A stretch of 64,000 bases of DNA from Betaproteobacteria bacterium RIFCSPLOWO2_12_FULL_62_58 (GTDB taxonomy: Bacteria > Pseudomonadota > Gammaproteobacteria > Burkholderiales > SG8-41), in the NCBI GenBank assembly GCA_001772005.1, contig MERI01000231.1, positions 2,762 through 66,761 on the forward strand, in the 5' to 3' direction. The notes beneath the pieces were generated by a model. It made no database searches and was not told the DNA's origin. It saw only the letters and a program-made list of their open reading frames with translations. A program made the translations under genes and the position numbers. Below are positions 1 through 64,000 of this stretch, one piece after another. Positions within the stretch are counted from its first letter, which is position 1. Each line of letters opens with the position of its first letter.

Positions 1-743
1 AAACGAATAACGTCTTGCGCCATCCGCGCATCGTCACTACACGGGAGCGAATGCGAGCCGGTAGTGACGTTGCGCTAAAACCCGCATGAATATTGGCTCC
101 TGATGCCAATTTTCAAAGTGACGGACCCCTACAGATCTGAGTGACGGGCTCAAAACTGGCGCATTCGACATCCCCCTGCCGCTGGCGCAGGGCTCACTAA
201 CCGAACCGCATTCTGGCGCAGTTCCATTCCGTTGGACAGCCATCAAGGTGATGATTCAATCGTGCGAGATCCCAATCGTTGCCAGCGTCCAATTGACGAA
301 CGTTCCGCGCTATCGAGAACTGGCCGCGAAGAGACTGCAAAAGGACCGCACATTCGACTTCAATCCAGGAATCTGGATTGAGTTTATGCAGATCAAAACT
401 TTTTGCAACTTTGTCGGAACTCGGCCCAATATCCATTGGTCAGATGAGGTAACCGCGCGGCGGCTAGGACAATGGAATAGTCCAGCGGCGTCCGGCAATG
501 TCTACCGACCGGATGTTGCGCTGCGCGAAAGTGAATTCGATGTGGTTTCACGGTGGCTTCGTCAGCCCGCTCGATGCCCGTTAACGCATCCCCTGCTCGG
601 GTAGAGCGCCCTTAAAACCGGGGAGATCTCCTGAAAACCAGTGGCCGCAAGATCGACGTTTGCCGTCAGGACACCGCTGTTGGAAGCGGCGGCAACGTCG
701 GAACCGCCGTCATTGAGACGGCAAGGCAATTTCGATTTCCCGC

Positions 744-1109
744 TCAGGCCGCCGCGCGGGCCATCTCGAATTCGGCATGAATCCGATCGAATGGGACGTA
801 AACTCGGCCCGCTTCGTCACGTTCGATGAGTCCTTCTTCAACGAGAACCTTTACGTCCCGATGCACGGATTTCACGTCGCGTCCCACTGACCGTGCCAGG
901 CCCCGAAGGCTCACCGGGCCAAGTTCTTGCAATCGCTCGATCAGTGTCCAGCGCGCAGGGCTGAAGATGCGAAACAATGCTGCCGGCGATTCGAAGCTGC
1001 GTACCTCACCCTGGTAGCGGTGGGTTCGACCGGCTCGAAGCACCCCGCCGCGCAAGCGATTGCGAGCGGTCGCCTCGTCGCGTTCGATCAGAATGGTCAT
1101 CGTTCTCAT
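744..1109 (-). CDS. HTH DNA-binding protein, probable antitoxin partner (TumA-like) of the upstream DUF6516 gene
   Basis: 121-aa ORF with a winged-helix-like segment (LQELGPVSLRGLARSVGRDVKSVHRDVKVLVEEGLIERDE). Its ATG overlaps the stop of 1106..1390 by 4 nt (ATGA), giving a two-gene cassette. Confidence 0.6.
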   Translation of the reverse strand: MRTMTILIERDEATARNRLRGGVLRAGRTHRYQGEVRSFESPAALFRIFSPARWTLIERLQELGPVSLRGLARSVGRDVKSVHRDVKVLVEEGLIERDEAGRVYVPFDRIHAEFEMARAAA

Positions 1110-1390
1110 GGCTTCCTCAATACGTCCACATCTGTGAAGAAATCCTCAAGCAGCCGCTCAAGGCTGACAAACACGTAACGCTCTTCGCGCCTGCCGGCGT
1201 GGCGATGATCACCTTTCCCGCGCTCGTTGTCGTAGCCGACGAGCCGATGCCCCGGTAGGCCGTAGAACAGCCGATACTTGAACCGATGAGCGCTCCCGGT
1301 CACAGGCTTGTCCAATTCCCACACCCGCGCCTCAAGGATCGCTCCGTCGTCGTAGCTGCGCTTGTAGTGGTAGAGGAGGCGCACCGCCAT
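1106..1390 (-). CDS. DUF6516 / TumE-family toxin-like protein
   Basis: 94-aa ORF carrying the motif YDNERGKGDHRH plus FKYRLFY, which I recognise from DUF6516 (TumE-type toxin) proteins. Translationally coupled to the downstream HTH gene. Confidence 0.6.
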   Translation of the reverse strand: MAVRLLYHYKRSYDDGAILEARVWELDKPVTGSAHRFKYRLFYGLPGHRLVGYDNERGKGDHRHAGRREERYVFVSLERLLEDFFTDVDVLRKP

Positions 1391-1554
1391 GTTGGCAAGT
1401 ATGCCAACAGACTGTCACCGACGTCAATGCCCCCGCATCATAAGTAGCCGGGTGGAACACGATCATGGAATCGCCAAGTTGCCGGCGCCTTGCGGACGCC
1501 ATCGGCTTTATGCAGAAAAGGAAGCTGAACGATGTGCCCAGCTTCGTACCAGAG

Positions 1555-1600
1555 TGGCGCGCCCGGCAGGATTCGAACCCACGACCCCCTGGTTCGTAGC
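1555..1600 (-). other. 3' half of a tRNA-Arg(ACG) gene (anticodon loop through CCA); no functional 5' half, so a putative att scar
   Basis: The minus strand reads GCTACGAACCAGGGGGTCGTGGGTTCGAATCCTGCCGGGCGCGCCA. That covers the CUACGAA loop, the T-arm GTGGG/TTCGAAT/CCTGC, the acceptor 3' strand and CCA. The sequence 5' of it cannot form an anticodon stem or D-arm. Confidence 0.6.
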
Positions 1601-1683
1601 AACAGCGAGAAAACAGCCTTGATCCAATACTTGCGCAGCACGACTGAGCCGCGGCGACTTTCTCGGTAACCGCCGTACATCCA

Positions 1684-3156
1684 TCAACTGAGCAACCGCA
1701 ATATTTCCGTCGCGTCGGAAATTTCGTCCAGCTCCGCAATCAGCTCCATGGCTCGCTCCATATTGCGGGCTGGGATCGGTTTCGCTGAAAAGGAAACGCA
1801 GTCGCGAAACTTCGCTTCCAGGAATTCCCGTTTGACCGGATGTTTTGCGTCCCCAGGCACTCGGTCCGGCTGATGCGAGAACACCCTTCCGTCCTTCATG
1901 CGGATTTCCACGATGGGCTTAGAGGCCGAGGAGTAGTCTCCAGCCGCGCGCACCGACGCCATCTGCTCCGCCCGGTAGTTGACCTTGTCCGCCATCGCAA
2001 GGACGATCGGATCGCGCAGACCCTCCGGCGTGTAATCGCGCAGCGTCACGTTTCCTTTCGCCATCATCACCGCGCTGGTGAACGGGATGCTGAACTTTCC
2101 GTCAATGCTCTCCTGGGGGCGCCGTTTGCGGTCAAGCGGTTCGCACAACTGCTGTGTCGAAAGGTTGCCGCCGATCACCGAGATCGCCTCGACATCTTCG
2201 GGCCGCAGAGCATGCTGCTGCCGCAGCTCCAGGATGGCGGCATTGGTCGCCCGCGTATAGCCGCAAGCCGGCCAGACCTTGAACCCGTGTGTATCGAGCA
2301 GCGGAAAGCGCATCCCCAAACCCCCGACGAGGGCGTCCCAGTAGGGTGTGTCCGTGCGGATGTAGTTCTTGAACACGCCGAACGGACCTTCGACCACGTC
2401 TTTCGGACCAATGATGCCCCGCCGCGCCAGCTCGGCGGCCACGACCGCGCCCTGTCCGGAAAACCCCGCCTGCATCGAACGCATGTGTGTCGCCTCGCCC
2501 ACCGCCATCTGCCGGCTGCCGCTCATCTGATTGAAAGCGATCCCGAATGCGTTCTCCATCTGTTCCGCGTCCAACCCGAGCGCGTGCCCCGCCGTCGCAG
2601 CACCGCCGAGAAAACCGAACAACTGAGTCGCGAACCAGCCGGAATTCATCTGCCAGTCAGGCACGTCGATCGACAGGCAGAAGCGCGTCATTAGATCGGA
2701 ACCGGCGGCAAATGCGGTGATGAGGTCACGACCGCTGATCCCGCCCAGCTTTTCTCCCAGCGCGAGTGCAACGGGGATGGTGGCGATGCTGACGTGACCG
2801 CCGCCCACATCGTCATAATCGAGCATGTGTCCCAGGCTGCCGTTAACGAATACGGCCCACGGTGCAGGTGCCCTGCCACCAAAGCCGAGCACGCTACTTT
2901 CCGCCTTGCCGCCGAGTTCCCTCACATACTCCGCGACGATCCGCGCCTCGGGCGCGAGCGTACTGGCACCGATGCACACGCCGAGCGTGTCGAGAACACA
3001 TTGCTTGGCCACCGCGACGAGCGTCGGCGGAAGCTGCTCGTATCTCAGGCCGCTCGCGTGTCTCGCCAGCTTGCGTGTGGCATCCTTTCCCGTTGTTGTG
3101 TCGGTCATTTTCGACGGCTTTCCCGTCACACTTCGGTTTGCGCTCCCGTTGTCCAT
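1684..3156 (-). CDS. MmgE/PrpD family protein (paralog 1)
   Basis: Family-typical N-terminus (TRKLARHASGLRYEQLPPTLVAVAKQCVLDTLGV), typical length and domain order. The ORF opens at GTG 3168. ATG 3156 is preceded by GGAG at a 6-nt spacing. Confidence 0.85.
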   Translation of the reverse strand: MDNGSANRSVTGKPSKMTDTTTGKDATRKLARHASGLRYEQLPPTLVAVAKQCVLDTLGVCIGASTLAPEARIVAEYVRELGGKAESSVLGFGGRAPAPWAVFVNGSLGHMLDYDDVGGGHVSIATIPVALALGEKLGGISGRDLITAFAAGSDLMTRFCLSIDVPDWQMNSGWFATQLFGFLGGAATAGHALGLDAEQMENAFGIAFNQMSGSRQMAVGEATHMRSMQAGFSGQGAVVAAELARRGIIGPKDVVEGPFGVFKNYIRTDTPYWDALVGGLGMRFPLLDTHGFKVWPACGYTRATNAAILELRQQHALRPEDVEAISVIGGNLSTQQLCEPLDRKRRPQESIDGKFSIPFTSAVMMAKGNVTLRDYTPEGLRDPIVLAMADKVNYRAEQMASVRAAGDYSSASKPIVEIRMKDGRVFSHQPDRVPGDAKHPVKREFLEAKFRDCVSFSAKPIPARNMERAMELIAELDEISDATEILRLLS

Positions 3157-3184
3157 TTCTTTCTCCACGTCCCGTAGTGGGTCA

Positions 3185-3228
3185 TGCGACGCCGACGATA
3201 ACCCAGGCGGGAAGTGGTCGGCGTCGCA
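3185..3228 (-). promoter_or_regulatory. Perfect 12-bp inverted repeat (stem-loop) between PrpD paralogs 2 and 1
   Basis: TGCGACGCCGAC (3185..3196) and GTCGGCGTCGCA (3217..3228) with a 20-nt loop, 23 nt downstream of the PrpD-2 stop. No U-tract. Confidence 0.4.
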
Positions 3229-3250
3229 CCGCTTGGCGTCTCCTTTTGCA

Positions 3251-4639
3251 CTAGCCGTGTCGCGCTACCGCACGACCCTTGGATTCGGCCTCGACGACAA
3301 TAGCATCAAATGCAGGCTTGACGTCCGTCATCTCGTCGATGTTTTGCCATTGTTTGAGCGCGGACGCAGCGCGCGCTTCGCCAAGCCTTGGCTCACACAG
3401 ACGCATGAACTTGGTAGCAAGCTCGGCCGCGGAAACAGGATTGTCTTCATGGCCGAGTGGATTAACGATGTAGGCTTGATAAGACTTTCCTGAATGATCC
3501 GTCGCGGTCACCCGCATGCGCACTACCCGCGGAAAATCCTTCTCGAACTCGTCGTTGATCCGCACGGTCACGCGATTCATGAACGAGCGAATGGATGGAT
3601 CGAGATACGACTCCGGCACAAAAGCGCGCTGATCGATGAGTCCGTGGCGCAACGTCCACGCGAATATGTACGGTAGGCTGTGATCCGCGGTTTCCCTCGT
3701 CCTGGGGTCCCACTTGGCCGGTTCGCTCCCGCTCTCGTGCCAGGCCGACCAATAGGTCTCAACGTTTACGCTTGCGATCTGTTCGGCGGAAACCTGCTTG
3801 CGCAGCTCGATGGCGGCCCAGACGAGCGCCTGCATGTTGTAGACCACGGGCCAGTACTTGATTTTTGCCCGGGCGATAAAGAAGTCGTCCGGCGCCGTGC
3901 CGAACGGCGGGAGCTCGATCGGTCCGGAGATAAGCTCGGTGAGACCGTGGCGACCGGTGAAGGGTGCCTCGGGTCCGGTCATGCCGGCCGCGGCAAGCTG
4001 CACACCGAAGACGGCGTTGCGCACCGCATAGGCGGTCGCTGCGCCCTTCCACATTGAAAGTTGACCCGCCCGGCTGGCGCGCATCGGCATGTTGGCGACA
4101 GCCGTAATGCCGATCGCGTGCTGCGCGACTGCACGGCTCAACCCCATCAGGTTGGCGAGACCCGCAGCGGCTCCGACGCTGATACCGAATCCCTGGTCCC
4201 ATCCGCGCTCGCGCAGCTGCGCTTTCATCTGGAGCCGGATGAAGATTTCATACGCGACCACGGTCGCAGTGATCAACCGCTGGCCCGACGCCCCGATTTG
4301 CGGCGCGACGGCGAAGAGGCCGCCGAGGCTGTCGCTCGGATGGCCGCCCGGGTAGGTATCGTTGAAATCCAAGTCGCGGATCATGCACGAGTTAATGAAA
4401 GCCGCAGCGTCGGCCGCCGCGAGGTCGCTGGAGCCCAGGATGCGCCCGGCGAGCTCCTGCCGCGCAGCCGGCCCCGCGAGCGACCGGCCGATTTCCGCCG
4501 TATCGCAGTCGTATGCGCCGAGCGCGCACCCGAGCGCATCGAGGAGGCGCTCCTTGCCCGCTTTCACGGCGTTGGGCGGCAGGTCGCGGTAAGACAAACG
4601 GCTGGCAAAGTCCGCAAAGCTATTCAGAATCGGATCCAA
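3251..4639 (-). CDS. MmgE/PrpD family protein (paralog 2)
   Basis: The ORF runs to 4831, but its first 64 codons overlap the upstream Bug gene. An in-frame TTG at 4639 is preceded by AGGAGG with a 6-nt spacer. Family-like N-terminus (FADFASRLSYRDLPPNAVKAGKERLLDALGCALGA). Confidence 0.85.
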   Translation of the reverse strand: MDPILNSFADFASRLSYRDLPPNAVKAGKERLLDALGCALGAYDCDTAEIGRSLAGPAARQELAGRILGSSDLAAADAAAFINSCMIRDLDFNDTYPGGHPSDSLGGLFAVAPQIGASGQRLITATVVAYEIFIRLQMKAQLRERGWDQGFGISVGAAAGLANLMGLSRAVAQHAIGITAVANMPMRASRAGQLSMWKGAATAYAVRNAVFGVQLAAAGMTGPEAPFTGRHGLTELISGPIELPPFGTAPDDFFIARAKIKYWPVVYNMQALVWAAIELRKQVSAEQIASVNVETYWSAWHESGSEPAKWDPRTRETADHSLPYIFAWTLRHGLIDQRAFVPESYLDPSIRSFMNRVTVRINDEFEKDFPRVVRMRVTATDHSGKSYQAYIVNPLGHEDNPVSAAELATKFMRLCEPRLGEARAASALKQWQNIDEMTDVKPAFDAIVVEAESKGRAVARHG

Positions 4640-4667
4640 CGCATTCCTCCTGTGCTCGACGACTGGT

Positions 4668-5684
4668 TCAACGCAAAGAACCCTTTTCGCTTCGGACACC
4701 CACGTCCTTCGCCAGCTTCCTGAATCGGTTGATCTCATCGGCAAGGTGTCGGCCGAAATCGGCGGGCGCGCCACCGACCGGTTCTGCTCCGTCCGCCACA
4801 AAGCGCTGGACGATTTCGGGCATGCGCACAATCTTGTTCATTTCTTCGTTCAATTTCGTTATGGCCGCATTCGGCGTGCCCGCGGGCGCAAGCACTCCAT
4901 ACCAGGTCAGAACGTGATAACCGGACACGCCGGCTTCTGCGATGGTGGGAACGTCGGGTGCTGCATTCGATCGTTTTGCGCTCGTGACGCCCAGTGCCCG
5001 CAGCCTGCCCGCTCGCCAGTGCTGAAGACCCGCTACTATGGCGGAAAAGGTGAACTGCACCTGCCCGCTGATTACCCCCGTCACAGCCGGAGAACCGCCC
5101 CGGTACGGCACGTGGTCCACCCCGATATCAGCCATGCGCTTGAACAGCTCGCCCGCCATGTGTCCGGAGCCGCCGTGTCCGCCCGAAGAAAAATTCAAAG
5201 TTCCGGGCTTGGCTTTGGCGAGCGCGATCAGGTCTTTCACTGTCCGGACGGGCAGTGACGGAGTCACCACCAGCAGAAACGGTGCCTGCCCAATCTGGAT
5301 TACAGGCGCGAAATCCTTGATCGAGTCGAACGGCAGATCGTAAAGGCTCGGGTTGATGCCAAAGCTGCTCGACACGACAAGCAACGTGTATCCATCGGGC
5401 TGGGCTTTTGCAACGATTCCCGCGCCGATCGATCCCGCCGCGCCAGAGCGGTTGTCGACGATCACCGACTGGCCTAGGGCTTCTGTAAGCTTCTGCGCAA
5501 TGAGTCGCGCAACGATATCGGTCGCGCCGCCGGGCGCCAGCCCGACCACGAAGCGCAGAGGCTTGATGGGATAGCTGTCGGCACTGGACTTCAAAGCGCT
5601 GCCGGTTTGCTGAGCTTGCACCGCAATCGATGGGGCGAGACACAGCAGCAGCGTCAGCAAAGTACTTTTAAATCGTTCGTTCAT
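4668..5684 (-). CDS. Bug-family (TctC-type) tripartite tricarboxylate transporter substrate-binding protein
   Basis: Signal peptide (LLTLLLCLAPSIAVQA) followed by the Bug signature YPIKPLRFVVGLAPGGATD. About 325 aa. Confidence 0.85.
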   Translation of the reverse strand: MNERFKSTLLTLLLCLAPSIAVQAQQTGSALKSSADSYPIKPLRFVVGLAPGGATDIVARLIAQKLTEALGQSVIVDNRSGAAGSIGAGIVAKAQPDGYTLLVVSSSFGINPSLYDLPFDSIKDFAPVIQIGQAPFLLVVTPSLPVRTVKDLIALAKAKPGTLNFSSGGHGGSGHMAGELFKRMADIGVDHVPYRGGSPAVTGVISGQVQFTFSAIVAGLQHWRAGRLRALGVTSAKRSNAAPDVPTIAEAGVSGYHVLTWYGVLAPAGTPNAAITKLNEEMNKIVRMPEIVQRFVADGAEPVGGAPADFGRHLADEINRFRKLAKDVGVRSEKGSLR

Positions 5685-5720
5685 GCTCTCCTCGCTTTAT
5701 AGCGTCATACTGGTGTAGCG

Positions 5721-5760
5721 CCGGATCCATCTTGAAATTCGAATGTCAAATTGGATCCGG
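5721..5760 (-). promoter_or_regulatory. 9-bp inverted repeat enclosing a second palindrome, between LeuD-like copy 1 and the Bug gene
   Basis: CCGGATCCA (5721..5729) and TGGATCCGG (5752..5760). The loop contains ATTCGAAT. It is followed by TCCGGA-tgag-TCCGGA. Confidence 0.35.
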
Positions 5761-5803
5761 ATGAGTCCGGACTGACGGCTGTTTGAGTTCTTGTCCGGGG
5801 CTG

Positions 5804-6316
5804 TTACGAAGCGGTCTCTGCAAGGTAGCGCTTGCGGGCGAAAGCCGCCATCCCGCCACTCTCGAAAATCGCCTCTATCGTCGGCGGATACTTCCGCAAG
5901 GTCACCGTTGCGCCGGTCGCAACGTTGCGCGCGAGCGTGCGGCGGTAGTCGAGTTCCAGTGTCGCGCCATCCTCGATGATCTTGCCGATTTCCGGCGCGA
6001 TGAAAATCGGCATCGGTAGAGCGATGCTGTTGCGCAGGAACAACCGCGACGCGGACTCGACGACGATGGCGGCGATGCCGATCTCCTTCAATACCAGCCC
6101 GGGGCGATGCGAACCGCAGCCGAAGTTGCGGCCCGCAACGATGATGTCGCCAGGCTTCACCTCTTTCGGAAACTCGGGGCGGAATGATTCGAGGGTATGC
6201 TTCTTCAGCTCCGCCATCGTCGAATAGAGGTAATAGGGATTAATGGAATCGGTATCGACGGAATCCCCGAATTTCCAGACGCGGCCCGTGATCGCGCGGT
6301 TCAGGTCAAAGCTCAT
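5804..6316 (-). CDS. Aconitase-family dehydratase small subunit (LeuD-like), copy 1
   Basis: Starts MSFDLNRAITGRVWKFGDSVDTD and contains FGCGS. The ATG at 6316 is preceded by GGAGG and overlaps the LeuC-like stop by 11 nt. The longer ORF (to 6595) is an out-of-frame extension over the upstream gene. Confidence 0.85.
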   Translation of the reverse strand: MSFDLNRAITGRVWKFGDSVDTDSINPYYLYSTMAELKKHTLESFRPEFPKEVKPGDIIVAGRNFGCGSHRPGLVLKEIGIAAIVVESASRLFLRNSIALPMPIFIAPEIGKIIEDGATLELDYRRTLARNVATGATVTLRKYPPTIEAIFESGGMAAFARKRYLAETAS

Positions 6317-7583
6317 GAAACACCTCCTTCGGATTGACGATCTCTCCCGCCACCGCCGCGGCGGTAACGGTGAGAGGGCCGCCCAGATAGATTTGCGCCT
6401 CAAGACTTCCCTTGCGCCCCTTGAAATTGCGTGTAGTGGCGGTGATGCACACCTCGCCCGCGGAAAGGAATCCGACTTTCGGCTGGCACACGCCGCAGCC
6501 CGGCGTGACGACCTGCGCGCCCGATTCGATGAGCTGCTCGATGAGACCGGTTTTGAGGCACTGCAGGTAAACCTGCTGCGAGGCTGGCGAGACAAGGAAG
6601 CGAACGCCTTTAGCCACCTTGCGCCCTTTCAGCATGCGCGCGGCGATCTCGATGTCTTCGAAACGGCCATTCGCGCAGGACCCGATCTGGGCTTGGTCGA
6701 TGCGCGTGCCTTTCACCTCGTCGACGGGCACGACGTTGCCGAACTGGTGCGGCTTTGCGACAACGAACGGCATCTCGTCGACATCCACCACAATCTCCCT
6801 CACGTATTCGGCGTCGGCGTCGGCTACAAGCGGTTCATAGGGCTTGTCGGTGCGCCCGCGCAGGAACGCGTCGGTTTTCTCGTCCGCCGGGAACATCGCG
6901 AACTTTGCGGCCACCTCGACGCCGTGCGTGGACAGGCAGGCGCGGCTGTCGATGCTCAACTGAGGAACGAGCGGGCCGGTAAACTCGATTGACATGTTCT
7001 GAGCGAAGTCGTCTCCGTATTTTCCAGCCAGATAGAGCATGATGTCCTTCGCGATGGGGTATCGGGGTTGCGTGCCTTTCAGCACGATTTTCACCGAGGA
7101 AGGAACCTGAAACCACAGCTCGCCGAAGAGCATCGCGTACATGAGATCGGGCCGGGTGATGCCCGTGGCGCCCGCATTGAGCGCGCCGTAGCCGATAGTG
7201 TGAGAATCCATCCCGACCACCAGTTCGCCGGGGCGCGCAAGACCGTAGTCGAGGATCATCTGGTGAGCGATACCCGGCTCCGCGTCGTGAAAAATATTCA
7301 CGCCGAGCCGTGACGCTTCCTTCCGGATAAGGGCGTTATCATCGGCGATGGACTGGCTCAACGCTGGCTGGTGATGGTCGATCAGGAAAAAAACCTTATC
7401 CCGGTCCCACACGCGCGGAAAGCCGTCCGTAAATCCCGCCTGCACAGCCAGGCGGTGGACGTCCATGAAATGGTAATGACACATCGCGCCGTCGATGCGG
7501 GCGTCAACGATGTCGCCCGCCTTGACCGGCTCTCGCGCCAGGTTGTGCCGCGACAGCAGCTTTTCCGCCAGCGTTTGTCCCAT
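6306..7583 (-). CDS. Aconitase-family dehydratase large subunit (LeuC-like, ~425 aa short type), copy 1
   Basis: Contains DSHT, GSCANGR and PGCGVCQ Fe-S ligand motifs. Directly upstream of the LeuD-like gene. Confidence 0.85.
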   Translation of the reverse strand: MGQTLAEKLLSRHNLAREPVKAGDIVDARIDGAMCHYHFMDVHRLAVQAGFTDGFPRVWDRDKVFFLIDHHQPALSQSIADDNALIRKEASRLGVNIFHDAEPGIAHQMILDYGLARPGELVVGMDSHTIGYGALNAGATGITRPDLMYAMLFGELWFQVPSSVKIVLKGTQPRYPIAKDIMLYLAGKYGDDFAQNMSIEFTGPLVPQLSIDSRACLSTHGVEVAAKFAMFPADEKTDAFLRGRTDKPYEPLVADADAEYVREIVVDVDEMPFVVAKPHQFGNVVPVDEVKGTRIDQAQIGSCANGRFEDIEIAARMLKGRKVAKGVRFLVSPASQQVYLQCLKTGLIEQLIESGAQVVTPGCGVCQPKVGFLSAGEVCITATTRNFKGRKGSLEAQIYLGGPLTVTAAAVAGEIVNPKEVFHEL

Positions 7584-7620
7584 GTTTCCTCCTAGTTCGA
7601 ACGACGCTGCCCCCGCGCGC

Positions 7621-8625
7621 TTAATCGATTCGCGCGCCTGAAGCTCGCACGACGGCGGCCCACTTGTCAGTCTCTCTCTGCAGGAAAGCGCGCATCTCTT
7701 CCGGCGTGCTCGTCATCGAATCCGCCCCGCGGTTCTCGTAGTACTCGCGCACGTCCGGCAGAGCCACGCTCTGCTTGATCGCAGCGTTCAGCTTGCGGAC
7801 GATGTCTTCAGGCGTGCGCGCAGGCACCACGATGCCGAACCAGTTCACCGCTTCATAGCCAGGGTAGCCCGATTCGGCGATGGTCGGCACGTCCGGCAAT
7901 GCACGCACGCGGCGACTCGACGTCACGGCGAGCGGCCTCAGTCTGCCGGAGCGAATGTGTGGTTGCAGTGGCGAGACATTGGCGAACAGTACCTGAATGC
8001 GCCCGCTGATGACGTCCGGGATTGCGAAGGCACTGCCTTTGTAGGGAACGTGCACCATGTCCACGCCGGCCCTCGACTTGAACAATTCGGTGGCGAGGTG
8101 GTTGACCGCACCGTTACCCGTCGAGCCGTAGCTGGCTTGTCCGGGCCGTTGCTTCAGGAACGCCACGAAATCCCGTACTGACTTCACGGGTAGTGACGGA
8201 TGTACCACCGCGCAGAGCGGCTCAGACCCGATCAGTGTGACGGGCGCGAAGTCGCGCGCGAGATCATACGAGAGCTTGCGATAAAGGCTCGGCGCGATCA
8301 CATGCGGTGCCGATACCATGAACAGGATGTAGCCGTCCGGCGCTGCCCTGGCCGCTATTTCCGCGCCGATGTTGCCGCCGGCACCCGGCCGGTTGTCGAT
8401 GATCAACTGCTGGCCGAGGCTGTCTGCCAGCTTCTGCGCGATCGAGCGTATCAGCAGGTCGCTCGCTCCGCCGGGTACCTGCGCGACGATGATGCGCACG
8501 GGCTTCGCCGGGTAAACCTGGCTGGCGGCCGGCAAGGCCAGGAGCAGCAGTAATGCGATCGCCGCCCGGCCCAATAACTCGAATCCCAATGATGGATTGA
8601 ACTGCCGGTACGGGAATTGTCTCAT
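7621..8625 (-). CDS. Bug-family substrate-binding protein
   Basis: Signal peptide followed by YPAKPVRIIVAQVPGGASD. Its ATG overlaps the stop of the upstream flavoprotein gene (ATGA). Confidence 0.85.
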   Translation of the reverse strand: MRQFPYRQFNPSLGFELLGRAAIALLLLLALPAASQVYPAKPVRIIVAQVPGGASDLLIRSIAQKLADSLGQQLIIDNRPGAGGNIGAEIAARAAPDGYILFMVSAPHVIAPSLYRKLSYDLARDFAPVTLIGSEPLCAVVHPSLPVKSVRDFVAFLKQRPGQASYGSTGNGAVNHLATELFKSRAGVDMVHVPYKGSAFAIPDVISGRIQVLFANVSPLQPHIRSGRLRPLAVTSSRRVRALPDVPTIAESGYPGYEAVNWFGIVVPARTPEDIVRKLNAAIKQSVALPDVREYYENRGADSMTSTPEEMRAFLQRETDKWAAVVRASGARID

Positions 8626-10154
8626 TCGGCGTGGTCTCGTTTCTTCACCGCGGTCGCTGGCTTCGTACGTGCATGGCGCGCCGCTTCCGTGCCGGCAATC
8701 CGGCCAAACACCGCGCCGGACACTAGCCCCGTGCCGCTGGGATAGTTGAAATAGAAAAGTCCGCCGACCATCTCTCCAGCCGCAAAGAGCCCGGGGACAT
8801 CGTGCCCGGCCACGCTCTGCACGGCCGCCCGGGGCGAGACGCGTACGCCGCCGAACGTGAACGTGATCCCACAGGTGATAGCGTAAGCATGAAATGGCGG
8901 AGTGTCCAGCACGTTGGCCCAGTTCGACTTCGGGATCGCGAGACCGGTCGTGCCACGACCGTCCAGGATCACCGGGTTGAATGCGACATCCTGACGGACA
9001 GCCTTATTGTATTCAGCGATTGTCTTGAGGCAGCGTTCGGCGTTCACGCCCTCAAGCTTCGTCACCAGCGCTTCCAGAGTGGGCGCTTCTGCTTTGGTGA
9101 TCTTGCGTATACGGTACTCGTCCCTGAGCAGATGGTTCACCTTCGAGTCGAAAATCTGCCAGGCGAACATGCCGGGTTGCTTGAGGATTTCGACCCCGTA
9201 CTTCGCATACGTATAGTTCCTAAAGTCGGCGCCCTCGTCGACGAAACGCTCACCGTTGGCGTTCACCATGATACCGAACGGATAGCTGTGCTTCTGGAAC
9301 AGGTCGCCAATCTCGCGCTCGCCGAAAGGTGGTGCGTTCAAGTCCCAGCCTACGGCGTGCGCGCCGGACCAGTGGCCGAACGGCATCGCCCCGACGGCAA
9401 GCGCCATCCTGATGCCATCGCCCATGTTGAAGCGGGTCCCGCGCACCTTCGCGAGGTCCCAGTTGGGGCCCAGATACCGCGCCCGCATCTCGGCGTTAGA
9501 CTCGAAGCCGCCGCAGGCCAGCACGACCGCGCCCGCTCTCCGCCGGAGCGTCTTGCCCTGCGCTTCCGCGACCACCCCGCGCACTTCGCCATTTTCATAG
9601 ATCAGTTCGGTCGCCGCGGCCTCGTACAGCACCGGAATACCGTTCTTCTTCGCTATCTTGTGCAGGCTGTCAACGAGTCCCTGCCCGGCGCCCCAAGTCG
9701 CGCCTATGAGGCCGGCGTAGAACTTGACCTTGCCGCCGACTTTCTGCGACTGACGCGCCCACATCGCATCGAACCGCACGCCTTTCGACTTCATCCATGC
9801 CAGCGTCTTCCGGCTGTTGCGCACGAACAGCTCGGTGAGGTCCGGATCGCAACGGTACTGGGTCACACGTCCCATGTCTTCAAGGAATTCCTCTTCGGTG
9901 TAAGTGCCGAAGTCGGTGTTCGCAACTTCTTCATCGGTGAGGTCCAGGACCTCGCGCACCTCCTCAACGTTCTTGAAGGCGAATCGCGTGGCGCCGCCCG
10001 TGAATGCGCTGTTGCCGCCGCACTCCGCCTCCGGCGCTCTTTCGAGCACCATGACGCTCGCGCCTGCGTCCTGAGCGGCGAACGCAGCACACATTGCTGC
10101 ATTGCCCGCGCCAACGACCACCACATCGACTTGCTGCGCGTCCTTCAATTGCAT
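8622..10154 (-). CDS. FAD-dependent dehydrogenase, succinate dehydrogenase/fumarate reductase flavoprotein superfamily, TcuA (tricarballylate dehydrogenase)-like, copy 1
   Basis: N-terminal dinucleotide fold VDVVVVGAGNAAMCAAFAAQDAGASVMVLERAP..GGNS. The ATG at 10154 is preceded by GGAGGA; the ORF extension to 10208 is unlikely. About 510 aa. Confidence 0.7.
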   Translation of the reverse strand: MQLKDAQQVDVVVVGAGNAAMCAAFAAQDAGASVMVLERAPEAECGGNSAFTGGATRFAFKNVEEVREVLDLTDEEVANTDFGTYTEEEFLEDMGRVTQYRCDPDLTELFVRNSRKTLAWMKSKGVRFDAMWARQSQKVGGKVKFYAGLIGATWGAGQGLVDSLHKIAKKNGIPVLYEAAATELIYENGEVRGVVAEAQGKTLRRRAGAVVLACGGFESNAEMRARYLGPNWDLAKVRGTRFNMGDGIRMALAVGAMPFGHWSGAHAVGWDLNAPPFGEREIGDLFQKHSYPFGIMVNANGERFVDEGADFRNYTYAKYGVEILKQPGMFAWQIFDSKVNHLLRDEYRIRKITKAEAPTLEALVTKLEGVNAERCLKTIAEYNKAVRQDVAFNPVILDGRGTTGLAIPKSNWANVLDTPPFHAYAITCGITFTFGGVRVSPRAAVQSVAGHDVPGLFAAGEMVGGLFYFNYPSGTGLVSGAVFGRIAGTEAARHARTKPATAVKKRDHAE

Positions 10155-10371
10155 GCTTCCTCCAGTGTCCCTGTACGTAGCCGCGCTTGCCTGGCGGAGC
10201 GGGCACATGGGTGTCTAGTACCTTATCAAGCGCTCGCTCCGAGATAAAAGAACTTGTCTTGTGGCCAGTATGCCTCGTTGTTATCCTGACCGCCGACATG
10301 ACGCTGCAGCAACTTCGTTTTCTCTCAACATCCAGCAAATGCTCAATTCACACGCAGCGACTTGACCGGCT

Positions 10372-11481
10372 TCAGGCACCCGCCCTGACAATGACTTCAT
10401 CCTCCTCGACGGCGAAGGTGTGCGGAAACCCTTCCGACGCCCATTCCATGTACTGCACCGCGTCCGCAAAACGGGGATCTTGCCGGCGCAATGGCTCGGG
10501 CCGCAGCTGCTTGTCGATCAGAACCGGCAGGAATGAAGTCTTCTCGACGCCGTCGGGAGTAACCACCGCCTTCGCGATGAGGCTGCGTTTGGCGTCCTCC
10601 CCATAGGGAAGATGGGGATAGTCCGGGTCCAGCCTGACCCCGTAGCGCTTCTCAAACACCTCGGCCTCACGCGGCGTCTTCGCGCGGGATGACATGATGA
10701 AATTGCTCAGGCTGTAAAAGCATGCCTTGCCGTCGTAGACGCCGATCGCCTTTGGTACATGCGCATGATGGCCGAGGATCAGATCGGCGCCGGCCGCGAA
10801 TGCGGCGCGTGCCGCCGTCTTCTGGTAGTCGGCGATCATGCGCGGAATGAAATGGATGCCCCAGTGCAGCGACACGATTACCGCGTTCGCCGACCTCTTC
10901 GCGGCCGCGATGTCGGCGCGCATGTTCTCGAGGTCTTCCTCATACGGTACGGTGATTACGCGCGGCGGCACTCCGGCCTGATACTCGACCGCCTCATAGT
11001 AGGTGTGGGCCCGGAGCGGCGCGATGCCTGCCTTCTTCGGCCCCGCGGCATAGCCTTCGCGCAGGACCGAGCAGTAGGCGAGGAAAGCGACGCGGACCCC
11101 GTTGCCGTTTATGAAGGCCGGCTGTCTGGCCTCTTCGAGATTGCGGCCGGCGCCCACCGGGACGATACCCTTCCTGCGGAAGAGGTCGATCGAATCGAGC
11201 AGCGCGTCCTCCCCCCAGTCCATGGCATGGTTGCTCGCCACAGACACCACGTCGAAGCGGCAATCGTCGAATACCGATGCCATATGGGGTTTCACGCGGC
11301 TGTGTTCCCCGCCCGAGTGCACTTGCAGCGCACCACGCTCCGAGTACACCCTTTCGACTTGGGCAAACCGGAGATCGGCGGCCTGAAGGGTAGCGCGCAC
11401 GTGTGCGCCATAGCCCTCGGCGGGCTCGTGTATGGGGCCAATGTCGCCGCAAGCGAGGAGAACAAGACTCTCGCCAGTCAT
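10372..11481 (-). CDS. CapA/PGA_cap-family metallophosphoesterase-like protein
   Basis: ACGD..., SVASNHAMDWG, GAGRNLEEA and LHWG motifs are typical of CapA-family proteins. No signal peptide is evident. Confidence 0.65.
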   Translation of the reverse strand: MTGESLVLLACGDIGPIHEPAEGYGAHVRATLQAADLRFAQVERVYSERGALQVHSGGEHSRVKPHMASVFDDCRFDVVSVASNHAMDWGEDALLDSIDLFRRKGIVPVGAGRNLEEARQPAFINGNGVRVAFLAYCSVLREGYAAGPKKAGIAPLRAHTYYEAVEYQAGVPPRVITVPYEEDLENMRADIAAAKRSANAVIVSLHWGIHFIPRMIADYQKTAARAAFAAGADLILGHHAHVPKAIGVYDGKACFYSLSNFIMSSRAKTPREAEVFEKRYGVRLDPDYPHLPYGEDAKRSLIAKAVVTPDGVEKTSFLPVLIDKQLRPEPLRRQDPRFADAVQYMEWASEGFPHTFAVEEDEVIVRAGA

Positions 11482-11505
11482 GAAGAAAATGCCTTTCCCG
11501 GTGCT

Positions 11506-12483
11506 TTACAGCTTCATACCGGACGAGGCGACGAGCTTCGTCCACTTTTCGATTTCATGCGTGATCGTCTCCCTGAACTGCGTCGGCGTACTGGGTGCCG
11601 ATTCGATGCCGTCCGCAGCGAGCTTCTCCCGGATGTCAGGTGACCCGAGAATCTGCGCGATCTGGTGATTGATGTGCTGGACGATGGCTGGAGGCGTGTG
11701 TGCCGGCGCGACGAGACCGTACCAGCCGACGACGCTGTAACCGGTCAGGCCGGCCTCCGCGATGGCCGGCAGATCGGGCAACAAGCCGGACCGCTTGGAA
11801 CTCGTTACGCCGAGCGCTTTCAACCTGCGGGCTTTTACCTGCGGCATCGCAGAAATCGCGCTCGCGAGGAGCAGCTGCACCTGCCCGCTCATCAGATCGA
11901 TCATCGCTTGGCCGGCACCTTTGTAGGGCACGTGAACCATGTCGACTTTCGCCACGTCCTTGAACAGCTCCATGCCGAGATGTGCCGAAGAGCCCGTGCC
12001 GGAGGAGCCGTAGTTCAGCGCGCCCGGTTTGCTCTTTGCGAGCGCGATGAGCTCCTTCACCGACTTCACGGGCAGCGACGGATGCGCGAGCAGCACGTAA
12101 GGTTGAGAGGTCATCTGCGTAATCGGCGCGAACGTTGCCTGTATGTCGTAGGGCACGCGGGTGACGAGCGCAGCGTTGGTGAGTTGACTGCCGGACACGA
12201 CGAGCAGGGTATAGCCATCCGGGACAGCTTTTGCCGCAAGCTCCATCGCGATCGTTCCGCCCGCGCCCGCGCGGTTGTCCGTGACCACCGGCTGACCCCA
12301 CCGCTCCGTCAGCTTCTGCCCCACAGCACGCGACAGAATATCGCTGCCCCCGCCGGGTGCAAAACCCACCAGCAGCCGCACCGGTTTTATGGGATAGCGC
12401 GGCTCCGTTTGTGCATTCGCGCCGAACGGCAGCAGCATGCAGACAAAGCCTGCGCACCAACCGGCAATCATTCTAATGCCCAT
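11506..12483 (-). CDS. Bug-family substrate-binding protein
   Basis: Signal peptide followed by YPIKPVRLLVGFAPGGGSD. Confidence 0.85.
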   Translation of the reverse strand: MGIRMIAGWCAGFVCMLLPFGANAQTEPRYPIKPVRLLVGFAPGGGSDILSRAVGQKLTERWGQPVVTDNRAGAGGTIAMELAAKAVPDGYTLLVVSGSQLTNAALVTRVPYDIQATFAPITQMTSQPYVLLAHPSLPVKSVKELIALAKSKPGALNYGSSGTGSSAHLGMELFKDVAKVDMVHVPYKGAGQAMIDLMSGQVQLLLASAISAMPQVKARRLKALGVTSSKRSGLLPDLPAIAEAGLTGYSVVGWYGLVAPAHTPPAIVQHINHQIAQILGSPDIREKLAADGIESAPSTPTQFRETITHEIEKWTKLVASSGMKL

Positions 12484-12544
12484 TTTCCCTCCTCCTCGAA
12501 TCGTTCGATCTGAAGCAAAGCGAATCGTCTTGTGCCCGTTCCGG

Positions 12545-13063
12545 TCACGACGCGAGAGCCTGCTCGCGCAGGTAGCGCTCGCGCGCGAACTCGGGAAGCC
12601 CGCCGGCTGCGAAGATCCGTTCGATAAGCGGCGGAAACCTGCGGAGCTCGATGCTCGCGCCGCTCACCGGATTTCGCACGACCCCGGCGGGATAGTCGAC
12701 TTCCAGCGTTTCGCCGTCGTGCACGACCCCCGTTATGCCCGGGGCCATGAAAATCGGGATTGCCCGCGCGATGCTGTTGCGAAGGAACAACCGCGCCACC
12801 GATTCGGCGACGATCGCCGCGACGCCGACTTCGCGCAGGACGAGTCCCGGACGGCTCGACCCGCAGCCGAAATTGCGCCCGGCGACGAGGATGTCGCCGG
12901 GGCGGACTTCCTTCGGGAATTCGGGCCGGTACGCTTCCATCGTGTGCTGCTTCAACTCATCCATCGTCGGATACCGGTAATACGGATTGATCGCATCGGT
13001 CTCGATGGAGTCGCCGAATTTCCAGACGCGGCCGCGAATCCTGCGGTTCAGATCAAATGCCAT
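12545..13063 (-). CDS. Aconitase-family dehydratase small subunit (LeuD-like), copy 2
   Basis: Starts MAFDLNRRIRGRVWKFGDSIETD and contains FGCGS. The ATG at 13063 overlaps the stop of the LeuC-like gene. Paralog of 5804..6316. Confidence 0.85.
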   Translation of the reverse strand: MAFDLNRRIRGRVWKFGDSIETDAINPYYRYPTMDELKQHTMEAYRPEFPKEVRPGDILVAGRNFGCGSSRPGLVLREVGVAAIVAESVARLFLRNSIARAIPIFMAPGITGVVHDGETLEVDYPAGVVRNPVSGASIELRRFPPLIERIFAAGGLPEFARERYLREQALAS

Positions 13064-14333
13064 CGAACACCTCTTTCGGATTGACGATTTCGCCGGCGAC
13101 TGCGGCCGCTGCGACAGTAAGCGGTCCGGCAAGATAGATGTCGGCTTTAAGGCTGCCTTTGCGCCCCTTGAAATTGCGCGTGGTGGCGGTGATGCATACC
13201 TCGCCATCCGAGAGAAAGCCGACTTTCGGCTGGCATACACCGCATCCCGGCGTGACAACTTGTGCGCCGGCTTCGAGCAGGGTTTCGACGAGGCCCGCTT
13301 TGACGCACTGCAGATATACCTGCTGTGAGGCTGGTGAAATGAGAAAGCGCACACCTTTCGCGACTTTACGACCCTTGAGTACGCGCGCCGCGATCTCGAT
13401 GTCTTCGAAGCGGCCGTTCGCACACGAGCCGATAATCGCTTGCTGGATTCGCTGACCGGCGAGTTCGTCCACCGGCGCGACGTTTCCGAACTGATGCGGC
13501 CTGGCGACGACGAATGGCATGTCCTCGATGTCGAGTACGATCTCCTTCTCGTACTCGGCGTCCGGATCGGCCGCGATCGGCTCGTAACGCTTGTCGGTGC
13601 GGCCCCGCAAAAACTCGCGCGTCGTCTCGTCGAAAACGAACATCGCCAACTTCGCACCGACCTCGACCCCGTGCGCCGCGAGGCACATGCGGCTGTCGAT
13701 CGACAGTTGCGGCACGAGCGAACCGTCGTACTCCATCGACATGTTGCCGGCGAAGTCGTCGCCGTACCGACCAGCGAGGTAAAGAACGATGTCCTTGGCG
13801 ATCGGGTAGTTGGGTTGATGCCCGTTCAGCACGACCTTGATCGACTGCGGCACCTGGAACCACAGCTCGCCGAAGAGCAGCACGTAGAACATATCGGCGC
13901 GCGTGATGCCGGTCCCGCCCGCATTGAGCGCGCCATAGCTGATCGTGTGCGAATCGTTGCCCACCACCAACTCACCGGGCCGCATGAGGCCGTAATCGGC
14001 CATCATCTGGTGCGAGATGCCGGGCTCGGAATCATGGAAACTTCGAATACCGAGCCGTTCCACTTCCCTGCGGATGAGCGCGTTGTCGTCGGCCTGCTTT
14101 TGCGAGAGCGTCGGTTGGTGATGATCGACCAGTACGAATATCCGCTCAGGGTCCCACACGCGCGGTAGCCCTTCGTTGAAACCGGCCTGCAGCGCGAGAT
14201 CGTGCATCGGCTCCGAGGCATGGTAATGAACCATCGCGCCGTCAATTTGCGCTTCGATTATGTCGCCGGCGCGCACCGGTTTACCGGCAAGGTTATGCCC
14301 GGAAAATAATTTCTCGGCCATCGTCTGTGCCAT
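13053..14333 (-). CDS. Aconitase-family dehydratase large subunit (LeuC-like), copy 2
   Basis: Collinear with 6306..7583, sharing the GSCANGRFEDIEIAA and PGCGVCQPKVGFLS motifs. Confidence 0.85.
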   Translation of the reverse strand: MAQTMAEKLFSGHNLAGKPVRAGDIIEAQIDGAMVHYHASEPMHDLALQAGFNEGLPRVWDPERIFVLVDHHQPTLSQKQADDNALIRREVERLGIRSFHDSEPGISHQMMADYGLMRPGELVVGNDSHTISYGALNAGGTGITRADMFYVLLFGELWFQVPQSIKVVLNGHQPNYPIAKDIVLYLAGRYGDDFAGNMSMEYDGSLVPQLSIDSRMCLAAHGVEVGAKLAMFVFDETTREFLRGRTDKRYEPIAADPDAEYEKEIVLDIEDMPFVVARPHQFGNVAPVDELAGQRIQQAIIGSCANGRFEDIEIAARVLKGRKVAKGVRFLISPASQQVYLQCVKAGLVETLLEAGAQVVTPGCGVCQPKVGFLSDGEVCITATTRNFKGRKGSLKADIYLAGPLTVAAAAVAGEIVNPKEVFDGI

Positions 14334-14353
14334 GTTGTTTCTCTCCGTGCGGA

Positions 14354-15070
14354 TCAGTCCCGGGTCTCGGGAAAGAGCTGCTTCAGCCGTTCTTTCTGCG
14401 CGCTCCGGACATGACCTCGCGCGGCCTCTTCAGCTGCGTCCGGGTCGCGCTTCCGTATCGCAGCCAGGAGTTCACCGTGTTCGGCCAGGGCGCCCTTTGC
14501 GCGGTGTGGGAGCAGCATCTGGCTCTTCCCGAGCAGCCACATCGAATCGTTTACCGCGCTCAGGCTCTTTTCGAGGTAGCGGTTGTGCGCGCCGCGGTGC
14601 ACGGCCTCGTGAAAGAGCCGGTTGTGCCGCGCCAGCTCTTCGAAATTGCCCTGCAGGCGCTCCTCGCGCTTCACAAGTTCCTCGAGTTCCATGACCTCAA
14701 GGTCGGAGGCATGGCGCGCGCAGAGGCGCGCTGCCGTACCTTCGAGCACCTCGCGCATCACGTAGAGTTCGAGCATAGCCTGGCGGCTCAAGGAAGCGAC
14801 TACAAGACCGGTTCGCGGCTCCAAGGTGAGCATGCCGTCGCTCTCGAGCCGGCGTAACGCCTCGCGGACCGGTGTACGGCTCACCTTGAGCCATTCCGCG
14901 ACTTCGATTTCCATGATGCGCTGACCTGGCCGCAAAGCACCCTGCTGGATCGCTTCACGCATCTTCTGATACACGAGCTCGCTGAGCGAGGCGTAATGTT
15001 GCTCCTTCTTCGCGGCAGCCGCTGAGACGCGCGCGACAGACTTTCGAAGCAGTGCTGTAGTCGAGCCCAT
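14354..15070 (-). CDS. GntR-family transcriptional regulator (FadR/FCD type)
   Basis: N-terminal wHTH (LRPGQRIMEIEVAEWLKVSRTPVREALRRLESDGML) plus a helical C-terminal FCD-like domain. Confidence 0.85.
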   Translation of the reverse strand: MGSTTALLRKSVARVSAAAAKKEQHYASLSELVYQKMREAIQQGALRPGQRIMEIEVAEWLKVSRTPVREALRRLESDGMLTLEPRTGLVVASLSRQAMLELYVMREVLEGTAARLCARHASDLEVMELEELVKREERLQGNFEELARHNRLFHEAVHRGAHNRYLEKSLSAVNDSMWLLGKSQMLLPHRAKGALAEHGELLAAIRKRDPDAAEEAARGHVRSAQKERLKQLFPETRD

Positions 15071-15088
15071 GAATCCGCTCCTATGTAT

Positions 15089-16600
15089 TTACAAGGCTGC
15101 GCGCAGAGGCGATCTCTGTGCTGCATGCGCAGCCGCTTCCCGCCCGGCGATGCGCCCAAACACGGACCCGGCCATCAAGCCCGTGCTCCCTGGATAGTTG
15201 AAGTAATACAGTCCGCCCACGAGCTCGCCCGCCGCATAAAGCCCAGGAATCACCGCATCCTCCATGTCAAGCACATGAGTACCGGTGTCGATCTTGAGGC
15301 CACCAAACGTAAAGGTGATGCCGCATCCGACGGAATACGCCTCGAACGGCGCGACTTCAATCGGATTCGCCCAGTTGCTCTTGTTCACCTCGAGCCCCAG
15401 GGTGCAGCGGCCGTCCCTTACGTTCGGATCGAACGGCACGTCGCGTCTGACGGCGGCGTTGAATTGCCGGACAGTGTCCAGGAAGTTCCGCCCATGCACA
15501 TCCTGCATGCGGTCCGCAAGTTCCTCGAGCGTGTTCGCGGTGACTTTCGTTGCGCCGCGCAACTTGTATTCGTCGCGCAGCAGCGGCTTCACCTGTTGAT
15601 CGAAAATCTGCCACGCGAAGCTGCCCGGCTGCTGCAGCACGACGCGGCCGTACTTGGCGTAAGTGTAATTGCGGAAATCGGCGCCTTCGTCGACGAAGCG
15701 CTTGCCGTCGGCGTTCACCATGATGCCGAACGGATAGCTGTGACGGTAACCCGCGTGCGGATGCTCGACGTCGCCGTAATCCGGCGCGTAACGTTCCCAA
15801 GCCACCGAGTGGCAACCTGACCACTGCCCGTAGGATTGCGCGCCAATGTTGAGCGCCATCTGGATGCCGTCGCCGGTGTTGTAGCGCGTGCCTCGTACTT
15901 TGGCCATGTCCCAGCCAGGACCGAGGTAGCGCGTGCGCATTTCGCGGTTCGCCTCGAAGCCGCCGCTTGCGAGCACCACAGTCCTGGCGCGCACCACCTC
16001 CTCGACGCCGTTCGCGATGACGCGCACGCCTTCCACGCCATTCGATCCGCGGACGAGATTCCTGGCCTGCGTGTGGTAACGCACCGTGATACCGTGCTTG
16101 TCCGCGGCCTTGTAAAGCAGATCGACCAGTCCGCGCCCGCCGCCGTTCGCATAGATGACCACGCCGCCAAAGAACTTGAAACGGCCATTGACGTTGTAGG
16201 CTTGCCGACCGTAGTTGGCCATGAACTTGACGCCACGCTCGCGCATCCAGTGCACGGTATCGGTGCTGTTGCGCACGATCGTCTCGGCGAGATCGGGATC
16301 GATGTAATATTGGGTGATGCGGCCGAGATCATCCAGATAGTCTTCAGCCGTGTATTGGCCGAAGTCGGTCCGTCCGATTTCCTCGTCGGTAAGATCCGGA
16401 ACGATCTTCTTGATGTCGTCCGCGCCGTGATGCACGATGCGAAAGCCGCCGCCGGTAAACGCGCTGTTGCCGCCGCGCTTGTCCTCCGGCGCCCGTTCGA
16501 GCACGAGCACGCTCGCGCCCTGTTCCTGCGCCGACAGCGCGGCACAGAACGCGGCATTTCCACCGCCGACCACGACTACGTCATAGGGCTGATCGCTCAT
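15089..16600 (-). CDS. FAD-dependent dehydrogenase, TcuA-like, copy 2
   Basis: YDVVVVGGGNAAFCAALSAQEQGASVLVLERAP..GGNS. Collinear paralog of 8622..10154. Confidence 0.7.
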   Translation of the reverse strand: MSDQPYDVVVVGGGNAAFCAALSAQEQGASVLVLERAPEDKRGGNSAFTGGGFRIVHHGADDIKKIVPDLTDEEIGRTDFGQYTAEDYLDDLGRITQYYIDPDLAETIVRNSTDTVHWMRERGVKFMANYGRQAYNVNGRFKFFGGVVIYANGGGRGLVDLLYKAADKHGITVRYHTQARNLVRGSNGVEGVRVIANGVEEVVRARTVVLASGGFEANREMRTRYLGPGWDMAKVRGTRYNTGDGIQMALNIGAQSYGQWSGCHSVAWERYAPDYGDVEHPHAGYRHSYPFGIMVNADGKRFVDEGADFRNYTYAKYGRVVLQQPGSFAWQIFDQQVKPLLRDEYKLRGATKVTANTLEELADRMQDVHGRNFLDTVRQFNAAVRRDVPFDPNVRDGRCTLGLEVNKSNWANPIEVAPFEAYSVGCGITFTFGGLKIDTGTHVLDMEDAVIPGLYAAGELVGGLYYFNYPGSTGLMAGSVFGRIAGREAAAHAAQRSPLRAAL

Positions 16601-16689
16601 TATTGTTCTCCATTACCCTGCACGCCCGATGTGTTTGCCCGTACCTGAGATCTTGAACGAAACCCGAGGAAGAACTAGGCGGAATTCAT

Positions 16690-16719
16690 GTGTATACACG
16701 ATAATACATTACAATACAT
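16690..16719. promoter_or_regulatory. Candidate GntR-type operator (GTGTATACAC) plus tandem AATACAT repeats in a divergent promoter region
   Basis: A perfect 10-bp palindrome at 16690..16699 fits the GT-N-AC core of GntR operators. AATACAT occurs at 16703 and 16713. It lies between divergent genes 15089..16600 (-) and 16790..17731 (+). Confidence 0.4.
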
Positions 16720-16789
16720 GGCGTGACCAATCGTTCCCGTGAACAGGCGTCGACCGTTACGACGCCAAACGGCGGAGAAAAGCGCAACA

Positions 16790-17731
16790 ATGAATACTGA
16801 ATCGAAAGGTGTGCGCCTGCGCAAACTAATCAACCGCAAGGAAAAGGTATTAGTGGTGCTTCACCCGCCCACTGCCGCTCACGGACGCCTCATGGAGCAC
16901 GCGGGTTGCGAGGCGGGATTCGTTGGCACCGGAGGTGTCGTCGGTGCGTACACCGGGCTCGCCGACGTGGGCGCGCTTACCATGATGGAATGCGTGCAGA
17001 TCGCGGGCTGGATTGCGCAAGCGGTGAATTTTCCAATCATAATGGACGGTGACACCGGCCACGGCGGCATCATGGCCGTGCGGCGCATGGTGCGCGAGTG
17101 CATACGTGCGGGCATCGCCGGCGTGCGCATCGATGATCAGCCAATCGAAGGCAAGCGCCGGACCCAGACCGCGGGCATGGAAGTCGTGCCGATCGAGCAG
17201 GCGATCGCGCGCTATCGCGCCGCCGTCGACATGAAAAACGAGCTCGATCCCGGTTTCGTCATCATGGCGCAGTGCTACGCCCGGGATGCAGCGAACGGCG
17301 ATCTCGAGGACACGATCACCCGGCTCAAAGCGTATCGGGAGATTGCCGGCGTGGACTGGGTGCAGCTCGAATCACCGCACTCGGTGGACGAGATCAAACG
17401 CGCACGGGCCGCGGTGCAAGGTCCGTTTTCTTTCATGAAGGGAAAGCTGCCCCGCTACCTCGACCTGGATGGGCACCTCGCGCTTGGCGTCAATATCGCG
17501 TGGTATCCGGGCTTCACGCACCACGTTACATGGGCTGCTCTTTGGGATTTCATGCAGGACTTCCAAGCGCGCGGCATCACAGCGTGGGAGGAGTTCCTCG
17601 CGAGCCGCAAGGACCGTCCTTATCCGGAGCCTACGGTCGGGCCAGAAGGCGAAGGTGCGGACAAGCAGCGCGAGATCGAGGAGCGCTATCGCTCGCCGGG
17701 AGCGCTCAAGAAATTCCGAGATGGGCGATGA
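16790..17731 (+). CDS. Isocitrate lyase / PEP mutase superfamily protein (non-canonical active-site loop)
   Basis: DGDTGHGG and GVRIDDQ motifs. ATG at 16790 (the ORF opens at GTG 16739). The K-[KR]-C-G-H loop is replaced by GKRRTQTAG. Confidence 0.75.
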   Translation: MNTESKGVRLRKLINRKEKVLVVLHPPTAAHGRLMEHAGCEAGFVGTGGVVGAYTGLADVGALTMMECVQIAGWIAQAVNFPIIMDGDTGHGGIMAVRRMVRECIRAGIAGVRIDDQPIEGKRRTQTAGMEVVPIEQAIARYRAAVDMKNELDPGFVIMAQCYARDAANGDLEDTITRLKAYREIAGVDWVQLESPHSVDEIKRARAAVQGPFSFMKGKLPRYLDLDGHLALGVNIAWYPGFTHHVTWAALWDFMQDFQARGITAWEEFLASRKDRPYPEPTVGPEGEGADKQREIEERYRSPGALKKFRDGR

Positions 17732-18131
17732 GATTATCTCTGTCGGTGATCGTCACATCGCGAGGCAAGCGGCCGCACGCTCGCGTACTGGCGCTCGTCA
17801 CGCCTTGCCTTGCGCTATAGGTGGCGTGCCCTTGCCGGATCAAAGCTTCTTACGAGTAAGTCTCGAGTACCCGGTGTTCTTCCGGGTCCTCATCCGTGAC
17901 GACTGCCGCGACCCAGCTTCGGTAACTACTTCACCAGCAAGGAACATTCCATGTACTCTAAAGCGTTGATTTGTTGATATCTTTAACCAGCCGACCGTTG
18001 CCCATTTTGCATAACAGCGCTGGACAGCGCTTTACAGCACCGTTGCAAAAGCGTTGCAGAGGATTTTCTTCGCGGAGCACTCATTTCCGGCGTTGGAAAA
18101 TCTCCTTGCGGGATCTTCTGCAGCTTTGACG

Positions 18132-18147
18132 AGGCACCTGCTTTGCA
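18132..18147 (+). promoter_or_regulatory. Sigma-54-like -24/-12 element (aGGCAC-N5-TTGCA)
   Basis: AGGCACCTGCTTTGCA matches TGGCAC-N5-TTGCW with correct spacing. There is no obvious downstream plus-strand gene. Confidence 0.25.
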
Positions 18148-18304
18148 CGACGCGGATTCCGAAACCGCGGCCACGGCGAGAATGGGTTGATATCCGTGAT
18201 CGCTTTGTTTAAGCTATTTGAATCATTCTGATTAAAGAGGATTGCCCGCATGGATATCGAAGTGCACCAAATCCTGTAGCGCACCGCGCTGCTCATATCT
18301 GACG

Positions 18305-19657
18305 CTAGCCTTTCAGCGCGGTCGCTGTCATCAATTCCCGAATATCGGGCAGGTTGTCTACAGATATGATCATGGCGAGGAGGTGATCAGCCTTGCCGGC
18401 GCTCATCGCGCAGACCGCGCAGCTCAGAAACTTCTCCTGATGCTCACGCTCGGGTATTGGCCACGAGCGGGAGCCTGGGCCCTTGTCCACGCGCATGGAA
18501 AATTCCCCGCGCGGTGTCTTTACGGCGATGTCGGTGTAGCCGACAGTGCCCGAATAGACCGCCGTATCAGCGACGCGGTAGCGTTCGACTTTCTTCATCA
18601 TCGCCCGCGCCGCCGGCCGCTGTACCGCCTTGTCCGTGAAACTTTGCAGATTGAGCCTACCGTCGATTACCAATGCCGCAACCGGATATTGCGCGCTAAA
18701 CTTTCCCTCGAGGCCTGTTTGCGGATCGTTATAGACCAGTGGCTCGTCTGCCCCGGGCGGAAAGCCGATCCGCACGGCTTCGATTTCATCCGGTTTAATT
18801 TGGTGCGCGGCGATTAGCTCGAGCAGGCCGCCCAGCCCCCGGTGACTGCAGTAACAGCACGGCCAGCGCTTGTAATTCATGCCGGGCTGCACAAGATCCC
18901 AGGGGCTGCCGAGACGCTGGACGTATTGCCCTGCGTTCTTCTCCTCCGCGCCGTATAAACGCTGGAAGCTGTCGTTGCCGTCGAAGATCGCCTCGTTTGC
19001 GGTGAAGCCGCGGCGCGCCATGTCCTCGGCCAGGATGGCGCTGCGTGCCGCATGCCCCGACTGGAAGGACTTCGACATCGTGCCGAAGTTGCGGAGGATG
19101 CCGCCGCACTCGGCCGCAGCAATCCCCCAAGCGTTGCGCAAGACCTGCTCGCTATCTCCGCGTAAGTGCGCCGCGACTGCCGTCGCAGCGAAGATGCCAA
19201 CCGTCGCCGTGTTGTGCCAGCCTTTCAGATAATGGCTGTCGCCAAAGATGCGCCCCAGCTTGCCCGCGACTTCTATCCCAATCGCATACGCGAGCAGCAC
19301 TTGCTTACCTGATGCGCCCATCTGTTCACCCACGGCGAGCGCAACGGGTAACGTGCTTGCGCTGGCGTGACCGCGCAAAGTCGAGAGCGTATCGTCGAAG
19401 TCGAGGACGTGCGTAGCGATCGCGTTGGCAAACGCAGCTTCGGCTGGCGCGGTCGAGAAGTTTGCGCCCCAAACGCTTGCGACTGGCCGCGCGCCCATCT
19501 CCGCGACATGCTCGCGCGCGAGCCGCGCGGCCGGTTCAGTGACTCCTGCCAGAGCACATCCAAGAGTATCCATGAGGGCGACCTTGGCCGCTGCCTGCAC
19601 TTCGCCCGGAAGCGCCTTGGTTTCGCAAACGAAGCGCGCCAGCTGCTGCGTCAGCAC
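18305..19657 (-). CDS. MmgE/PrpD family protein (paralog 3)
   Basis: LARFVCETKALPGEVQAAAKVALMDTLGCALAG and a family-wide layout. GTG start. Confidence 0.85.
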   Translation of the reverse strand: MLTQQLARFVCETKALPGEVQAAAKVALMDTLGCALAGVTEPAARLAREHVAEMGARPVASVWGANFSTAPAEAAFANAIATHVLDFDDTLSTLRGHASASTLPVALAVGEQMGASGKQVLLAYAIGIEVAGKLGRIFGDSHYLKGWHNTATVGIFAATAVAAHLRGDSEQVLRNAWGIAAAECGGILRNFGTMSKSFQSGHAARSAILAEDMARRGFTANEAIFDGNDSFQRLYGAEEKNAGQYVQRLGSPWDLVQPGMNYKRWPCCYCSHRGLGGLLELIAAHQIKPDEIEAVRIGFPPGADEPLVYNDPQTGLEGKFSAQYPVAALVIDGRLNLQSFTDKAVQRPAARAMMKKVERYRVADTAVYSGTVGYTDIAVKTPRGEFSMRVDKGPGSRSWPIPEREHQEKFLSCAVCAMSAGKADHLLAMIISVDNLPDIRELMTATALKG

Positions 19658-19681
19658 GATCTGCTCACTGTTGAGACCCGT

Positions 19682-21376
19682 TCAATTCAATCCCACGGCC
19701 ATGGAATTACGCCGAGGGTCATAACCGCCGAGCATATGTCGTGTCAGCGGATCCACCGCCACCCCTTCCACCCCGCCCACGCGGTCACTCCACGCCGGGA
19801 ATTCGAAGACCTCATGCCCCATCGCGGCAAGCGCCTGCCGCGTCGCGCTGCTAACGCGCCGCTCGATCCCCACGCGGCCTCGCAAATCCTCGATCTTGAA
19901 GCGCGGAGCCTCGATCGCGCGTTGGATGTCGAGACCGTAATCAATCATCTGGCTCACAACCTGCACCATGTACTGGACAATGCCGAAACCGCCGGGACTG
20001 CCGAGCGTTGCGTGGGGAACACCGCTTTCCGCGAGTATCGTCGGCGCATGGCCGATGTTCGCACGATGGAAGGGCGCCACCTGGTTGGCGCCAGCCGCAA
20101 GCGACATCCACCAAGTGCGGTCGTTCACAAGGAGTCCGGTTCCCTCCACCATGTCGGCGCAACCAAATCGCGACCCTATGGTCTGCGTGGCGCTCACCAT
20201 GTTGCCCTGGGCGTCCGCCACGACGAAATGCGTCGTGGCGGAGGCCGATGATTCCTTCTCACCGCGCGGCGTGGCGCCGCGAGCGTCGATGCTCAGGCGC
20301 AATACGTCCGCGTAACCTTTGTCCGCGAGCCGCGCGACATCCATGTCGAGAAAATCCGGATCACCGCCTGCACTGCGCCGGTCAGCGAGGGCGAGTTTCA
20401 GTGCCTCGATGGTTAAGTGGAGTGCCTGCTCGCCGTGATACGGCATCTCACGCAAGGCGTACCCTTCCAGGATGTTGAGCGCCTGTATGACGTACGCCCC
20501 TGCCGTAGGCGGCGCTGTCACGATGACGTCGTTGCCCCGGTACGTACCGCGTACCACGTCCCGCCATACACAGCGATACCGGCGCAGATCCTCCCGCGTG
20601 ATCACGCCGCCATGCCGCTCGCTATGCCTGACGATGCGCGCGGCCGTTTCGCCGTCATAGAAGGCGTCACGACCGCCGCGCGCGAGGCGGCGCAGCGTCT
20701 CGGCAAGCTCCGGCTGCCTCAGCCGCTCGCCTTCCCCGAGCACGGCCCGGTCGTCCTTGAAGAAAACGCGTCGCGTAGCGGCACAAGGAGCAAGCTTGGT
20801 GCGGTACGCCTGCAGCGCAGCAGCCAGATATCGATTGACGAGAAAACCTGTTGCGGCGATCTCGATGGCAGGATCGAGCAGCTCCTCAAAGCGCAGGCGC
20901 CCGTAACGCTGTGCAAGCTCGACCCACGCGGCAGGCGTGCCGGGCACCATCGCGGTGATCATGCCGAGGTGGCGCTGTTCCGGCGGCTCCTCTTGAAACA
21001 CACGGGAATCGGCAAGGACGTCGAGCCCGAAGTGTTGCGCAATGCGCTGCGGCGAGATGGCAGCCGGACACGTGGAATACCCATCGAGGTAGGCGTACTG
21101 GCGGCTTTCAGCGTGGTAGAGGAGCCATGCGGAGTCACCCGCCGGTGCCGCCCAATCCGGGCTCAGCACGGATATCGCGGCGCCGAGGGCAACTGCAGCG
21201 TCGATTGCGTTGCCGCCCCGGCGAAGCACGTCGGCGCCGACCTGCGAAGCGACCGGGTGCATTGAAGACGCCATGCCGCGTGTGCCCCAGATCTGCACCG
21301 GGGGACGGCCATCGCATTCGGTGAGCCACGCGGCATCGATGACCGCTTGCGTTTTTTCCGTTGCGGCTGCAGTCAT
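19682..21376 (-). CDS. Gamma-glutamyltransferase-family (Ntn hydrolase) protein, no signal peptide
   Basis: MASSMHPVASQVGADVLRRGGNAIDAAVA, and the autoprocessing/nucleophile region SASATTHFVVADAQGNMVSATQT. ATG at 21376; the ORF extension to 21511 overlaps the CobW gene. Confidence 0.8.
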   Translation of the reverse strand: MTAAATEKTQAVIDAAWLTECDGRPPVQIWGTRGMASSMHPVASQVGADVLRRGGNAIDAAVALGAAISVLSPDWAAPAGDSAWLLYHAESRQYAYLDGYSTCPAAISPQRIAQHFGLDVLADSRVFQEEPPEQRHLGMITAMVPGTPAAWVELAQRYGRLRFEELLDPAIEIAATGFLVNRYLAAALQAYRTKLAPCAATRRVFFKDDRAVLGEGERLRQPELAETLRRLARGGRDAFYDGETAARIVRHSERHGGVITREDLRRYRCVWRDVVRGTYRGNDVIVTAPPTAGAYVIQALNILEGYALREMPYHGEQALHLTIEALKLALADRRSAGGDPDFLDMDVARLADKGYADVLRLSIDARGATPRGEKESSASATTHFVVADAQGNMVSATQTIGSRFGCADMVEGTGLLVNDRTWWMSLAAGANQVAPFHRANIGHAPTILAESGVPHATLGSPGGFGIVQYMVQVVSQMIDYGLDIQRAIEAPRFKIEDLRGRVGIERRVSSATRQALAAMGHEVFEFPAWSDRVGGVEGVAVDPLTRHMLGGYDPRRNSMAVGLN

Positions 21377-21395
21377 GGCATCTGCGGCAACATGG

Positions 21396-22469
21396 CTACA
21401 AGAAGTGCTTCGCCGCTTCGAGGAAGCGCGCGTACGCTGCAGGGTCGATCTGCAAGGCGTCGCCAAGCGAGTCCGGCATGGCGAAAGCGGCGAACGTTTT
21501 TTCGAGCGCATTACGCTCGAGACCGCGGACGATGAAGACGATACGTGTGCGTTCGTCCGACGTCGGCCACCGTTCCAGTGGTACGGGCTCGTGGATCACC
21601 GTCTGCACCGCGTGGATGATGTAGGGATCGCCCGCAACGTTTACGATGCCTTTGACGCGCAGCAGTTGCGGGCCCTTGAAGCTCGCCAGCATGCTGAGCC
21701 AGGTGGCAAGCCCCGCGATACTGACCAGCCCGTCGTGGATGAGGGTGAATGTCCGGATGTCGCCCGCATGCAGCGTATGTATGTTTCCGCCACCCGCCAT
21801 GGGAGTCTTGGGCGTATCGAGCCCGAGCCAGCGTTCGAGGTCTGCTTCCCGCGTGCGTCCATCCCCCGCGCCGCGACCGAACAACAGCTCCGGATCGATC
21901 TCGCCATGCAGGACCGGAATGAGCTCCGCGCCCGGATTGATCTTCTTCACGGCCGCTTCGACCTCCAGCCGCGCATCCGGCACTGCCAGATCAGTCTTGC
22001 TGAGCAGCAGCACATCGGATACGGCTATCTGCTTGCGCACTTCGTCCTGCGTCGCGAGTTGCCTAAGCGCATGCACGACATCGACTACGCCGACCACCGT
22101 ATCGAGCCGATAGAGCCGGCTCAAGTCGGTGTCGGTTACAATGGTCTGCACTATGGGGACCGGATCCGCGAGGCCCGTCGTCTCGATAAGTATGTGGTCG
22201 AAGGCGGGAATCTCGCCGCTTGCTCTCTTCCGCGACACGTCGGTCAACGTGTCTACCAGATCGCCTTTCACCTCGCAGCACAGGCAGCCGTTGGAAAGAA
22301 GCCGCACGTTCTCGGCGGGCGTGGACACCAGCAGATGGTCAATGCCGACTTCGCCGAACTCGTTGATGATCACCAGGCTGTTCTTGAGTGAGGCGTGCTG
22401 CAACAGATGATTGAGCACGGTCGTCTTGCCACTGCCGAGAAAGCCGGTGATGATCGAAACGGGCAGCAT
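21396..22469 (-). CDS. CobW/COG0523-family G3E GTPase (putative metallochaperone)
   Basis: P-loop GFLGSGKTT and the metal-binding motif GCLCCEV. C-terminal CobW_C-like domain. Confidence 0.85.
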   Translation of the reverse strand: MLPVSIITGFLGSGKTTVLNHLLQHASLKNSLVIINEFGEVGIDHLLVSTPAENVRLLSNGCLCCEVKGDLVDTLTDVSRKRASGEIPAFDHILIETTGLADPVPIVQTIVTDTDLSRLYRLDTVVGVVDVVHALRQLATQDEVRKQIAVSDVLLLSKTDLAVPDARLEVEAAVKKINPGAELIPVLHGEIDPELLFGRGAGDGRTREADLERWLGLDTPKTPMAGGGNIHTLHAGDIRTFTLIHDGLVSIAGLATWLSMLASFKGPQLLRVKGIVNVAGDPYIIHAVQTVIHEPVPLERWPTSDERTRIVFIVRGLERNALEKTFAAFAMPDSLGDALQIDPAAYARFLEAAKHFL

Positions 22470-22477
22470 AAGCGACC

Positions 22478-23689
22478 TTATCCTTTTAGCAGCTGCCGTG
22501 CAATGAGCGAGCGCTGGATTTCGTTAGTGCCGCCGCCGATCTGGTAATGGCGCAGATAGCGGTAAAACTGCGTGAGCGGCAACTCACTCGATTCGCCCAT
22601 CGCGCCGTGGATCTGGATCGCGTGATCGAGACAGCGGGTGCCCCACTCAGCGGCGACCATTTTCACCAGCGCCGCTTGTGCTCTCACGTCTTCACCGCCG
22701 TCGGCGCGCGCAGCCATCTCGTACGTCAATGCGCGCAACGCCATGATATCGACGTGCATATCGACGAGCTTCCACTGTATCGCCTGGCGCTCCGAGATCG
22801 GTCGTCCGAACGTCACGCGCTCCTTGGCCCATTTGATCGACATGTCGAGCGCCCGCTGCATCTTGCCGAGCGAATACGGACCGCGCAACAGGCGATCGTG
22901 TATCGTCAGCCACTTCTGACCGAGTCTGAACCCGTTTCCCACTTCGCCAAGCACGTCCTCGGCTCCCACCTTGCAGTCGTCGAAGCGGATGATGTATTGC
23001 GCGGCTTTCTGGCTGAGCCACGTCGGGATGCCAGGTTCCTCGATTTTCACCCCCGGGCTGTTGCGCTGGACGACGAACATCGTAATGCCGCCGCGCTGGC
23101 GCTTCTCAGCGTCGGTCACCGCCTGCAGCAGGATGATGTCCGATTCGGCCGCGCCGGAGATCCACATCTTGGTGCCATTAATCACCCATTGCGAGCCGTT
23201 CCACACCGCACTCGTCTTCATCATGCCACCGGGATCGGAACCGGCATTGGGCTCTGTCTGCGCGAAGCAATGGATCATCTTGCCTTCGATCACCGGCTTC
23301 AGAAAGCGCTCGGCCTGCGCGCCTCGGCACTCGTACAGGATGTTGGGCACGTTCACCCACGGGAAAGGCACCGCGGTGTACATGAATTCCTCGATGATCG
23401 CGATCTGAGCGAGGAGCGAGAGCCCCATGCCCCCGTGCGCCTCGGGCACCATGACATACCACAAGCCGGTGTCGCGGGCGATTTTCTCCAGCCGGCGCAC
23501 GACGTCGGGCGGAAAGACGGCCCGCAGATTGGTTATCGGCTGCAGGCCGTAGGCCTGCTCGGGCGATTTGAGGTAAGCCTGCTCAAGCGGCAGCAGTTCT
23601 TCATGCACGATCTTGCGCGCTACTTTGCGGAACTCCTTCACTTCCGCAGGCAGTTGATACAACGGCTCGCTCACAGCGGATGCATGCAT
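22478..23689 (-). CDS. Acyl-CoA dehydrogenase family protein
   Basis: About 403 aa from ATG 23689. FAQTEPNAGSDPGGM and the C-terminal IYEGTNEIQ-like GGTNEIQRSLIA motif. Confidence 0.85.
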   Translation of the reverse strand: MHASAVSEPLYQLPAEVKEFRKVARKIVHEELLPLEQAYLKSPEQAYGLQPITNLRAVFPPDVVRRLEKIARDTGLWYVMVPEAHGGMGLSLLAQIAIIEEFMYTAVPFPWVNVPNILYECRGAQAERFLKPVIEGKMIHCFAQTEPNAGSDPGGMMKTSAVWNGSQWVINGTKMWISGAAESDIILLQAVTDAEKRQRGGITMFVVQRNSPGVKIEEPGIPTWLSQKAAQYIIRFDDCKVGAEDVLGEVGNGFRLGQKWLTIHDRLLRGPYSLGKMQRALDMSIKWAKERVTFGRPISERQAIQWKLVDMHVDIMALRALTYEMAARADGGEDVRAQAALVKMVAAEWGTRCLDHAIQIHGAMGESSELPLTQFYRYLRHYQIGGGTNEIQRSLIARQLLKG

Positions 23690-23733
23690 GGGGTGGCTAT
23701 CCTTTATCGTCTTTTTTTCGTCGTTATGGCGCT

Positions 23734-24738
23734 TCAGGCGGTGGCGGCAGCGCGGGCCCGTTCCCGCAGCGTCTTCAGGTTCCCGCCGCGCATCACCGAG
23801 CCGGGCAGCGGATGGCCCACGATGTCCTCCGCGAGTTGCGCGGCCGCAATTAACACATCGAGATTGACGCCGGTCTCTATGCCCATTTCCTCGCACATGA
23901 ACACGAGATCTTCGGTGCAGACGTTGCCGGCAGCACCCTTGTGTGCCGCAAACGGACACCCGCCGAGCCCCGCGACAGACGCGTCGAGTATGTCCACGCC
24001 CATCTCCAGCCCGGCATACACGTTCGCGATGCCCATCCCGCGTGTGTCGTGAAGATGCAAAGCTAGACGTAGGGCTGGGAATTTCTCACGCATTGCACCG
24101 ACCATGCGCTTGACCGACTGTGGCGTCGCCCATGCCATCGTATCGGCGAGACTGAAGACTTTGATCTCAAGCGCATATTCCGCCGCAAGATCGAGCACCT
24201 GCTGCGTCAGATCCAGGACTTTCTGCCGGGAAATGTCGCCTTCAAAATTGCAGCCGAAAGCCGCCATGATGGAGCCGCGCTCCACCGGCACGCGATGCTC
24301 CTTGTACATTTCGATGATACGGCGTTGCGCTTCGATGTTCTCCTGCAGCGTGCGGTTCTGGTTACGCTTGAGGAAGGCCTCGGACGCGGTGAGCGCAATT
24401 GATCCCTTGACATCGAGTTTTCCGGCCGCGAGCGCCCGCTGCAGACCTTTCTCGTTGAGCCACAGCGCCGTGTAGCGCACACCGGACTGTCTGGTGAAGC
24501 CCTTCACCACTTCATCGGCGTCCGCCATGCCCGGCACGTTCTTCGGGGGCACGAACGAACAGACCTGGATTTGCGCGAGCCCGGTGCGCGAAAGCGCGTC
24601 CACCAGCTCGACTTTGCGCCGGGTCTCGATGGGCCCCTTCTCGAACTGAAAGCCTTCGCGCGGGCCCTCTTCGTTGATTTGCACTCGTTTCGGCAGATCA
24701 GGCACGACAACACTCCTTGGCTTATCGCCGTAGTTCAC
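23734..24738 (-). CDS. Hydroxymethylglutaryl-CoA lyase-like (HMGL family) acyl-CoA lyase
   Basis: VQINEEGPREGFQ, HLHDTRGMGIANV and GLGGCPFA motifs. GTG start abutting the upstream stop. Confidence 0.8.
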   Translation of the reverse strand: MNYGDKPRSVVVPDLPKRVQINEEGPREGFQFEKGPIETRRKVELVDALSRTGLAQIQVCSFVPPKNVPGMADADEVVKGFTRQSGVRYTALWLNEKGLQRALAAGKLDVKGSIALTASEAFLKRNQNRTLQENIEAQRRIIEMYKEHRVPVERGSIMAAFGCNFEGDISRQKVLDLTQQVLDLAAEYALEIKVFSLADTMAWATPQSVKRMVGAMREKFPALRLALHLHDTRGMGIANVYAGLEMGVDILDASVAGLGGCPFAAHKGAAGNVCTEDLVFMCEEMGIETGVNLDVLIAAAQLAEDIVGHPLPGSVMRGGNLKTLRERARAAATA

Positions 24739-25203
24739 TCATTGCGTGGGCGGCACAAAGGGATACGGCACAGGCTCGCCGTCACGATAGGGCAGCGCGA
24801 TCACCGCCGTGCCGGGGGTCGATTCCTTCTCCTGCTCGTTAAGAATGCCGAGCTCGACCTCCACGAGCCCATATGATTTCCACTCCCGTTTCGCGGCGAC
24901 GCGGCCCCACACCCTGAGCGTCTCGTTCTCCAGATTCATGGCGCGAAACTGGAAGCTCACCTTCCATACCCATCCGTCGTCGCCAGCCCACTCGCGGAGC
25001 AGCTGCATGACGAACTGCTGCTTCAATGTGCCGTTCACAAGAATGCCGGGAAGCTTGTCATGCTCCATCGCAAACGGTTTGTCGTAATGGATCTTGTGCC
25101 AATTCTCCATCGCCGCGGACCAGCGCATGAGATGCGCACTGGTGAGAGGCCCTTTCGGGAGCGGTCCCAGCATATCTCCCACGTTCACGGACTCGTAACG
25201 CAT
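24739..25203 (-). CDS. MaoC-like (hot-dog) dehydratase, C-terminal-type subunit
   Basis: 154 aa from ATG 25203. HYDKPFAMEHDKLPGILVNG resembles the MaoC hydratase motif region. Confidence 0.7.
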   Translation of the reverse strand: MRYESVNVGDMLGPLPKGPLTSAHLMRWSAAMENWHKIHYDKPFAMEHDKLPGILVNGTLKQQFVMQLLREWAGDDGWVWKVSFQFRAMNLENETLRVWGRVAAKREWKSYGLVEVELGILNEQEKESTPGTAVIALPYRDGEPVPYPFVPPTQ

Positions 25204-25207
25204 CACC

Positions 25208-25735
25208 TCATCTCCGGATCTGGTGTTTCTGCACGCGCAGCAGCAAGTCACCGTTGCCGGCCCGATACTCGGTCTCGATCACTACGAGCAGCATTGGTCC
25301 TTTGCTGCTGTGCTTTTCGGTGATGCTCGCGTACCGCGATTTGGCGGTCACGCTTTCCCCCTGGCGCGCGTAACGGAACACCTCGACTTCCGTACCGGCA
25401 TTCAAAAAGCCGATGCCCTTGGGCAGCGGCAACGGCGGCAGGCCCTGTGCAGTAGAGCCGACGATGCCGTCGAAGTCAAGATTGCGGGCGTGCTCCTCGA
25501 ATGGGTCACGCGTGCCGAACGGCCGCCGAAACATGTTCATCGGGAACAGGGCCGGCGAAACAGGCCCGCCGTAGCGCGAATCGCCGCGCTGCTCTTCGGC
25601 ATAAAAGATCGAGGCGTCGTCCATGTACGCCTGAACATAACGTCGCACTGCGCCGCGCTCCACCACATCGCAAGCGGTCTCGTTGTCGCTTTCCGCGCCG
25701 ATCAGGCGTTCGATTTCCGGCGTCATCAAACCCAC
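25208..25735 (-). CDS. MaoC_dehydrat_N-type hot-dog protein (N-terminal-type subunit)
   Basis: 175 aa with a RYVQAYMDD.. / PPLF-type layout typical of N-terminal MaoC/FAS1-like dehydratase halves. 4 nt upstream of the C-type subunit. Confidence 0.6.
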   Translation of the reverse strand: MGLMTPEIERLIGAESDNETACDVVERGAVRRYVQAYMDDASIFYAEEQRGDSRYGGPVSPALFPMNMFRRPFGTRDPFEEHARNLDFDGIVGSTAQGLPPLPLPKGIGFLNAGTEVEVFRYARQGESVTAKSRYASITEKHSSKGPMLLVVIETEYRAGNGDLLLRVQKHQIRR

Positions 25736-25756
25736 CTCAGTCCTCCTTTCTGTGCT

Positions 25757-26968
25757 TTAACCTAGCGCGACAACGCCTTCTCTCACAAGGCGCTGCAGCT
25801 CTGGGTCGGTGTAGCCAAGCGACTTCATGATTTCCTTCGAGTGTTCTCCAAGGCGGGGCGGTCCCGTCCGCACGCCGCCCGCGGCATCCGAGAACTTGAT
25901 CGGCACGCCCGCCATGCGGATTTTGTCGGAGCCGCTGCTCCCCACTTCTACGATCATGTCCCGGGCCTGTACCTGTTCTTCCTGTACCACCTGGTCGATG
26001 GGCAGCACCGGCGTGCACGGGATGCCGAGCGGGCCAAGGCGTGCACGCCACGCTGCGACGGACTCGCGCGCAAAGATCTCAGTGAGCGCAGCGATGATGG
26101 TCTCCCGGTTCACCATGCGTCGTTGGGGGCTATTGAAACGCGCATCATCGCCCCACTCCGGCATGCCGAGCGCGCTGCACAGGTCACGCCACATGCGATC
26201 GGTAAACACCGCGACAACCATCCAGCCGTCGCTCGCCTTGAACGCCTGGTATGGAACGAGTCCCTGCGCCGATGACCCCTTGCGCTCGGGCGCCTTGCCG
26301 CTCGCGAAATACGCGGTGCAGTGATAGGAGAGCATCGCGATCTGACCTTCGAGCAACGACGTATCGACGCGCTGACCCTTGCCGGTGACGTTGCGCATCT
26401 GCAGCGCCAGCAGCACGCCGGTCGTCGCGAACATGCCGGCCCCAATGTCCGCCACCGAAATGCCCATTTTCACTGGGCCCCGGCCGGCTTCGCCGGTAAT
26501 GCTCATGCCGCCCGCGTAGGCCTGCATCGCTACGTCGTTCGCGCGCTCGTCCTTCAAAGGTCCGGTCGCACCATAACCCGTGATGCTGCAATAGATGAGT
26601 CGCGGATTCTTTCGATGCAACATCTCGTATCCGAGTTCCGCGCGCTCCAGCGCACCGGGCCGGAAGTTATCGATCAGGACGTCGGCATCGAGCACCAATC
26701 GCTCGACTACGGCCCTTCCCTCTTTGTTCTTCAGATCGACGGCAAGGCTTTTCTTGTTCCGATTAACGGCTGCGAAGTAATGCGACATGCGCCCCTCGAA
26801 AAATGGCGCCCAGTTGCGGCTTTCGTCGCCCTGGTCGGTGCGTTCGACCTTGATCACGTCCGCGCCATAGTCAGCGAGCATCATCCCGCAGTACGGTCCG
26901 GCCATAGCGACGCCGATTTCAATCACCTTCAGTCCCTGCAGCGGCGCCGGCAACTGCGTTCCTACCAT
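25757..26968 (-). CDS. Family III CoA-transferase (CaiB/BaiF)
   Basis: LQGLKVIEIGVAMAGPYCGMMLADYGADVIKVE near the N-terminus. About 400 aa. Confidence 0.85.
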   Translation of the reverse strand: MVGTQLPAPLQGLKVIEIGVAMAGPYCGMMLADYGADVIKVERTDQGDESRNWAPFFEGRMSHYFAAVNRNKKSLAVDLKNKEGRAVVERLVLDADVLIDNFRPGALERAELGYEMLHRKNPRLIYCSITGYGATGPLKDERANDVAMQAYAGGMSITGEAGRGPVKMGISVADIGAGMFATTGVLLALQMRNVTGKGQRVDTSLLEGQIAMLSYHCTAYFASGKAPERKGSSAQGLVPYQAFKASDGWMVVAVFTDRMWRDLCSALGMPEWGDDARFNSPQRRMVNRETIIAALTEIFARESVAAWRARLGPLGIPCTPVLPIDQVVQEEQVQARDMIVEVGSSGSDKIRMAGVPIKFSDAAGGVRTGPPRLGEHSKEIMKSLGYTDPELQRLVREGVVALG

Positions 26969-27738
26969 GCGGTCGTTCCTCCATCCACGGACAGTATCGT
27001 GCCAGTAACAAAGTTGGATGCATCTGACGCAAGATAAACAGCGGCGCCCTTCAAATCATCTTCCCCGCCTGGGCGGGCCAGCGGTATCTCGCCGAGGATG
27101 TGCTCTTTGCGCTCTTCGTACCGTCCCCGGTTTCGGCTGGCAAGGAAAAAGCCGGGTGCGATTGCATTTACCAGGATGTTGTGATGCGCCCACTTCACAG
27201 CGAGGTCGCGCGTCATGTTGACCACGGCACCCTTTGTGGTGTTGTAAGCGATGGAATTGTGCACGGATGGGTCCTTGCCGCGCAGCCCCGACACTGAGGC
27301 AATATTGATGATCTTGCCGCGCTTCCGTCTGATCATTTCCCGGCCGAAGATTTGCGAACAAAGGAAGGTGCCCGTCACGTTGAGATCGATCACGTATTGC
27401 CAGCGATCGAGCGGCATCTCCTCGGGTGCGGCGAACCAGGCACGCCCCGCGTTGTTGATGAGCACGTCGACGCGACCAAAGCGAGCCATCACCTCATCCT
27501 TGAGGTGTTCTACTTCGTTCAACTGGGAAACGTCGCAGCCCGCCGCAAGCACCTCGACGCCGATCGCGCGGAGCCCCTCTGCGGCTTGCTCGCAACGCTC
27601 GGCGTTGCGGGCGCAGATGACGATATGAGAGCCCGCCTCCGCGAGGCCCCGTGCCATCTGCAGACCCAACCCGGCCGAACCGCCGGTGATAACGCTCACC
27701 CGTCCTGTGAGGTCGAAGAGTTCCCGTATCGTCGCCAT
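26962..27738 (-). CDS. Short-chain dehydrogenase/reductase (SDR)
   Basis: TGGSAGLG, NNAG and the catalytic YNTTK. Confidence 0.85.
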   Translation of the reverse strand: MATIRELFDLTGRVSVITGGSAGLGLQMARGLAEAGSHIVICARNAERCEQAAEGLRAIGVEVLAAGCDVSQLNEVEHLKDEVMARFGRVDVLINNAGRAWFAAPEEMPLDRWQYVIDLNVTGTFLCSQIFGREMIRRKRGKIINIASVSGLRGKDPSVHNSIAYNTTKGAVVNMTRDLAVKWAHHNILVNAIAPGFFLASRNRGRYEERKEHILGEIPLARPGGEDDLKGAAVYLASDASNFVTGTILSVDGGTTAW

Positions 27739-27739
27739 C

Positions 27740-29101
27740 TCACGCGTTGTCGATGATTTTCCACGAGCCAGGCTCGAACTGGATCACGCGCCGTGGCGTG
27801 GCAGAGAGTTTGTCCACCCACGGCTCACCCTCCTTCATCACCATCTTCATGTTCTCCTTGTCGCACAGCACGGCAATGTCCTTCGAGGGATCGCCGTCCA
27901 CCGCCAGGATATCGGCCAGCTTGCCGTTCTCCAGCGTGCCTAGGTCCTTGCCCAGCCACAGCGCCTCGGCCGCGTTCCTGGTCGCCGTCTGGATAGCCTC
28001 CATGGGTGCCATGCCCAAATTGACGTAAAGCTCCAGTTCCCGGGCGTTGGTGCCGATCTCCGGTTCCGGTCCCAGGTCGGTGCCCATCGCGATTTTGATA
28101 CCCGCCTGATGCATTACCTTGAAAGTCTCGAAAGTATAGGGCTGAATCTTCTTCATCTTGTCGAGAATGTTTCGTTGCGTGCCAATCTTCGCGCGCACCT
28201 CGATCGCGTGATCGGTGCGGTGCGAAAGCGTGGGCGTCACCGGAATACCGGAGTCCTTGATCATGGCGATCGACTCCTTGTCGTGAAACACCATATGCTC
28301 GATCGTGTCTACCTTTGCCCGAACGCACATCTTGTGCGATTCGGCGGTAAAGCAGTGCGCAGCAGTCGGCTTATGGAACGCGTGTCCTTCATCGACAATC
28401 GCCTCCAGTTCCTCAAGCGTCATATTGCGAACATCGGGTTCCTCGTCCGCAGTTCCGCCACCCCCCGAAACGCTGGTCTTCAATAGGTCCGCGCCGGCCC
28501 GAAGATGCTCGCGCGCAAGCGACCGTAACGCCCACGGACCGTCAGCGGTAAACGAAAGATCAAAGTTGCGCGCAGCAGCACGCGGCAGCGTCAAATCCAA
28601 ATGGGACCCCGTAATGATGGGACGACCGCAAACATGCAACCTCGGCCCCACATGAATACCCGCATTGATTGCATCGCGTACCGCACACGCCTCGAACACA
28701 AAGGGCCCGCGCGAAGTCGCACGGCCCAAATCGCGCAGTGTCGTGAACCCCATCTCTAAGCACATCTGGGCATGAAACAGCATGTAGAGCATCTGCAGCT
28801 GCGGGGTCACCTCCCAGATCGAGACCCGGTAGTTGGCAAATGACGCGCAGTTGAACGCCGCCAGATGCAGGTGGCAATCGATCAGCCCAGGCATAAGGGT
28901 GTATTTGCCGGCGTCGATCACTTGCGCCCCCTCCGGCTCCTTGACCTCCCCCTTCTTGCCAATCGCCTTGATGCGCTTGCCTTCCACAACAATCACCGGG
29001 TCCTTGGTCACCGCCCCCCCGTTGCCGTCAATCAGCCAGCCACCTCGTATGACACGAACCTTCGCCTGCGTCGCCGCAACCCCGCCCGTCGCTGCTTCCA
29101 T
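27740..29101 (-). CDS. Amidohydrolase-superfamily metallohydrolase (COG1228-like), copy 1
   Basis: The GLIDCHLHL metal motif, and a C-terminal ..GKLADILAVDGDP.. composite-domain motif. Confidence 0.8.
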   Translation of the reverse strand: MEAATGGVAATQAKVRVIRGGWLIDGNGGAVTKDPVIVVEGKRIKAIGKKGEVKEPEGAQVIDAGKYTLMPGLIDCHLHLAAFNCASFANYRVSIWEVTPQLQMLYMLFHAQMCLEMGFTTLRDLGRATSRGPFVFEACAVRDAINAGIHVGPRLHVCGRPIITGSHLDLTLPRAAARNFDLSFTADGPWALRSLAREHLRAGADLLKTSVSGGGGTADEEPDVRNMTLEELEAIVDEGHAFHKPTAAHCFTAESHKMCVRAKVDTIEHMVFHDKESIAMIKDSGIPVTPTLSHRTDHAIEVRAKIGTQRNILDKMKKIQPYTFETFKVMHQAGIKIAMGTDLGPEPEIGTNARELELYVNLGMAPMEAIQTATRNAAEALWLGKDLGTLENGKLADILAVDGDPSKDIAVLCDKENMKMVMKEGEPWVDKLSATPRRVIQFEPGSWKIIDNA

Positions 29102-29183
29102 ATGCGCCTCTCCTCTGGATAGAACTGGACAAAAAAAGTAAGTTCGCGGGGACGCACAGCCTCGATGTCACCGCCCATCACAT

Positions 29184-29236
29184 CATTTGCATACATTAAT
29201 AGTCACATTATGACTATCATTTCGCCGTTGCAAATG
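29184..29236. promoter_or_regulatory. Nested inverted repeats between the amidohydrolase operon and the IclR gene (candidate IclR operator)
   Basis: Outer arms CATTTGCA (29184..29191) and TGCAAATG (29229..29236). Inner arms ATAGTCA-cat ta-TGACTAT (29199..29217). Confidence 0.4.
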
Positions 29237-29457
29237 CGAATCCACAGTGACAATATACGCCCTGACAGTCATTGACAAGCTGATTACTCATATAGTGGAT
29301 ATCTCGTGGCGCGCAGCGACGTCAGGAGACGAAAGAAAAAACAGGCACGCAAAGCATCGATCGCACGATTGCGCTGCTCACGGAACTCGCCCTGCACGGC
29401 GCAAACGGCGCACGCGTTTCCGAACTTGCGTCCGCGCTCCGACTCGAATACCCGACC

Positions 29458-30120
29458 GTGCACCGCATGATCCGCTGCCTGGTTTCGCACCGCATGGTGG
29501 AGCGGAACGAAGCGACGCCGCGCTACTCGCTGGGCCCGCTGGTCTACGAGCTGGGTCTTAGCGTCCCGGCTAAGATGAACCTTCGCGAGATCTACGACGC
29601 GGTCACGACGAAGATCGCAGAGAGCACGGGCGACACCGTGTTCCTGAACGTGCGCAGCGGTCTCGACGTGTTGTGCATCGACCGCAAGGAAGGCACCTAC
29701 CCGATCAAGACACTCATCTTCGAGGTCGGCAATCGCCGCCCCTTGGGCGTCGGCGCAAGCGGTATCGCGCTGCTCATGCCGCTGCCCAATGACGAACTCG
29801 AATCAGTAGTACGCGCTAACTCGACGCGTCTGCAGGCGTACGGAAGCGTCAAACCAAAGAGCGTACTTGCGCTGGTAAGACAGTCGAGGGAGAGAGGTTA
29901 CGTCGTCACCGAGGACATTGTCGTGCGCGGTGTAAGCGCCATCAGCCTGCCGTTCGGCGGGGGCAAACGTGTGCCGCACGCGGCGATCAGCGTCGCTTGC
30001 GTGCCCTCCCGCATGCCGCAGGCACGCCACCGAGAACTAGTTGCCCTTTTGAAGTCCGAGATTAGGAACCTGGAGGAGATCTTTCGTTCCGCAAGCCTGA
30101 TAATCAGAAGAGTGGCATAA
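29458..30120 (+). CDS. IclR-family regulator; the ORF as it stands lacks most of the wHTH (see frameshift finding)
   Basis: Effector domain collinear with 61041..61943. The HTH-coding sequence continues in frame upstream (29296..29457) without any start codon. Confidence 0.7.
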   Translation: MHRMIRCLVSHRMVERNEATPRYSLGPLVYELGLSVPAKMNLREIYDAVTTKIAESTGDTVFLNVRSGLDVLCIDRKEGTYPIKTLIFEVGNRRPLGVGASGIALLMPLPNDELESVVRANSTRLQAYGSVKPKSVLALVRQSRERGYVVTEDIVVRGVSAISLPFGGGKRVPHAAISVACVPSRMPQARHRELVALLKSEIRNLEEIFRSASLIIRRVA

Positions 30121-30198
30121 CTGGTCATCAACCATGCCCGGAGGCAAGGCGAGGCGGCACAAGACACCAGCACAACCACAAAAGCACGAAGGAGAAAG

Positions 30199-31179
30199 AT
30201 GAGAAAATTTCACTACTTAGGGCTTTGGGCTGTTGTGCTGACCACGGGTATCTGCGTGTCCGAAATCACGCATGCTCAGAGCTATCCGTCGAAAAATATT
30301 CGCCTTACCATACCATTCCCTCCTGGAGGGGCGAGCGACATTCTTGCTCGCGCGGTTGCGGATCGCCTAACCGATTCCCTGAAGCAGCGCGTTATCGTCG
30401 ACAACCGCCCTGGCGGAGGCGGTTTGATCGCCATTGACCTGGTCGCGCACGCACCAGCAGATGGCTATTCACTTCTGCAAATTGCAGCGAGTTTTGTGAT
30501 AAACCCCAGCCTCTACAAGAAACTTCCTTATAACGCGCAAACTGATTTCAGTGCAATAAGCATACTGGCGATCGCGGACAATATTCTCGTTGCCCATCCA
30601 TCGCTGCCAACCAGGTCAGTCCGGGACCTGATTGCGCTCGCGAAAAAACGCCCTGGCCAGCTCAATTACGGGCACTCCGGATACGGAACACAGTCGTTCC
30701 TTGCAGCCGAGCTTTTCAAGCAGATGGCTGAGGTGGATGTGGTGCCTATTCCGTATAAAGGTGCCCCGGCTGCGCTGCTCGACGTGATCGCCGGACAGAT
30801 TCAGATCATATTTGCGGGTGCCCCGCCCGCGTTATCTCATGTCCGGAGTGGCAAATTGAGACCCCTCGCCGTCGGTGGGAAGAACCGTCTTCCCCAGCTG
30901 CCGGGAGTGCCTACCCTTGCCGAAACTCTGCCAGGGTTCGAAGCCAGTGTTTGGTACGGTTTTCTGGCGCCGGCAGGCACTCCTCAAGAAATAGTTGTGC
31001 GCCTGAACGCCGAGGTCAACAAAATTCTGCAGCTCCCCGCAACAAAAGAATTCCTTATGGCAAACGGCTTTCGCATTGCTAGCCCAATGACACCTGAAGC
31101 GTTTTCCGCTTACATGATTTCCGAGGGTGAAAAATGGGCGCAAGTCCTGAAGCAATCGGGGGTCAGCGCCACAAACTAG
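30199..31179 (+). CDS. Bug-family substrate-binding protein
   Basis: AAGGAG SD, signal peptide, then YPSKNIRLTIPFPPGGASD. Confidence 0.85.
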   Translation: MRKFHYLGLWAVVLTTGICVSEITHAQSYPSKNIRLTIPFPPGGASDILARAVADRLTDSLKQRVIVDNRPGGGGLIAIDLVAHAPADGYSLLQIAASFVINPSLYKKLPYNAQTDFSAISILAIADNILVAHPSLPTRSVRDLIALAKKRPGQLNYGHSGYGTQSFLAAELFKQMAEVDVVPIPYKGAPAALLDVIAGQIQIIFAGAPPALSHVRSGKLRPLAVGGKNRLPQLPGVPTLAETLPGFEASVWYGFLAPAGTPQEIVVRLNAEVNKILQLPATKEFLMANGFRIASPMTPEAFSAYMISEGEKWAQVLKQSGVSATN

Positions 31180-31224
31180 CCAGCCTGTCGCAGAGATCCG
31201 CCCTATGCTCTAAGGACTTATGTC

Positions 31225-32937
31225 ATGACGCGAAATACAGCTTCCAAGGCAAGTCACGATGACACCACGCTGCCATCCACGGGAGCACAGTGCGCTGCAT
31301 ATGCACTCAAGTCCGCGGGTATAACGAAAGTATTTGCTCTCTGTGGAGATCATGTGAACTCTCTGTTTCACGCCGTAAGCGCCACCGGAATCGAGATTGT
31401 CGGTACACGCCATGAGTCCGCCGCGGTTCAAATGGCGGACGGATGGGCCAGAGCCACCGGTCGCCCCGGTGTTGCGATTGTGACCGGCGGCCCAGGCCAC
31501 ACCAATGCAGTTACCGGCGCTGCGGTGGCGCAATATGCGCAATCTCCGGTTCTCGTCATCTCGGGACAGGCCCCCAAGGCACGGCGGGAACGCGGTGGCA
31601 ATCAGTCGCTGCATCAAGCCAACATCATGCGGCCCGTTACGAAATGGGCTGCTGAAGCGGAAGATGGCACGGGCCTTCGCGAACTCGTTACACGTGCGCT
31701 CATGGTGGCGAAAAGCGACACCCCCGGTGCAGTAAGCCTGTCTATCCCGGTCGATGTTGCGGATTCAAAGGTTGACGCTTTATTGGACGCTGCGCCGACA
31801 ATCCCTACGACGGCTTTCTGGCAGCAAGTAAGCCGCGCTCCGCTAGCACCTTCGGACGCGGATCTGGACGCAGCAGTGAAAGCACTTCACACCGCGCGAA
31901 GACCGGTGATTGTCCTCGGCGGCAACCCATTCCAGCATGCGTGCTGCGACCTTCTTGAAACAGCGGTACGCCGGCTGGGAATGCCGACCTTCACAAACGG
32001 CCACTCCCGCGGTGTTGTTGCCGATGACGGCAAGACCTGCTTTGGCTTCGCAAGAGCTCGTTTCAATAAATTATTCAGTGAGGCCTCAGAAGCTGATTTG
32101 TGGCTCGTGGTTGGCACGGCGATCGACTACAACATCGCATCGGTCGTGTCCAGATCGGCAACCGTGATTCAGATACACCACGACCCTAAGCAGATAGGAG
32201 TAGGGCGTCTACCGACACATGCTCTTGTCGGCGGCTCGGCAACCACAATAGACGCTCTTGCGAACGCGCTCCCTACAACCCCTGAAATATGGGACGCATG
32301 GCGCGCCAGATTCCAGGCAGGGTACCTTGCACAGACCGCCTACTGGGACAGAAAGACTGAAGAGGCATCCCGGTGCGGCGAGGGTATCCACCCGGCATCG
32401 CTGTGCGCCGTCCTGCGGCAGTACTGGACGGCCGACACCACGCTCGTGGTCGACGTCGGCGACTTCATCAACTGGCCTAGAGCATACTTTCCCGCCCTTA
32501 GTCCCACCAGGTACATGGATGGTGGGGCGTTGGGTAACCTGGGAGGCGCTCTGCCCATAGGAATCGGCGCCCAGATCGCCCGTCCTGAACAGCCGGTGTG
32601 GGTCTTTATCGGAGACGGCGGTTTGGGATTTTACGGTTGGGAACTTTCAATCGCAGCAGAGCATGCGCTGCCTCTCAAGGTGTTCGTTGGCAACGACCGG
32701 GCTTGGGGTACCGAGAAGCGGTTGCAGCGCAACAGCTACGAAACGGACATCGCCTGTGATCTGCCTGCCATACGTTATGACCGATTCGCGGAATTGCAGG
32801 GAGTGCGCGGCCTTCATGCCACCGACCACAGCCAGCTCACCTCAGCCGTCACGGAACTCATGGCACACGAAGGTCCTTGCCTTGTTAATTTGGAAACGAT
32901 GCAACTCGCGGGACGTCCTTACGCGGAAACCCCGTGA
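31225..32937 (+). CDS. Thiamine-diphosphate-dependent enzyme (acetolactate synthase / benzoylformate decarboxylase-like)
   Basis: N-terminal Pyr domain (RHESAAVQMADGWARATGRPGVAIVTGGPGHTNAV) and the C-terminal PP motif GDGGLGF...ND. Confidence 0.8.
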   Translation: MTRNTASKASHDDTTLPSTGAQCAAYALKSAGITKVFALCGDHVNSLFHAVSATGIEIVGTRHESAAVQMADGWARATGRPGVAIVTGGPGHTNAVTGAAVAQYAQSPVLVISGQAPKARRERGGNQSLHQANIMRPVTKWAAEAEDGTGLRELVTRALMVAKSDTPGAVSLSIPVDVADSKVDALLDAAPTIPTTAFWQQVSRAPLAPSDADLDAAVKALHTARRPVIVLGGNPFQHACCDLLETAVRRLGMPTFTNGHSRGVVADDGKTCFGFARARFNKLFSEASEADLWLVVGTAIDYNIASVVSRSATVIQIHHDPKQIGVGRLPTHALVGGSATTIDALANALPTTPEIWDAWRARFQAGYLAQTAYWDRKTEEASRCGEGIHPASLCAVLRQYWTADTTLVVDVGDFINWPRAYFPALSPTRYMDGGALGNLGGALPIGIGAQIARPEQPVWVFIGDGGLGFYGWELSIAAEHALPLKVFVGNDRAWGTEKRLQRNSYETDIACDLPAIRYDRFAELQGVRGLHATDHSQLTSAVTELMAHEGPCLVNLETMQLAGRPYAETP

Positions 32938-32956
32938 CGCGATGCCGTAACCGCTT

Positions 32957-33589
32957 GTGAAAATAATGGATATTGACCCTTCAAAGCTTGAGGAACGCGA
33001 TCAGTACAAATTGATGACCGGTTCCATCGTTCCCCGCCCAATAGCACTTGTAACTACCATGGGGCCGAAGGGCTTCAACGCGGCACCATTCAGCCTTTTC
33101 AACATGGTGGGCTCCGCGCCTTGCATGCTGATGTTCTGCGTCGGCAATCAGGGAGACGGATCGGAGAAAGGCACCCTGCAGAACATCCGTCACCTGCCCG
33201 AATTCGTTGTTCACATCTGCAACGAAAAAATCGCCGAGCGCATGAACATCTGCTCGACGGACTTCGATCATGGAATAAACGAACTCGAAAAGGCAGGCCT
33301 CACCGCATTGCCCTCGCTGCTGGTGAAACCGCCGCGTATCGCTGAAGCCCCAGTGCAGATGGAATGCCGCCTGATGAAAATCGTCGAATTCGGAACGCGG
33401 CATCACGTAGTCTTCGGCGAAATCGTCATGTTCCACTTTCATGATGGCATCGTCAACGAACGCTATCACGTGAATGTCGAGAAGCTAAACCCGATCGGTC
33501 GGCTATCGGGGTCGCTGTATACGAAGGTGCGGGAACCGTTTCGCATGGAACGACCCTTTCTCGGTGAGAGGCCGAAGCAACTGACTTAG
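32957..33589 (+). CDS. Flavin reductase-like (FMN-binding split-barrel) protein
   Basis: VPRPIALVTT....NAAPFS motif. About 205 aa. Confidence 0.75.
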   Translation: MKIMDIDPSKLEERDQYKLMTGSIVPRPIALVTTMGPKGFNAAPFSLFNMVGSAPCMLMFCVGNQGDGSEKGTLQNIRHLPEFVVHICNEKIAERMNICSTDFDHGINELEKAGLTALPSLLVKPPRIAEAPVQMECRLMKIVEFGTRHHVVFGEIVMFHFHDGIVNERYHVNVEKLNPIGRLSGSLYTKVREPFRMERPFLGERPKQLT

Positions 33590-33601
33590 GAAAGAACTGG
33601 C

Positions 33602-35008
33602 ATGGACGCTCCACAGCAGAATACCACTGTCACACGACAACCTATCACGAAACAAATCGCTGAATTCGTGCATTCGGCGACCTTTGAGAAGCTGCCGCCT
33701 GAAGTCATACAGCTCGCGAAGAACTCTTTTCTCGACACCCTGGGCCTCACTCTCGGCGGCATGACGGAGAGTGCGCCGCAGATCCTCTCCCGTTTCGTGC
33801 GGGGTCAGGGCGGAACAGGCAATGCAACAGTACTGGCGGGCAAGTTTAAGACTTCAGCGCCTTATGCCGCACTCGTCAATGGCACCGCCGGAGACATATT
33901 CGGGTGGAGTGATATCTCAGTCATTCAAATGACTCATCCTTCCGTATCGATCTGTCCCGCGGTCTGGGCGCTTGGTGAGCAGTTGCACGTCTCAGGCAAG
34001 GCCGTGCTGCTCGCCCATGTTCTTGGGCTGGAAGTTGCGGATAAGATCGGTGCGGGGGTAAAACCCGGCTTCCAGCTCAAGGGCTGGCATCCTCTCGCCG
34101 TGCTTAATACCTTCGGGTGTGCAGCGGCAGGCGGCAAACTGCTCGGGTTAAACGTGGACAAGTTATGTAATGCACTCGGCATTGCAGGTGCAGAAGCCTC
34201 CGGCATGCGCGTGGCGATGGGCACGATGAGCAAGGCGTATGGCGCAGGCCGGTCGGCTCGTGACGGCGTGACGTCCGCGCTGCTTGCGGATCTCGGCTAC
34301 ACCGGCCCGGGCGACGTGATCGAGGGCCGGGACGGATTTTTGCAGACTTTCGGCGATGGCGCGTCGGGAGCAGGCATTCTCGACAATCTCGGCGATCCAT
34401 ATGAATTTTTTTCTCCCGGCATTACCCTCAAGAAATTTCCCGCCTGCACCCGCTCGCATAACGGCATACAGGGAATGCTCGACCTCCGCAAGCGATACGG
34501 CTTCGGCTCGTTGGACATCGAATCCGTTGAATGCCTGGTGACCCCCGCGGTAGTCGACTACCTTAAATTTTCTCAGCCCAAGAGCAAGTTCGAGGCGAAA
34601 TACAGTATGGAATTCTGCCTTGCCACCGTCCTGAGGGACAATGCGGTCACCATCTCCTCCTTCAGCGATGAGCGGGTGCGCGACCCGGAACTCACCACGC
34701 TTATGAAAAAAATCAATATGAAGGTCTGGCCCGAATATGCCAAAGATGGCTACAACCCTTCCTATGCACCATACGGCTGTATCGTAAATGTAAAACTAAA
34801 GGATGGCCGTCAGTTCTCGGAGCGGGTGGACAAAGGACCGTGGGAGCCCGGCACTTCTCCAAGCTGGGATGATCTCACCGAGAAGTTCCGCGGCAATGCC
34901 GAAATGGTGCTTGACAAGCGCGTGGTGGAGCAGGCCGTCGATCTAGTGGCACGGTTGGAGCACATTGAGGATATCAGCACGCTGATGTCCCTCCTTGCCG
35001 GAAACTGA
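33602..35008 (+). CDS. MmgE/PrpD family protein (paralog 4)
   Basis: IAEFVHSATFEKLPPEVIQLAKNSFLDTLGLTLGG. Collinear with 52074..53513. Confidence 0.85.
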   Translation: MDAPQQNTTVTRQPITKQIAEFVHSATFEKLPPEVIQLAKNSFLDTLGLTLGGMTESAPQILSRFVRGQGGTGNATVLAGKFKTSAPYAALVNGTAGDIFGWSDISVIQMTHPSVSICPAVWALGEQLHVSGKAVLLAHVLGLEVADKIGAGVKPGFQLKGWHPLAVLNTFGCAAAGGKLLGLNVDKLCNALGIAGAEASGMRVAMGTMSKAYGAGRSARDGVTSALLADLGYTGPGDVIEGRDGFLQTFGDGASGAGILDNLGDPYEFFSPGITLKKFPACTRSHNGIQGMLDLRKRYGFGSLDIESVECLVTPAVVDYLKFSQPKSKFEAKYSMEFCLATVLRDNAVTISSFSDERVRDPELTTLMKKINMKVWPEYAKDGYNPSYAPYGCIVNVKLKDGRQFSERVDKGPWEPGTSPSWDDLTEKFRGNAEMVLDKRVVEQAVDLVARLEHIEDISTLMSLLAGN

Positions 35009-35077
35009 CATAATATGTTTGATTAATATACAGTCGATACAATTTATCATATTGTGGATATTTACGGGAGCTCAAGA

Positions 35078-36004
35078 ATGCTAGCTGAAAACAGCGCAGT
35101 TAAGACACGGTATGTCTACAACTTTGACGAACTCGACCGCGCCCCCGAAGGACCATGCAGCGCAACCGTAACTCCCCGAAGGCTAATTTCAGGCTCCAAG
35201 ACACTCGCGACCAGCAAGGCAACTTCCACCGGCGCGGTGATCACCGGGGAGCGGTTTCACGTGGCCTTGGTGTGGAAACCGAAGGGGACGGGATCCAAGA
35301 TCCATACCCATCCGAACGAGCAATTCAATTACGTACTGCAGGGCACTTTAATCGCGGATATCGACGGTCAAGTGCTACTGGTGCCAAAAGGGCATGTGGT
35401 TCACATCCCTGCCGGTGTTCCTCACAGCCATGTGTCGACGGCTGACCAGGATGTGCTTTTTTTCGCAGCGAAGGACACGCGTTATGGCATCACCGGGCCA
35501 GCGGTTGACGGCAAACACGATGGTCCCCGTTATCTGCCAGGTTTTTATAAACCGGATTTTGGTGCGCCCGGGAACAACCAGTGGGATGTGGGCAGTGATG
35601 GGCTACCCGAACCCCAGACAACAAATCAATCCGGTAGGAAAGTACGCTATGTATATAACTTTCATGAGCTTGAGCAAATCCTCGAAGAAAATTGCAGCGC
35701 AAAGGTGATACCGCATGGCAATCTGTCGAACCAAACTCCATCCTTTGCTGGAGCACTTGCTGGGCAAAAGGTGCGCGTCGAGTTACATCATATCGCTCGC
35801 GGTTCTGGCACCAAGCCAAGCTCTTTGCCATACGAGCAATTTTACTGGGTCCGAAAGGGAACGCTAGTTGGAGAAGTGGATGGTCAGCGCGTCCGAGTTC
35901 CAGAACTGTGTGTCTTGCATATACCAGAAGGAATCACGCATGGTATCGCGACGTTACCAGATCAAGACTTAATTTTGTACGTCGTTAAGCCAGCCGGTCA
36001 CTAG
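35078..36004 (+). CDS. Bicupin protein
   Basis: Two cupin barrels (HTHPNEQFNYVLQGTL...HIPAGVPH, and a second C-terminal barrel). ATG 35078 follows GGGAG; the ORF opens at GTG 35054. Confidence 0.7.
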   Translation: MLAENSAVKTRYVYNFDELDRAPEGPCSATVTPRRLISGSKTLATSKATSTGAVITGERFHVALVWKPKGTGSKIHTHPNEQFNYVLQGTLIADIDGQVLLVPKGHVVHIPAGVPHSHVSTADQDVLFFAAKDTRYGITGPAVDGKHDGPRYLPGFYKPDFGAPGNNQWDVGSDGLPEPQTTNQSGRKVRYVYNFHELEQILEENCSAKVIPHGNLSNQTPSFAGALAGQKVRVELHHIARGSGTKPSSLPYEQFYWVRKGTLVGEVDGQRVRVPELCVLHIPEGITHGIATLPDQDLILYVVKPAGH

Positions 36005-36014
36005 GGACAATACC

Positions 36015-37016
36015 ATGTTTCATTTCAAGATCGCCCTCCTTGCAGCGGGGCTTGCTTTTCCCCACGCTGCTGCTGCTGGACAGAGTACCTGGAAGCCGGA
36101 GAAAAACATTGAGTTTGTGATCGGCTCGGCTGCGGGCACTGGGACCGACGTGGCAGCGAGAATAATTCAGCAGTTGTGGCAAGAAACAAAGGCCCTTGAT
36201 GTACCAAGTGTGGTTGTAAACAAACCAGGGGGAGGTGGTGCCGTAAGTTGGGCCTATCTCGCTCAACGTTCTGCGGATCCTCACCATCTTTTGATTACCT
36301 CATACAACATCGTAGGCGGTCATATTACGGGAAGATCAAAGCTAACGTATACTGACTTCACGCCCATATCGCTATTGATAAGTGAGTATATTGCGTACTC
36401 GGTTCGAGCAGAGTCGCCGATAAGATCAATACTGGATCTCGTTAACATGCTTAAGAAAGATCCCGGCTCGGTTTCAGTTGCAATATCCGCCGCATTGGGC
36501 GGCGCAAACCATATTGCTCTTGCATCGTTTTTGAAGTCAGCTGGAGTAGACCATCGGAAGGTTCGTGTAGTCGTGTTTAATTCAGGCCGCGAATCCATAG
36601 TTGCCGTTTTGGGAGGGCACGTGGATTTTATGGTTGCTTCCGGCTCTGCGATTGCGTCAGCTGTCACATCTGGGCAGGTTCGGCCGTTGGCTTTTTCAGC
36701 GCCCAAGAGAGTTGGTGGAACGTTCGCATCCATACCTACGCTGGCTGAGGTTGGCTTTCCTGTCTCGGCGGACAATTGGAGAATTGTGATTGCACCGAAG
36801 AACTTGACACCCGCTCAAATCAAATTTTGGGATGTTCAGTTTGAGAGACTTACCTCATCAAGAGAATGGAATAAAGAACTGGAATCCCAGAATCTTTCCA
36901 ATAACTATCTAGATAGCGCAGACACGACGAAGTTTCTTCAACGTCAGTACAACGAAGTCAAAACAATCCTCATGGAACTCGGGCTTGCGCGCGCAGCCCA
37001 ACCGACCGTTCAATAA
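36015..37016 (+). CDS. TctC-type substrate-binding protein (second subfamily)
   Basis: Signal peptide, then WKPEKNIEFVIGSAAGTGTDVAAR and KPGGGG. Confidence 0.8.
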   Translation: MFHFKIALLAAGLAFPHAAAAGQSTWKPEKNIEFVIGSAAGTGTDVAARIIQQLWQETKALDVPSVVVNKPGGGGAVSWAYLAQRSADPHHLLITSYNIVGGHITGRSKLTYTDFTPISLLISEYIAYSVRAESPIRSILDLVNMLKKDPGSVSVAISAALGGANHIALASFLKSAGVDHRKVRVVVFNSGRESIVAVLGGHVDFMVASGSAIASAVTSGQVRPLAFSAPKRVGGTFASIPTLAEVGFPVSADNWRIVIAPKNLTPAQIKFWDVQFERLTSSREWNKELESQNLSNNYLDSADTTKFLQRQYNEVKTILMELGLARAAQPTVQ

Positions 37017-37025
37017 GGAGGAGTT

Positions 37026-37451
37026 ATGTCAATGCATACTAAGACAGCCGCAACACATTTTTTCGATTTCCACGCGCTTCCAGCACATTCTTTCACCAAG
37101 CACACAACCTCAAACGGGTCCGCCGTCACGGGCGATACGGTAATCGTCGGCCTTGTGAACAAGCCGCGCGGGTCGGGCTCGCAACCTCACCGCCATCCGT
37201 TTGAACAATTTAATTACGTGATAAAGGGCAAACTCAAGGCGCTGGTGGGTGAGGAAGAACGAGTGGTGGGGCCGGGTGGACTGATCCACATCCCGGCTAA
37301 CACGCTGCACACTATCGTCGCAACGCCAGAGGAAGATGTAGTCTTTTTCATGGTAAAGGAGAAAACGCCGATGGGCACAGCAGGAATACCCGAAAACCCG
37401 AATGTTACCGGACCACGCTATGAGCCAGGGTTCGAACCGAGAAAGATATAG
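37026..37451 (+). CDS. Monocupin protein
   Basis: HRHPFEQFNYVIKGKL...HIPANTLH. Strong AAGGAGG SD. Confidence 0.7.
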   Translation: MSMHTKTAATHFFDFHALPAHSFTKHTTSNGSAVTGDTVIVGLVNKPRGSGSQPHRHPFEQFNYVIKGKLKALVGEEERVVGPGGLIHIPANTLHTIVATPEEDVVFFMVKEKTPMGTAGIPENPNVTGPRYEPGFEPRKI

Positions 37452-37548
37452 TCTCACTTCCCTGCTTGCAACAAGGGGCGCGTCTTCGACCCTGCCAACA
37501 TATTTTAACGACCTCAATTATACTGGGCCTCGATAAGGAGGAGCAAGA

Positions 37549-38053
37549 TTGCGGCGTCAGCCGCCGCAATCAAGTCACAATGTGGAGGATCGCGAGTTGA
37601 GCAGGCGCGCAGCGAGCTTGACCCGCGCGCATACGCCCACCGCGCAAGTTGCGGCGTTCGTGGCGAACACCGAATACGCGTCTTTGCCGCCGGCCGTGGT
37701 CGCGGCGCGCGACGGTTTTTTTCAGACTTTCGGCGCAGGCGGCGAAGCGCCCGATCTGAGCGATGCGCTTGGACGGCCGTACGCCTTCGAGGCGCCCGGC
37801 ATCACGATCAAGCCGTATCCCGCGTGCACGCGGTCGCATCCGGCATTCGATGCGGCGCTCGCGATCGCTGCACAACGCGAGTTGTCCGTGGACTCGATCG
37901 AAGTCGTCGGATGCGACATTGCGCCCGCGGTCCTGCAAGTTGTGAAAGTCGCGAATCCGCGCAACGCGATGGAAGCGAAATTCAGCCTGCCATTCTGTCT
38001 GGCGGCGGCATTGCTCGACGGCAAAGTCGTGATGGACACGTTTTCGGATCAGA
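37549..38053 (+). pseudogene. MmgE/PrpD gene remnant with a large internal deletion
   Basis: The N-terminal motif AAFVANTEYASLPPAVVAA is joined directly to the C-terminal-domain motif RDGFFQTFG...PYPACTRSHPAF...EAKFSLPFC. About 210 codons of the family core are missing. Homology ends at FSDQTAE. Confidence 0.7.
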
Positions 38054-38320
38054 CTGCCGAACGTGCCCACGGTGGCGGGAACCGTGCCAAGCTACACGGC
38101 TACGGTCTGGTACGGACTACTGGTTCCCCGCGGCACGCCGCCGGCCGTGATCGAAACGTTGAACCGCGAGATCGCGAAAGCGCTCGCAGTGGCCGAGCGC
38201 CTCGCGGCCGTGGGCTTTCAGCCGGAGCCCACCACGCCGCAGGCGTTCGCGAAATACATCGAAACGGAAGCGGGCAAGTGGGCGCGCGTCGTCAAGGAAG
38301 CGAACATCCAGACGGACTGA
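38051..38320 (+). pseudogene. C-terminal fragment (~88 codons) of a Bug-family gene
   Basis: A different frame from the PrpD remnant reads LPNVPTVAGTVPSYTATVWYGLLVPRGTP...KWARVVKEANIQTD, the canonical Bug C-terminus. There is no N-terminal two-thirds. Confidence 0.7.
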
Positions 38321-38369
38321 CGGCGGGCCCGACGGCACCGGGGCCCACGGTAAGCCGCGCACCGCGATC

Positions 38370-39725
38370 ATGAGAGCGACTGCAGAACCGGCCATCGCGG
38401 TTACGCGGCAGCTCGGCCGTTTCATCGCGACTTCTTCGTGGCTGGATATTCCGGTGGACGTTCGGCGCGAAGCGAGGCGCACGCTCGTGCACTGGATCGC
38501 CTGCGCGATCGGCGGGTCCACGCATGACACGGTGGAGCGTGCGGTGAGGGCACAGCTCGCGATGTCGAATCACGGCAACGCGCGCCTTTTCGGGCGTCGC
38601 GAGCGCCTAGTCCCTGCTTCGGCCGCGCTGGTCAACGGGATCGCGTCGCACGTACTCGATTTCGATGACACTCAGCTCGGCGCGACCAACGTGCACCCGA
38701 CCGGCCCCGTTGCCAGCGCCCTGTTCGCGCTCGCCGAGATCCGGCCTCTCTCGGGCGCGGCGCTGGCGCACGCGCTCGTGCTCGGGATCGAGGTGGAGTG
38801 CCGGCTCGCGAATGCCGTGTTCAGGCACGCTAACCGCGGCTGGCATGTGACCGGCGCCGTCGGCAGCCTCGGCGCTGCGGCGGCATGTGCGAAGGCGCTG
38901 GCTCTCGAGGAGCAGCAAATCGCATTTGCGCTGGGCACCGCAGCCACGCAGGTGGTTGGGCTGCGCGAGATGTTCGGCAGCATGTGCAAGAGCCTGCACA
39001 CGGGCCGGGCTGCCGATAACGGGCTCACGGCAGCGATGCTCGCGGCCGAAGGCTATACGAGCGCCGATGCGGCCGTCGAGGGTCCACAGGGTTACGCGCA
39101 GGTCCTCAACGGCGCGACCGATCTCGCGGGCGTGGTCGGCGCCCTCGGCCAGCGATATGAGATTTCGCGCTTGAGCTACAAGCCGTATGCCTGCGGTGTC
39201 GTCATGCACCCGACGATCGAGGCATGCCTGAGGGCGCGCGAAGCGCGTCCCGATCTCTCGGCGCGCGCGACGGCGATTACGCTGCGCGTCCATCCCGATG
39301 TGCTAAGTGCGACGGGCAAGCAATCGCCGCGCACGGGTCTCGAGACGAAATTCAGCGTGTACCACGCCGCTGCGGTCGCGCTCGTGCACGGTATCGCGGG
39401 CGAGGACGCGTTCAGCGACGCGATGGCCGTCGATCCACACGTTTCGGCCGTTCGCGGCCGGGTGCGCGCACAGCCTGACGAAGCTGTTCGCAAGGACGAA
39501 GTGCACGCAACGTTCAGCCTTCCCGGCGAAACCATCGAGGAGCACATCGATCATGTGGTCGGTAGCGTCACGCGACCCATGACCGACGCCGACCTCGAGC
39601 GCAAATTCGAATCGCTCGCGGGCGAAGTACTGGGCGCTTCCCGGTGCGGCCGTCTGCTCGAGCGATGCCGCGGCTTCGAAGAGATCTCCGATGCCCGCGA
39701 AGTACTCGCGGCCGCAACCGCTTAG
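38370..39725 (+). CDS. MmgE/PrpD family protein (paralog 5)
   Basis: LGRFIATSSWLDIPVDVRREARRTLVHWIACAIGG. Full-length family layout. Confidence 0.85.
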   Translation: MRATAEPAIAVTRQLGRFIATSSWLDIPVDVRREARRTLVHWIACAIGGSTHDTVERAVRAQLAMSNHGNARLFGRRERLVPASAALVNGIASHVLDFDDTQLGATNVHPTGPVASALFALAEIRPLSGAALAHALVLGIEVECRLANAVFRHANRGWHVTGAVGSLGAAAACAKALALEEQQIAFALGTAATQVVGLREMFGSMCKSLHTGRAADNGLTAAMLAAEGYTSADAAVEGPQGYAQVLNGATDLAGVVGALGQRYEISRLSYKPYACGVVMHPTIEACLRAREARPDLSARATAITLRVHPDVLSATGKQSPRTGLETKFSVYHAAAVALVHGIAGEDAFSDAMAVDPHVSAVRGRVRAQPDEAVRKDEVHATFSLPGETIEEHIDHVVGSVTRPMTDADLERKFESLAGEVLGASRCGRLLERCRGFEEISDAREVLAAATA

Positions 39726-39759
39726 TGCTCTGCCCGAATTCATCGTTGAAATAGCGAGC

Positions 39760-40506
39760 ATGCAGATGGAAACACGCGAACTCGAAGGCAAAGTGGCGCT
39801 GGTGACGGGGGCATCCCGTAACATCGGTCGCGCGATAGCTGAGGCGCTCGCCTCGGCAGGGGCAATCGTCGTCGTCAATGCGCTGAGATCGAAGGCCGAT
39901 GTCGGGGCCGTGGTCGCGGGGATAGCCGCGAACGGAGGCAGGGCATCGCCGTATCTCGCGGACGTGACCGATGGCGCCGCAGTGCACGCCATGATCGGGC
40001 AGATCGTCGCGCAGCATCGGCGGCTCGATATCCTGGTGAACAACGCTGTGACTCACCAGGACAAGCGTTTCCTCGAAGCAACGTATGAAGACTGGCGGCG
40101 AACGCTCATGGTCACGCTCGACGGCGCCTACCACTGCACGCGCGCCGCGGTGCCCGTGATGATCGAAAGTGGAGGCGGATCGATAGTGAACATCGGCGGA
40201 CTGGCGGGGCACGTGTACATGTACGATCGGGTGCCCGTGTCGGCGGCGAAGGCAGGGCTTGCAGGGATGACGCGTGCCCTCGCCGGCGACCTCGCACGGC
40301 AGAACATCACGGTCAACTGCGTCGTTCCCGGCCCGACCAATACCCTCCGCGCGAAGCCCTCGCGCCAGGACCCGAACGAGATCCCGATTCCGCGCCTCGC
40401 CGAGCCCGCGGAGATTGCAGCGATGGTAAGGCTGTTGTGCGGCCCCGGCGGGCGCTATACGACGGGGCAGTGCATCCACATCAACGGCGGCCTCCACATG
40501 GGCTGA
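39760..40506 (+). CDS. Short-chain dehydrogenase/reductase (SDR)
   Basis: From ATG 39760: LEGKVALVTGASRNIGRAIA, NNAV and the S...K catalytic region. The ORF extension to 39691 overlaps the PrpD 3' end. Confidence 0.8.
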   Translation: MQMETRELEGKVALVTGASRNIGRAIAEALASAGAIVVVNALRSKADVGAVVAGIAANGGRASPYLADVTDGAAVHAMIGQIVAQHRRLDILVNNAVTHQDKRFLEATYEDWRRTLMVTLDGAYHCTRAAVPVMIESGGGSIVNIGGLAGHVYMYDRVPVSAAKAGLAGMTRALAGDLARQNITVNCVVPGPTNTLRAKPSRQDPNEIPIPRLAEPAEIAAMVRLLCGPGGRYTTGQCIHINGGLHMG

Positions 40507-40564
40507 TACGACTCGTAGTGCACTGCCCCAGAACCGGCATCACTGCCGAACGAGGAGGAGACAC

Positions 40565-41557
40565 ATGAACATGCTCACCAGAACGTTGTTGCACCTTGCC
40601 GCCGGTTTGTGCGCGGCAGCGATGCTCGGCACGTCGTCGCGCGCCCACGCTGCTGCATCTTGGACGCCCGAACGCAACGTGGAGATTATCGTCCCGACGA
40701 GCCCCGGCAGCTCCCAGGACGCCACGGCGCGGCTCATGCAGAACGTACTTCAGGGAAGAAAGCTTGTGAGCGTGCCCATTACCATCGTGAACAGACCCGG
40801 CGTGGTCGGGACGGACTATCTGCTGCAACGCGCGGGCGACGGCCACTATCTCTACATCGGTTCCGCGGTCGTGCTCACGAATCACATGACGGGAAAGAGC
40901 GCGATCGACTACATCGATCTCACAGCCGTAGCCCAGCTCTTCGGTGAATACATCGCGTGCGTAGTCAACGCGAATTCCGCGATCAAGAACGGCAACGAGC
41001 TTCTCGAGAGACTGAAGAACGATCCCGCATCGCTCAGCATTGCTTTTGCGACCAGCCGGGGCAATACCAATCACGTCGCAATTGCACAAGCGGCCAAGGC
41101 CGTGGGCATCGATCCCAAGGCGTTGAAGATCGTCCTTTTCAAGTCGGGCGGAGAGGCGATGACTGCGCTCCTGGGTGGCCACGTGGACGTGGTGTCCTCC
41201 GCAGCCGGGACGGTTGTGGATCACCTCGCGGTCGGACGTGTGCGCGCCCTCGCGATTTCATCACCGCAGCGCATGAGCGGAGTGCTTGCGAGCGTTCCGA
41301 CCTGGCGCGAGCTCGGCGCCGACTCGGTCGCGTCGAATTGGAGGAACATCTTCGGCCCGAAAGGCATGACTCCCGAGCAGATCCAGTACTGGGAGGAACG
41401 CGTTGCCCATTTGGTCGAAACGGACGAATGGAAGCGTGACCTCGAAAAGCGCTTCCGCGCGAATACGTTCATGAGGAGCAGCGAGAGCCGGGTCTTTCTG
41501 CACAGCGAGCACAAGAGGCTGAAAGACATACTGGCCGACCTCGGGTTGGCAAAATGA
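40565..41557 (+). CDS. TctC-type substrate-binding protein (second subfamily)
   Basis: GAGGAGGAG SD, signal peptide, then WTPERNVEIIVPTSPGSSQD. Confidence 0.8.
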   Translation: MNMLTRTLLHLAAGLCAAAMLGTSSRAHAAASWTPERNVEIIVPTSPGSSQDATARLMQNVLQGRKLVSVPITIVNRPGVVGTDYLLQRAGDGHYLYIGSAVVLTNHMTGKSAIDYIDLTAVAQLFGEYIACVVNANSAIKNGNELLERLKNDPASLSIAFATSRGNTNHVAIAQAAKAVGIDPKALKIVLFKSGGEAMTALLGGHVDVVSSAAGTVVDHLAVGRVRALAISSPQRMSGVLASVPTWRELGADSVASNWRNIFGPKGMTPEQIQYWEERVAHLVETDEWKRDLEKRFRANTFMRSSESRVFLHSEHKRLKDILADLGLAK

Positions 41558-41582
41558 CAGCGCAACTGGTGCCGCGGCCCGC

Positions 41583-41607
41583 GCGCTCAGCGGCGGGTGC
41601 TGAGCGC
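41583..41607 (+). terminator. GC-rich hairpin 26 nt after the TctC stop (no U-tract)
   Basis: GCGCTCAGC-ggcgggt-GCTGAGCGC, a perfect 9-bp stem with a 7-nt loop. Confidence 0.3.
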
Positions 41608-41688
41608 CTCCGGATTGATGCGCCGATCGGTCGGCCGCCGGCAAAACCGCCGCGCAGCGGCGCGGGGCTCCTGAGCGGACCTGCGTGC

Positions 41689-42192
41689 TTATACGTAGTC
41701 CTTGTACTTGTCGAGCAGGCGCACCGGCATCGACAACGCGTCGCGCCGGAACGGATCGCCGCGCTCGCACGTGACCATCACTTCGAGCACTGTGGTGCGA
41801 CCGTCGCGCTGCGCATCGCACGCAACTCGTAGCGCCGGACCCACGTCGGAGAGAATCGTCACCAGCACGCCTTCGGCGCCCATCGCCTTCGCTATTCCCG
41901 CAAAGCTCACGGCGGGGCAGATCGAGACCGAAGGGTGCGTCATCTGGATGACCGAGATGCCGCTCCAGCCGACGATGTCGGCAGCCGTCCCGTTGACGAG
42001 CGCTGCGTCGGGCGCGCTGGTCTTGAACGATTGCGCAAGCACCGTCGCTTGCGGCGCGCCGCCTTGCTTGCGCACGTAACGGCAGAGGATCTGCGGCGCA
42101 GACTCGACCATGCCGCCGAGCGCGATGCCCACGGATACGCGCTGGATCGTGCGTGCGGTATTATCGTTTGCACCACCCGCCCCTGTGGGCAC
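41689..42192 (-). pseudogene. Chimeric ORF: PrpD N-terminal fragment fused to the C-terminal tail of a TPP-dependent enzyme
   Basis: Residues ~22-95 (GGMVESAPQIL...ISVIQMTHPSVSICPAV) match the PrpD paralog 4 N-domain. Residues 96-167 (FAGIAKAMGAEGV...GDPFRRDAL...LDKYKDYV) look like the extreme C-terminus of an acetolactate-synthase/Xsc-like TPP enzyme. Confidence 0.65.
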
Positions 42193-42215
42193 GACGATTT
42201 CGAACTATGGAACAA

Positions 42216-43190
42216 TCAATCTATAGGGATTTTAGCTTCCGTGATAACCCGCTTCCACGTATCGGCTTGAGCTTTTATGAACTTCGTTAAACCTTCGGGC
42301 GTACTGAGTGTAACTTGAAATCCCACGGTTCCCAACTTTTGTACTACGTCCGGCATTTCCAGAACTTTGCCGATGTCTTGGTTGATTTTCTCAATGATGG
42401 CTGTCGGCGTCCCTCGCGGCATGAGCAAGCCATACCAGGTCGTGGCATCGTAGCCGGGTACCGTCTCCGCGACGGTAGGCACGTCCGGCAATTCCGGGAT
42501 GCGCTTGGCCCCGGAAACTGCAATGCTGCGCAGCCTCCCTGATTTCAGATGCGGCATTACCACGGGTGTAAGCGCCATCATCACCTGCACCCGTCCCGCG
42601 ACGAGGTCCGTGACCGCGGGCGGAGTGCCTTTGTACGGGATGTGCAGCATGTCTATTTTGGTCATCAACTTGAAAAGCTCTGTGGCCAGGTGCGGTCCGG
42701 TAAGCGAGCCGCCTGTTCCGTAGTTGATTTGCCCCGGTTTCGATTTGGCGAGCGAAATCAGGTCTTTTACCGTTTTCACCGGCAGACTGGGATGCACCGA
42801 TAGCACATTGGGTACAGAGGTAAGCAGCGCCACCGGTACCAGATCGCGGTAGGGATCATATGGCAGTTTCTTGCCCATGGCGATCAGGTTGGCGTACGTG
42901 CTCGATACCAACAGCATGGTATGGCCATCCGGGGAAGCTCCGGCCACAAGAGAATTGGCAATGATCCCGCTCGCGCCCGGCCGGTTATCGATCACCACCG
43001 GCTGCCCCCACATTTCGTTCAGTTTAGGAGCGACAGCGCGCGCGAGAACATCACTGGTGCCGCCGCCCGGAAATCCCAGCACCCATCGAACGGGCTTGGT
43101 CGGAAAGTTCTGCGCCGCGCCCGGCATCGATGCGATCGCAATCGCGGCCCCCGCTATGGCTAAACTCACATAACGCCGCATGATATTCAT
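42216..43190 (-). CDS. Bug-family substrate-binding protein (lower-GC copy)
   Basis: ATG 43190 is preceded by AAGGAGG; the ORF opens at TTG 43217. Signal peptide followed by FPTKPVRWVLGFPGGGTSD. Confidence 0.85.
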   Translation of the reverse strand: MNIMRRYVSLAIAGAAIAIASMPGAAQNFPTKPVRWVLGFPGGGTSDVLARAVAPKLNEMWGQPVVIDNRPGASGIIANSLVAGASPDGHTMLLVSSTYANLIAMGKKLPYDPYRDLVPVALLTSVPNVLSVHPSLPVKTVKDLISLAKSKPGQINYGTGGSLTGPHLATELFKLMTKIDMLHIPYKGTPPAVTDLVAGRVQVMMALTPVVMPHLKSGRLRSIAVSGAKRIPELPDVPTVAETVPGYDATTWYGLLMPRGTPTAIIEKINQDIGKVLEMPDVVQKLGTVGFQVTLSTPEGLTKFIKAQADTWKRVITEAKIPID

Positions 43191-43206
43191 CCAGTCCTCC
43201 TTTAAT

Positions 43207-43866
43207 TTATGAGCCAAACTCTTCGGAACTCAGTGAGACGGGCTCCGCACCTTGCGCGGTCAAGCGCTCCGCAATTTCAGGCGTCCGCAGGGCGCTGGAA
43301 ATGCTGGCGTGGAGCACGCTCACCCTTGCTCTCGGTACAGAAGCGGGCGCCACCACCCCGAACCAGGAAGTTACGTCGAAACCCGGAATCGCCGCCTCGG
43401 CGATCGTAGGTACTTCCGGAAAGGCCCGTGAGCGCCTGGCGCTGGTTACAGCCAGCGCCGTGAGCTTGCCGCTGGCCACGTGTGGCAACACCAGAATGAC
43501 GGGCGAAAACATCGCAAAGGCAGGTGCGCTGAATAGAAGCGTATAACCGTCTCCGGCTGCCTTCGCCACCATCTCGGTGCCGATGTTGCCGCTCGCACCC
43601 GCCCTGTTGTCGACCACTACGGGCTGGACCATCGTCTTGGCCATCTGTTCGGCGACGATTCTTGCAAGGATGTCGCTGATGCCGCCCGGCGCGAAAGGCG
43701 CCACCATCCTGATCGGTTTGGACGGATACAGCTGGCCAATAGCCGGCGATGCGGACACGAGCGCACAAACGAAGGCGACACTTCGCGCGATCGACATAAA
43801 CCCAATCAAGGGCCCCGCCTTCCTGCCGTAGGTCCGCTCACGCGCGTACAAGCTAGCCTCCCTCAT
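43207..43866 (-). pseudogene. Bug-family gene with internal deletion and 3' truncation
   Basis: 219 aa against ~325. The N-lobe (YPSKPIRMVAPFAPGGISD...GYTLLFSAPAFAM) jumps straight to ..HVASGKLTALAVTS. It ends at SSEEFGS, without the ..KW..V.. C-terminal helix. Confidence 0.65.
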
Positions 43867-43890
43867 ATCGCTGATTTGCGCGCGCCCGAT

Positions 43891-45246
43891 TCATGCCTGT
43901 CCGGCATATAGATCCGCAACTGACGCAAGCTCGTCTACATGCTGCAGCGCTCCAAACAGACGTGCGACATCCACGCTGCCGCCGCCTGCTGCGATGCAAT
44001 CGTTGAATTTGTGCCAGAGTTCACCGGGCCTCAGCGGATTGGCCGGGTGGCCCCGGGGCCTGCGCACCTGCTCGCTCGACAAATGCTTTCCTGCCGCAAG
44101 CGCGATGTGCACCTCGTCATATATGGACTGCACCGGCGATTCGGCGTCATAGATCTCGTTGGTTTCGACACTTACTCTTTTCATGAAATTCTGGATACCT
44201 GCGTTTCGCACGAATTCATCGGTCAACTCGCTCAAACCGACATTGCCCGAAATCAGCGCGGCAGCGACAGCGAACTGGGCGCTGAACTTGGCCTCAAGCG
44301 CTGTCTGCGGAAACGCGTTGCGCAACAGCTTGGCTGCGAGCAAGCTCAGACAGACGCGCACATGCACGACCTGCTCTGCTTTGATGTCTTGCGCTCCTGC
44401 GAGATCCAGCACCGCATCGACGATACGGTGGGCGGCAAAGCAAATGGGATATTTCTTGATGCTTAGTCCTTGCTTTTCGATCTGCCAGGTCTCGCCGATA
44501 CGGATGGTGCGCGCGTCGTAATCGCCCGACTGCGAGACCGCATTGAGGAAGCCCTGGGGATGCTCGAGCGCATCCGGTGCGCTTGTCATCCCGAGTTCCG
44601 CCAGGCGCGCCGCCAACACGCCGGCGTGCGCGGCGCAACCGGCGTGAAACGGCTTCGTCATGGTGCCGAAATTCGCCATCAACCCGCTCGCACGGGACGC
44701 CGCAATGCCGAGCGCCGCCGCCGCTCTTCGGGAATCCAGGCGTCGCAACCGCGCGCACGCTGCGGCAGCTGCGATCGGGCCGAAAATGCCCGTTGGATGC
44801 CATCCTTTGTCGTGATGCTTGCCGCGCTCGCGATCGACGAGATCGGCCCATACCTCGTATCCGGCGACATACGCGGTTGCGATCTCTGCGCCGGAATTGC
44901 CCAGCACTTCGCCTTCTGCCAAGAGAGCCGGCACGAGCGTCGTGCTGGGATGGCCGCGCAGTGCAACGTCATCATAATCAAGAGCGTGGGCAGCCGCTCC
45001 GTTGATCCATGCAGCCTCCGCCGCTCCTGATTTCTCCCTGCCGAAGTAAAGCGTCGCCTCGCGTGTTTCCGACGCGCCGAGCGTTCGCTTCAGAATCTGC
45101 ACCACAGGCTCGGACTTGCCGGCGACCATGGTGGCGGCGCAGTCCGTAAAACCCGAACGCACCGTCGGCCAGACGGTGCACGGAATATCGCCAAACTGGA
45201 TGCTGCTGGCGAATTCCCCCAAAGCTGCGGTCAATCCCACGCTCAT
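43891..45246 (-). CDS. MmgE/PrpD family protein (paralog 6)
   Basis: From ATG 45246: LGEFASSIQFGDIPCTVWPTVRSGFTDCAATMVAG. Full family layout. Confidence 0.85.
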   Translation of the reverse strand: MSVGLTAALGEFASSIQFGDIPCTVWPTVRSGFTDCAATMVAGKSEPVVQILKRTLGASETREATLYFGREKSGAAEAAWINGAAAHALDYDDVALRGHPSTTLVPALLAEGEVLGNSGAEIATAYVAGYEVWADLVDRERGKHHDKGWHPTGIFGPIAAAAACARLRRLDSRRAAAALGIAASRASGLMANFGTMTKPFHAGCAAHAGVLAARLAELGMTSAPDALEHPQGFLNAVSQSGDYDARTIRIGETWQIEKQGLSIKKYPICFAAHRIVDAVLDLAGAQDIKAEQVVHVRVCLSLLAAKLLRNAFPQTALEAKFSAQFAVAAALISGNVGLSELTDEFVRNAGIQNFMKRVSVETNEIYDAESPVQSIYDEVHIALAAGKHLSSEQVRRPRGHPANPLRPGELWHKFNDCIAAGGGSVDVARLFGALQHVDELASVADLYAGQA

Positions 45247-45257
45247 CCCCGATCCCC

Positions 45258-46253
45258 TCAGCCAACCAAGGTCGAAATCGCCGCATCGAGACGGACCGCA
45301 TTGGGCAGGCAAGCGGCGGCAAGGCGAGGACTCGCGGGGATGTGCGTTTCAAGCGTACCCACGCGCTGGGCCGGCGCGCGCAACAGCAGCTCCGGGCCGT
45401 CCGACACGCACGCGATCACTTCGGCGCTGATGCCATAGCTCGCCCAACCTTCGTGCATCACTGCCAACCGGCCCGTCTTCCTTACCGATGCGCGTATTGC
45501 ATCGATATCGAGCGGACGAAGGCTGCGCAAATCAAACACCTCGATCGACACCCCGCGCTGCGCCCAGCGCTCGCGGGCGGACAGCGCATCGTGCACGCAG
45601 CGCCCGACGCACGCCAACGTCACGTCGGTACCCGCCATCTTTATGTCGGCCTTGCCCAACGGAACAAGATGCTCCCCTGCCGGGACGAAGCCCTTGACCC
45701 CGTAAAGCGGAATCTGCTCGAGAAAAATGACCGGGTTGTCGTCGCGTATCGCAGCCGCAAGCAGGCCCTTGGCATCGGACGGGGTGGCCGGCATAACGAC
45801 TTTGAGTCCCGGTATGTGCGCGAACCACGCCGCGTAAGAGTCCTGATGCGGGCCGCCGTCTTCCGGCTTGCTGCCGTCGCGCCCGCGCAGCACGTACGGG
45901 GCCGTGCGCCCGGTGGCGAGCTTGAGCCGCGCGCCACTCGTCACGATGTTGTCCGCCATGAACATGAGCATGTCGCTGTAGTAGAACTCGCCGACCGGAC
46001 GCAGCCCGCTCATCGCGGCCCCGCAGCAGGCGCCCGCGATCGCCATTTCGGAGATCGGCGTATCGATCACGCGCTCGCGGCCGAATTCTTCGAGCAAACC
46101 ACGCGACACACCGGCTATGCCGCCTTTGCGGCCGACATCCTCGCCGAGGAGGATCACCCGTTTGTCCCGCGCCATTTCCTGTCTCAGCGCCTCGTTAAGT
46201 GCTTCCCGAAATGTCAGGATGCGCGAGGCGATGTCTTTGGCTACGGCGCTCAC
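45258..46253 (-). CDS. 2-oxoacid dehydrogenase E1 component, beta subunit (transketolase-like)
   Basis: The GTG at 46253 overlaps the alpha-subunit TGA (GTGA). LTFREALNEALRQEMARDKRVILLGEDVG, IDTPISE. The long ORF to 46532 is an out-of-frame extension. Confidence 0.8.
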   Translation of the reverse strand: MSAVAKDIASRILTFREALNEALRQEMARDKRVILLGEDVGRKGGIAGVSRGLLEEFGRERVIDTPISEMAIAGACCGAAMSGLRPVGEFYYSDMLMFMADNIVTSGARLKLATGRTAPYVLRGRDGSKPEDGGPHQDSYAAWFAHIPGLKVVMPATPSDAKGLLAAAIRDDNPVIFLEQIPLYGVKGFVPAGEHLVPLGKADIKMAGTDVTLACVGRCVHDALSARERWAQRGVSIEVFDLRSLRPLDIDAIRASVRKTGRLAVMHEGWASYGISAEVIACVSDGPELLLRAPAQRVGTLETHIPASPRLAAACLPNAVRLDAAISTLVG

Positions 46254-47263
46254 TTGCTCACCCCTTCCGCATAAGGCCAGAATTCCGTGAGCGGATCGCC
46301 GCTCGCGTCCAGCATCGGCTGCTCGGCGGCCAAACGTTCTGCTTCCTCGATCCGCGCCCGCGCTGCCTTCACCATGCTGCGGTAATCGTCTTCCACCAAC
46401 AACCCGCGCTCCGACAGCATCCCCTTGAACCGCTGCACCGGGCAATTGCGCCGCGCGGCATCCTTTTCGGCCGCGGGCCGCAGTGCGTCGGCATCTTTCA
46501 CGGTCGAGCCGCCGAATCGATAGGTCTTGCATTCGATGAGCGTAGGGCCGCCGCCCGCCCGCGCCCGCTCGAGGGCATCGTCCACGGTTTGGTACACAGC
46601 AATCGCGTCATTGCCGTCCACCGTGATGCCCGGTATGCCGTAGCCTTCCGCCCGCCGCGACAGGTCTTTTACTCTCACTACGCTCGATATCGGTGTGGAG
46701 ACCGCGTAGCCGTTGTTCTCGATGATGATCACCAAGGGCAGATCCGCGAACGCGGCGAAGTTAACTCCCTCATGGAAATAACCGGTGTTTGTCGCGCCAT
46801 CGCCGAGCATGGTGACCACGACGTTTCCGGTTTTCAGATACTTTTGCGAGAGAGCAACACCGCCCGAGGTCACCAGGCCACTCCCCAGCATACCGGTCTG
46901 CGCGAGCACCCCTGCGTCGGGCACCGGACTGTGCCAGTGTGCCCAGCGGCCATTCGCGATGCCACCGGCGCGGTCGAAGAAGGTGGTCATCAAATCCCTG
47001 AGCGACGCACCACGACACAGGTAGACGCCCATACCGCGTATGGAGGGACAGATGAGATCCGAGGGCCGTATGGCGGCGCAAGTGCCCACGGCGATTGCTT
47101 CCTGCCCCAGGCTCAGGTGAAATTCACCCACCATGTGCACGCGCGCCTTCCACAGTTCCTCGCAGCGCGTTTCGAATTCACGCACGAGCACAAGCTGCTC
47201 CATCATCCTCCGCAGCGTCTCGCGCCCCGGTTCCTTGCCTGTGTTTGCAGCGTTCACCAGCAC
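46250..47263 (-). CDS. 2-oxoacid dehydrogenase E1 component, alpha subunit (TPP-binding)
   Basis: The TPP motif GDGATNTG...NNGYA. Notably YRFGGS stands where E1 alpha subunits normally have YR..GHS. Confidence 0.8.
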   Translation of the reverse strand: MLVNAANTGKEPGRETLRRMMEQLVLVREFETRCEELWKARVHMVGEFHLSLGQEAIAVGTCAAIRPSDLICPSIRGMGVYLCRGASLRDLMTTFFDRAGGIANGRWAHWHSPVPDAGVLAQTGMLGSGLVTSGGVALSQKYLKTGNVVVTMLGDGATNTGYFHEGVNFAAFADLPLVIIIENNGYAVSTPISSVVRVKDLSRRAEGYGIPGITVDGNDAIAVYQTVDDALERARAGGGPTLIECKTYRFGGSTVKDADALRPAAEKDAARRNCPVQRFKGMLSERGLLVEDDYRSMVKAARARIEEAERLAAEQPMLDASGDPLTEFWPYAEGVSK

Positions 47264-47329
47264 TCCTTGGTCATCGAATCAATCCAATGCCGGCGCGGAC
47301 CCCGTTGCCGGGCGATATACGCGCCATCG

Positions 47330-47497
47330 TTACGATACCGGTGTGAGCACCGGCTGCCCCGCGGAGTGCGCGCGCAAATTCGCGAGCAGCAACGCGCCCC
47401 GCTCTTCCTGGATTTCCTGGGTCGAAGTACCGATGTGTGCGGTCAAGACGACGTTCTCCAAGTTCACCAAGGCCCGTGGTAGACGCGGTTCGTCGCC
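47330..47497 (-). pseudogene. C-terminal fragment of a D-isomer-specific 2-hydroxyacid dehydrogenase
   Basis: The minus strand reads DEPRLPRALVNLENVVLTAHIGTSTQEIQEERGALLLANLRAHSAGQPVLTPVS*, the family's catalytic-His region and tail. No upstream Rossmann domain. Confidence 0.6.
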
Positions 47498-47643
47498 CTA
47501 CTTCATCACCATCTTGACGTCGTCCTTGATCGTGCCCAGCTCCTTGCCCAGCCACAACGCCTCGACCGCGTTCTTGCTCGCGGTCTGGATCGCCTCCATC
47601 GGGCTCATTTCGAGCTTCACGTAGATCTCAAGCTCGCGCGCGT
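47498..47643 (-). pseudogene. C-terminal fragment of an amidohydrolase paralog (internally deleted)
   Basis: The minus strand reads DARELEIYVKLEMSPMEAIQTASKNAVEALWLGKELGTIKDDVKMVMK*. It is collinear with residues near the C-termini of 27740..29101 and 54553..55887, minus about 25 codons. Confidence 0.65.
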
Positions 47644-48644
47644 CGAGCGGTTGAGAGCAAGCGGGAGACATCTCAATTGTACTTCACTTAACAAGACCCG
47701 CTTCGAAGAGCGCTCCTCTGAGCTGGATCTCGAGTTTCCCGAGGTAATACGCAGTATCCTTACTTCCGAGATAGTTGCTTACCCAGTGTTCCTTATCGAG
47801 ATTCCTACGCCATTCTTCAGTACGAACGAGTCTTCCAAAAGCGCTATCCCAGTAGGCGATCTGAACCGCAGTCATGTCTGGCGCTCCGAGGATAAATCTG
47901 GAAGCCGAGAAATCCATCTCTCCTCCCTGTTCTTTCCATGTCGGTACGTCGGCGAACTCTCCGGGAAGCCGTGCCTGTGACGTAATTCCAATCATTCTTA
48001 ACCGACCGGACTTTGACGCGCTCAACGCCGGCGCCGCCAGAATGATCCCGACATCGACGTGACCACCCATAATGGCCGTGGCAGCATGCGCGTTCGACTG
48101 AAAAACCACCGTCTTAAGCCTGCTCGCGTCGATCCCATTAGCTTTTGCCACAAGTGCCATGGCTAAATGAGCAGTCCCTCCACGCGCAGCACCGATTGCC
48201 AAACTTAACGATGTAGGATCCGCCCTGAGTCGTTGCAGCATATCGCGTCCGGACTTCAACGCCGAATCTGCATTAACGACTGCGACAAGATATTCATTGT
48301 AGAGCAGCGCCACCGCAGAAAACTCCGAATAGTGGAGCTTTGATCTGCCAATGATGTGGTTAGTCAAGACATTGATGGCGCCATTCAACAAATAATGGCC
48401 ATCGCCCCGAAATTGGCTCAAGTAGGTGAGACCGATCGTGGCTGCACCGCCTGGCTTGTTGACGAGAATGATCGGCGCGCCGACCATACCGTATTTCTGA
48501 AATATCTGTTGAACGATTCGGGCACTGGTGTCGTTCGCGCCGCCCGCTCCCGACGGAATAACGATTTCTACGTTGCGGTCCGGGCTCCAGCTAGCTTGCT
48601 GAGCCTCCGCAATTCCGAAAACCAACAGTCCAAGAACAAAGCAC
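47630..48644. repeat. ~1.0-kb diverged direct repeat, copy A (partner 49700..50719, offset 2075 nt)
   Basis: By-eye nucleotide alignment is collinear from ~55 nt downstream of the TctC stop through the signal-peptide codons, at roughly 80% identity. Confidence 0.7.
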
Positions 48645-48745
48645 GCAAGTGCCTCATAGCGGAGCGTTGCTGCATAACGAGCTAGCTTTCGTGTCGTACC
48701 CTTGCCTTGTGCGCCGGTAGCGGGCTTGATCATGGTCCGGCTCAT
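47684..48745 (-). CDS. TctC-type substrate-binding protein, duplicate copy 1, with a PrpD-derived N-terminal leader
   Basis: The mature part (SWSPDRNVEIVIPSGAGGAND...) is ~80% identical to 49747..50778. The N-terminus (GKGTTRKLARYAATLRYEAL) matches PrpD N-termini. ATG 48745 lies ~9 nt after GGGAGA; the ORF opens at 48793. Confidence 0.75.
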   Translation of the reverse strand: MSRTMIKPATGAQGKGTTRKLARYAATLRYEALACFVLGLLVFGIAEAQQASWSPDRNVEIVIPSGAGGANDTSARIVQQIFQKYGMVGAPIILVNKPGGAATIGLTYLSQFRGDGHYLLNGAINVLTNHIIGRSKLHYSEFSAVALLYNEYLVAVVNADSALKSGRDMLQRLRADPTSLSLAIGAARGGTAHLAMALVAKANGIDASRLKTVVFQSNAHAATAIMGGHVDVGIILAAPALSASKSGRLRMIGITSQARLPGEFADVPTWKEQGGEMDFSASRFILGAPDMTAVQIAYWDSAFGRLVRTEEWRRNLDKEHWVSNYLGSKDTAYYLGKLEIQLRGALFEAGLVK

Positions 48746-48767
48746 GCTATTCATTCTCCCGGATAAC

Positions 48768-49592
48768 CTACTTTGGATCCTTGCTGGCGCCATGTTTATC
48801 GACTTTACCTTCGAGCCAAGCAGTGGAACGCACGGCGCAATAGCGGACGATGTTCGGCCCGTCTACGGAGACACGGCTTGGCGCACCTTTCGGAATGTAA
48901 ATGATGTCTCCCGCATGAACCCGCTTGTCCTCCCCGGCGACGCGTGCGTCAAGGCCTCCTCTGAGGATATAGACAAACGTCTCATGTAATGCGCTCGTTT
49001 CTTCTTCAACCTCTCCTGGCAGCAGCTCGACAAATCCAAATGCCAGTCGTTCGCCGGAGACCCAGTGCTCGCGATGCCCTGAGGCGGGTGGGGCGTCAAG
49101 GGAATCGATTATTTCGTAGTAGCACTCGCCCAGCCCCTCGATGATGGCCTGCGATTTCTCCGGCTGTTTTTTCCCACCGGGCCATCTACCGGCGTCATGT
49201 GCTTGTGCGACTTCCTCTGGTGTAGGCGCAAGCTCCGGCGGTGCCTCGTCCGCGGCGATGCCTATCAGCGACCACGTGCGGTCCTTAATGTAAAGATAGT
49301 CCATCGGTCCATCCTCGGTCGCCCTCATGGAATGCCTGGCATTAGCCGGAACATGCACGAAAGTACCGGGAGATACAATTCGTCGGTCCTTTCCCACGAT
49401 AGCGTTAATCTTGCCGCGGAGTGGGAAAATCATCAGTTCGTTGGGATGGTAGTGCAACTCTGAACCTGTTCCTGTATTTTTATGTATTGTGCGGAAGTAC
49501 ATGTACCGACCTTCGATCGTTCTCCCTTCACCAGTTGACAAGTGGGGATTGAATCGCTCTATGTCGAGACCTTCAAAACGGTAAAAAGGCAT
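48768..49592 (-). CDS. Bicupin protein
   Basis: Two cupin barrels (LHYHPNELMIFPLRGKI...HVPANARH; second barrel ...ETFVYILRGGL...YIPKGAP). GAGGA SD. Confidence 0.7.
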   Translation of the reverse strand: MPFYRFEGLDIERFNPHLSTGEGRTIEGRYMYFRTIHKNTGTGSELHYHPNELMIFPLRGKINAIVGKDRRIVSPGTFVHVPANARHSMRATEDGPMDYLYIKDRTWSLIGIAADEAPPELAPTPEEVAQAHDAGRWPGGKKQPEKSQAIIEGLGECYYEIIDSLDAPPASGHREHWVSGERLAFGFVELLPGEVEEETSALHETFVYILRGGLDARVAGEDKRVHAGDIIYIPKGAPSRVSVDGPNIVRYCAVRSTAWLEGKVDKHGASKDPK

Positions 49593-49699
49593 GGCAGGTC
49601 CTCATCGGCTGGCTTCACAAAGGTGCACAGCGTCAGCCAACCTCCTTAAGATACGACAAAGCGGGTCGTTCTCGGCAGGGGACGATCGCGCAGTCATCA

Positions 49700-50719
49700 G
49701 CCTCGTACGCGTCAAACGGTTGAGCGCAACTAGGAGACGTTCTAATCTAATCGGCACTTCGTTTAACAAGCCCCGTATCAGAAAGTGCGCCTCTAAGCTG
49801 GATCTCGAGTCTCTGAAGGTAATGCGTAGTATCCCCACTTCCGAGATAGTTGCTTACCAAGCGTCCCTTATCGAGCGTCCTACGCCATTCTTCAGTATTA
49901 ACGAGGTTTGCAAAAGCGCCATCCCAGTAAGCAATTTGAGCTGCAGTCATCCCTGGAGCTCCCAAGATAAACCTGGAAGCCGAGAATTCCACATCTCCTC
50001 CCTGTTCTTTCCATGTCGGGATGTTGGCGAGGTCTCCGCTAAGCCGTACCCGTGATGTAATCCCAATGATTCTCAACTGCCCGGACTCCAGTCCGCTCAA
50101 CGCTGGTGCCGGCAGTATGAAGGCGCCATCGACGTGACCTCCCATGACGGCCGTGACAGATTCCGCGAACGATTTAAAACCCACCGTCCTGAACGTCCGC
50201 ACATCGATTCCGTTAGCTTTTGCCACCAGTGCCATAGCTAAATGGGCAGTCCCTCCGGGTGCGGCACCGATTGCCAGACTTAATGACGTCGGATCCGCCT
50301 TGAGCCGTCGCAGCATTTCGCGCCCGGACTTCAACGGTGAATCTGCCTTGACGACGGTGACAAGGTACTCATTATGTAGCAGTGCGACCGGAGAGAAGTC
50401 TGAATAGCGTAGCTTTGACCTGCCAATGATGTAGTTGGTCAAGACATTGATGGCGGCGTTCAACAGATAATGAGCATCGCCTCGAAACTGGCTCAAGTAG
50501 GTGAGGCCAATCGTGCCTGCACCTCCCGGCTTGTTCACCGCAACGATCGGCCTGCTGACGATACCGTGCTTCTGAAATATCTGCTGGACAATTCGCGCAG
50601 TGGTGTCATTGGCGCCTCCTGCTCCCGCCGGAATGACGATTTCTATGTTGCGGTCGGGACTCCAGCTAGCTTGCTGAGCTTCAGCAATTCCGAACGCCAA
50701 AAACACAAAGAGAAAGCAC
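49700..50719. repeat. ~1.0-kb diverged direct repeat, copy B
   Basis: See copy A. Landmarks AACAAG (47690 vs 49765) and AAAGCAC (48638 vs 50713) are both offset by 2075 nt. Confidence 0.7.
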
Positions 50720-50778
50720 ATAATGCGGCATGCGATTACTCTTTTCATACAGGGAACAAAGCAGGCTCTATCGAGCAT
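49747..50778 (-). CDS. TctC-type substrate-binding protein, duplicate copy 2
   Basis: Signal peptide (IMCFLFVFLAFGIAEA), then SWSPDRNIEIVIPAGAGGAND. An alternative start at 50748 is possible. Confidence 0.8.
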   Translation of the reverse strand: MLDRACFVPCMKRVIACRIMCFLFVFLAFGIAEAQQASWSPDRNIEIVIPAGAGGANDTTARIVQQIFQKHGIVSRPIVAVNKPGGAGTIGLTYLSQFRGDAHYLLNAAINVLTNYIIGRSKLRYSDFSPVALLHNEYLVTVVKADSPLKSGREMLRRLKADPTSLSLAIGAAPGGTAHLAMALVAKANGIDVRTFRTVGFKSFAESVTAVMGGHVDGAFILPAPALSGLESGQLRIIGITSRVRLSGDLANIPTWKEQGGDVEFSASRFILGAPGMTAAQIAYWDGAFANLVNTEEWRRTLDKGRLVSNYLGSGDTTHYLQRLEIQLRGALSDTGLVKRSAD

Positions 50779-51002
50779 AGTACCGTCTCCCCTCTAAAAG
50801 CCACCTCAAAAAAACCCTTCATATCTCTGTAATTTGATCAGCACTATTCCGTAAACCCGGTCGATCGCACGCTTGGGGAACGTAGCGATGACCAGCCATG
50901 TATTTTCATGGCAGTAATCCTACTAGCAAGATTGCGGAAAGCGAAAAAGGCTTTACAAAAGACATGGTGTTCTCCTACTGTGGTTCATTGTCAGCAAATG
51001 CA

Positions 51003-52040
51003 TTAGTCAACAGCGACCCCCGACTTCTTAACTACTTCAGCCCATTTAACGATTTCGGTTTTGATAAGAGTGGCGAACTCGTTGGGGGTGCTACTGAATG
51101 GTTCGGCGCCATCGCCGGCGAGGCGTTCCTTGATGTCGGGCATGTCAAGAATCGTCACAAACTCCACATTGAGTTTGGTGATTATGCCTCTGGGGAGGCC
51201 GGCTGGACCGACAACTCCATACCACGCTACAGCCTCGTACTCAGGCACGCCCGCTTCCGCTAACGTAGGCACGTGCGGAAGCGCCGTTAACCGCTTTGAA
51301 TCGGTCACGGCCAGCGGCCTCAGATTCGCAGACTTGATCTGGGACATCGCGACCGGCATGTTCGCGAAAACCAGTTGCACTCGTCCGCCTAGCAAGTCTG
51401 CAAGAGCCAGATTCGCCCCTCGATATGGAATGTGAACTATGTTGATGCCCGCCAGAGATTTGAATAACTCCCCGGCGAGATGGGGGGAGGTACCGACACC
51501 CCCGGAGCCAAAATTGAGTTGTCTGGGCCTGGATTTCGCAAGGGCGATCAGCTGCCTGACCGTTTTCGCCGGCGTCGATGGGTTTATCAGCAAAACGAGG
51601 GGTACCCTGGCCACCAGAGATATCGGTGCGAAATCTCTGGTTACGTCATAAGGCAACTTGCTGTGGATACTGGGATTGATGACGAAGCTGCTCGCCACGA
51701 GAAGAATCGTGTAGCCATCAGGGGCAGTTTTCGCGGCGATACCGGTACCGATGATGCTACCCCCTCCGGGCCGGTTATCGACCACCACCGATTGCTGCAC
51801 CTTTTCAGCAAGCTTCTGTCCGATAGCTCTCGCCAAAATATCCGAAGATCCACCCGGCGGGAAAGCGACGATGAAGCGAATCGGTTTATCAGGATATTTG
51901 CTCGCGTGAACCCCGATTGCCGCAACGACGGACCCTGCAACCACGAAGAACAAGGTAGCAAAGCGCAATACAAGATTCATGGCGCGCCTCCAAACAGATC
52001 GTGTCACACAAGCAGCGGAGAGGGCTCCTGCGTAAACCAA
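51003..52040 (-). CDS. Bug-family substrate-binding protein
   Basis: YPDKPIRFIVAFPPGGSSD. The probable start is MNLVLRF at 51980. Confidence 0.85.
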   Translation of the reverse strand: MVYAGALSAACVTRSVWRRAMNLVLRFATLFFVVAGSVVAAIGVHASKYPDKPIRFIVAFPPGGSSDILARAIGQKLAEKVQQSVVVDNRPGGGSIIGTGIAAKTAPDGYTILLVASSFVINPSIHSKLPYDVTRDFAPISLVARVPLVLLINPSTPAKTVRQLIALAKSRPRQLNFGSGGVGTSPHLAGELFKSLAGINIVHIPYRGANLALADLLGGRVQLVFANMPVAMSQIKSANLRPLAVTDSKRLTALPHVPTLAEAGVPEYEAVAWYGVVGPAGLPRGIITKLNVEFVTILDMPDIKERLAGDGAEPFSSTPNEFATLIKTEIVKWAEVVKKSGVAVD

Positions 52041-52073
52041 TTATCAACCCTTGAAACTACTTTTTCGTGCTCC

Positions 52074-53513
52074 TCAAGTATGAACAATGTCCATCAATCG
52101 AGAAATATCCTCGGCCCTTTCCAGGTTCTGAACAATGTCAATCGATTCATCGATTTTTTCTCGGGATAGAACCACCTCTGCGCAGCTACGATATTTTTCA
52201 AGGAGTTCGTCCCATGAAGGCGGGGTTGCGGGCTCCCACGGTCCTTTATCCACCCGGCACGTGTGCGCCACGCCATTCCGCAATTTGATCGTCACCATAC
52301 ACCCGAATGGAGCTGCCTCCGGGTTATAACCGAGCGCAGCCATATCTGGCGATACGACCATTTTCACCCTTCTCATCACGGCTAACGTTTTGGGTTCATT
52401 GACTCTGTCATCCGTAATTGCGGTGATGACGACTCGTCCCTCGAGAAGAGCAAGTGCTACACAAAACTCCAGACTGTACTTGGCTTCGAACTTATTCTTG
52501 GGTGAAGGATATTTAAGAAGATCAGCCACCGCTGGGGTCACACTGCACTCGACGGATTCGACATCGTCAGCCGAAAATGCGTGCTTCTGTTTTAGTTCTA
52601 ATACCCCTTGAATAGCATTGTGGGAGCGCGTGCAGGTCGGAAAACGTTTGAGCGTTATGCCCGGCGACTCGAACTCGTACGGGGCACCGAGGTGCTTGAG
52701 GATCTTGTCGCCGCCCGCGCCACCGCCAAAGGTTTGCAAGAAACCGTTCCTCGCTTCAAACACGTCGGTAGGCCCGGTAAACCCCATCTGGGCCAGCTTC
52801 GTCGCGACCACGCCGTTCTCTGCGCCCCTGCCGCCCCCATAGGCTTTGCTCATGGTGCCCATCGTCGCCCTCAGCCCGGACGCCTCCTGAGCCGCGATGC
52901 CTAAAGCATTAGCCATCTGACCCACATCCAAGCCCAGAAGCTTTCCGGATGCTGCGGTGGCACCGAAGGTGCCGAGTACCGCCAAAGGATGCCAACCTTT
53001 CTTCTGAAAGCCGGGTCTGATTGCGGCCGAAATCTTGTCCGAAATTTCTACGCCCAGGACGTGGGCCGTTATGAGGGCTTTCCCCGTCGACCGGCACTGT
53101 TCGCCGACAGCCCACATGGCTGCGCAAACGGGCACCGACGGATGGTGCATGTTAACGACGGAGATATCGCTGAATCCTATGACGTCGGCTGAGGTCCCAT
53201 TGATTAAGGCTGCATCTCGAACCGCGCTCTTGAAACCTTTTCCGATGACCGACGCGACGGGCGAACTTCCAGCTTCCTTGGCGAATCGGCAGAGAATGGA
53301 GGGGGCCTCTTCAACCGATCCCGCGAGAGTAATCCCTAGCGTGTCCAGAAATGAATTCTTGGCCAGGCGAACAACCTCAGCAGGAATATCTTCGTACCTC
53401 GTCCGCACAATGAACTCCGCCAACTTCGCCGTAACCGGAGCCTGCGGTTGTCTTGACTCCTCCAGATCCCCATCAGTCTTCATCGTTCCGTCCTCGGATC
53501 GAGGCATGGTCAA
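52074..53513 (-). CDS. MmgE/PrpD family protein (paralog 7)
   Basis: LAEFIVRTRYEDIPAEVVRLAKNSFLDTLGITLAG. Collinear with paralog 4. Start uncertain: TTG 53513, or ATG 53483 with a GAGGA SD. Confidence 0.85.
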   Translation of the reverse strand: MTMPRSEDGTMKTDGDLEESRQPQAPVTAKLAEFIVRTRYEDIPAEVVRLAKNSFLDTLGITLAGSVEEAPSILCRFAKEAGSSPVASVIGKGFKSAVRDAALINGTSADVIGFSDISVVNMHHPSVPVCAAMWAVGEQCRSTGKALITAHVLGVEISDKISAAIRPGFQKKGWHPLAVLGTFGATAASGKLLGLDVGQMANALGIAAQEASGLRATMGTMSKAYGGGRGAENGVVATKLAQMGFTGPTDVFEARNGFLQTFGGGAGGDKILKHLGAPYEFESPGITLKRFPTCTRSHNAIQGVLELKQKHAFSADDVESVECSVTPAVADLLKYPSPKNKFEAKYSLEFCVALALLEGRVVITAITDDRVNEPKTLAVMRRVKMVVSPDMAALGYNPEAAPFGCMVTIKLRNGVAHTCRVDKGPWEPATPPSWDELLEKYRSCAEVVLSREKIDESIDIVQNLERAEDISRLMDIVHT

Positions 53514-54493
53514 AGGCGAGATATCTGCCCGCCGATCGGCAATTTCACTCCGAGCCCTCGCTCTCTTGCTGCAAGCAACACCCTGGCAGCAACGAATAAA
53601 TCCTGAACGGCCATGCCATGGGACTCAAATAGCGTAATCTGCATCGGCGAGGTGCGCAGTGGCGCACGGCCGGCCACGGCGTCTTTCAGTTCAACAAGTG
53701 TCTCCCAGTGCAGATATCCACCCTCAACCAAGGGTAGGAGATCACCGCTCTCATTCTTTGCAATGTCTCTCGAATCCACCACCACGATATCGCACTTACG
53801 CACGGTGTCAGCGTCGATTTCCCGGCGAGTTAATGTATTTGATCCTACGGCGTTGATATGCTGACCGGCTTCCACCCATTCACCTCGAAACACCGGACTA
53901 GCCGCTCGCGTGATCGTCGTTACGATATCGCTACCACGTGCTGCAGCCTCGGCGGATTCCGCCGGGACGGCATCAATTTCGAGTTCCTCGCTCATCGATC
54001 GGCAGAAGTTCTGCAGTTTTTCCGAGTTACGGGAAAAGACTTTGGCTTTGCCGATGTTCCTGACCGCACAAAGAGCTTCTAGCTGCCCCCTTGCCTGCCA
54101 GCCGGCGCCAAACAGGCCAACCTGCGCTGATTCTTCTCGCGACAAATAACGCGTGGCGAGACCGCTCGCTGCCCCAGTGCGCATCATCCCCAAGAAGTCT
54201 GCCTCGATGATCGCGGACAGAGCGCCACTCGCGGTGTCGTAAAGATAAACATGGCGGTGCCGCGCGGTATCGCTAAGCTTCGGCGCGTAATAGGCTTTGT
54301 ATCCCACTACTCCCAGCTCAGGCGCGGCGCCTTGCAAAATATTAAGGTTGCCTGTGGGAAGTCGTGTCCTCTGCCGCGGCATATCAACGGCTTTCGCCGC
54401 AGCGAGAGATTTCATCGCGTGTTCCACTGCTTCCAACGCCACGCCCATCGTGAGCACCTGGCGAACATCGGCCTCGGTCAAGTAATACGCCAT
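53510..54493 (-). CDS. Ornithine cyclodeaminase / mu-crystallin family protein
   Basis: The N-terminal LTEADVRQVL.. layout, the Rossmann motif GLFGAGWQARGQLEAL, and a length of about 325 aa. Confidence 0.75.
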   Translation of the reverse strand: MAYYLTEADVRQVLTMGVALEAVEHAMKSLAAAKAVDMPRQRTRLPTGNLNILQGAAPELGVVGYKAYYAPKLSDTARHRHVYLYDTASGALSAIIEADFLGMMRTGAASGLATRYLSREESAQVGLFGAGWQARGQLEALCAVRNIGKAKVFSRNSEKLQNFCRSMSEELEIDAVPAESAEAAARGSDIVTTITRAASPVFRGEWVEAGQHINAVGSNTLTRREIDADTVRKCDIVVVDSRDIAKNESGDLLPLVEGGYLHWETLVELKDAVAGRAPLRTSPMQITLFESHGMAVQDLFVAARVLLAARERGLGVKLPIGGQISRL

Positions 54494-54552
54494 GACCGCC
54501 TAACGTCAGCGAAGATCAAACCTGCACCGACTAATTGCCATTGGCCCGCGCA

Positions 54553-55887
54553 CTAAAGGTTATCGATGATTTTCCAGGATCCTGGCTCGGGATGCATGAC
54601 ATACTTCTTTTCGTTAGAAATCTTGTCAACAAAAATGCTTCCCTCTTTCATGACCATCTTGATGTTGTCCCGTTGCTGAAGCACCTTGATGTCGCGGGAC
54701 GGGTCGCCCTCTACTGCGACAATGTCGGCCAGCTTCCCTGGCTCCAATGTCCCGAGATCCTTGCCGAGACCAAGCGCCTCGGCGGCGTTCTTTGTGGCCG
54801 TCTGAATTGCTTCCATCGGGCTCATGCCGAGTTTCACATAAATCTCTAGTTCTCCAGCGTTGCTGCCCATTTCCGGGTCCAGCCCGATGTCTGTTCCCAT
54901 CGCCATCTTCACACCGGCCTGATGGAATTTCTTGAAAGATTCGAATGTATAGGGCTGGATCTTCTTCATTTTGGTCAAGACATTCTGCGGTGTGCCGATC
55001 CGGCGTCTAACTTCAATGGCGTGGTCCGTCCTGTGGGAAAGTGTGGGGATCACTGGAATCCCGGCGTCTTTTATCATCGCGATCGTTTCATCGTCGGTAA
55101 ATACGATATGCTCGATCGTGTCGACACCAGCTTTGACGCACATGCGGTGAGACTGCGTAGTAAAGCAATGCGCCGCCACCGGTTTGTGAAACGCATGGGC
55201 TTCGTCGACGATTGCATCCAGCTCCTCTTGGGTCATGTTCCTCACATCGGGCTCTTCGTCGGCAGTCCCGCCGCCGCCGGATACACTAGTCTTGATGAGA
55301 TCCGCCCCGGTTCTCAGTTGTTCCCGCGCTAGCCGACGCAATTCCCATGGCCCGTCCGCGACCATGTCCGGCTGACGTAAGGCCGCGCGCGGCAATACGA
55401 GATCAAGATGGGAGTTCGTTATTATTGCCCTCCCGCAGACGATCAATCTGGGTCCAGGGACAATGCCGGCATTGATCGCGTCCCGAACGGCACAAAACTC
55501 CGCGGTAAATTGGCCACGGGGCGTCACTCTCCCCAAATCTCTTACAGTCGTGAAGCCCATCTCGAACAACATGTGAGCGTGGAAAAGCACATAAAAAGAT
55601 TCCAGTTGGGGGGTTACTTCGAATATCGCAACCCGGTAATTATTGAACGTCGCGGCGTTGTAGGCCGCGAGATGGGCGTGGCAGTCGAACATACCGGGCA
55701 TGAGGGTGTATTTGCGGGCATTGATAACTTTCGCGCCGCGCGGCGCTTTGATTTGTCCCGCAATACCCACAGCTTTGATTCTCTTGCCCTCAACAACGAT
55801 CGTCGGGTTCCTGGTGACAGCGCCACCGTTTCCGTCGATCAGTCTGCCACCGTTGATTACGCTTAGTTTCTTATCAACATTAGACAT
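54553..55887 (-). CDS. Amidohydrolase-superfamily metallohydrolase, copy 2
   Basis: Collinear paralog of 27740..29101 (GMFDCHAHL; GKLADIVAVEGDP). GGAGA SD. Confidence 0.8.
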   Translation of the reverse strand: MSNVDKKLSVINGGRLIDGNGGAVTRNPTIVVEGKRIKAVGIAGQIKAPRGAKVINARKYTLMPGMFDCHAHLAAYNAATFNNYRVAIFEVTPQLESFYVLFHAHMLFEMGFTTVRDLGRVTPRGQFTAEFCAVRDAINAGIVPGPRLIVCGRAIITNSHLDLVLPRAALRQPDMVADGPWELRRLAREQLRTGADLIKTSVSGGGGTADEEPDVRNMTQEELDAIVDEAHAFHKPVAAHCFTTQSHRMCVKAGVDTIEHIVFTDDETIAMIKDAGIPVIPTLSHRTDHAIEVRRRIGTPQNVLTKMKKIQPYTFESFKKFHQAGVKMAMGTDIGLDPEMGSNAGELEIYVKLGMSPMEAIQTATKNAAEALGLGKDLGTLEPGKLADIVAVEGDPSRDIKVLQQRDNIKMVMKEGSIFVDKISNEKKYVMHPEPGSWKIIDNL

Positions 55888-55982
55888 TCATGTGTCTCCG
55901 CATGTCGTTAAACAATTTGACCCTGTTGTTCCTGAGCGTCCGGTATATGCCTAGACTTCTCACCGCGGAAACGCCCGCGGCA

Positions 55983-57044
55983 TTAATTGTTCGTCAGCTT
56001 GAGCGCTTTCACCACTTTGGTCCATCTTTCGGTCTCGGACTTGATATAAGCAGCAAACTCCTCGGGGCTGCTGCTCGGCGCGGGTTCGATGCCCTGCTTC
56101 AACAGCATTTCGCGGACGTCTGGAAGGTTGAGGACCGTCACGGTTGCCCGGTACAAGCGCTCTATGATCGGGCGCGGTGTGCGAGCCGGCGCAAGCATCC
56201 CGTACCAATTGGTCGCTTCATACCCCTTAATCCCTGCTTCTGCTACGGTAGGCACGTCTGGCAACACTCCCGCGCGCTTCGCTCCGGCAACCGCGAGCGC
56301 GCGCGCCTTGCCGGCCTTCACCTGCGGCAAGATGGTCGATATCATGCCAACCAGCATCTCGAGTTGCCCTGAAACGACAGCGGTAATTCCTAACGTGCCG
56401 CCTTTGTACGGCACGTGCACTATGTTCACCCTGGCCATTGTGGTGAACAGCTCCCCTGCGAGGTGCCCTGGACCGCCGACGCCCGCGGACGCGTAATTGA
56501 GCGCTCCGGGGCGCGACCTGGCAAGCGCGACCAGCTCCTTGATCGAGTGAACAGGAAGTGACGGATGGATGACGAAAACGATCTGTAGTGCAACAGCGTT
56601 GCTGATCGGCGCGAAGTCCTTGATCGGGTCGTATGGGACTTTGCGGATCAATGGAGAGATCACCTCCGCGCCAAATGTGCCAAGATGAATAGTGTAACCG
56701 TCTGGGGCAGATCTCGCGGCGAGCTCGGCGCCAATAACGCCCGCCGCACCAGGACGGTTGTCCACGATGAATCGCTGCTTGAATGCTTCATCGTACTTTG
56801 ACGCAAGCAGCCGCGCGACAATATCCGTGCCGCCTCCTGGTGGGAAACCGATGATGATGGTTACTGGCCTGCTCGGGTAGTCCTGTGCGAATACTTTGGA
56901 CGCACTCAAAATGGCGAATAGCGAGACTACGAAACCGACTGCCAAGGCCGCGCGAACGACGAGTTGAGGGAATGGTCGACATTCGGGGGCTGCAAATAGA
57001 TTCCTCATGCTCTTCTCCTTGCCCTCTGGGGCAACCCCTATCAC
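55983..57044 (-). CDS. Bug-family substrate-binding protein
   Basis: YPSRPVTIIIGFPPGGGTD. The probable start is MRNLFAAP at 57008. Confidence 0.85.
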   Translation of the reverse strand: MIGVAPEGKEKSMRNLFAAPECRPFPQLVVRAALAVGFVVSLFAILSASKVFAQDYPSRPVTIIIGFPPGGGTDIVARLLASKYDEAFKQRFIVDNRPGAAGVIGAELAARSAPDGYTIHLGTFGAEVISPLIRKVPYDPIKDFAPISNAVALQIVFVIHPSLPVHSIKELVALARSRPGALNYASAGVGGPGHLAGELFTTMARVNIVHVPYKGGTLGITAVVSGQLEMLVGMISTILPQVKAGKARALAVAGAKRAGVLPDVPTVAEAGIKGYEATNWYGMLAPARTPRPIIERLYRATVTVLNLPDVREMLLKQGIEPAPSSSPEEFAAYIKSETERWTKVVKALKLTNN

Positions 57045-57093
57045 ACCCTGGACTTCAACATTGACGAAATCCGCACCAACGGGAGATTGGGGC

Positions 57094-58539
57094 CTAGCTA
57101 TTGCATCTCAGATGTTCCGTGCTTCCCATGGTTAACGGCGAGTCGGAATCCCAGGCGTGTCTTTTGGTCAGCCCCGCACTATGTTCCCGCTGCGCCTCGG
57201 CGGTGGCCCGAGTAAGTTTCGCAATGGCGTCCAGGCGCTGGATCGAGCGCGCAAGACCCAGCAACCGGCGTGCGCCAGCGTCTGTCAAGGCGCGGCGTAC
57301 ACAATCCAGGAATTTTTCTTCATGCTCGGCCGGCGGCATGGGCGAAGCCGGCGAGCCTGGGGTTTTGGTGACGCGCGTAGAAAACACGCCGCGGCGGGTC
57401 GAAATTTCGACATCGTTGTAGCCAACAACTCCGGAATACATCCTCGCATCGGCGATGTGATAGCGCTCGACGCGACGCATCATTTCTCGCAGGACGAGAC
57501 GCTGCACCATTGCGTCCGTGAAAGTTTCGAGACCTAGTCTGCGATCGAGCACTATGGCTGCTGCGACATACTCGATGCTGAACTTTCCCTCGAGTCCGGT
57601 TTGCGGATTGGTATGTATGAGCGGCTCGTCAGTTCCCGGCGGAAACCCCACCCTGATTTTCTCAATCTCTTCTGAAGCGATCGAATGCGCTCGCAGTAAG
57701 TCGAGCAGACCTCCTACCGCACGATGGGTACAGTAACAGCACGGCCAACGCTTATAGCTGATCCCTGGCACCACCGCCTCCCACGGATTGCCGAGGTTAT
57801 TCAGCGTTGAGCTGAGTGAAGGGCCATCCGCGTGGTACATGTCAATGAAGCTGTGCTTTCCATCAAGAATCGCGGGATCGGCGGTAAAACCAGATCGGGC
57901 GAGCGTGGCCGCATGCACAGCGCAACGCGCTGCATGCCCCACCTGCAAAGGCTTGGTCATCGTGCCGAGGTTACGAACAAGCCCTGCGGCCTGCGATGCG
58001 GCTACCCCCCACGCATGACACAGCTCCCGCACACTCATACGCCACAACCGAGCCGCAACAGCCGTCGAAGAAAAAATCCCGACGGTCGCTGTACTATGCC
58101 ATCCGTGCAGATAATGGCTATCGCCCAGCGCTCTCCCGAGTTTACCCGCCACTTCAAGACCTAGCGCATACGCGGTCAATACCTCACGCCCGGAAGCCGC
58201 CGTCGTTTCCCCGACAGCCAACGCGACCGGCATCATCGTTGCGCTCGGATGGCCACGCAGACCGGCCATTGTGTCGTCAAAGTCAAGCGCGTGGCTTGCA
58301 ATGCCGTTTATAAATGCGGCATCCGCTGCCGACGTGAACAGATCCCGCCCCCACACGGTGGCCTTCGACCCGGTTTGCAGTTCTTGAACGCACCGCAGTG
58401 CAATGTCCACCACTGGCTCCCGCGTCCCCGCAAGCCCGACACCAAGCGTATCGATCAGCGCAATCTGAGCGCTCTCCAGGACCGGGGCCGGAATCTCCCC
58501 GGCCTCAACGACAAAGCGCCCCAGACGTTCAGTCTGCAT
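57094..58539 (-). CDS. MmgE/PrpD family protein (paralog 8)
   Basis: From ATG 58539: LGRFVVEAGEIPAPVLESAQIALIDTLGVGLAG. Closest in layout to paralog 3. One nt separates it from the upstream stop. Confidence 0.85.
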   Translation of the reverse strand: MQTERLGRFVVEAGEIPAPVLESAQIALIDTLGVGLAGTREPVVDIALRCVQELQTGSKATVWGRDLFTSAADAAFINGIASHALDFDDTMAGLRGHPSATMMPVALAVGETTAASGREVLTAYALGLEVAGKLGRALGDSHYLHGWHSTATVGIFSSTAVAARLWRMSVRELCHAWGVAASQAAGLVRNLGTMTKPLQVGHAARCAVHAATLARSGFTADPAILDGKHSFIDMYHADGPSLSSTLNNLGNPWEAVVPGISYKRWPCCYCTHRAVGGLLDLLRAHSIASEEIEKIRVGFPPGTDEPLIHTNPQTGLEGKFSIEYVAAAIVLDRRLGLETFTDAMVQRLVLREMMRRVERYHIADARMYSGVVGYNDVEISTRRGVFSTRVTKTPGSPASPMPPAEHEEKFLDCVRRALTDAGARRLLGLARSIQRLDAIAKLTRATAEAQREHSAGLTKRHAWDSDSPLTMGSTEHLRCNS

Positions 58540-58540
58540 A

Positions 58541-59596
58541 TCAGTCTGCACGCGCCCCGGACGCTCGCACCACGGCCGACCATTTGGTGATCTGTAATTT
58601 GATATACGCGCCAAACCTTTCCGGCGTGGTAATAAAAGGCTCAGCGCCCGTTTTTGATAACTGCTCCCTGACATCCGCCATATTCAATATCCTGTTGATC
58701 TCCTGGTTCAGCCGTGTCGTAACGGCGGTCGGGGTGCCGACAGACGTGACCACACCGAACCAGCCGTCCGCTTCATAGCCAGGCAATCCAGATTCCGAGA
58801 CCGTGGGCACATCCGGCAGAAATCGGGATCGCTTAACGCAAGTCACCGCAAGGACGCGTACTTTCCCGCTTTTTATCAATGGCATCGCTGGTGGTAGATT
58901 GACGAACATCAAGGGAACCTGACCGCTCATCACGTCAACAAGAGCAGGGGTGGTGCCCTTATATGGAACATGCACGATGTCAATACCCGACATCGTCTTG
59001 AATAATTCACCTGATAAATGAATACCGGTTCCCGTACCGCCCGATGCAAAATTCAACGCCCCCGGCCGAGATTTGGCCAACCTGATCACATCTTTCACCG
59101 ATTTCGCCGGGACAGACGGGTGTGCAACAAGCACATTACAAACGTTGATCAGCGAGGCGACCGGGGTGAAATCTTTTACCGGGTCATAAGGCAGATGACG
59201 ATATAAGCTTGGATTGATGGCATAAGCTGTCGAGATTAAGAGGATCGTGTATCCGTCTGGTGCAGTTCTCGCCGCCAGTTCGCTGCCAATACGGCCAGCC
59301 GCCCCCGGCCTGTTGTCGACTACGATCTGCTGACGAAGACCCTCAACTAATTTTTGAGCGACGATCCTGGCGGGAATGTCGCTTGCTCCACCCGCTGGCC
59401 CCGCTACGATGAAACGAATCGGCTTATTCGGGTATTCGCTGCCGAGAGTCAATCCAGAAAGACAGAGCGGAACTACCAGCACGAAGAACGACTGCTTCAC
59501 GTGGAAACGTCTTCGATCGACGGCCCCGATTGGCCGCCGTCTTCGAGAGCGTGCGGCGCCCCGCCTCAGGGGTAACCGGCTGAACAAGAAGCGCAT
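58541..59596 (-). CDS. Bug-family substrate-binding protein
   Basis: YPNKPIRFIVAGPAGGASD. A GTG at 59500 gives a normal signal peptide (VKQSFFVLVVPLCLSGLTLG), so the ATG 59596 start is probably too long. Confidence 0.85.
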   Translation of the reverse strand: MRFLFSRLPLRRGAARSRRRRPIGAVDRRRFHVKQSFFVLVVPLCLSGLTLGSEYPNKPIRFIVAGPAGGASDIPARIVAQKLVEGLRQQIVVDNRPGAAGRIGSELAARTAPDGYTILLISTAYAINPSLYRHLPYDPVKDFTPVASLINVCNVLVAHPSVPAKSVKDVIRLAKSRPGALNFASGGTGTGIHLSGELFKTMSGIDIVHVPYKGTTPALVDVMSGQVPLMFVNLPPAMPLIKSGKVRVLAVTCVKRSRFLPDVPTVSESGLPGYEADGWFGVVTSVGTPTAVTTRLNQEINRILNMADVREQLSKTGAEPFITTPERFGAYIKLQITKWSAVVRASGARAD

Positions 59597-59615
59597 TGCC
59601 GTACTTTTGATGGTG

Positions 59616-60716
59616 TCAAGCCGTATGAGCGGCCTTCTCAGCCTTAAGTCGTGGTGAGGTAAGTTTTATTCCAAGAATCTCGCGCGCTTCGTCCGGTGTG
59701 GCTATTTCCCTTCCTAATTCTCTAGCGATCGTGGCGACTTTTCGCACCATATCGGCATTTCTTTGTATGACGTCGTCCTTGTGCGGATACACCCAATAAC
59801 AATCTTCAGCTCCCACTCTCACGATCTGCGCGCCGAGCATTATTCCCAATACAGTTATCGGCAGCCAATTCCGTCCGCCGACGTAGACCCCCATCACGCT
59901 GTCTGGAATTGTTTCTTTAACCATGTAGAAACTCGTGATAAGTTGCAGCGCTCCCCAGGGATCCTTGTGTATGGTGTATGAATCATGTTTCCCCATGTGC
60001 AGATTTAGGATGTAAGGTTTCATCCTGGAGAGGCCGGGATCTATCAGAATATCCTTCAAGCGCATCAACGAAATCGGATTGTAGAGTTGGTAGACAGGTT
60101 TAACATTGTGTTCTTCGAGAAACGGAATCCCCTCGATGAGGGATTTTTCACTAATGTGGAAATCCCCCGGCTCGTATCTGCCCCATCCAACAAGCACAAC
60201 ACTTCCCTGGCAGTACTTGTTGCCATTACCCATCTCAAGTAATTTTTTTGTTTTCTTTATCCAGTCAACCTCCGCGCCGAAACGATCGAACGTGTCTTGC
60301 ATAGTGACCATGTCGACCTTCTCGTAGACGCGGTCGAAAATTTCTGCGTTTAGCTTCGGGTCATATGCTTTTTCCGTCCGGAAACCCCGCTCCGGATCTA
60401 TCGCATGGTGGTGAATTGCAGCGGCGCCTTCCTTCACCGAGTCGACAATCGTATCTACCTGTTCTTCCACCGTGCACGGAATGGCCGGATATCTTATTCC
60501 TCCCTCTTTGTAGCCGGGGGGCTCGAACGGATAAATTTCCCGAGGTCCCCAGAATCGGACAGATGGCCCAGTAGTTGCGCACTCAATAATGAGTTTTTTA
60601 TCCATCGTCGGGATTCGAGGCTCGAGGTCGATTGGAAATCTTTTCAGCCGAATCCTGATGTACTCTTCAAGCGATTTCGCCCAATCTTTGACAGGCGCTT
60701 TGTATTCCATAACCAC
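59616..60716 (-). CDS. BKACE / DUF849 family (3-keto-5-aminohexanoate cleavage enzyme-like) protein with N-terminal extension
   Basis: LIIECATTG, the AAIHHHAIDP metal motif and VRVGAEDCYW match the BKACE TIM-barrel signature. About 38 extra N-terminal residues. Lowest GC in the window. Confidence 0.7.
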   Translation of the reverse strand: MVMEYKAPVKDWAKSLEEYIRIRLKRFPIDLEPRIPTMDKKLIIECATTGPSVRFWGPREIYPFEPPGYKEGGIRYPAIPCTVEEQVDTIVDSVKEGAAAIHHHAIDPERGFRTEKAYDPKLNAEIFDRVYEKVDMVTMQDTFDRFGAEVDWIKKTKKLLEMGNGNKYCQGSVVLVGWGRYEPGDFHISEKSLIEGIPFLEEHNVKPVYQLYNPISLMRLKDILIDPGLSRMKPYILNLHMGKHDSYTIHKDPWGALQLITSFYMVKETIPDSVMGVYVGGRNWLPITVLGIMLGAQIVRVGAEDCYWVYPHKDDVIQRNADMVRKVATIARELGREIATPDEAREILGIKLTSPRLKAEKAAHTA

Positions 60717-61039
60717 ACCTCCTTGACCAGGTTAACTCTGCGCTTGATCCCAAAACGAAGTATCGCAATCCTTGATCGACACGGCAAGATTAGTTTTCCG
60801 CTCTGCGGAAATTTTATGGATCCTATTTTTTCCCTAGTTTTTGCCCTAATTACACAGGCTTATGACAGGTTAGCTTCTGAAGCTGTTCCTCGCTACGACT
60901 TATCTGTTTTCTCGACCAGGAGTAGACGCGCGTTCGTGAAGCCCTGCAGCCGAGTCGAGGATTACAATGTCTTATCGGCAAAAAAATGAGATTCTGTCTT
61001 CAATATACGCAGAACGACATCAAGAGCGCGGATCAACTA

Positions 61040-61056
61040 ATTGCAGAGCTTGCAAT
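61040..61056. promoter_or_regulatory. Inverted repeat ATTGCA-gagct-TGCAAT upstream of the probable IclR-2 start
   Basis: A 6-5-6 palindrome 45-95 nt upstream of the candidate ATGs. It shares the TTGCA core with the repeats at 29184..29236. Confidence 0.3.
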
Positions 61057-61943
61057 CGTCGACCCATTTGAATAGATTCGGATTCAGCATCGCCCGCGAC
61101 ATGACCCGGACAACGCAGGGAAAGAACCAGCTTGTCACACCCCGGCAAAATATGCCCAAGACGCGGCGAAAATCTGGCGGCACACGAAGCATTGAACGCA
61201 CGGTCCAGCTGCTGCGAGAAATAGCGAGATTCGGCAGGCGTGGCGCAAGGCTGTCCGACCTTGTCATGGCAACCCAGCTTGGATACGCGACGGCCCATCG
61301 CATCTTGAAATGCCTTGTCGATCAGGAGCTAGCCGAAAAAGATCTGCGAACACGACGCTATTCGCTGGGTCAACTAATCTACGAACTGGGTCTTGGTGCC
61401 ACACCGAAAGTAAACCTGCGCGAGATATGTGAGCCGATCGTTTCATGCATCGCGGAGCGAACCGGCGATACCGTCTTTCTCCATGTTCGCAGCGGCCTAG
61501 ACGTCCTTTGCATCGACCGCAAGGAAGGAATGTCGCCGATCAAGACCCATGTCTTTGACATCGGAAGCCGTCGGCCTCTCGGGGTAGGAGCCGGAGGAAT
61601 TGCGCTGTTGGCCGCCCTGCCTCAAGACGAGGTTGAGGAAATTGTGAACACAATCGCACCTCGCCTCTTACCGTGGCGCGTAACACCAAAAAGGGTGTTG
61701 ATAATGGTCGCACGCGCGAAACGAGACGGTTATGTAGCTACAGAAGGTGCCGTAGTGAAATGGGTGAATGCTGTAAGTGTTCCGTTTGGGGGGCAGAACG
61801 GATTGCCGCAGGCTACAATCACCATTGCCACGATTCCTCCCCGTCTTCCTAGCTCGAGGCAGCACGAATTGGTGGCCATGTTACGCGCGGGAATACGGGA
61901 AATCGAAAGACTCGCGAAGGAATTTTCGTCCCCTGGGCGGTGA
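61041..61943 (+). CDS. IclR-family transcriptional regulator
   Basis: wHTH (SIERTVQLLREIARFGRRGARLSDLVMATQLGYATAHRILKCL) plus an effector domain. The likely start is ATG 61152 (MPKTRRKSGG) or 61101. Confidence 0.85.
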   Translation: MQSLQSSTHLNRFGFSIARDMTRTTQGKNQLVTPRQNMPKTRRKSGGTRSIERTVQLLREIARFGRRGARLSDLVMATQLGYATAHRILKCLVDQELAEKDLRTRRYSLGQLIYELGLGATPKVNLREICEPIVSCIAERTGDTVFLHVRSGLDVLCIDRKEGMSPIKTHVFDIGSRRPLGVGAGGIALLAALPQDEVEEIVNTIAPRLLPWRVTPKRVLIMVARAKRDGYVATEGAVVKWVNAVSVPFGGQNGLPQATITIATIPPRLPSSRQHELVAMLRAGIREIERLAKEFSSPGR

Positions 61944-62232
61944 GTGGACATCGACGGCACGCATGACGGTCACCCACAGTCTGCACACGCTGCGGTTCCG
62001 GCACGAGTCTTGAGCCAGCCGCAATCCCCGGCAGAAATCCACACAGTTTGACCGCGCCGAGAGAGAGTAGGAGCGTTACCCGGATAAAGTTTGCTCCGCG
62101 CGCCCGTCGCCTATCCCCGCAGCAAGACTGCGGGGGTATTACGGCGACGAAAAACAAAATCACGGCGCGCTTCGCTAACGTCAACAACAAAAAACATGCA
62201 GTTCCCGCGTGCCAAGAGCACGGGGAATAGCG

Positions 62233-62443
62233 AGTTCAATCCTGCACAGTAGAAATTGCAGGGCGTGCATGAAGTGAGAATCTTCAGGTCGGATAGCATG
62301 TGACGCCAGCCGCTGTGCACATACCTTTCAAACGGGGAGCCGTCTAGCTCCTCCGCGGTGTCGCCCTCTATGATTCCGTAGAACACGCGTCCCTGCTGCT
62401 CGAATCGTCCATACTTCATTTTTTGCACTCCGCTCATGATCAA
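62233..62443 (-). pseudogene. N-terminal fragment of a fumarylacetoacetate hydrolase (FAH)-family gene
   Basis: MKYGRFEQQGRVFYGIIEGDTAEELDGSPF....LSDLKILTSCTPCNFYCAGLN matches the FAH-family N-terminal domain up to the ..GLNY motif. Homology is then lost and the ORF ends at 110 aa. Confidence 0.5.
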
Positions 62444-62461
62444 TGGTGAGCCGGAAAGCGG

Positions 62462-63370
62462 TTACCTTTTTCGCTGCTGCTTTTGTAGCGCTTCCAGAAT
62501 GTTGCATGACGCCTGAGCATGCTGCAGAAATGTCCCGAACGATGCGGAATCCAAAAAATGACTTCCCCAGAAATGCTCGTCCAGCAGACGAGTCCATTCG
62601 GGGCACCCAGCAAGTCGGCGAACTGTTCCTTCCCAGAAATCGACAGCTTCTTGCAATAGCCCAGGCGGTCCAATAATCCCGCGCCATGCGACAAAAGGAT
62701 GCCGAACGCCGACTTCTTTAAGGCAGACCGTGCGTTGAAAAGGTCCGGGCAAAGGCCGATCGCTCGATACCGCAATCGGGTGGCACTGCTGGGAATACGC
62801 GAGCCGCGCGATGGCGGCTGCAGTATCGGCATATAGCTGGATTACATCCGACGCGAGTGCTCCAAGCGCGGCGTCCTCGTTTTCGAATACTTTTGTCACA
62901 GCCGTCTTATCTAGGTGGAACGCTTCCAAGGCGCGCGTAACGGCGAGATGGCGTGCGTTCCCCGGCTTTCCGACGAACCCGGTTTCAAGCGGCGAGTGCC
63001 GGCGCTGAACCGATTCGACAAAGCCACTCCAATCGAGAGCCGGTTCGCACGGCTGGACGCCGAGTACGATGTATTCGTCAACCAGTAGCGCGATGGAGGT
63101 GAAGTCGGTCGGTCCCACGGTCGACTTACCGCTCAGGTAATTGCTAACGAGCATGTTCGACGCGATGCCGATTGTATGACCGTCCGCTGGGCACTCGCGC
63201 AAGCGCTCCCATGTGAGCGCTTGCCCTCTGCCGGGCAAGTTGACGACCTCGATCTGCACACCCGTTGTCGACTCGATGGTCCTTTGGATGACGCGTGCGA
63301 GCACATCATTTGCACCGCCGCGCTTTGACCCGACAACAAGCTGCACCGCGCGGTTGGGTCGCCAAGACAT
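62462..63370 (-). CDS. Divergent TctC-type binding-protein homolog lacking a signal peptide
   Basis: Starts MSWRPNRAVQLVVGSKRGGANDVLARV, which aligns with the mature N-terminus of TctC-type proteins. An in-frame TGA lies 6 codons upstream of the ATG. Confidence 0.65.
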   Translation of the reverse strand: MSWRPNRAVQLVVGSKRGGANDVLARVIQRTIESTTGVQIEVVNLPGRGQALTWERLRECPADGHTIGIASNMLVSNYLSGKSTVGPTDFTSIALLVDEYIVLGVQPCEPALDWSGFVESVQRRHSPLETGFVGKPGNARHLAVTRALEAFHLDKTAVTKVFENEDAALGALASDVIQLYADTAAAIARLAYSQQCHPIAVSSDRPLPGPFQRTVCLKEVGVRHPFVAWRGIIGPPGLLQEAVDFWEGTVRRLAGCPEWTRLLDEHFWGSHFLDSASFGTFLQHAQASCNILEALQKQQRKR

Positions 63371-63425
63371 GGACTCCGCTACAATTCAGGAAGGTCCGTT
63401 CGCGCGTCGCGCGCGGCATCCCATG

Positions 63426-64000
63426 TCATTGCTTCTTGAGCATGCCTAGCTCGCCCAGCGCCTTCTCTACCTCCTTATGCGTCTCGTCCATGAACGCTTC
63501 GAGATCACGGCTGTTCATAAACTGCCCTTCCCATCCGTTCTCGTCCAGTATCTTTTTCCACTCGCTATCCCCGGAGAGCCGGTTGAAGCGGCCCTCCCAG
63601 TACGCAATCTGTTCCGGGTTCATGTCTCGGGGGCCGATGATGGCGCGGTACTTCGACAGATACGGCTTCACGCCGAGCTCGCGAAAGGTGGGCACGTCCG
63701 CGTAGACGCCGCTCAGGCGGTTCGGTGCTACCGTGGCGATCGCGCGCAGCCGTCCTGCGTTGAGGTGAGATATGACCACCGAAGGGCTCAACGCGATCAT
63801 GTCCACGTGTCCGCCGAGCAGCGCGGTGACACTGCTGCCGCCCGCGTTGAACACTACCGTTCGGACCTTCTTCACGTCCACCCCCGCTCCGCTAAGCGCC
63901 ATGGCCGCGGCCAAGTGATTTGAGCCGCCCGCGGCCGTCGATACACCGAGAGAAACGGCGTTCGGGTCTTTTTTTAGTATCTGGATAATGTCGGCCGGAC
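63426..64000 (-). CDS. TctC-type substrate-binding protein, 5' end beyond the window
   Basis: The reading frame stays open to nt 64000 (..DPNAVSLGVSTAAGGSNHLAAAMALSGAGVD..). Canonical C-terminal lobe. Confidence 0.75.
   Translation of the reverse strand, partial: PADIIQILKKDPNAVSLGVSTAAGGSNHLAAAMALSGAGVDVKKVRTVVFNAGGSSVTALLGGHVDMIALSPSVVISHLNAGRLRAIATVAPNRLSGVYADVPTFRELGVKPYLSKYRAIIGPRDMNPEQIAYWEGRFNRLSGDSEWKKILDENGWEGQFMNSRDLEAFMDETHKEVEKALGELGMLKKQ

Follow-up and report, generated by a model that had tools for sequence, protein, structure and literature searches.

A conserved bacterial operon that most likely degrades an amide-containing branched organic acid to acetyl-CoA

Introduction

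Among the closest described systems is the itaconate–methylsuccinate cluster of Pseudomonas aeruginosa (PA0878–PA0883) and C. necator, which encodes Ict, Ich, Ccl, Mcd and Msi (Gonner et al., 2025; PMC12290011). Its acyl-CoA dehydrogenase (ACAD) and PrpD-family members are a methylsuccinyl-C4-CoA dehydrogenase and a methylsuccinate isomerase, and the cluster is a precedent for the sequence isomerase, CoA-transferase, ACAD, hydratase, lyase (PMC12290011). Related chemistry is found in the lower leucine/acyclic-terpene pathway (isovaleryl-CoA dehydrogenase, methylglutaconyl-CoA hydratase and HMG-CoA lyase), taken here together with SUGCT. An autotrophic cycle provides a further precedent, likened here by description only: its HMGL-type lyase cleaves a C5 branched dicarboxylyl-CoA beside a family-III CoA-transferase, without ACAD, hydratase pair, PrpD or hydrolases.

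The locus described here lies in a 64 000-nucleotide stretch of contig MERI01000231.1, referred to below as the window. It resembles the itaconate and leucine breakdown routes, but with different, uncharacterised enzymes. In common with the itaconate–methylsuccinate cluster are a putative PrpD-family free-acid isomerase, a family-III CoA-transferase, an ACAD, a MaoC-type hydratase and a lyase predicted to yield acetyl-CoA and an oxoacid; to these the locus adds an amidohydrolase (AH), a CobW GTPase, an SDR and a GGT-like hydrolase. The composition mirrors that of this cluster, as originally noted, and so does the pathway logic (PMC12290011). The similarity is not one of orthology, and no orthologous relationship to Ict, Mcd or Msi could be shown: the lyase is of the HMGL/DRE-TIM rather than the HpcH/CitE type, the hydratase is split over two genes, the ACAD has an Asp base of the isovaleryl-CoA dehydrogenase (IVD) type and the PrpD protein resembles an iminodisuccinate (IDS) epimerase. 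The leucine/terpene pathway and SUGCT are matched by a lyase above the NCBI HMG-CoA lyase subfamily threshold, an ACAD base placed as in IVD and a SUGCT-related CoA-transferase; unlike that pathway, the locus lacks a biotin carboxylase, has a MaoC-type instead of a crotonase-type hydratase, includes PrpD partners and would take in a free di- or tricarboxylate through CoA transfer.

Operon organization and control

Ten tightly packed genes were found on the minus strand at 18305–29101 using gene calls from the source contig (Table 1); eleven had been predicted, from a list that itself names ten. The order is AH, SDR, family-III CoA-transferase, MaoC-type hydratase (two genes), HMG-CoA-lyase-like (HMGL-like), ACAD, CobW, GGT-like and PrpD-family, with successive junctions of +1, −7, +30, +4, +33, +44, +8, +19 and +24 nt (range −7 to +44 nt). 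Coordinates, strand, order, family assignments and spacing had all been predicted correctly. The gene of the SDR-family oxidoreductase, 1 nt from the AH gene and overlapping the CoA-transferase gene by 7 nt, is translationally coupled to both.

In a consensus scan, which gives weak evidence, minus-strand promoter-like sites were located only upstream of the first gene (29278–29207), and the interval 18305–29101 itself showed neither promoter-like nor terminator-like sites on that strand, in keeping with the single transcript originally proposed. A candidate IclR operator also lies upstream, and a related repeat, ATGGTCATATTATGACTAA, is present in the IclR–AH spacer of locus L096, where the IclR gene is likewise divergent from the same operon. 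The IclR-type gene of the window has no canonical start codon ahead of its HTH-coding part. The ten genes probably form a single catabolic operon that is kept as a unit and is controlled by IclR.

Table 1. Features of the operon, its upstream region and the neighbouring units (positions in the window)
Feature	Positions	Strand	Remarks
PrpD-family (PrpD3), group A, IDS-epimerase-like	18305-19657	-	450 aa
GGT-like, cytoplasmic GGT-fold Ntn hydrolase	19682-21376	-	564 aa; Pfam G_glu_transpept, 403 bits
CobW/COG0523 G3E GTPase, putative metallochaperone	21396-22469	-	357 aa; Pfam cobW and CobW_C
ACAD	22478-23689	-	403 aa; four ACAD Pfam domains
HMG-CoA-lyase-like DRE-TIM lyase	23734-24705	-	323 aa; Pfam HMGL-like
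Hydratase subunit B	24739-25203	-	154 aa; MaoC-like hot-dog fold; weak Pfam MaoC match, below cut-off
Hydratase subunit A	25208-25726	-	172 aa; hot-dog fold, FAS1_DH_region/MaoC N-type; Pfam PF13452
Family-III CoA-transferase	25757-26968	-	403 aa; Pfam CoA_transf_3, 433 bits
SDR	26962-27738	-	258 aa; Pfam adh_short
AH amidohydrolase	27740-29101	-	453 aa
Putative control region, two sigma-70-like promoter matches	29199-29278	-	Consensus matches at 29278-29250 and 29234-29207
Perfect inverted repeat ATAGTCA-N5-TGACTAT	29199-29217	-	Candidate IclR operator
Divergent IclR-type regulator	29326-30120	+	Pfam IclR_C; 77% identical over 261 aa to L096 IclR, single frame
TctC receptor	30199-31179	+	Gene call, Pfam
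TPP enzyme	31225-32937	+	Gene call, Pfam
Flavin reductase	32966-33589	+	Orthologues (56-60%) inside CoA operon in L098, L099
PrpD group C	33602-35008	+	Orthologues (54-55%) inside CoA operon in L098, L099
Cupin	35078-36004	+	Gene call, Pfam
TctC	42216-43217	-	Pfam; 61% identical to L097 counterpart
PrpD group B	43891-45312	-	Pfam; 70% identical to L097 counterpart
E1 beta	about 45258-46253	-	Pfam; 82% identical to L097 counterpart
E1 alpha	46250-47263	-	Pfam; 82% identical to L097 counterpart

Conservation in other genomes

The gene set is not a chance juxtaposition: its families are found together again, variously ordered, on no fewer than five further metagenome contigs, with proteins 47–88% identical. 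All ten are co-linear on the independent contigs L096, L095, L097 and L089/L092, and they are clustered in another order on L098 and L099. The relatives of the full set all derive from metagenomes or MAGs and, judged by these sequences, the operon is kept in several uncultured soil and water bacteria. L096 has the same gene order (AH 88% identical, the other nine proteins 70–88%), while CobW is placed after PrpD in L095 and L089/L092. In L097 the set forms one array with PrpD-C, a 2-hydroxyacid dehydrogenase, E1 alpha/beta, PrpD-B and three TctC genes. The GGT-like gene of L098 and L099 is convergent to an operon AH–CoA-transferase–hydratase–HMGL–PrpD–flavin reductase–SDR–PrpD–ACAD–IclR. SDR orthologues (67–83% identity) are present in L092 and L095–L099. 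Since hydrolase and CoA genes have stayed associated despite rearrangement in no fewer than five further lineages, the functional coupling anticipated for them is supported.

The operon consists of two separable layers. Hydratase, HMGL lyase, ACAD, a PrpD of another type and a variable CoA-transferase form a widespread core, which many Beta- and Alphaproteobacteria carry with no hydrolase (no fewer than 17 genome loci). A PrpD gene adjoins HMGL in 40 of 80 cases; hydratase, HMGL, PrpD and ACAD are also present in the cultured Variovorax sp. SRS16. AH, CobW and the GGT-like protein make up a rarer hydrolase unit, which in other loci is joined to different downstream modules; the hydrolases, described originally as appended, are thus a unit of their own. 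Within the DNA seen, L093 and L094 encode close GGT-like relatives without the CoA core, accompanied by an amidase-signature enzyme. The CoA-module genes are the most conserved of the set.

The CoA module

The top PDB match of the CoA-transferase is human SUGCT (succinate-hydroxymethylglutarate CoA-transferase, 9BR6; E 5.5e-82), and its top NCBIfam matches, both below cut-off, are succinate-glutarate and succinyl-CoA:mesaconate CoA-transferases. The HMGL-like protein scores 300 bits against NCBIfam PRK05692 (HMG-CoA lyase, cut-off 246), matches human HMG-CoA lyase (2CW6, E 2.9e-64), shares 52% identity with a carboxylase-linked HMG-CoA lyase of plasmid pSMR1-4 and has the motifs PREG, HLH and GLGGCP with the catalytic Arg, His-x-His and Cys. 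These nearest characterised relatives, SUGCT and HMG-CoA lyase, act on branched dicarboxylyl-CoAs. In alignments of the ACAD, Gly takes the place of the catalytic Glu of MCAD/SCAD and Asp265 that of the catalytic Glu of IVD, an arrangement kept in all 17 orthologues; the predicted base is accordingly placed as in isovaleryl-CoA dehydrogenase, an architecture associated with beta-branched substrates. Orthologues of hydratase subunits A and B are 46–77% and 63–81% identical, respectively, and the solved structure nearest to subunit B is itaconyl-CoA hydratase 8KHG, a weak match (E 3.3e-4, 42 residues, 24 bits).

The evidence on the acid is divided, and C5, C6 and tricarboxylic acids are all candidates. 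A 2-substituted succinate is favoured by the binding of 1,4-dicarboxylates by PrpD, the weakly Ich-like hydratase and the thiamine-diphosphate (TPP)/E1 enzymes nearby, and a 3-substituted glutarate by the SUGCT-like transferase and the relationship of the lyase to the carboxylase-linked enzyme.

PrpD3 and the hydrolase unit

The window contains eight full-length PrpD-family genes and two fragments, so the earlier label 'PrpD paralog 3' is apt. PrpD3 is far nearer to IDS epimerase of Agrobacterium tumefaciens BY6 (2HP0/2HP3) than to any other characterised PrpD member (2HP3, E 3.5e-106; 42% identity over about 400 residues by BLASTP). All seven proposed catalytic residues are kept (equivalents of H85, D88, H99, Y145, H150, K198 and K266), and the second base, Tyr145, is otherwise common only to methylsuccinate isomerase. 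PrpD3 gave no match to methylsuccinate isomerase sequences, for which the queries were approximate, taken from error-ridden text. The context differs from that of IDS epimerase: no partner C–N lyase was found, and the gene is invariably preceded by that of the GGT-like hydrolase; PrpD3 orthologues lie directly 3′ of the GGT-like gene in L089, L094, L095, L096 and L097.

AH (Pfam Amidohydro_1) belongs to the Cc2672/Xaa-Pro-dipeptidase/ochratoxinase clade of the amidohydrolase superfamily. It shares the fold and all metal-ligand motifs (CHLH76, LLK208, AAH249, IEH269 and GTD342) with Cc2672/Sgx9260-type amidohydrolases and ochratoxinase (E 1e-56 to 1e-30), the top PDB match being the L-Arg carboxypeptidase Cc2672 (3MTW, E 3.6e-56). 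Orthologues are 88% (L096), 81% (L095), 59% (L094) and 51% (L101) identical. CobW carries the GTPase and CxCC motifs of COG0523 metallochaperones (Walker A GFLGSGKT, CLCC and SKTD). It adjoins or is near the GGT-like gene in L089, L093, L095, L096, L097, L099 and L101, following that gene at least as closely as it follows AH (in L093 CobW is present with AH not in view). GGT-fold enzymes are not known to require a metal, and the client of CobW is therefore uncertain.

The GGT-like protein has no hydrophobic N-terminus, as expected of the signal-peptide-less enzyme predicted. Aligned with canonical E. coli gamma-glutamyltranspeptidase (GGT; 2E0W), it shares the fold, the autoprocessing/nucleophile threonine T381, T399 (the T409 equivalent) and the oxyanion glycines G462–G463. 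It is distinguished by its cytoplasmic location, by its genomic tie to a COG0523 GTPase and an amidohydrolase, and by its donor pocket, where none of the six gamma-glutamyl-binding residues is retained (R114Y, N411G, Q430R, D433W, S462I and S463G). This signature is invariant among 120 relatives. A gamma-glutamyl substrate, as had been suggested, appears unlikely because all six residues contacting the alpha-amino and alpha-carboxylate groups are replaced. Atypical GGT-family members compared were cephalosporin acylase 2NLZ, oxamate amidohydrolase 5HFT, which we take to be HpxW, and LmbA-type C–C hydrolases. The protein scores 253 bits against E. coli GGT and is much more distant from the 5HFT chains (83 and 27 bits), which are labelled 'Gamma-glutamyltranspeptidase'; its best matches among structures are true GGTs and a cephalosporin acylase. 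Judged by the residues present in AH, CobW, GGT-like, HMGL and ACAD, the operon enzymes look catalytically competent.

Proposed pathway and alternatives

Most likely, the operon serves to degrade an amide-containing branched organic acid as far as acetyl-CoA. In the more specific form given here, to which we assign about an even chance, a hydrolytic and epimerising front end feeds CoA-dependent cleavage of a beta-branched di- or tricarboxylic acid by a conserved, IclR-controlled operon. The gene content, conserved linkage and active-site states are observed; from them we infer the substrate, the individual reactions and their sequence. A carboxylate would be taken up via TctC-type receptors and one or two amide-type bonds would be hydrolysed, on the assumption that hydrolysis comes first, by the metal-dependent AH, with CobW as a likely metal-insertion helper, and by the cytoplasmic GGT-fold Ntn hydrolase, the pocket of which misfits gamma-glutamyl. 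PrpD3 may then invert the resulting 2-substituted succinate-type acid at C2, so that a stereoselective CoA-transferase can accept either isomer, much as methylsuccinate isomerase serves itaconate CoA-transferase. After activation by the family-III CoA-transferase, the IVD-type ACAD would introduce a 2,3-double bond beside the branch, the two-subunit hydratase would form a tertiary 3-hydroxyacyl-CoA and HMG-CoA-lyase-like cleavage would give acetyl-CoA and an oxoacid. From a 2-alkylsuccinate the latter would be a 2-oxoacid such as pyruvate, from a 3-alkylglutarate a 3-oxoacid such as acetoacetate, and from a tricarballylate-type acid oxaloacetate. The TPP and E1 enzymes encoded nearby may dispose of the oxoacid; they fit the 2-oxoacid product proposed originally. 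The scheme gives no step to the SDR, the flavin reductase, the cupin or the PrpD proteins of groups B and C.

Four other readings were weighed. PrpD3, with its IDS-epimerase residues, might epimerise an N-substituted succinate centre in an imino- or amino-polycarboxylate that bears an amide (a chelator resembling opines or iminodisuccinate/EDDS, or an N-acyl-aspartate type). Amide-linked groups would be taken off by AH and the GGT-like enzyme, and the CoA module would handle only one released carbon skeleton. The AH clade releases C-terminal amino acids from N-acyl compounds, the alpha-ammonium ligands of GGT are replaced by Gly, Arg and Trp, which would suit a larger or an anionic substituent at that position, a paralogous AH2 module includes an ornithine-cyclodeaminase/mu-crystallin-family enzyme and two PrpDs, and a metallochaperone would be sensible for a metal-chelating substrate. 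However, neither the operon nor its relatives showed a C–N lyase, opine oxidase or dehydrogenase, the CoA module is the best conserved part and no sequence feature ties directly to this compound class; we regard this reading as unlikely. The locus might also be a third, non-orthologous cluster for the C5 acids itaconate, mesaconate or methylsuccinate, with the free acid as substrate and AH, CobW and GGT-like as unrelated passengers. Chloroflexus has an HMGL-family (R)-citramalyl-CoA lyase, a precedent for such a lyase, and the hydrolase-free cores with their HMGL-adjoining PrpD genes and the 8KHG match agree with this. So does the match in composition with the Ict–Ich–Ccl–Mcd–Msi cluster (PMC12290011), but the lyase is not of the HpcH/CitE type, the 8KHG match is only 24 bits and the PrpD protein is IDS-epimerase-like. 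AH, CobW and GGT-like stay, with PrpD3, beside the CoA genes through at least three gene orders, as passengers would not; we regard this reading as quite unlikely.

That the locus is a mosaic of independent units (AH–SDR, CoA core and CobW–GGT–PrpD), each with its own substrate and set side by side in a carboxylate-catabolism island, would agree with the separate occurrence of the layers and the density of PrpD and TctC paralogues. We consider it improbable given the tight or overlapping junctions, the lack of internal minus-strand sites in the scan and the joint recurrence of the full set, shuffled orders included. A role of the GGT-like protein as a C–C (or other) hydrolase instead of an amidase, like the LmbA-type enzymes of 4-alkylproline biosynthesis, and acting on an oxo-acid intermediate of the pathway, seems improbable as well. 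Ntn-dependent C–C cleavage by GGT homologues is documented (PMC5519988), the canonical donor pocket is wholly remodelled and oxoacid-handling enzymes are nearby; yet the protein does not specifically resemble the LmbA type, and its constant partner is a second amide hydrolase, joined in L093/L094 by the amidase-signature enzyme, which fits nitrogenous substrates.

Neighbouring units

The system had been confined to 18305–29101; it probably extends further, the operons of relatives (L097, L098 and L099) including orthologues of the flanking units. The divergent plus-strand unit from the TctC receptor to the cupin gene (30199–36004) probably belongs to the system, and the minus-strand genes at 42216–47263 would be a third unit, the corresponding L097 genes being arrayed in the same direction behind the ten-gene set. 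In core-only loci the PrpD adjoining HMGL is of group B. The window as a whole is an island dense in PrpD and TctC paralogues, and the AH2 module noted above also lies within it.

Materials and methods

Gene calls were taken from the matching metagenome record (ENA ERZ27254836 k141_2932801); parts of the window have identical copies in other metagenome samples. A genome scan was made with the HMG-CoA-lyase-like (HMGL) protein, and the best 80 of more than 510 loci (lyases 67–76% identical) were then compared with all window proteins by tblastn. The metagenome scan with the GGT-fold Ntn hydrolase (GGT-like protein) yielded only four loci, and contexts were obtained from a protein search and exact-sequence look-ups. 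Query sequences for Msi and Mcd of the Pseudomonas/Cupriavidus itaconate–methylsuccinate cluster (PA0881, PA0879 and the C. necator genes) were machine-read from the supplement of PMC12290011.

The residue roles used for GGT, HMG-CoA lyase and acyl-CoA dehydrogenase (ACAD) combine known structures with the alignments and motif positions read here. Functions were deduced from the sequences and their genomic context, together with what has been published on related families.

Operon anatomy and control region

The operon consists of ten co-directional minus-strand genes at 18305–29101; eleven had been predicted, in a list that itself held ten. The family assignments of that list agree with the gene calls of the record, Pfam and NCBIfam. 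From the amidohydrolase (AH) gene to the terminal PrpD gene (PrpD3) the junctions measure +1, -7, +30, +4, +33, +44, +8, +19 and +24 nt, and a GGAG-like sequence precedes most genes. In a consensus scan, minus-strand promoter-like sites were found only at 29278–29207, upstream of AH, and no internal minus-strand promoter-like or terminator-like site was found in 18305–29101. This absence weakly favours the predicted single operon, and the layout would fit a single transcript. A perfect inverted repeat, ATAGTCA-N5-TGACTAT (29199–29217), overlaps one of the promoter-like sites and has a relative in the corresponding spacer of L096, a related locus on another contig; it is a candidate operator.

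In the divergent IclR gene, the region that codes for the HTH stays in frame and shares 77% identity with the corresponding part of L096. A frameshift was ruled out, as the match to the L096 regulator runs in a single frame. Between the in-frame stop (29293–29295) and the GTG at 29458 there is no ATG, GTG or TTG, which is why the gene calls contain a 217-residue product without the HTH. This could reflect an unconventional start codon, damage at the 5' end or an error in the sequence.

Features of the operon and its surroundings in the window
Feature	Position	Strand	Remarks
AH	27740–29101	-	gene call, Pfam, NCBIfam
SDR	26962–27738	-	gene call, Pfam, NCBIfam
Family III CoA-transferase	25757–26968	-	gene call, Pfam, NCBIfam
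Hot-dog hydratase subunits	25208–25726, 24739–25203	-	gene call, Pfam, NCBIfam
HMGL-like lyase	23734–24705	-	gene call, Pfam, NCBIfam
ACAD	22478–23689	-	gene call, Pfam, NCBIfam
CobW GTPase	21396–22469	-	gene call, Pfam, NCBIfam
GGT-like hydrolase	19682–21376	-	gene call, Pfam, NCBIfam
MmgE/PrpD protein (PrpD3)	18305–19657	-	gene call, Pfam, NCBIfam
Divergent unit, IclR	~29326–30120		
Divergent unit, remainder	30199–36004		TctC, TPP enzyme, flavin reductase, PrpD group C, cupin
Third unit	42216–47263		E1 alpha, E1 beta, PrpD group B, TctC
Second paralogous module	51003–60716	-	BKACE, TctC, PrpD, TctC, AH2, OCD/mu-crystallin, PrpD, TctC
BKACE	59616–60716	-	second paralogous module
PrpD resembling group A	57094–58674	-	50–53% to PrpDs that follow GGT
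AH2	54553–55887	-	73% identical to the AH of the operon
Ornithine-cyclodeaminase/mu-crystallin-family protein	53510–54493	-	second paralogous module
PrpD resembling group C	52074–53513	-	second paralogous module
Methylisocitrate-lyase/PEP-mutase-family gene	16790–17731		convergent; adjoins TcuA equivalogue
Flavoprotein, TcuA (tricarballylate dehydrogenase) equivalogue	15089–16600		passes NCBIfam cut-off, 576 versus 369 bits
GntR/FCD regulator	14354–15070		just downstream of operon
Aconitase-family large-subunit-like gene	13053–14333		just downstream of operon
Second such pair, flavoprotein and aconitase-like gene	8622–10208, 6306–7583		
Full-length PrpD genes	1684–3168, 3251–4831, 18305–19657, 33602–35008, 38370–39725, 43891–45312, 52074–53513, 57094–58674		
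PrpD fragments	37549–38373, 41689–42192		

CoA module

The family III CoA-transferase scores 433 bits in Pfam. In NCBIfam and the PDB it comes closest to glutarate/HMG and mesaconate CoA-transferases, and its best solved relative is human succinate–hydroxymethylglutarate CoA-transferase (SUGCT). The predicted MaoC-type hydratase is encoded by two separate hot-dog genes in place of one fused protein; the sole notable structural match of subunit B is itaconyl-CoA hydratase (PDB entry 8KHG), which is weak and local (E = 3.3e-4).

The only lyase is the HMGL-like PF00682 protein, as predicted, and no HpcH/CitE protein was found within 15.7–37 kb of the window. The lyase scores 300 bits against NCBIfam PRK05692 (HMG-CoA lyase; cut-off 246), matches human HMG-CoA lyase with E = 2.9e-64 and contains the catalytic motifs R16, H217-L-H219 and GLGGC250P. 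In the human enzyme we take R41, H233, H235 and C266 to be catalytic and D42 to be a metal ligand. At the position of D42 the lyase has the Glu of a PREG motif, as do 87/87 relatives. On plasmid pSMR1-4, an annotated HMG-CoA lyase that is 52% identical to the window lyase and neighbours an acyl-CoA carboxylase carries the same Glu; PREG was therefore rejected as a clade-specific lyase signature, and for the same reason the Glu would be a subfamily mark rather than a loss of function. A leucine-pathway carboxylase is absent from the genomic context of the predicted HMG-CoA-lyase-like gene.

On alignment, the ACAD has Gly385 at the position of the MCAD/SCAD catalytic Glu and Asp265 at that of the isovaleryl-CoA dehydrogenase (IVD) Glu, and both features are kept in 17/17 orthologues. 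IVD-type base placement goes with beta-branched substrates; Asp in place of Glu at this position is unusual. No match to the Mcd genes was obtained by tblastn, with a query text that had dropped bases in nearly every line.

GGT-like hydrolase, AH and CobW

Residues T381, T399 and G462-G463 of the GGT-like protein align with T391, T409 and G483-G484 of Escherichia coli GGT (2E0W alignment). The catalytic residues are kept across 120 relatives, with Thr or Ser at the T409 position. Compared with 2E0W, the donor pocket carries the replacements R114Y, N411G, Q430R, D433W, S462I and S463G (Y100, G401, R420, W423, I441 and G442 in its own numbering), a set that recurs in essentially every one of the 120 relatives, including those as low as 36% identical. 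The six E. coli residues are those that we take to bind the alpha-carboxylate and alpha-amino groups of the gamma-glutamyl moiety. With all six replaced, the gamma-glutamyl-linked precursor of the original prediction is unlikely. Direct reading supports the predicted absence of a signal peptide, as no hydrophobic stretch is seen in the N-terminus, MTAAATEKTQAVIDAAWLTECDGRPP.... The protein shares the Ntn Thr, the supporting Thr and the Gly-Gly pair with canonical gamma-glutamyltransferases but lacks their gamma-glutamyl pocket and has no signal-peptide-like N-terminus. It scores 381 bits against the NCBIfam GGT model (threshold 358), so that automatic annotation would over-call it.

An HpxW-like oxamate amidohydrolase was rejected as its identity (83 and 27 bits for the 5HFT chains, 253 for E. 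coli GGT); PDB entry 5HFT is presumably HpxW, its chains being labelled in the database only as 'Gamma-glutamyltranspeptidase'. On another contig (L100, ENA ERZ28763718 ctg72333, 1–11788), five GGT-like paralogues of 590–612 residues are arrayed in tandem around genes for a TPP enzyme and for a citrate/sulfate-type symporter; one of them, P0101 (42% identical to the window protein), shows the same pocket remodelling. Between genes for TctC carboxylate receptors, the window encodes a PGA_cap (CapA-like) protein (10372–11481), with no obvious poly-gamma-glutamate genes and no evident link to the GGT-like gene.

The metal-ligand motifs read from the AH sequence are CHLH76–79, K208, H249, H269 and D342, which we take to lie on the corresponding strands of the amidohydrolase fold (HxH, carbamylated Lys, two His, Asp). 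AH matches 3MTW of the Cc2672-like subgroup with E = 3.6e-56 and has all metal-ligand motifs of the Cc2672/prolidase-like/ochratoxinase clade. CobW, a putative metallochaperone GTPase of the COG0523 family, has cobW and CobW_C Pfam domains, with a Walker A motif GFLGSGKT (residue 9), a CxCC motif CLCC (62) and an NKxD-like SKTD (157). Its client could be AH or the GGT-like protein and is uncertain, because in the related loci the linkage of CobW to the GGT-like gene is no looser than that to AH.

PrpD proteins

The nearest characterized relative of PrpD3 is iminodisuccinate (IDS) epimerase (2HP3), with 42% identity and E = 3.5e-106. In this alignment PrpD3 keeps 7/7 of H85, D88, H99, Y145, H150, K198 and K266, proposed as catalytic/binding residues of a two-base epimerase mechanism (PMC12290011); they are also kept in its four orthologues 3' of the GGT-like gene. 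Three orthologue groups appear to belong to the system. Group A, to which PrpD3 belongs and in which Tyr145 is kept, lies directly 3' of the GGT-like gene. Group B adjoins HMGL, with mostly His at position 145, and group C adjoins the flavin reductase, with Gln, Asn or Thr at 145 and changes at positions 85 and 88. Against the Msi genes (tblastn, query text with dropped bases in nearly every line), PrpD3 gave no match and the HMGL-adjacent PrpDs gave only fragments of 27–36% identity.

Eight full-length MmgE/PrpD-family genes, two fragments and about a dozen TctC-type receptor genes are present in the window, an island crowded with orphan genes for di- and tricarboxylates. Pairwise identities of the PrpDs are mostly 24–35%, so that they are old paralogues.

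Conserved linkage

Among the best 80 of the more than 510 HMGL loci, tblastn found hydratase subunit B in 17 (identity at least 60%), ACAD in ten (at least 65%) and the CoA-transferase in six (at least 55%); a PrpD-family gene lies directly 3' of the lyase in half of them (40). No orthologue of AH, CobW, the GGT-like protein or PrpD3 occurs in these 80, and the window-type operon is therefore seemingly absent from the retrieved species representatives. Searching with the GGT-like protein gave about 98 orthologue-like sequences (47–96% identity), all from metagenomes or MAGs; the plasmid collection held no close relative (best match 37.6% identical).

The same ten genes in the same order, with a divergent IclR gene, are found in L096 (GGT-like 70%, AH 88%, ACAD 88%, HMGL 84% identical). 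L095 and L089/L092 (GGT-like 53–54%) have the same set with CobW relocated behind PrpD. In L097 (64%) the set is followed, in one array, by two further PrpDs, a 2-hydroxyacid dehydrogenase, E1 alpha/beta and three TctC genes. L098 and L099 (51%) have (CobW-)GGT convergent to an AH–CoA-transferase–hydratase–HMGL–PrpD–flavin reductase–SDR–PrpD–ACAD–IclR operon. In L093 and L094 (61 and 74%) the GGT-like gene occurs with CobW, AH or PrpD beside an ABC transporter, a PEP-mutase-family protein and an amidase, with no CoA core within the DNA covered. L101 (35%) has AH (51%) and CobW (37%) adjacent, together with cupin, TauD, 2-hydroxyacid dehydrogenase and TctABC genes. Linkage of these families despite reshuffled order is good evidence of functional coupling. 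The system appears to be modular: the CoA core is widespread, and the hydrolase unit, made up of AH, CobW, the GGT-like protein and usually a group-A PrpD, is rarer and is joined to the CoA core here and to other modules elsewhere.

CobW of L096 (8270–9336) is called as two pieces of 245 and 99 residues, which suggests a frameshift or assembly error. In L093 (11951–13299), transposase genes directly follow the CobW–GGT pair, and this locus may therefore be truncated by insertion.

Neighbouring units

The system is probably larger than 18305–29101. The divergent unit includes orthologues of genes which L098 and L099 carry within the operon, and the genes of the third unit show 82, 82, 70 and 61% identity to those at the end of the single L097 array. 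The paralogous module at 51003–60716 contains neither a GGT-like gene nor CobW. The G+C content is about 0.60–0.65 before ~47 kb and 0.52–0.59 in 47000–64000, which may be a separately acquired segment; the PrpD, TctC and AH families continue across it.

Proposed route and alternatives

In the proposed route, which we consider the most likely one, a carboxylate bearing one or two amide-type bonds would be imported, and the amide-linked groups would be removed by AH, probably metallated with the help of CobW, and the GGT-fold hydrolase. C2 of the resulting 2-substituted succinate-type acid would be epimerized by the group-A PrpD; in a parallel case, a methylsuccinate isomerase serves the itaconate CoA-transferase (PMC12290011). 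The acid would then be converted to acetyl-CoA and an oxoacid by the CoA-transferase, the IVD-type ACAD, the hydratase and the HMGL-type lyase, the oxoacid being handled by the TPP and E1 enzymes. This route leaves the SDR, the flavin reductase, the cupin and PrpD groups B and C without a step. As to the acid, a 2-alkylsuccinate is suggested by the PrpD partners, by the Ich-like hydratase and by the TPP/E1 genes, and a 3-alkylglutarate by the SUGCT-like transferase, by the HMG-CoA-lyase-like lyase and by the IVD-like ACAD. It could also be a tricarballylate-type tricarboxylate, which is both at once and would yield oxaloacetate; the TcuA equivalogue adjoining a methylisocitrate-lyase-family gene and the aconitase-family genes elsewhere in the window are consistent with this.

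A bolder reading, which we consider rather unlikely, makes AH, CobW, the GGT-like protein and the group-A PrpD a new, dedicated front end for natural amide-bearing polycarboxylates. The GGT-fold enzyme would define a new T03 Ntn substrate class, CobW would keep the metalloenzyme loaded despite a chelator and the HMGL module would take the released acid, for example by way of tricarballylyl-CoA, aconityl-CoA and citryl-CoA to acetyl-CoA and oxaloacetate. Such substrates could be chelators of the opine or iminodisuccinate/EDDS kind, N-substituted derivatives of Asn/Gln or citrate/tricarballylate amides. That the substrate is itself an opine- or chelator-like imino- or amino-polycarboxylate is attractive given the IDS-epimerase-like PrpD, the remodelled GGT pocket and the paralogous AH2–OCD/mu-crystallin–PrpD module, but any C—N cleaving enzyme is missing and we consider it unlikely. 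The conserved linkage of the hydrolases and CoA genes argues against a simple C5 itaconate/methylsuccinate cluster that carries its hydrolases as passengers; this reading is likewise rather improbable. Gene spacing and synteny speak against a mosaic of independent units, which is very unlikely. A non-amidase role for the GGT homologue, for which PMC5519988 offers a precedent in LmbA-type C—C hydrolases, is also very unlikely.

The chemistry of the proposed route is of a class expected for Burkholderiales-type carboxylate islands. The likeness to the P. aeruginosa itaconate cluster put forward in the original prediction holds for the pathway logic, which is that of the Pseudomonas/Cupriavidus cluster, but the defining HpcH/CitE lyase (Ccl) is missing: an HMGL-type lyase stands in its place and a split hydratase in that of the fused double hot-dog Ich. 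The logic also equals that of the lower leucine pathway, but without carboxylase and crotonase. The operon belongs to neither system, because the HpcH/CitE lyase, the carboxylase and the crotonase are lacking. Full-text literature searches on combinations of these families and on a CoA-dependent tricarballylate route yielded no account of this gene set. What appears notable is the HMGL-type branched-dicarboxylate module, the conserved AH, CobW and GGT-like triad, a natural context for IDS epimerase relatives and a conserved cytoplasmic GGT-fold subfamily without the gamma-glutamyl pocket.

If the model is right, branched-dicarboxylate catabolism has a further, modular and non-orthologous version, with an HMG-CoA-lyase-type enzyme replacing the citrate-lyase-type cleavage enzyme, and automatically annotated gamma-glutamyltransferases include a conserved cytoplasmic subfamily unable to bind the gamma-glutamyl group. 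IDS epimerase, so far known only from the degradation of a synthetic chelator, would have relatives with a natural context, and an abundant, unrecognized nitrogen-containing organic acid would be expected in soil and groundwater. The core module is directly testable, since it is carried by a cultured isolate, Variovorax sp. SRS16 (plasmid 3, NZ_LR594668.1, 241090–260031). The order there is TPP enzyme, HMG-CoA lyase (69%), PrpD group B (47%), ACAD (69%) and a fused double CoA-transferase (865 residues), with the two hydratase genes on the opposite strand and a hydantoinase B/oxoprolinase-family gene nearby.

Follow-up and report, generated by a model that had tools for sequence, protein, structure and literature searches.

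Does the run of eight genes at positions 51003-60716 of the window (the whole stretch of DNA analysed, 64 kb) encode one dedicated pathway? The original prediction read these genes as a candidate route for an amino- or imino-acid-derived β-keto acid, which an acetyl-CoA-dependent β-keto acid cleavage enzyme (BKACE) would then process. We analysed the identity, spacing and conserved partners of each gene, as well as the active site of the putative BKACE. Overall, this interpretation is partly supported: the gene families and their arrangement were borne out, but the proposed single pathway is not supported, because the array looks like a species-specific patchwork of cassettes and its DUF849 protein lacks the catalytic glutamate.

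Gene content and organization of the array

The segment contains eight real genes, all encoded on the minus strand, in the order DUF849/BKACE, TctC, PrpD, TctC, amidohydrolase, OCD, PrpD, TctC. All eight ORFs score far above the Pfam gathering thresholds, and the predicted families and common orientation were confirmed. The features are:

61041-61943, plus strand: IclR-family regulator, divergent from the array (Pfam IclR_C 56 bits, HTH_IclR 25.7 bits)
60711-61040, no strand: AT-rich divergent control region of 330 nt, in the lowest-GC bin, with an AAGGAGG Shine-Dalgarno sequence before ATG 60710
59616-60710, minus strand: BKACE-family (DUF849) protein P0001 (Pfam 115.9 bits)
58541-59596, minus strand: TctC_a binding protein (Pfam TctC 236.5 bits)
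57094-58539, minus strand: PrpD_a, MmgE/PrpD family (Pfam N domain 206, C domain 89 bits)
55983-57044, minus strand: TctC_b (Pfam TctC 231.9 bits), with a signal-peptide-like N-terminus
54553-55887, minus strand: Amidohydro_1 protein of the COG1228 type (Pfam 154.7 bits)
53510-54493, minus strand: OCD_Mu_crystall family NAD(P) enzyme, OCD (Pfam 180.6 bits)
52074-53513, minus strand: PrpD_b, MmgE/PrpD family (Pfam 199 + 120 bits)
51003-52040, minus strand: TctC_c (Pfam TctC 256.6 bits)
47684-50778, minus strand: divergent TctC, bicupin (48768-49592) and divergent TctC (Pfam TctC 72, Cupin_2 85, TctC 72 bits)
45258-47263, minus strand: E1 alpha/beta pair of a TPP-dependent 2-oxoacid dehydrogenase (Pfam E1_dh 232.7, Transket_pyr 116.9 bits)

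Adjacent array genes are separated by gaps of ~1-115 nt. The BKACE gene starts more likely at ATG 60710, which is preceded by the AAGGAGG motif, than at GTG 60716. The true start of TctC_a is probably near 59500 (GTG, 319 aa, as called in the related locus L001), and PrpD_a starts at ATG 58539, 1 nt past the TctC_a stop, and not at 58674. PrpD_b starts at 53513 or 53507; accordingly, it overlaps the OCD gene by 4 nt or lies 2 nt from it. Consensus scans found neither an intrinsic-terminator-like site on the coding strand in the gaps between array genes nor a σ70-like site in 60711-61040. The array is probably co-transcribed from the IclR-controlled region, and the TctC-bicupin-TctC genes at 47684-50778 probably continue it downstream.

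The gene order was confirmed by two other loci taken together. L053, from an independent assembly, is 99.86 % identical across 45880-56937 with its genes intact, and L001 is 92-93 % identical across 57371-61949, the products of its four genes being 91-96 % identical as proteins (91 % for the IclR regulator). The full array is present only in the same population. It lies in a segment (~47.6-63.4 kb) with a GC content of 0.55, compared to 0.61-0.63 in the flanks. As predicted, the GC minimum is at the BKACE end: the bin 60001-61000 (0.478) is the lowest of the window's 64 1-kb bins.

Conserved partners of the individual genes

This 5.9-Mb genome has 61 PrpD matches, ~55 of them full length, and at least 150 copies of TctC compared to 16 of TctA; the 64-kb window alone has nine regions resembling PrpD, counting full genes as well as fragments. 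PrpD and TctC are thus hugely expanded, and the presence of either in any cluster of this genome is therefore unremarkable.

We surveyed the neighbors of the DUF849 subfamily by unbiased clustering of 29 distinct loci (30 entries, since L018 and L046 are the same place). TctC genes were found in eight, NMT1-type binding proteins in six, and MFS transporters and ABC permeases in five each; IclR regulators occurred in five entries, corresponding to four distinct loci, and subunits of 2-oxoacid oxidoreductases in three loci. The IclR regulator noted originally is a conserved partner, found beside the DUF849 gene in L001 and also in L046, L048, and L050. TctC genes 40-47 % identical to TctC_a adjoin subfamily genes in L007, L013, L014, L022, and L027. 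E1 alpha/beta pairs 60-63 % identical to that of the window sit in the DUF849 + TctABC clusters of L013/L048 and L014, so the window pair may cooperate functionally with the DUF849 gene. PrpD was found beside a DUF849 gene only in L001 (~93 % identical), an amidohydrolase in none of the 29 loci, and OCD in a single lineage (L003-L006), where two OCD-family genes lie next to a DUF849 gene with 55 % identity. Only one of 40 relatives yielded a close orthologue (73 %); all other matches were at most 37 % identical.

The remaining genes have partners of their own. A PrpD_a paralogue (54 %) at 18305-19657 adjoins a γ-glutamyltransferase-family (GGT) gene; this adjacent GGT-PrpD pair consists of 59 % and 54 % paralogues. 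In L001 the order is GGT - IclR - DUF849 - TctC - PrpD_a, which suggests that the insertion of an IclR-DUF849-TctC unit split a GGT-PrpD pair. Within the order, 22 of 401 genomes carry orthologues of the amidohydrolase, which also has a 73 % paralogue at 27740-29101. We examined 15 loci (13 from other genomes and two further copies in this genome): the gene is paired there with a small cupin, an SDR, or TctC, and neither OCD nor PrpD relatives were detectable beside it. The bicupin is 48 % identical to one in the amidohydrolase-SDR-TctC-TctC-cupin cluster of L084, and further PrpD-cupin-TctC sets are located at 33.6-37.4 kb and in L071. In genome G098, an amidohydrolase gene is divergent from IclR-TctC-PrpD, so that amidohydrolase and PrpD_b-like enzymes may work together. 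For PrpD_b, no orthologue above 56 % identity was found in 400 genomes, only paralogue-level relatives of 51-56 % (33602-35008 in the window, 56 %; own contig C222, 51 %; G098, 56 %). Three OCD relatives were checked and lie in unrelated contexts. Hence, the expected synteny of OCD, amidohydrolase, and BKACE was not borne out.

We favor, with a probability of roughly 55 %, the interpretation that the array, located in a lower-GC accessory segment, is a mosaic of uptake-linked cassettes peculiar to this lineage, and not one dedicated pathway. It would have arisen from separately conserved cassettes, each of a periplasmic binding protein and a cytoplasmic enzyme, with substituted dicarboxylates or N-acyl amino acids as putative substrates. 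The first would comprise the IclR regulator and the divergent DUF849-TctC_a genes. In the second (PrpD_a, perhaps with TctC_b), an isomerase/dehydratase resembling iminodisuccinate (IDS) epimerase would act on a succinate-type substructure; the paralogue of PrpD_a is the one paired with GGT. In the third, the amidohydrolase, together with TctC and the (bi)cupin, may cleave an N-acyl or peptidyl substrate to release an amino acid; the OCD-PrpD_b pair would have been recruited into it.

A modified version of the earlier idea, which we consider unlikely, is that the genes form one operon under IclR control, encoding a single route by which an N-substituted or N-acylated amino-dicarboxylate is processed. 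TctC proteins would import the substrate, the amidohydrolase would deacylate it, the OCD-family enzyme would carry out imine or secondary-amine redox chemistry, the PrpD proteins would epimerize or dehydrate the succinyl part, and DUF849 would perform a final C-C cleavage or decarboxylation. The tight co-directional packing without a terminator-like site in the coding-strand gaps agrees with this route, as does the close coupling of OCD and PrpD_b; indeed, such intact genes with ~1-115 nt gaps would also fit a single functional operon. PrpD_a matches IDS epimerase, an enzyme acting on an N-substituted aspartate, with 345 bits, and a succinate substructure is common to all known MmgE/PrpD substrates (PMC12290011). 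The OCD family includes enzymes for imino- and secondary-amine acids (BhcD, SbnB, and Pyr2C reductase models). The OCD-linked DUF849 relative in L003-L006 hints, from gene context, at a real connection between DUF849 and imino acids, and the G098 locus links the amidohydrolase with a PrpD_b-like gene. But conservation of the full set does not extend beyond the same population, every component has its own, different partners, L001 suggests an insertion, and the paralogue load makes chance juxtapositions likely. Furthermore, the known IDS route includes a C-N lyase, and no such gene was seen among those scanned at 47.6-63.4 kb. A single route for an amino- or imino-acid-derived β-keto acid is thus mostly unsupported.

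The active site of the DUF849 protein

The AlphaFold2 model of P0001 (mean pLDDT 90.2) matched Kce and 3c6c with Foldseek target-normalised TM-scores of 0.80-0.88 at no more than 23 % identity. The zinc ligands H100, H102, and E302 are conserved, together with Asp303 and Arg298. However, Gln208 occupies the position of the catalytic glutamate: it aligned with E143 of Kce in two independent alignments, and by a constant offset R254/E171 of BKACE15 and R226/E143 of Kce correspond to R298/Q208. Among 53 subfamily members, this column contains Q in 37, K in 11, and E in 3. Another acidic residue, Glu43, which ends strand β1 and is specific to the subfamily, is present in 51 of the 53. The N-terminal extension of ~38 aa predicted earlier is confirmed by comparison with the Pfam model, which matches from residue 76 onward, but it is conserved subfamily-wide and not peculiar to this protein; 13 sequences, among them those of Afipia and Desulfobaccales, all share F25, P26, I33, and T35.

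Could the protein still be a working BKACE that condenses acetyl-CoA with a β-keto acid by means of another general base, such as Glu43? The fold, both histidines, Glu302, Asp303, and Arg298 are conserved, Glu43 is nearly invariant, and the E171D variant of BKACE15 retains 5 % activity (PMC11961710), indicating that the base position tolerates some change; Gln208 or Glu43 might therefore still support BKACE-like chemistry. But glutamine cannot serve as a base, and the E171L exchange abolishes BKACE15 activity (PMC11961710). DUF849 proteins without a catalytic residue are filed as non-BKACE, group G7, and none of the keto acids tested was converted by G7-type proteins (NetSyn preprint 10.1101/2023.02.15.528638). 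No solved BKACE is more than 23 % identical to P0001, the NCBIfam BKACE equivalogs gave only 42-77 bits at cut-offs of 350-725, and the array lacks an acetoacetate CoA-transferase, thiolase, or acyl-CoA gene, with no acetoacetate- or acyl-CoA-handling gene among those scanned at 47.6-63.4 kb. We therefore regard a working BKACE as improbable, and by published practice its active-site residues would file it with the non-BKACE proteins instead.

Since the metal site and the arginine are kept while glutamine replaces the catalytic base, CoA-independent chemistry is most likely. In the first cassette of the proposed mosaic, the TTT-type binding protein would capture a carboxylate and the zinc-dependent DUF849 enzyme would convert it, most likely by a CoA-independent decarboxylation, hydration/hydrolysis, or lyase step; the product may be a 2-oxo acid, which the E1 alpha/beta pair (45.3-47.3 kb) could take over. 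This uncharacterised subfamily is the most useful lead from the locus. That the array is mere debris, paralogues piled up by recent duplication or transfer in a decaying accessory region and now of hardly any or no physiological importance, is very unlikely: amidohydrolase and PrpD fragments do surround it (amidohydrolase tail, 47495-47644; PrpD, 37549-38373 and 41689-42192) and its GC content is below that of the flanks, but the eight ORFs and five same-strand downstream genes (the bicupin, the E1 pair, and two divergent TctC genes) are all full length and their motifs are conserved, and the copies in L053 and L001 are well preserved.

Comparison with known systems

P0001 shares the DUF849 TIM-barrel with the BKACE enzymes Kce of Cloacimonas acidaminovorans (2y7d) and BKACE15 of Paracoccus denitrificans (8rip; target-normalised TM-scores 0.76-0.88), including the H-x-H and Glu zinc ligands, the Asp following the Glu, and R298. 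It differs in the replacement of the catalytic Glu (E143/E171), in its low identity (19-23 %), in an additional N-terminal helix (~35 aa) and an 18-aa insertion after strand β1, in the subfamily-specific motifs GKH, DPW, GGRNW, and EDCYW.YPH, and in the lack of acetoacetate- or CoA-handling genes nearby. At least one missing BKACE catalytic residue is also the hallmark of the ASMC group G7 (Bastard et al. 2014, via the NetSyn preprint 10.1101/2023.02.15.528638), a heterogeneous group with no assigned function. The main context of G7 is quinone oxidoreductase, taurine dioxygenase, MFS transporter, and serine hydrolase, whereas the subfamily studied here occurs with IclR and with transporters or binding proteins, in some loci also with TPP-dependent enzymes. 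One DUF849-fold metalloenzyme that is not a BKACE, the cis-epoxysuccinate hydrolase CESH[D] of Bordetella sp. BK-52 (5zmu), acts CoA-independently on a C4-dicarboxylate. Like P0001, it has an acidic residue ending β1 (Glu14 in CESH[D], Glu43 in P0001), and the Foldseek E-value is ~1e-15, but identity is ~21 % and it is without the Kce-type third ligand, which P0001 keeps.

Both PrpD proteins are much closer to IDS epimerase of Agrobacterium tumefaciens BY6 (2hp3; PrpD_a 345.6 bits over 413 residues, 3-415; PrpD_b 206 bits) than to 2-methylcitrate dehydratase. Unlike in the IDS epimerase system, no C-N lyase partner was seen among the genes scanned at 47.6-63.4 kb, and with ~55 paralogues in the genome their specificity has surely diverged. 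The OCD protein matched best the Pyr2C reductase 6t3e (174.5 bits) and an archaeal alanine dehydrogenase (135 bits), and no NCBIfam model reached its cut-off. The amidohydrolase, without a signal peptide and apparently a cytoplasmic COG1228 carboxypeptidase type, aligned over its full length with 145-214 bits and the Amidohydro_1 fold to Cc2672 Arg carboxypeptidase (3mtw, 213.9 bits), Xaa-Pro dipeptidase (2qs8), and ochratoxinase (4c5y). However, it stays below the cut-off of the NCBIfam equivalog XaaProDiPepCaul (329.9 versus 500), and the genes conserved beside it encode a small cupin and TctC proteins rather than peptide transporters. Orphan Bug/TTT binding proteins next to a catabolic enzyme are known from Bordetella, Cupriavidus, and their relatives. 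The genome follows this arrangement, with many TctC genes lacking adjacent TctAB and each located beside an enzyme gene, but it is set apart by an unusually large expansion of PrpD (~55 copies).

Organization and base composition of the array

The original prediction of eight co-directional genes was borne out by the ORF listing and Pfam scans, which place all of them on the minus strand, and the divergent IclR gene was seen at 61041-61943. Further along the same strand come two more TctC genes flanking a bicupin gene, then gene fragments and an E1 alpha/beta pair.

Genes of the array (from the ORF listing and Pfam scans) and features downstream of it, in window coordinates.
59616-60710, minus strand: DUF849/BKACE protein
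58541-59596, minus strand: TctC_a, binding protein
57094-58539, minus strand: PrpD_a, MmgE/PrpD protein
55983-57044, minus strand: TctC_b, binding protein
54553-55887, minus strand: Amidohydro_1 amidohydrolase
53510-54493, minus strand: ornithine cyclodeaminase (OCD)/mu-crystallin-family protein
52074-53513, minus strand: PrpD_b, MmgE/PrpD protein
51003-52040, minus strand: TctC_c, binding protein
47684-50778, minus strand: divergent TctC, bicupin and second divergent TctC, probable same-strand continuation of the array
45258-47263, minus strand: E1 alpha/beta pair, beyond the gene fragments that come after the 47684-50778 set

For the DUF849 gene, the ATG at 60710, with the sequence AAGGAGG just 5' of it, is the most likely start. 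An ORF of 57094-58674 for PrpD_a was rejected; the true start is the ATG at 58539, one base past the TctC_a stop codon. The gene order was confirmed by two independent assemblies. One from the same population (L053) is 99.86 % identical over 45880-56937, and that of a relative (L001) is 92-93 % identical over 57371-61949; past the IclR gene, the L001 and window sequences part ways. The segment of ~47.6-63.4 kb has a GC content of 0.55 vs. 0.61-0.63 in most of the window, and a GC3 of 0.54-0.67 vs. 0.72-0.78. As noted originally, the GC minimum lies at the DUF849 end of the array (0.478 in the bin 60001-61000).

Adjacent array genes are separated by gaps of ~1-115 nt, depending on the starts chosen, and a consensus scan found no terminator-like site on the minus strand in these gaps. 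The scan for promoters and terminators gave counts not above those of shuffled sequence and was uninformative. Based on the short gaps and the lack of a terminator-like site in them, the array is predicted to be cotranscribed, probably from the IclR-controlled region. Directly past the TctC_b stop codon lies a perfect 6-bp GC hairpin (CCGCGG-N6-CCGCGG, 55963-55980). Since no T-run follows, it may be an mRNA-stabilizing or processing element rather than a terminator.

Occurrence of the array and its enzymes in other genomes

Of the sequences compared, only L053 from the same population and, for four genes, L001 share the arrangement. It is absent from the other loci compared (29 distinct DUF849, 15 amidohydrolase and three OCD loci) and from the 400 genomes searched with PrpD_b; whole-genome searches of relatives and of the order with the BKACE-like protein, PrpD_b and the amidohydrolase likewise gave no common arrangement. 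The background is a MAG of 5.9 Mb in 277 contigs. PrpD_N is matched 61 times in it (~55 full length), TctA only 16 times and BKACE just twice, and its TctC genes number at least 150 (488 first-look candidates); the 64-kb window itself contains nine PrpD-like stretches, counting full genes and fragments. Because of these paralogue numbers, a TctC or PrpD gene beside any enzyme gene is expected in this genome. Our preferred view of the array is that of a lineage-specific mosaic built from cassettes of a binding protein and an enzyme. That all eight genes serve one pathway, for instance for an N-substituted aspartate or an aminopolycarboxylate, is in our view doubtful; what speaks for it is gene packing and family-level chemistry. 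As a gene cluster, the array is ordinary, one among many uncharacterized Bug/TctC-linked catabolic arrays of a Burkholderiales-type genome.

Both PrpD proteins contain the two MmgE/PrpD Pfam domains (206 + 89 bits for PrpD_a, 199 + 120 bits for PrpD_b). The 2-methylcitrate dehydratase equivalogs were not reached (best scores 48.7 and 36.2 bits vs. cut-offs of 458-950), and the PDB ranking was led by iminodisuccinate (IDS) epimerase, which scored 345.6 bits with PrpD_a. All known MmgE/PrpD members act on succinate-type substructures (PMC12290011), and PrpD_a and PrpD_b would do the same. The ~55 MmgE/PrpD paralogues, many of them beside TctC genes, form a natural panel for extending the very short list of PrpD-family reactions. 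One PrpD_a paralogue (54 % identity, 18305-19657) comes directly after a gamma-glutamyltransferase-family (GGT) gene, the pair spanning 18305-21511. In L001, a 59 % homologue of this GGT (L001 1-1800) lies on the far side of the IclR gene, in the order GGT, IclR, DUF849, TctC, PrpD_a, as if the three-gene IclR-DUF849-TctC unit had been inserted between GGT and PrpD. A search of 400 genomes gave no PrpD_b relative of more than 56 % identity; the closest ones are paralogues from its own genome, set among cupin and TctC genes.

The amidohydrolase is of the carboxypeptidase type (213.9 bits with Cc2672, ochratoxinase also matched) and has no signal peptide. It stayed below the XaaProDiPepCaul equivalog cut-off (329.9 vs. 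500 bits). Its substrate would be an N-acyl or peptidyl compound, from which it would split off an amino acid. Of 401 genomes of the order, 22 encode orthologues of 54-63 % identity, and paralogues of 73 % and 62 % identity lie in its own contig and genome. Fifteen loci were fetched, 13 from other genomes and two further copies from its own. The genes that recur beside it encode TctC proteins and a small cupin with 46-54 % identity to a cupin of the window, an SDR being present in some cases; one locus has, in addition, a bicupin that shares 48 % identity with the window bicupin, and OCD or PrpD relatives were detected at none of the 15. At six loci (L074, L077, L079, L080, L081, L084) a COG1228 amidohydrolase gene is followed by a cupin gene (matched over ~100 aa) and one or two TctC genes, with or without an SDR or bicupin, and this amidohydrolase-cupin-TctC module is kept across several families of the order.

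The 73 % paralogue belongs to a lower-GC cluster that is paralogous to the array and partly conserved in another genome (G098, locus L070):

25757-37451: CoA-transferase III, SDR and amidohydrolase (73 %), divergent from IclR (52 %), TctC, TPP enzyme, flavin reductase, PrpD (56 % to PrpD_b), cupin, TctC and cupin

The 62 % paralogue lies on the minus strand of the same contig, ~0.5 kb past the right end of the window (G000:C231:67277-68593; L086 5278-6594). It is followed on the same strand by a divergent TctC gene cut by the window end and then by a signal-less TctC gene at 62462-63370. This looks like a further copy of the amidohydrolase and TctC module, beside the IclR gene.

The OCD protein matched its Pfam family with 180.6 bits and reached no NCBIfam model (best PRK08618, 218.6 vs. 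417 bits). The structures nearest to it are those of Pyr2C reductase and an archaeal alanine dehydrogenase, and it would catalyse NAD(P)-dependent redox reactions of imines or amino acids. The protein belongs to a very large group (319 aa, 53-60 % identical), of which three members were checked and had unrelated contexts.

Distribution and neighbours of the DUF849 subfamily

Close homologues of the DUF849 protein are scarce (96, 74, 71, 74 and 69 % identity, the next at most 57 %). Among 40 relatives, one genome (G010) encodes a close orthologue (73 %), apparently at the same place as locus L007, and all other matches are at most 37 % identical. None of the eight same-genus genomes has an orthologue; three of them contain distant matches only (≤37 %). 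The subfamily as a whole ranges over Proteobacteria, Desulfobaccales, Nitrospirota, Chloroflexota and haloarchaea. The comparison covered 29 distinct loci, listed as 30 entries because L018 and L046 are one place, and taken from the window, a contig scan (27 loci) and an exact protein look-up. In tblastn searches with all window proteins, TctC was the sole companion except at L001 (IclR, TctC_a and PrpD_a beside the DUF849 gene) and L003-L006 (two OCD-family genes of 26-35 % identity).

Unbiased clustering of the neighbours within 6 kb of the DUF849 gene at the 29 distinct loci recovered TctC at eight loci, NMT1-type binding proteins at six, further binding proteins at three and three, and IclR in five entries (four distinct loci). 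Transport was also represented by MFS transporters and ABC permeases (five loci each); sigma-54 activators were found at four loci and subunits of TPP/POR 2-oxoacid oxidoreductases at three. At L013/L048 and L014, the DUF849 gene is accompanied, in shuffled order, by TctABC, two SDRs, a GMC oxidoreductase and an E1 alpha/beta pair. These E1 pairs (L013/L048 11016-13080; L014 4493-6459) are 60-63 % identical to the orphan pair at 45258-47263, 12 kb downstream of the DUF849 gene in the window, where no homologues of the SDRs or the GMC oxidoreductase were found. The likeness of the orphan pair to those in DUF849 clusters of two other genomes suggests a functional link between DUF849 and E1. Therefore, the conserved unit consists of a regulator, a transporter or binding protein and the DUF849 protein, sometimes with a TPP-dependent 2-oxoacid enzyme. 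The steady association of the subfamily with a binding protein or transporter, and in many cases with IclR, makes it a tractable target for enzyme discovery, and the ligand of the adjoining binding protein should point to the DUF849 substrate.

A further case of serial cassettes of binding protein and DUF849 is L002 (Logan SRR31012007), with three tandem genes of the subfamily, two of them each with an NMT1-type binding-protein gene 5' of it; two Amidohydro_2 genes, one Peptidase_M24 and one NicX lie upstream. The one other BKACE match of the genome itself (G000:C152:9183-9500, L034) covers just model positions 10-116 inside a 284-aa open frame and could be a copy that is truncated or has diverged.

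Fold and active site of the DUF849 protein

The DUF849 protein matched the BKACE Pfam family (PF05853) with 115.9 bits vs. a gathering score of 24.8 (residues 76-350, model positions 18-274). An AlphaFold2 model built with 53 homologues as input had a mean pLDDT of 90.2. The best 28 Foldseek matches were all DUF849 structures (E-values 1e-16 to 1e-13; target-normalized TM-scores 0.76-0.88; 19-23 % identity), among them the canonical BKACEs Kce (2y7d) and BKACE15 (8rip), 3c6c and the cis-epoxysuccinate hydrolase 5zmu. The model supports the overall fold alone; the active site was mapped on sequence alignments.

In the HMMER profile alignment to Kce 2y7d (chain numbering = native + 6), the zinc ligands are kept, H100 and H102 corresponding to Kce His46 and His48 and E302 to Glu230; D303 corresponds to Asp231 and R298 to Arg226. 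H100, H102 and E302 are invariant in the subfamily, and 47 of its 53 members have R298. The catalytic base of Kce, Glu143, is replaced by Gln208, and the same exchange is seen when canonical BKACEs of related genomes are aligned with MAFFT ('FEIECYD' vs. 'PVYQLYN'). Over the 53 members, this column contains Q in 37, K in 11, E in three and L and A in one each. Because the offset of 28 between R254 and R226 is constant, E171 of BKACE15 is equivalent to Kce Glu143; E171 is the catalytic base, and E171L kills activity while E171D retains 5 % (PMC11961710). In the published analysis of the family, DUF849 proteins without a catalytic residue form group G7, showed no keto-acid activity and are termed 'non-BKACE' (NetSyn preprint, 10.1101/2023.02.15.528638); our placing among the ASMC groups used this single criterion. 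The NCBIfam equivalogs for Kce and the 3-oxoadipate and 3,5-dioxohexanoate enzymes were not reached either (76.7, 56.5 and 72.2 bits vs. cut-offs of 382, 350 and 430). With Gln208 at the position of the catalytic base and these cut-offs missed, we found no support for the DUF849 protein being a beta-keto acid cleaving BKACE, and a beta-keto-acid route should be kept out of the annotation.

The N-terminal extension described for this protein is real; that it is peculiar to the window protein had to be rejected. Its helix (~35 aa) and the residues F25, P26, I33 and T35 recur in conserved form from Burkholderiales through Afipia and Desulfobaccales to Actinobacteria, which makes the extension a trait of the subfamily. 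An 18-aa insertion at residues ~48-65 is restricted to the closest clade. Further marks of the subfamily are Gln or Lys in place of the catalytic Glu, Glu43 and the motifs GKH, DPW, GGRNW and EDCYW.YPH. A second non-canonical subfamily was observed in four relatives (L038-L041 in G021, G015, G020 and G004; 346-412-aa open frames), with Ser at the catalytic-Glu position and its own N-terminal extension KWDQV.KW...; the C-terminal motif 'EDT.WPYPHRD..I' is common to both subfamilies.

Most likely, the DUF849 enzyme would act on an imported carboxylate by zinc chemistry that does not depend on CoA. A more specific proposal, speculative and with the odds clearly against it, is that the subfamily may catalyse an undescribed CoA-independent zinc lyase, decarboxylase or hydrolase reaction on a transporter-delivered organic acid, passing the product to TPP-dependent 2-oxoacid enzymes, and that in this organism it may have become part of a route for natural aminopolycarboxylates or opine-like N-substituted aspartates, together with the IDS-epimerase-like PrpDs, the OCD-type dehydrogenase and the amidohydrolase of carboxypeptidase type. 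The DUF849 fold does host chemistry beyond that of BKACEs, since CESH[D] from Bordetella, which shares it, hydrolyses cis-epoxysuccinate. The metal ligands of CESH[D] are two His and Glu14 at the end of beta-1 (PMC6429283); Glu43 of the window protein, also at the end of beta-1, is near-invariant in its subfamily and absent from the canonical BKACEs aligned here.
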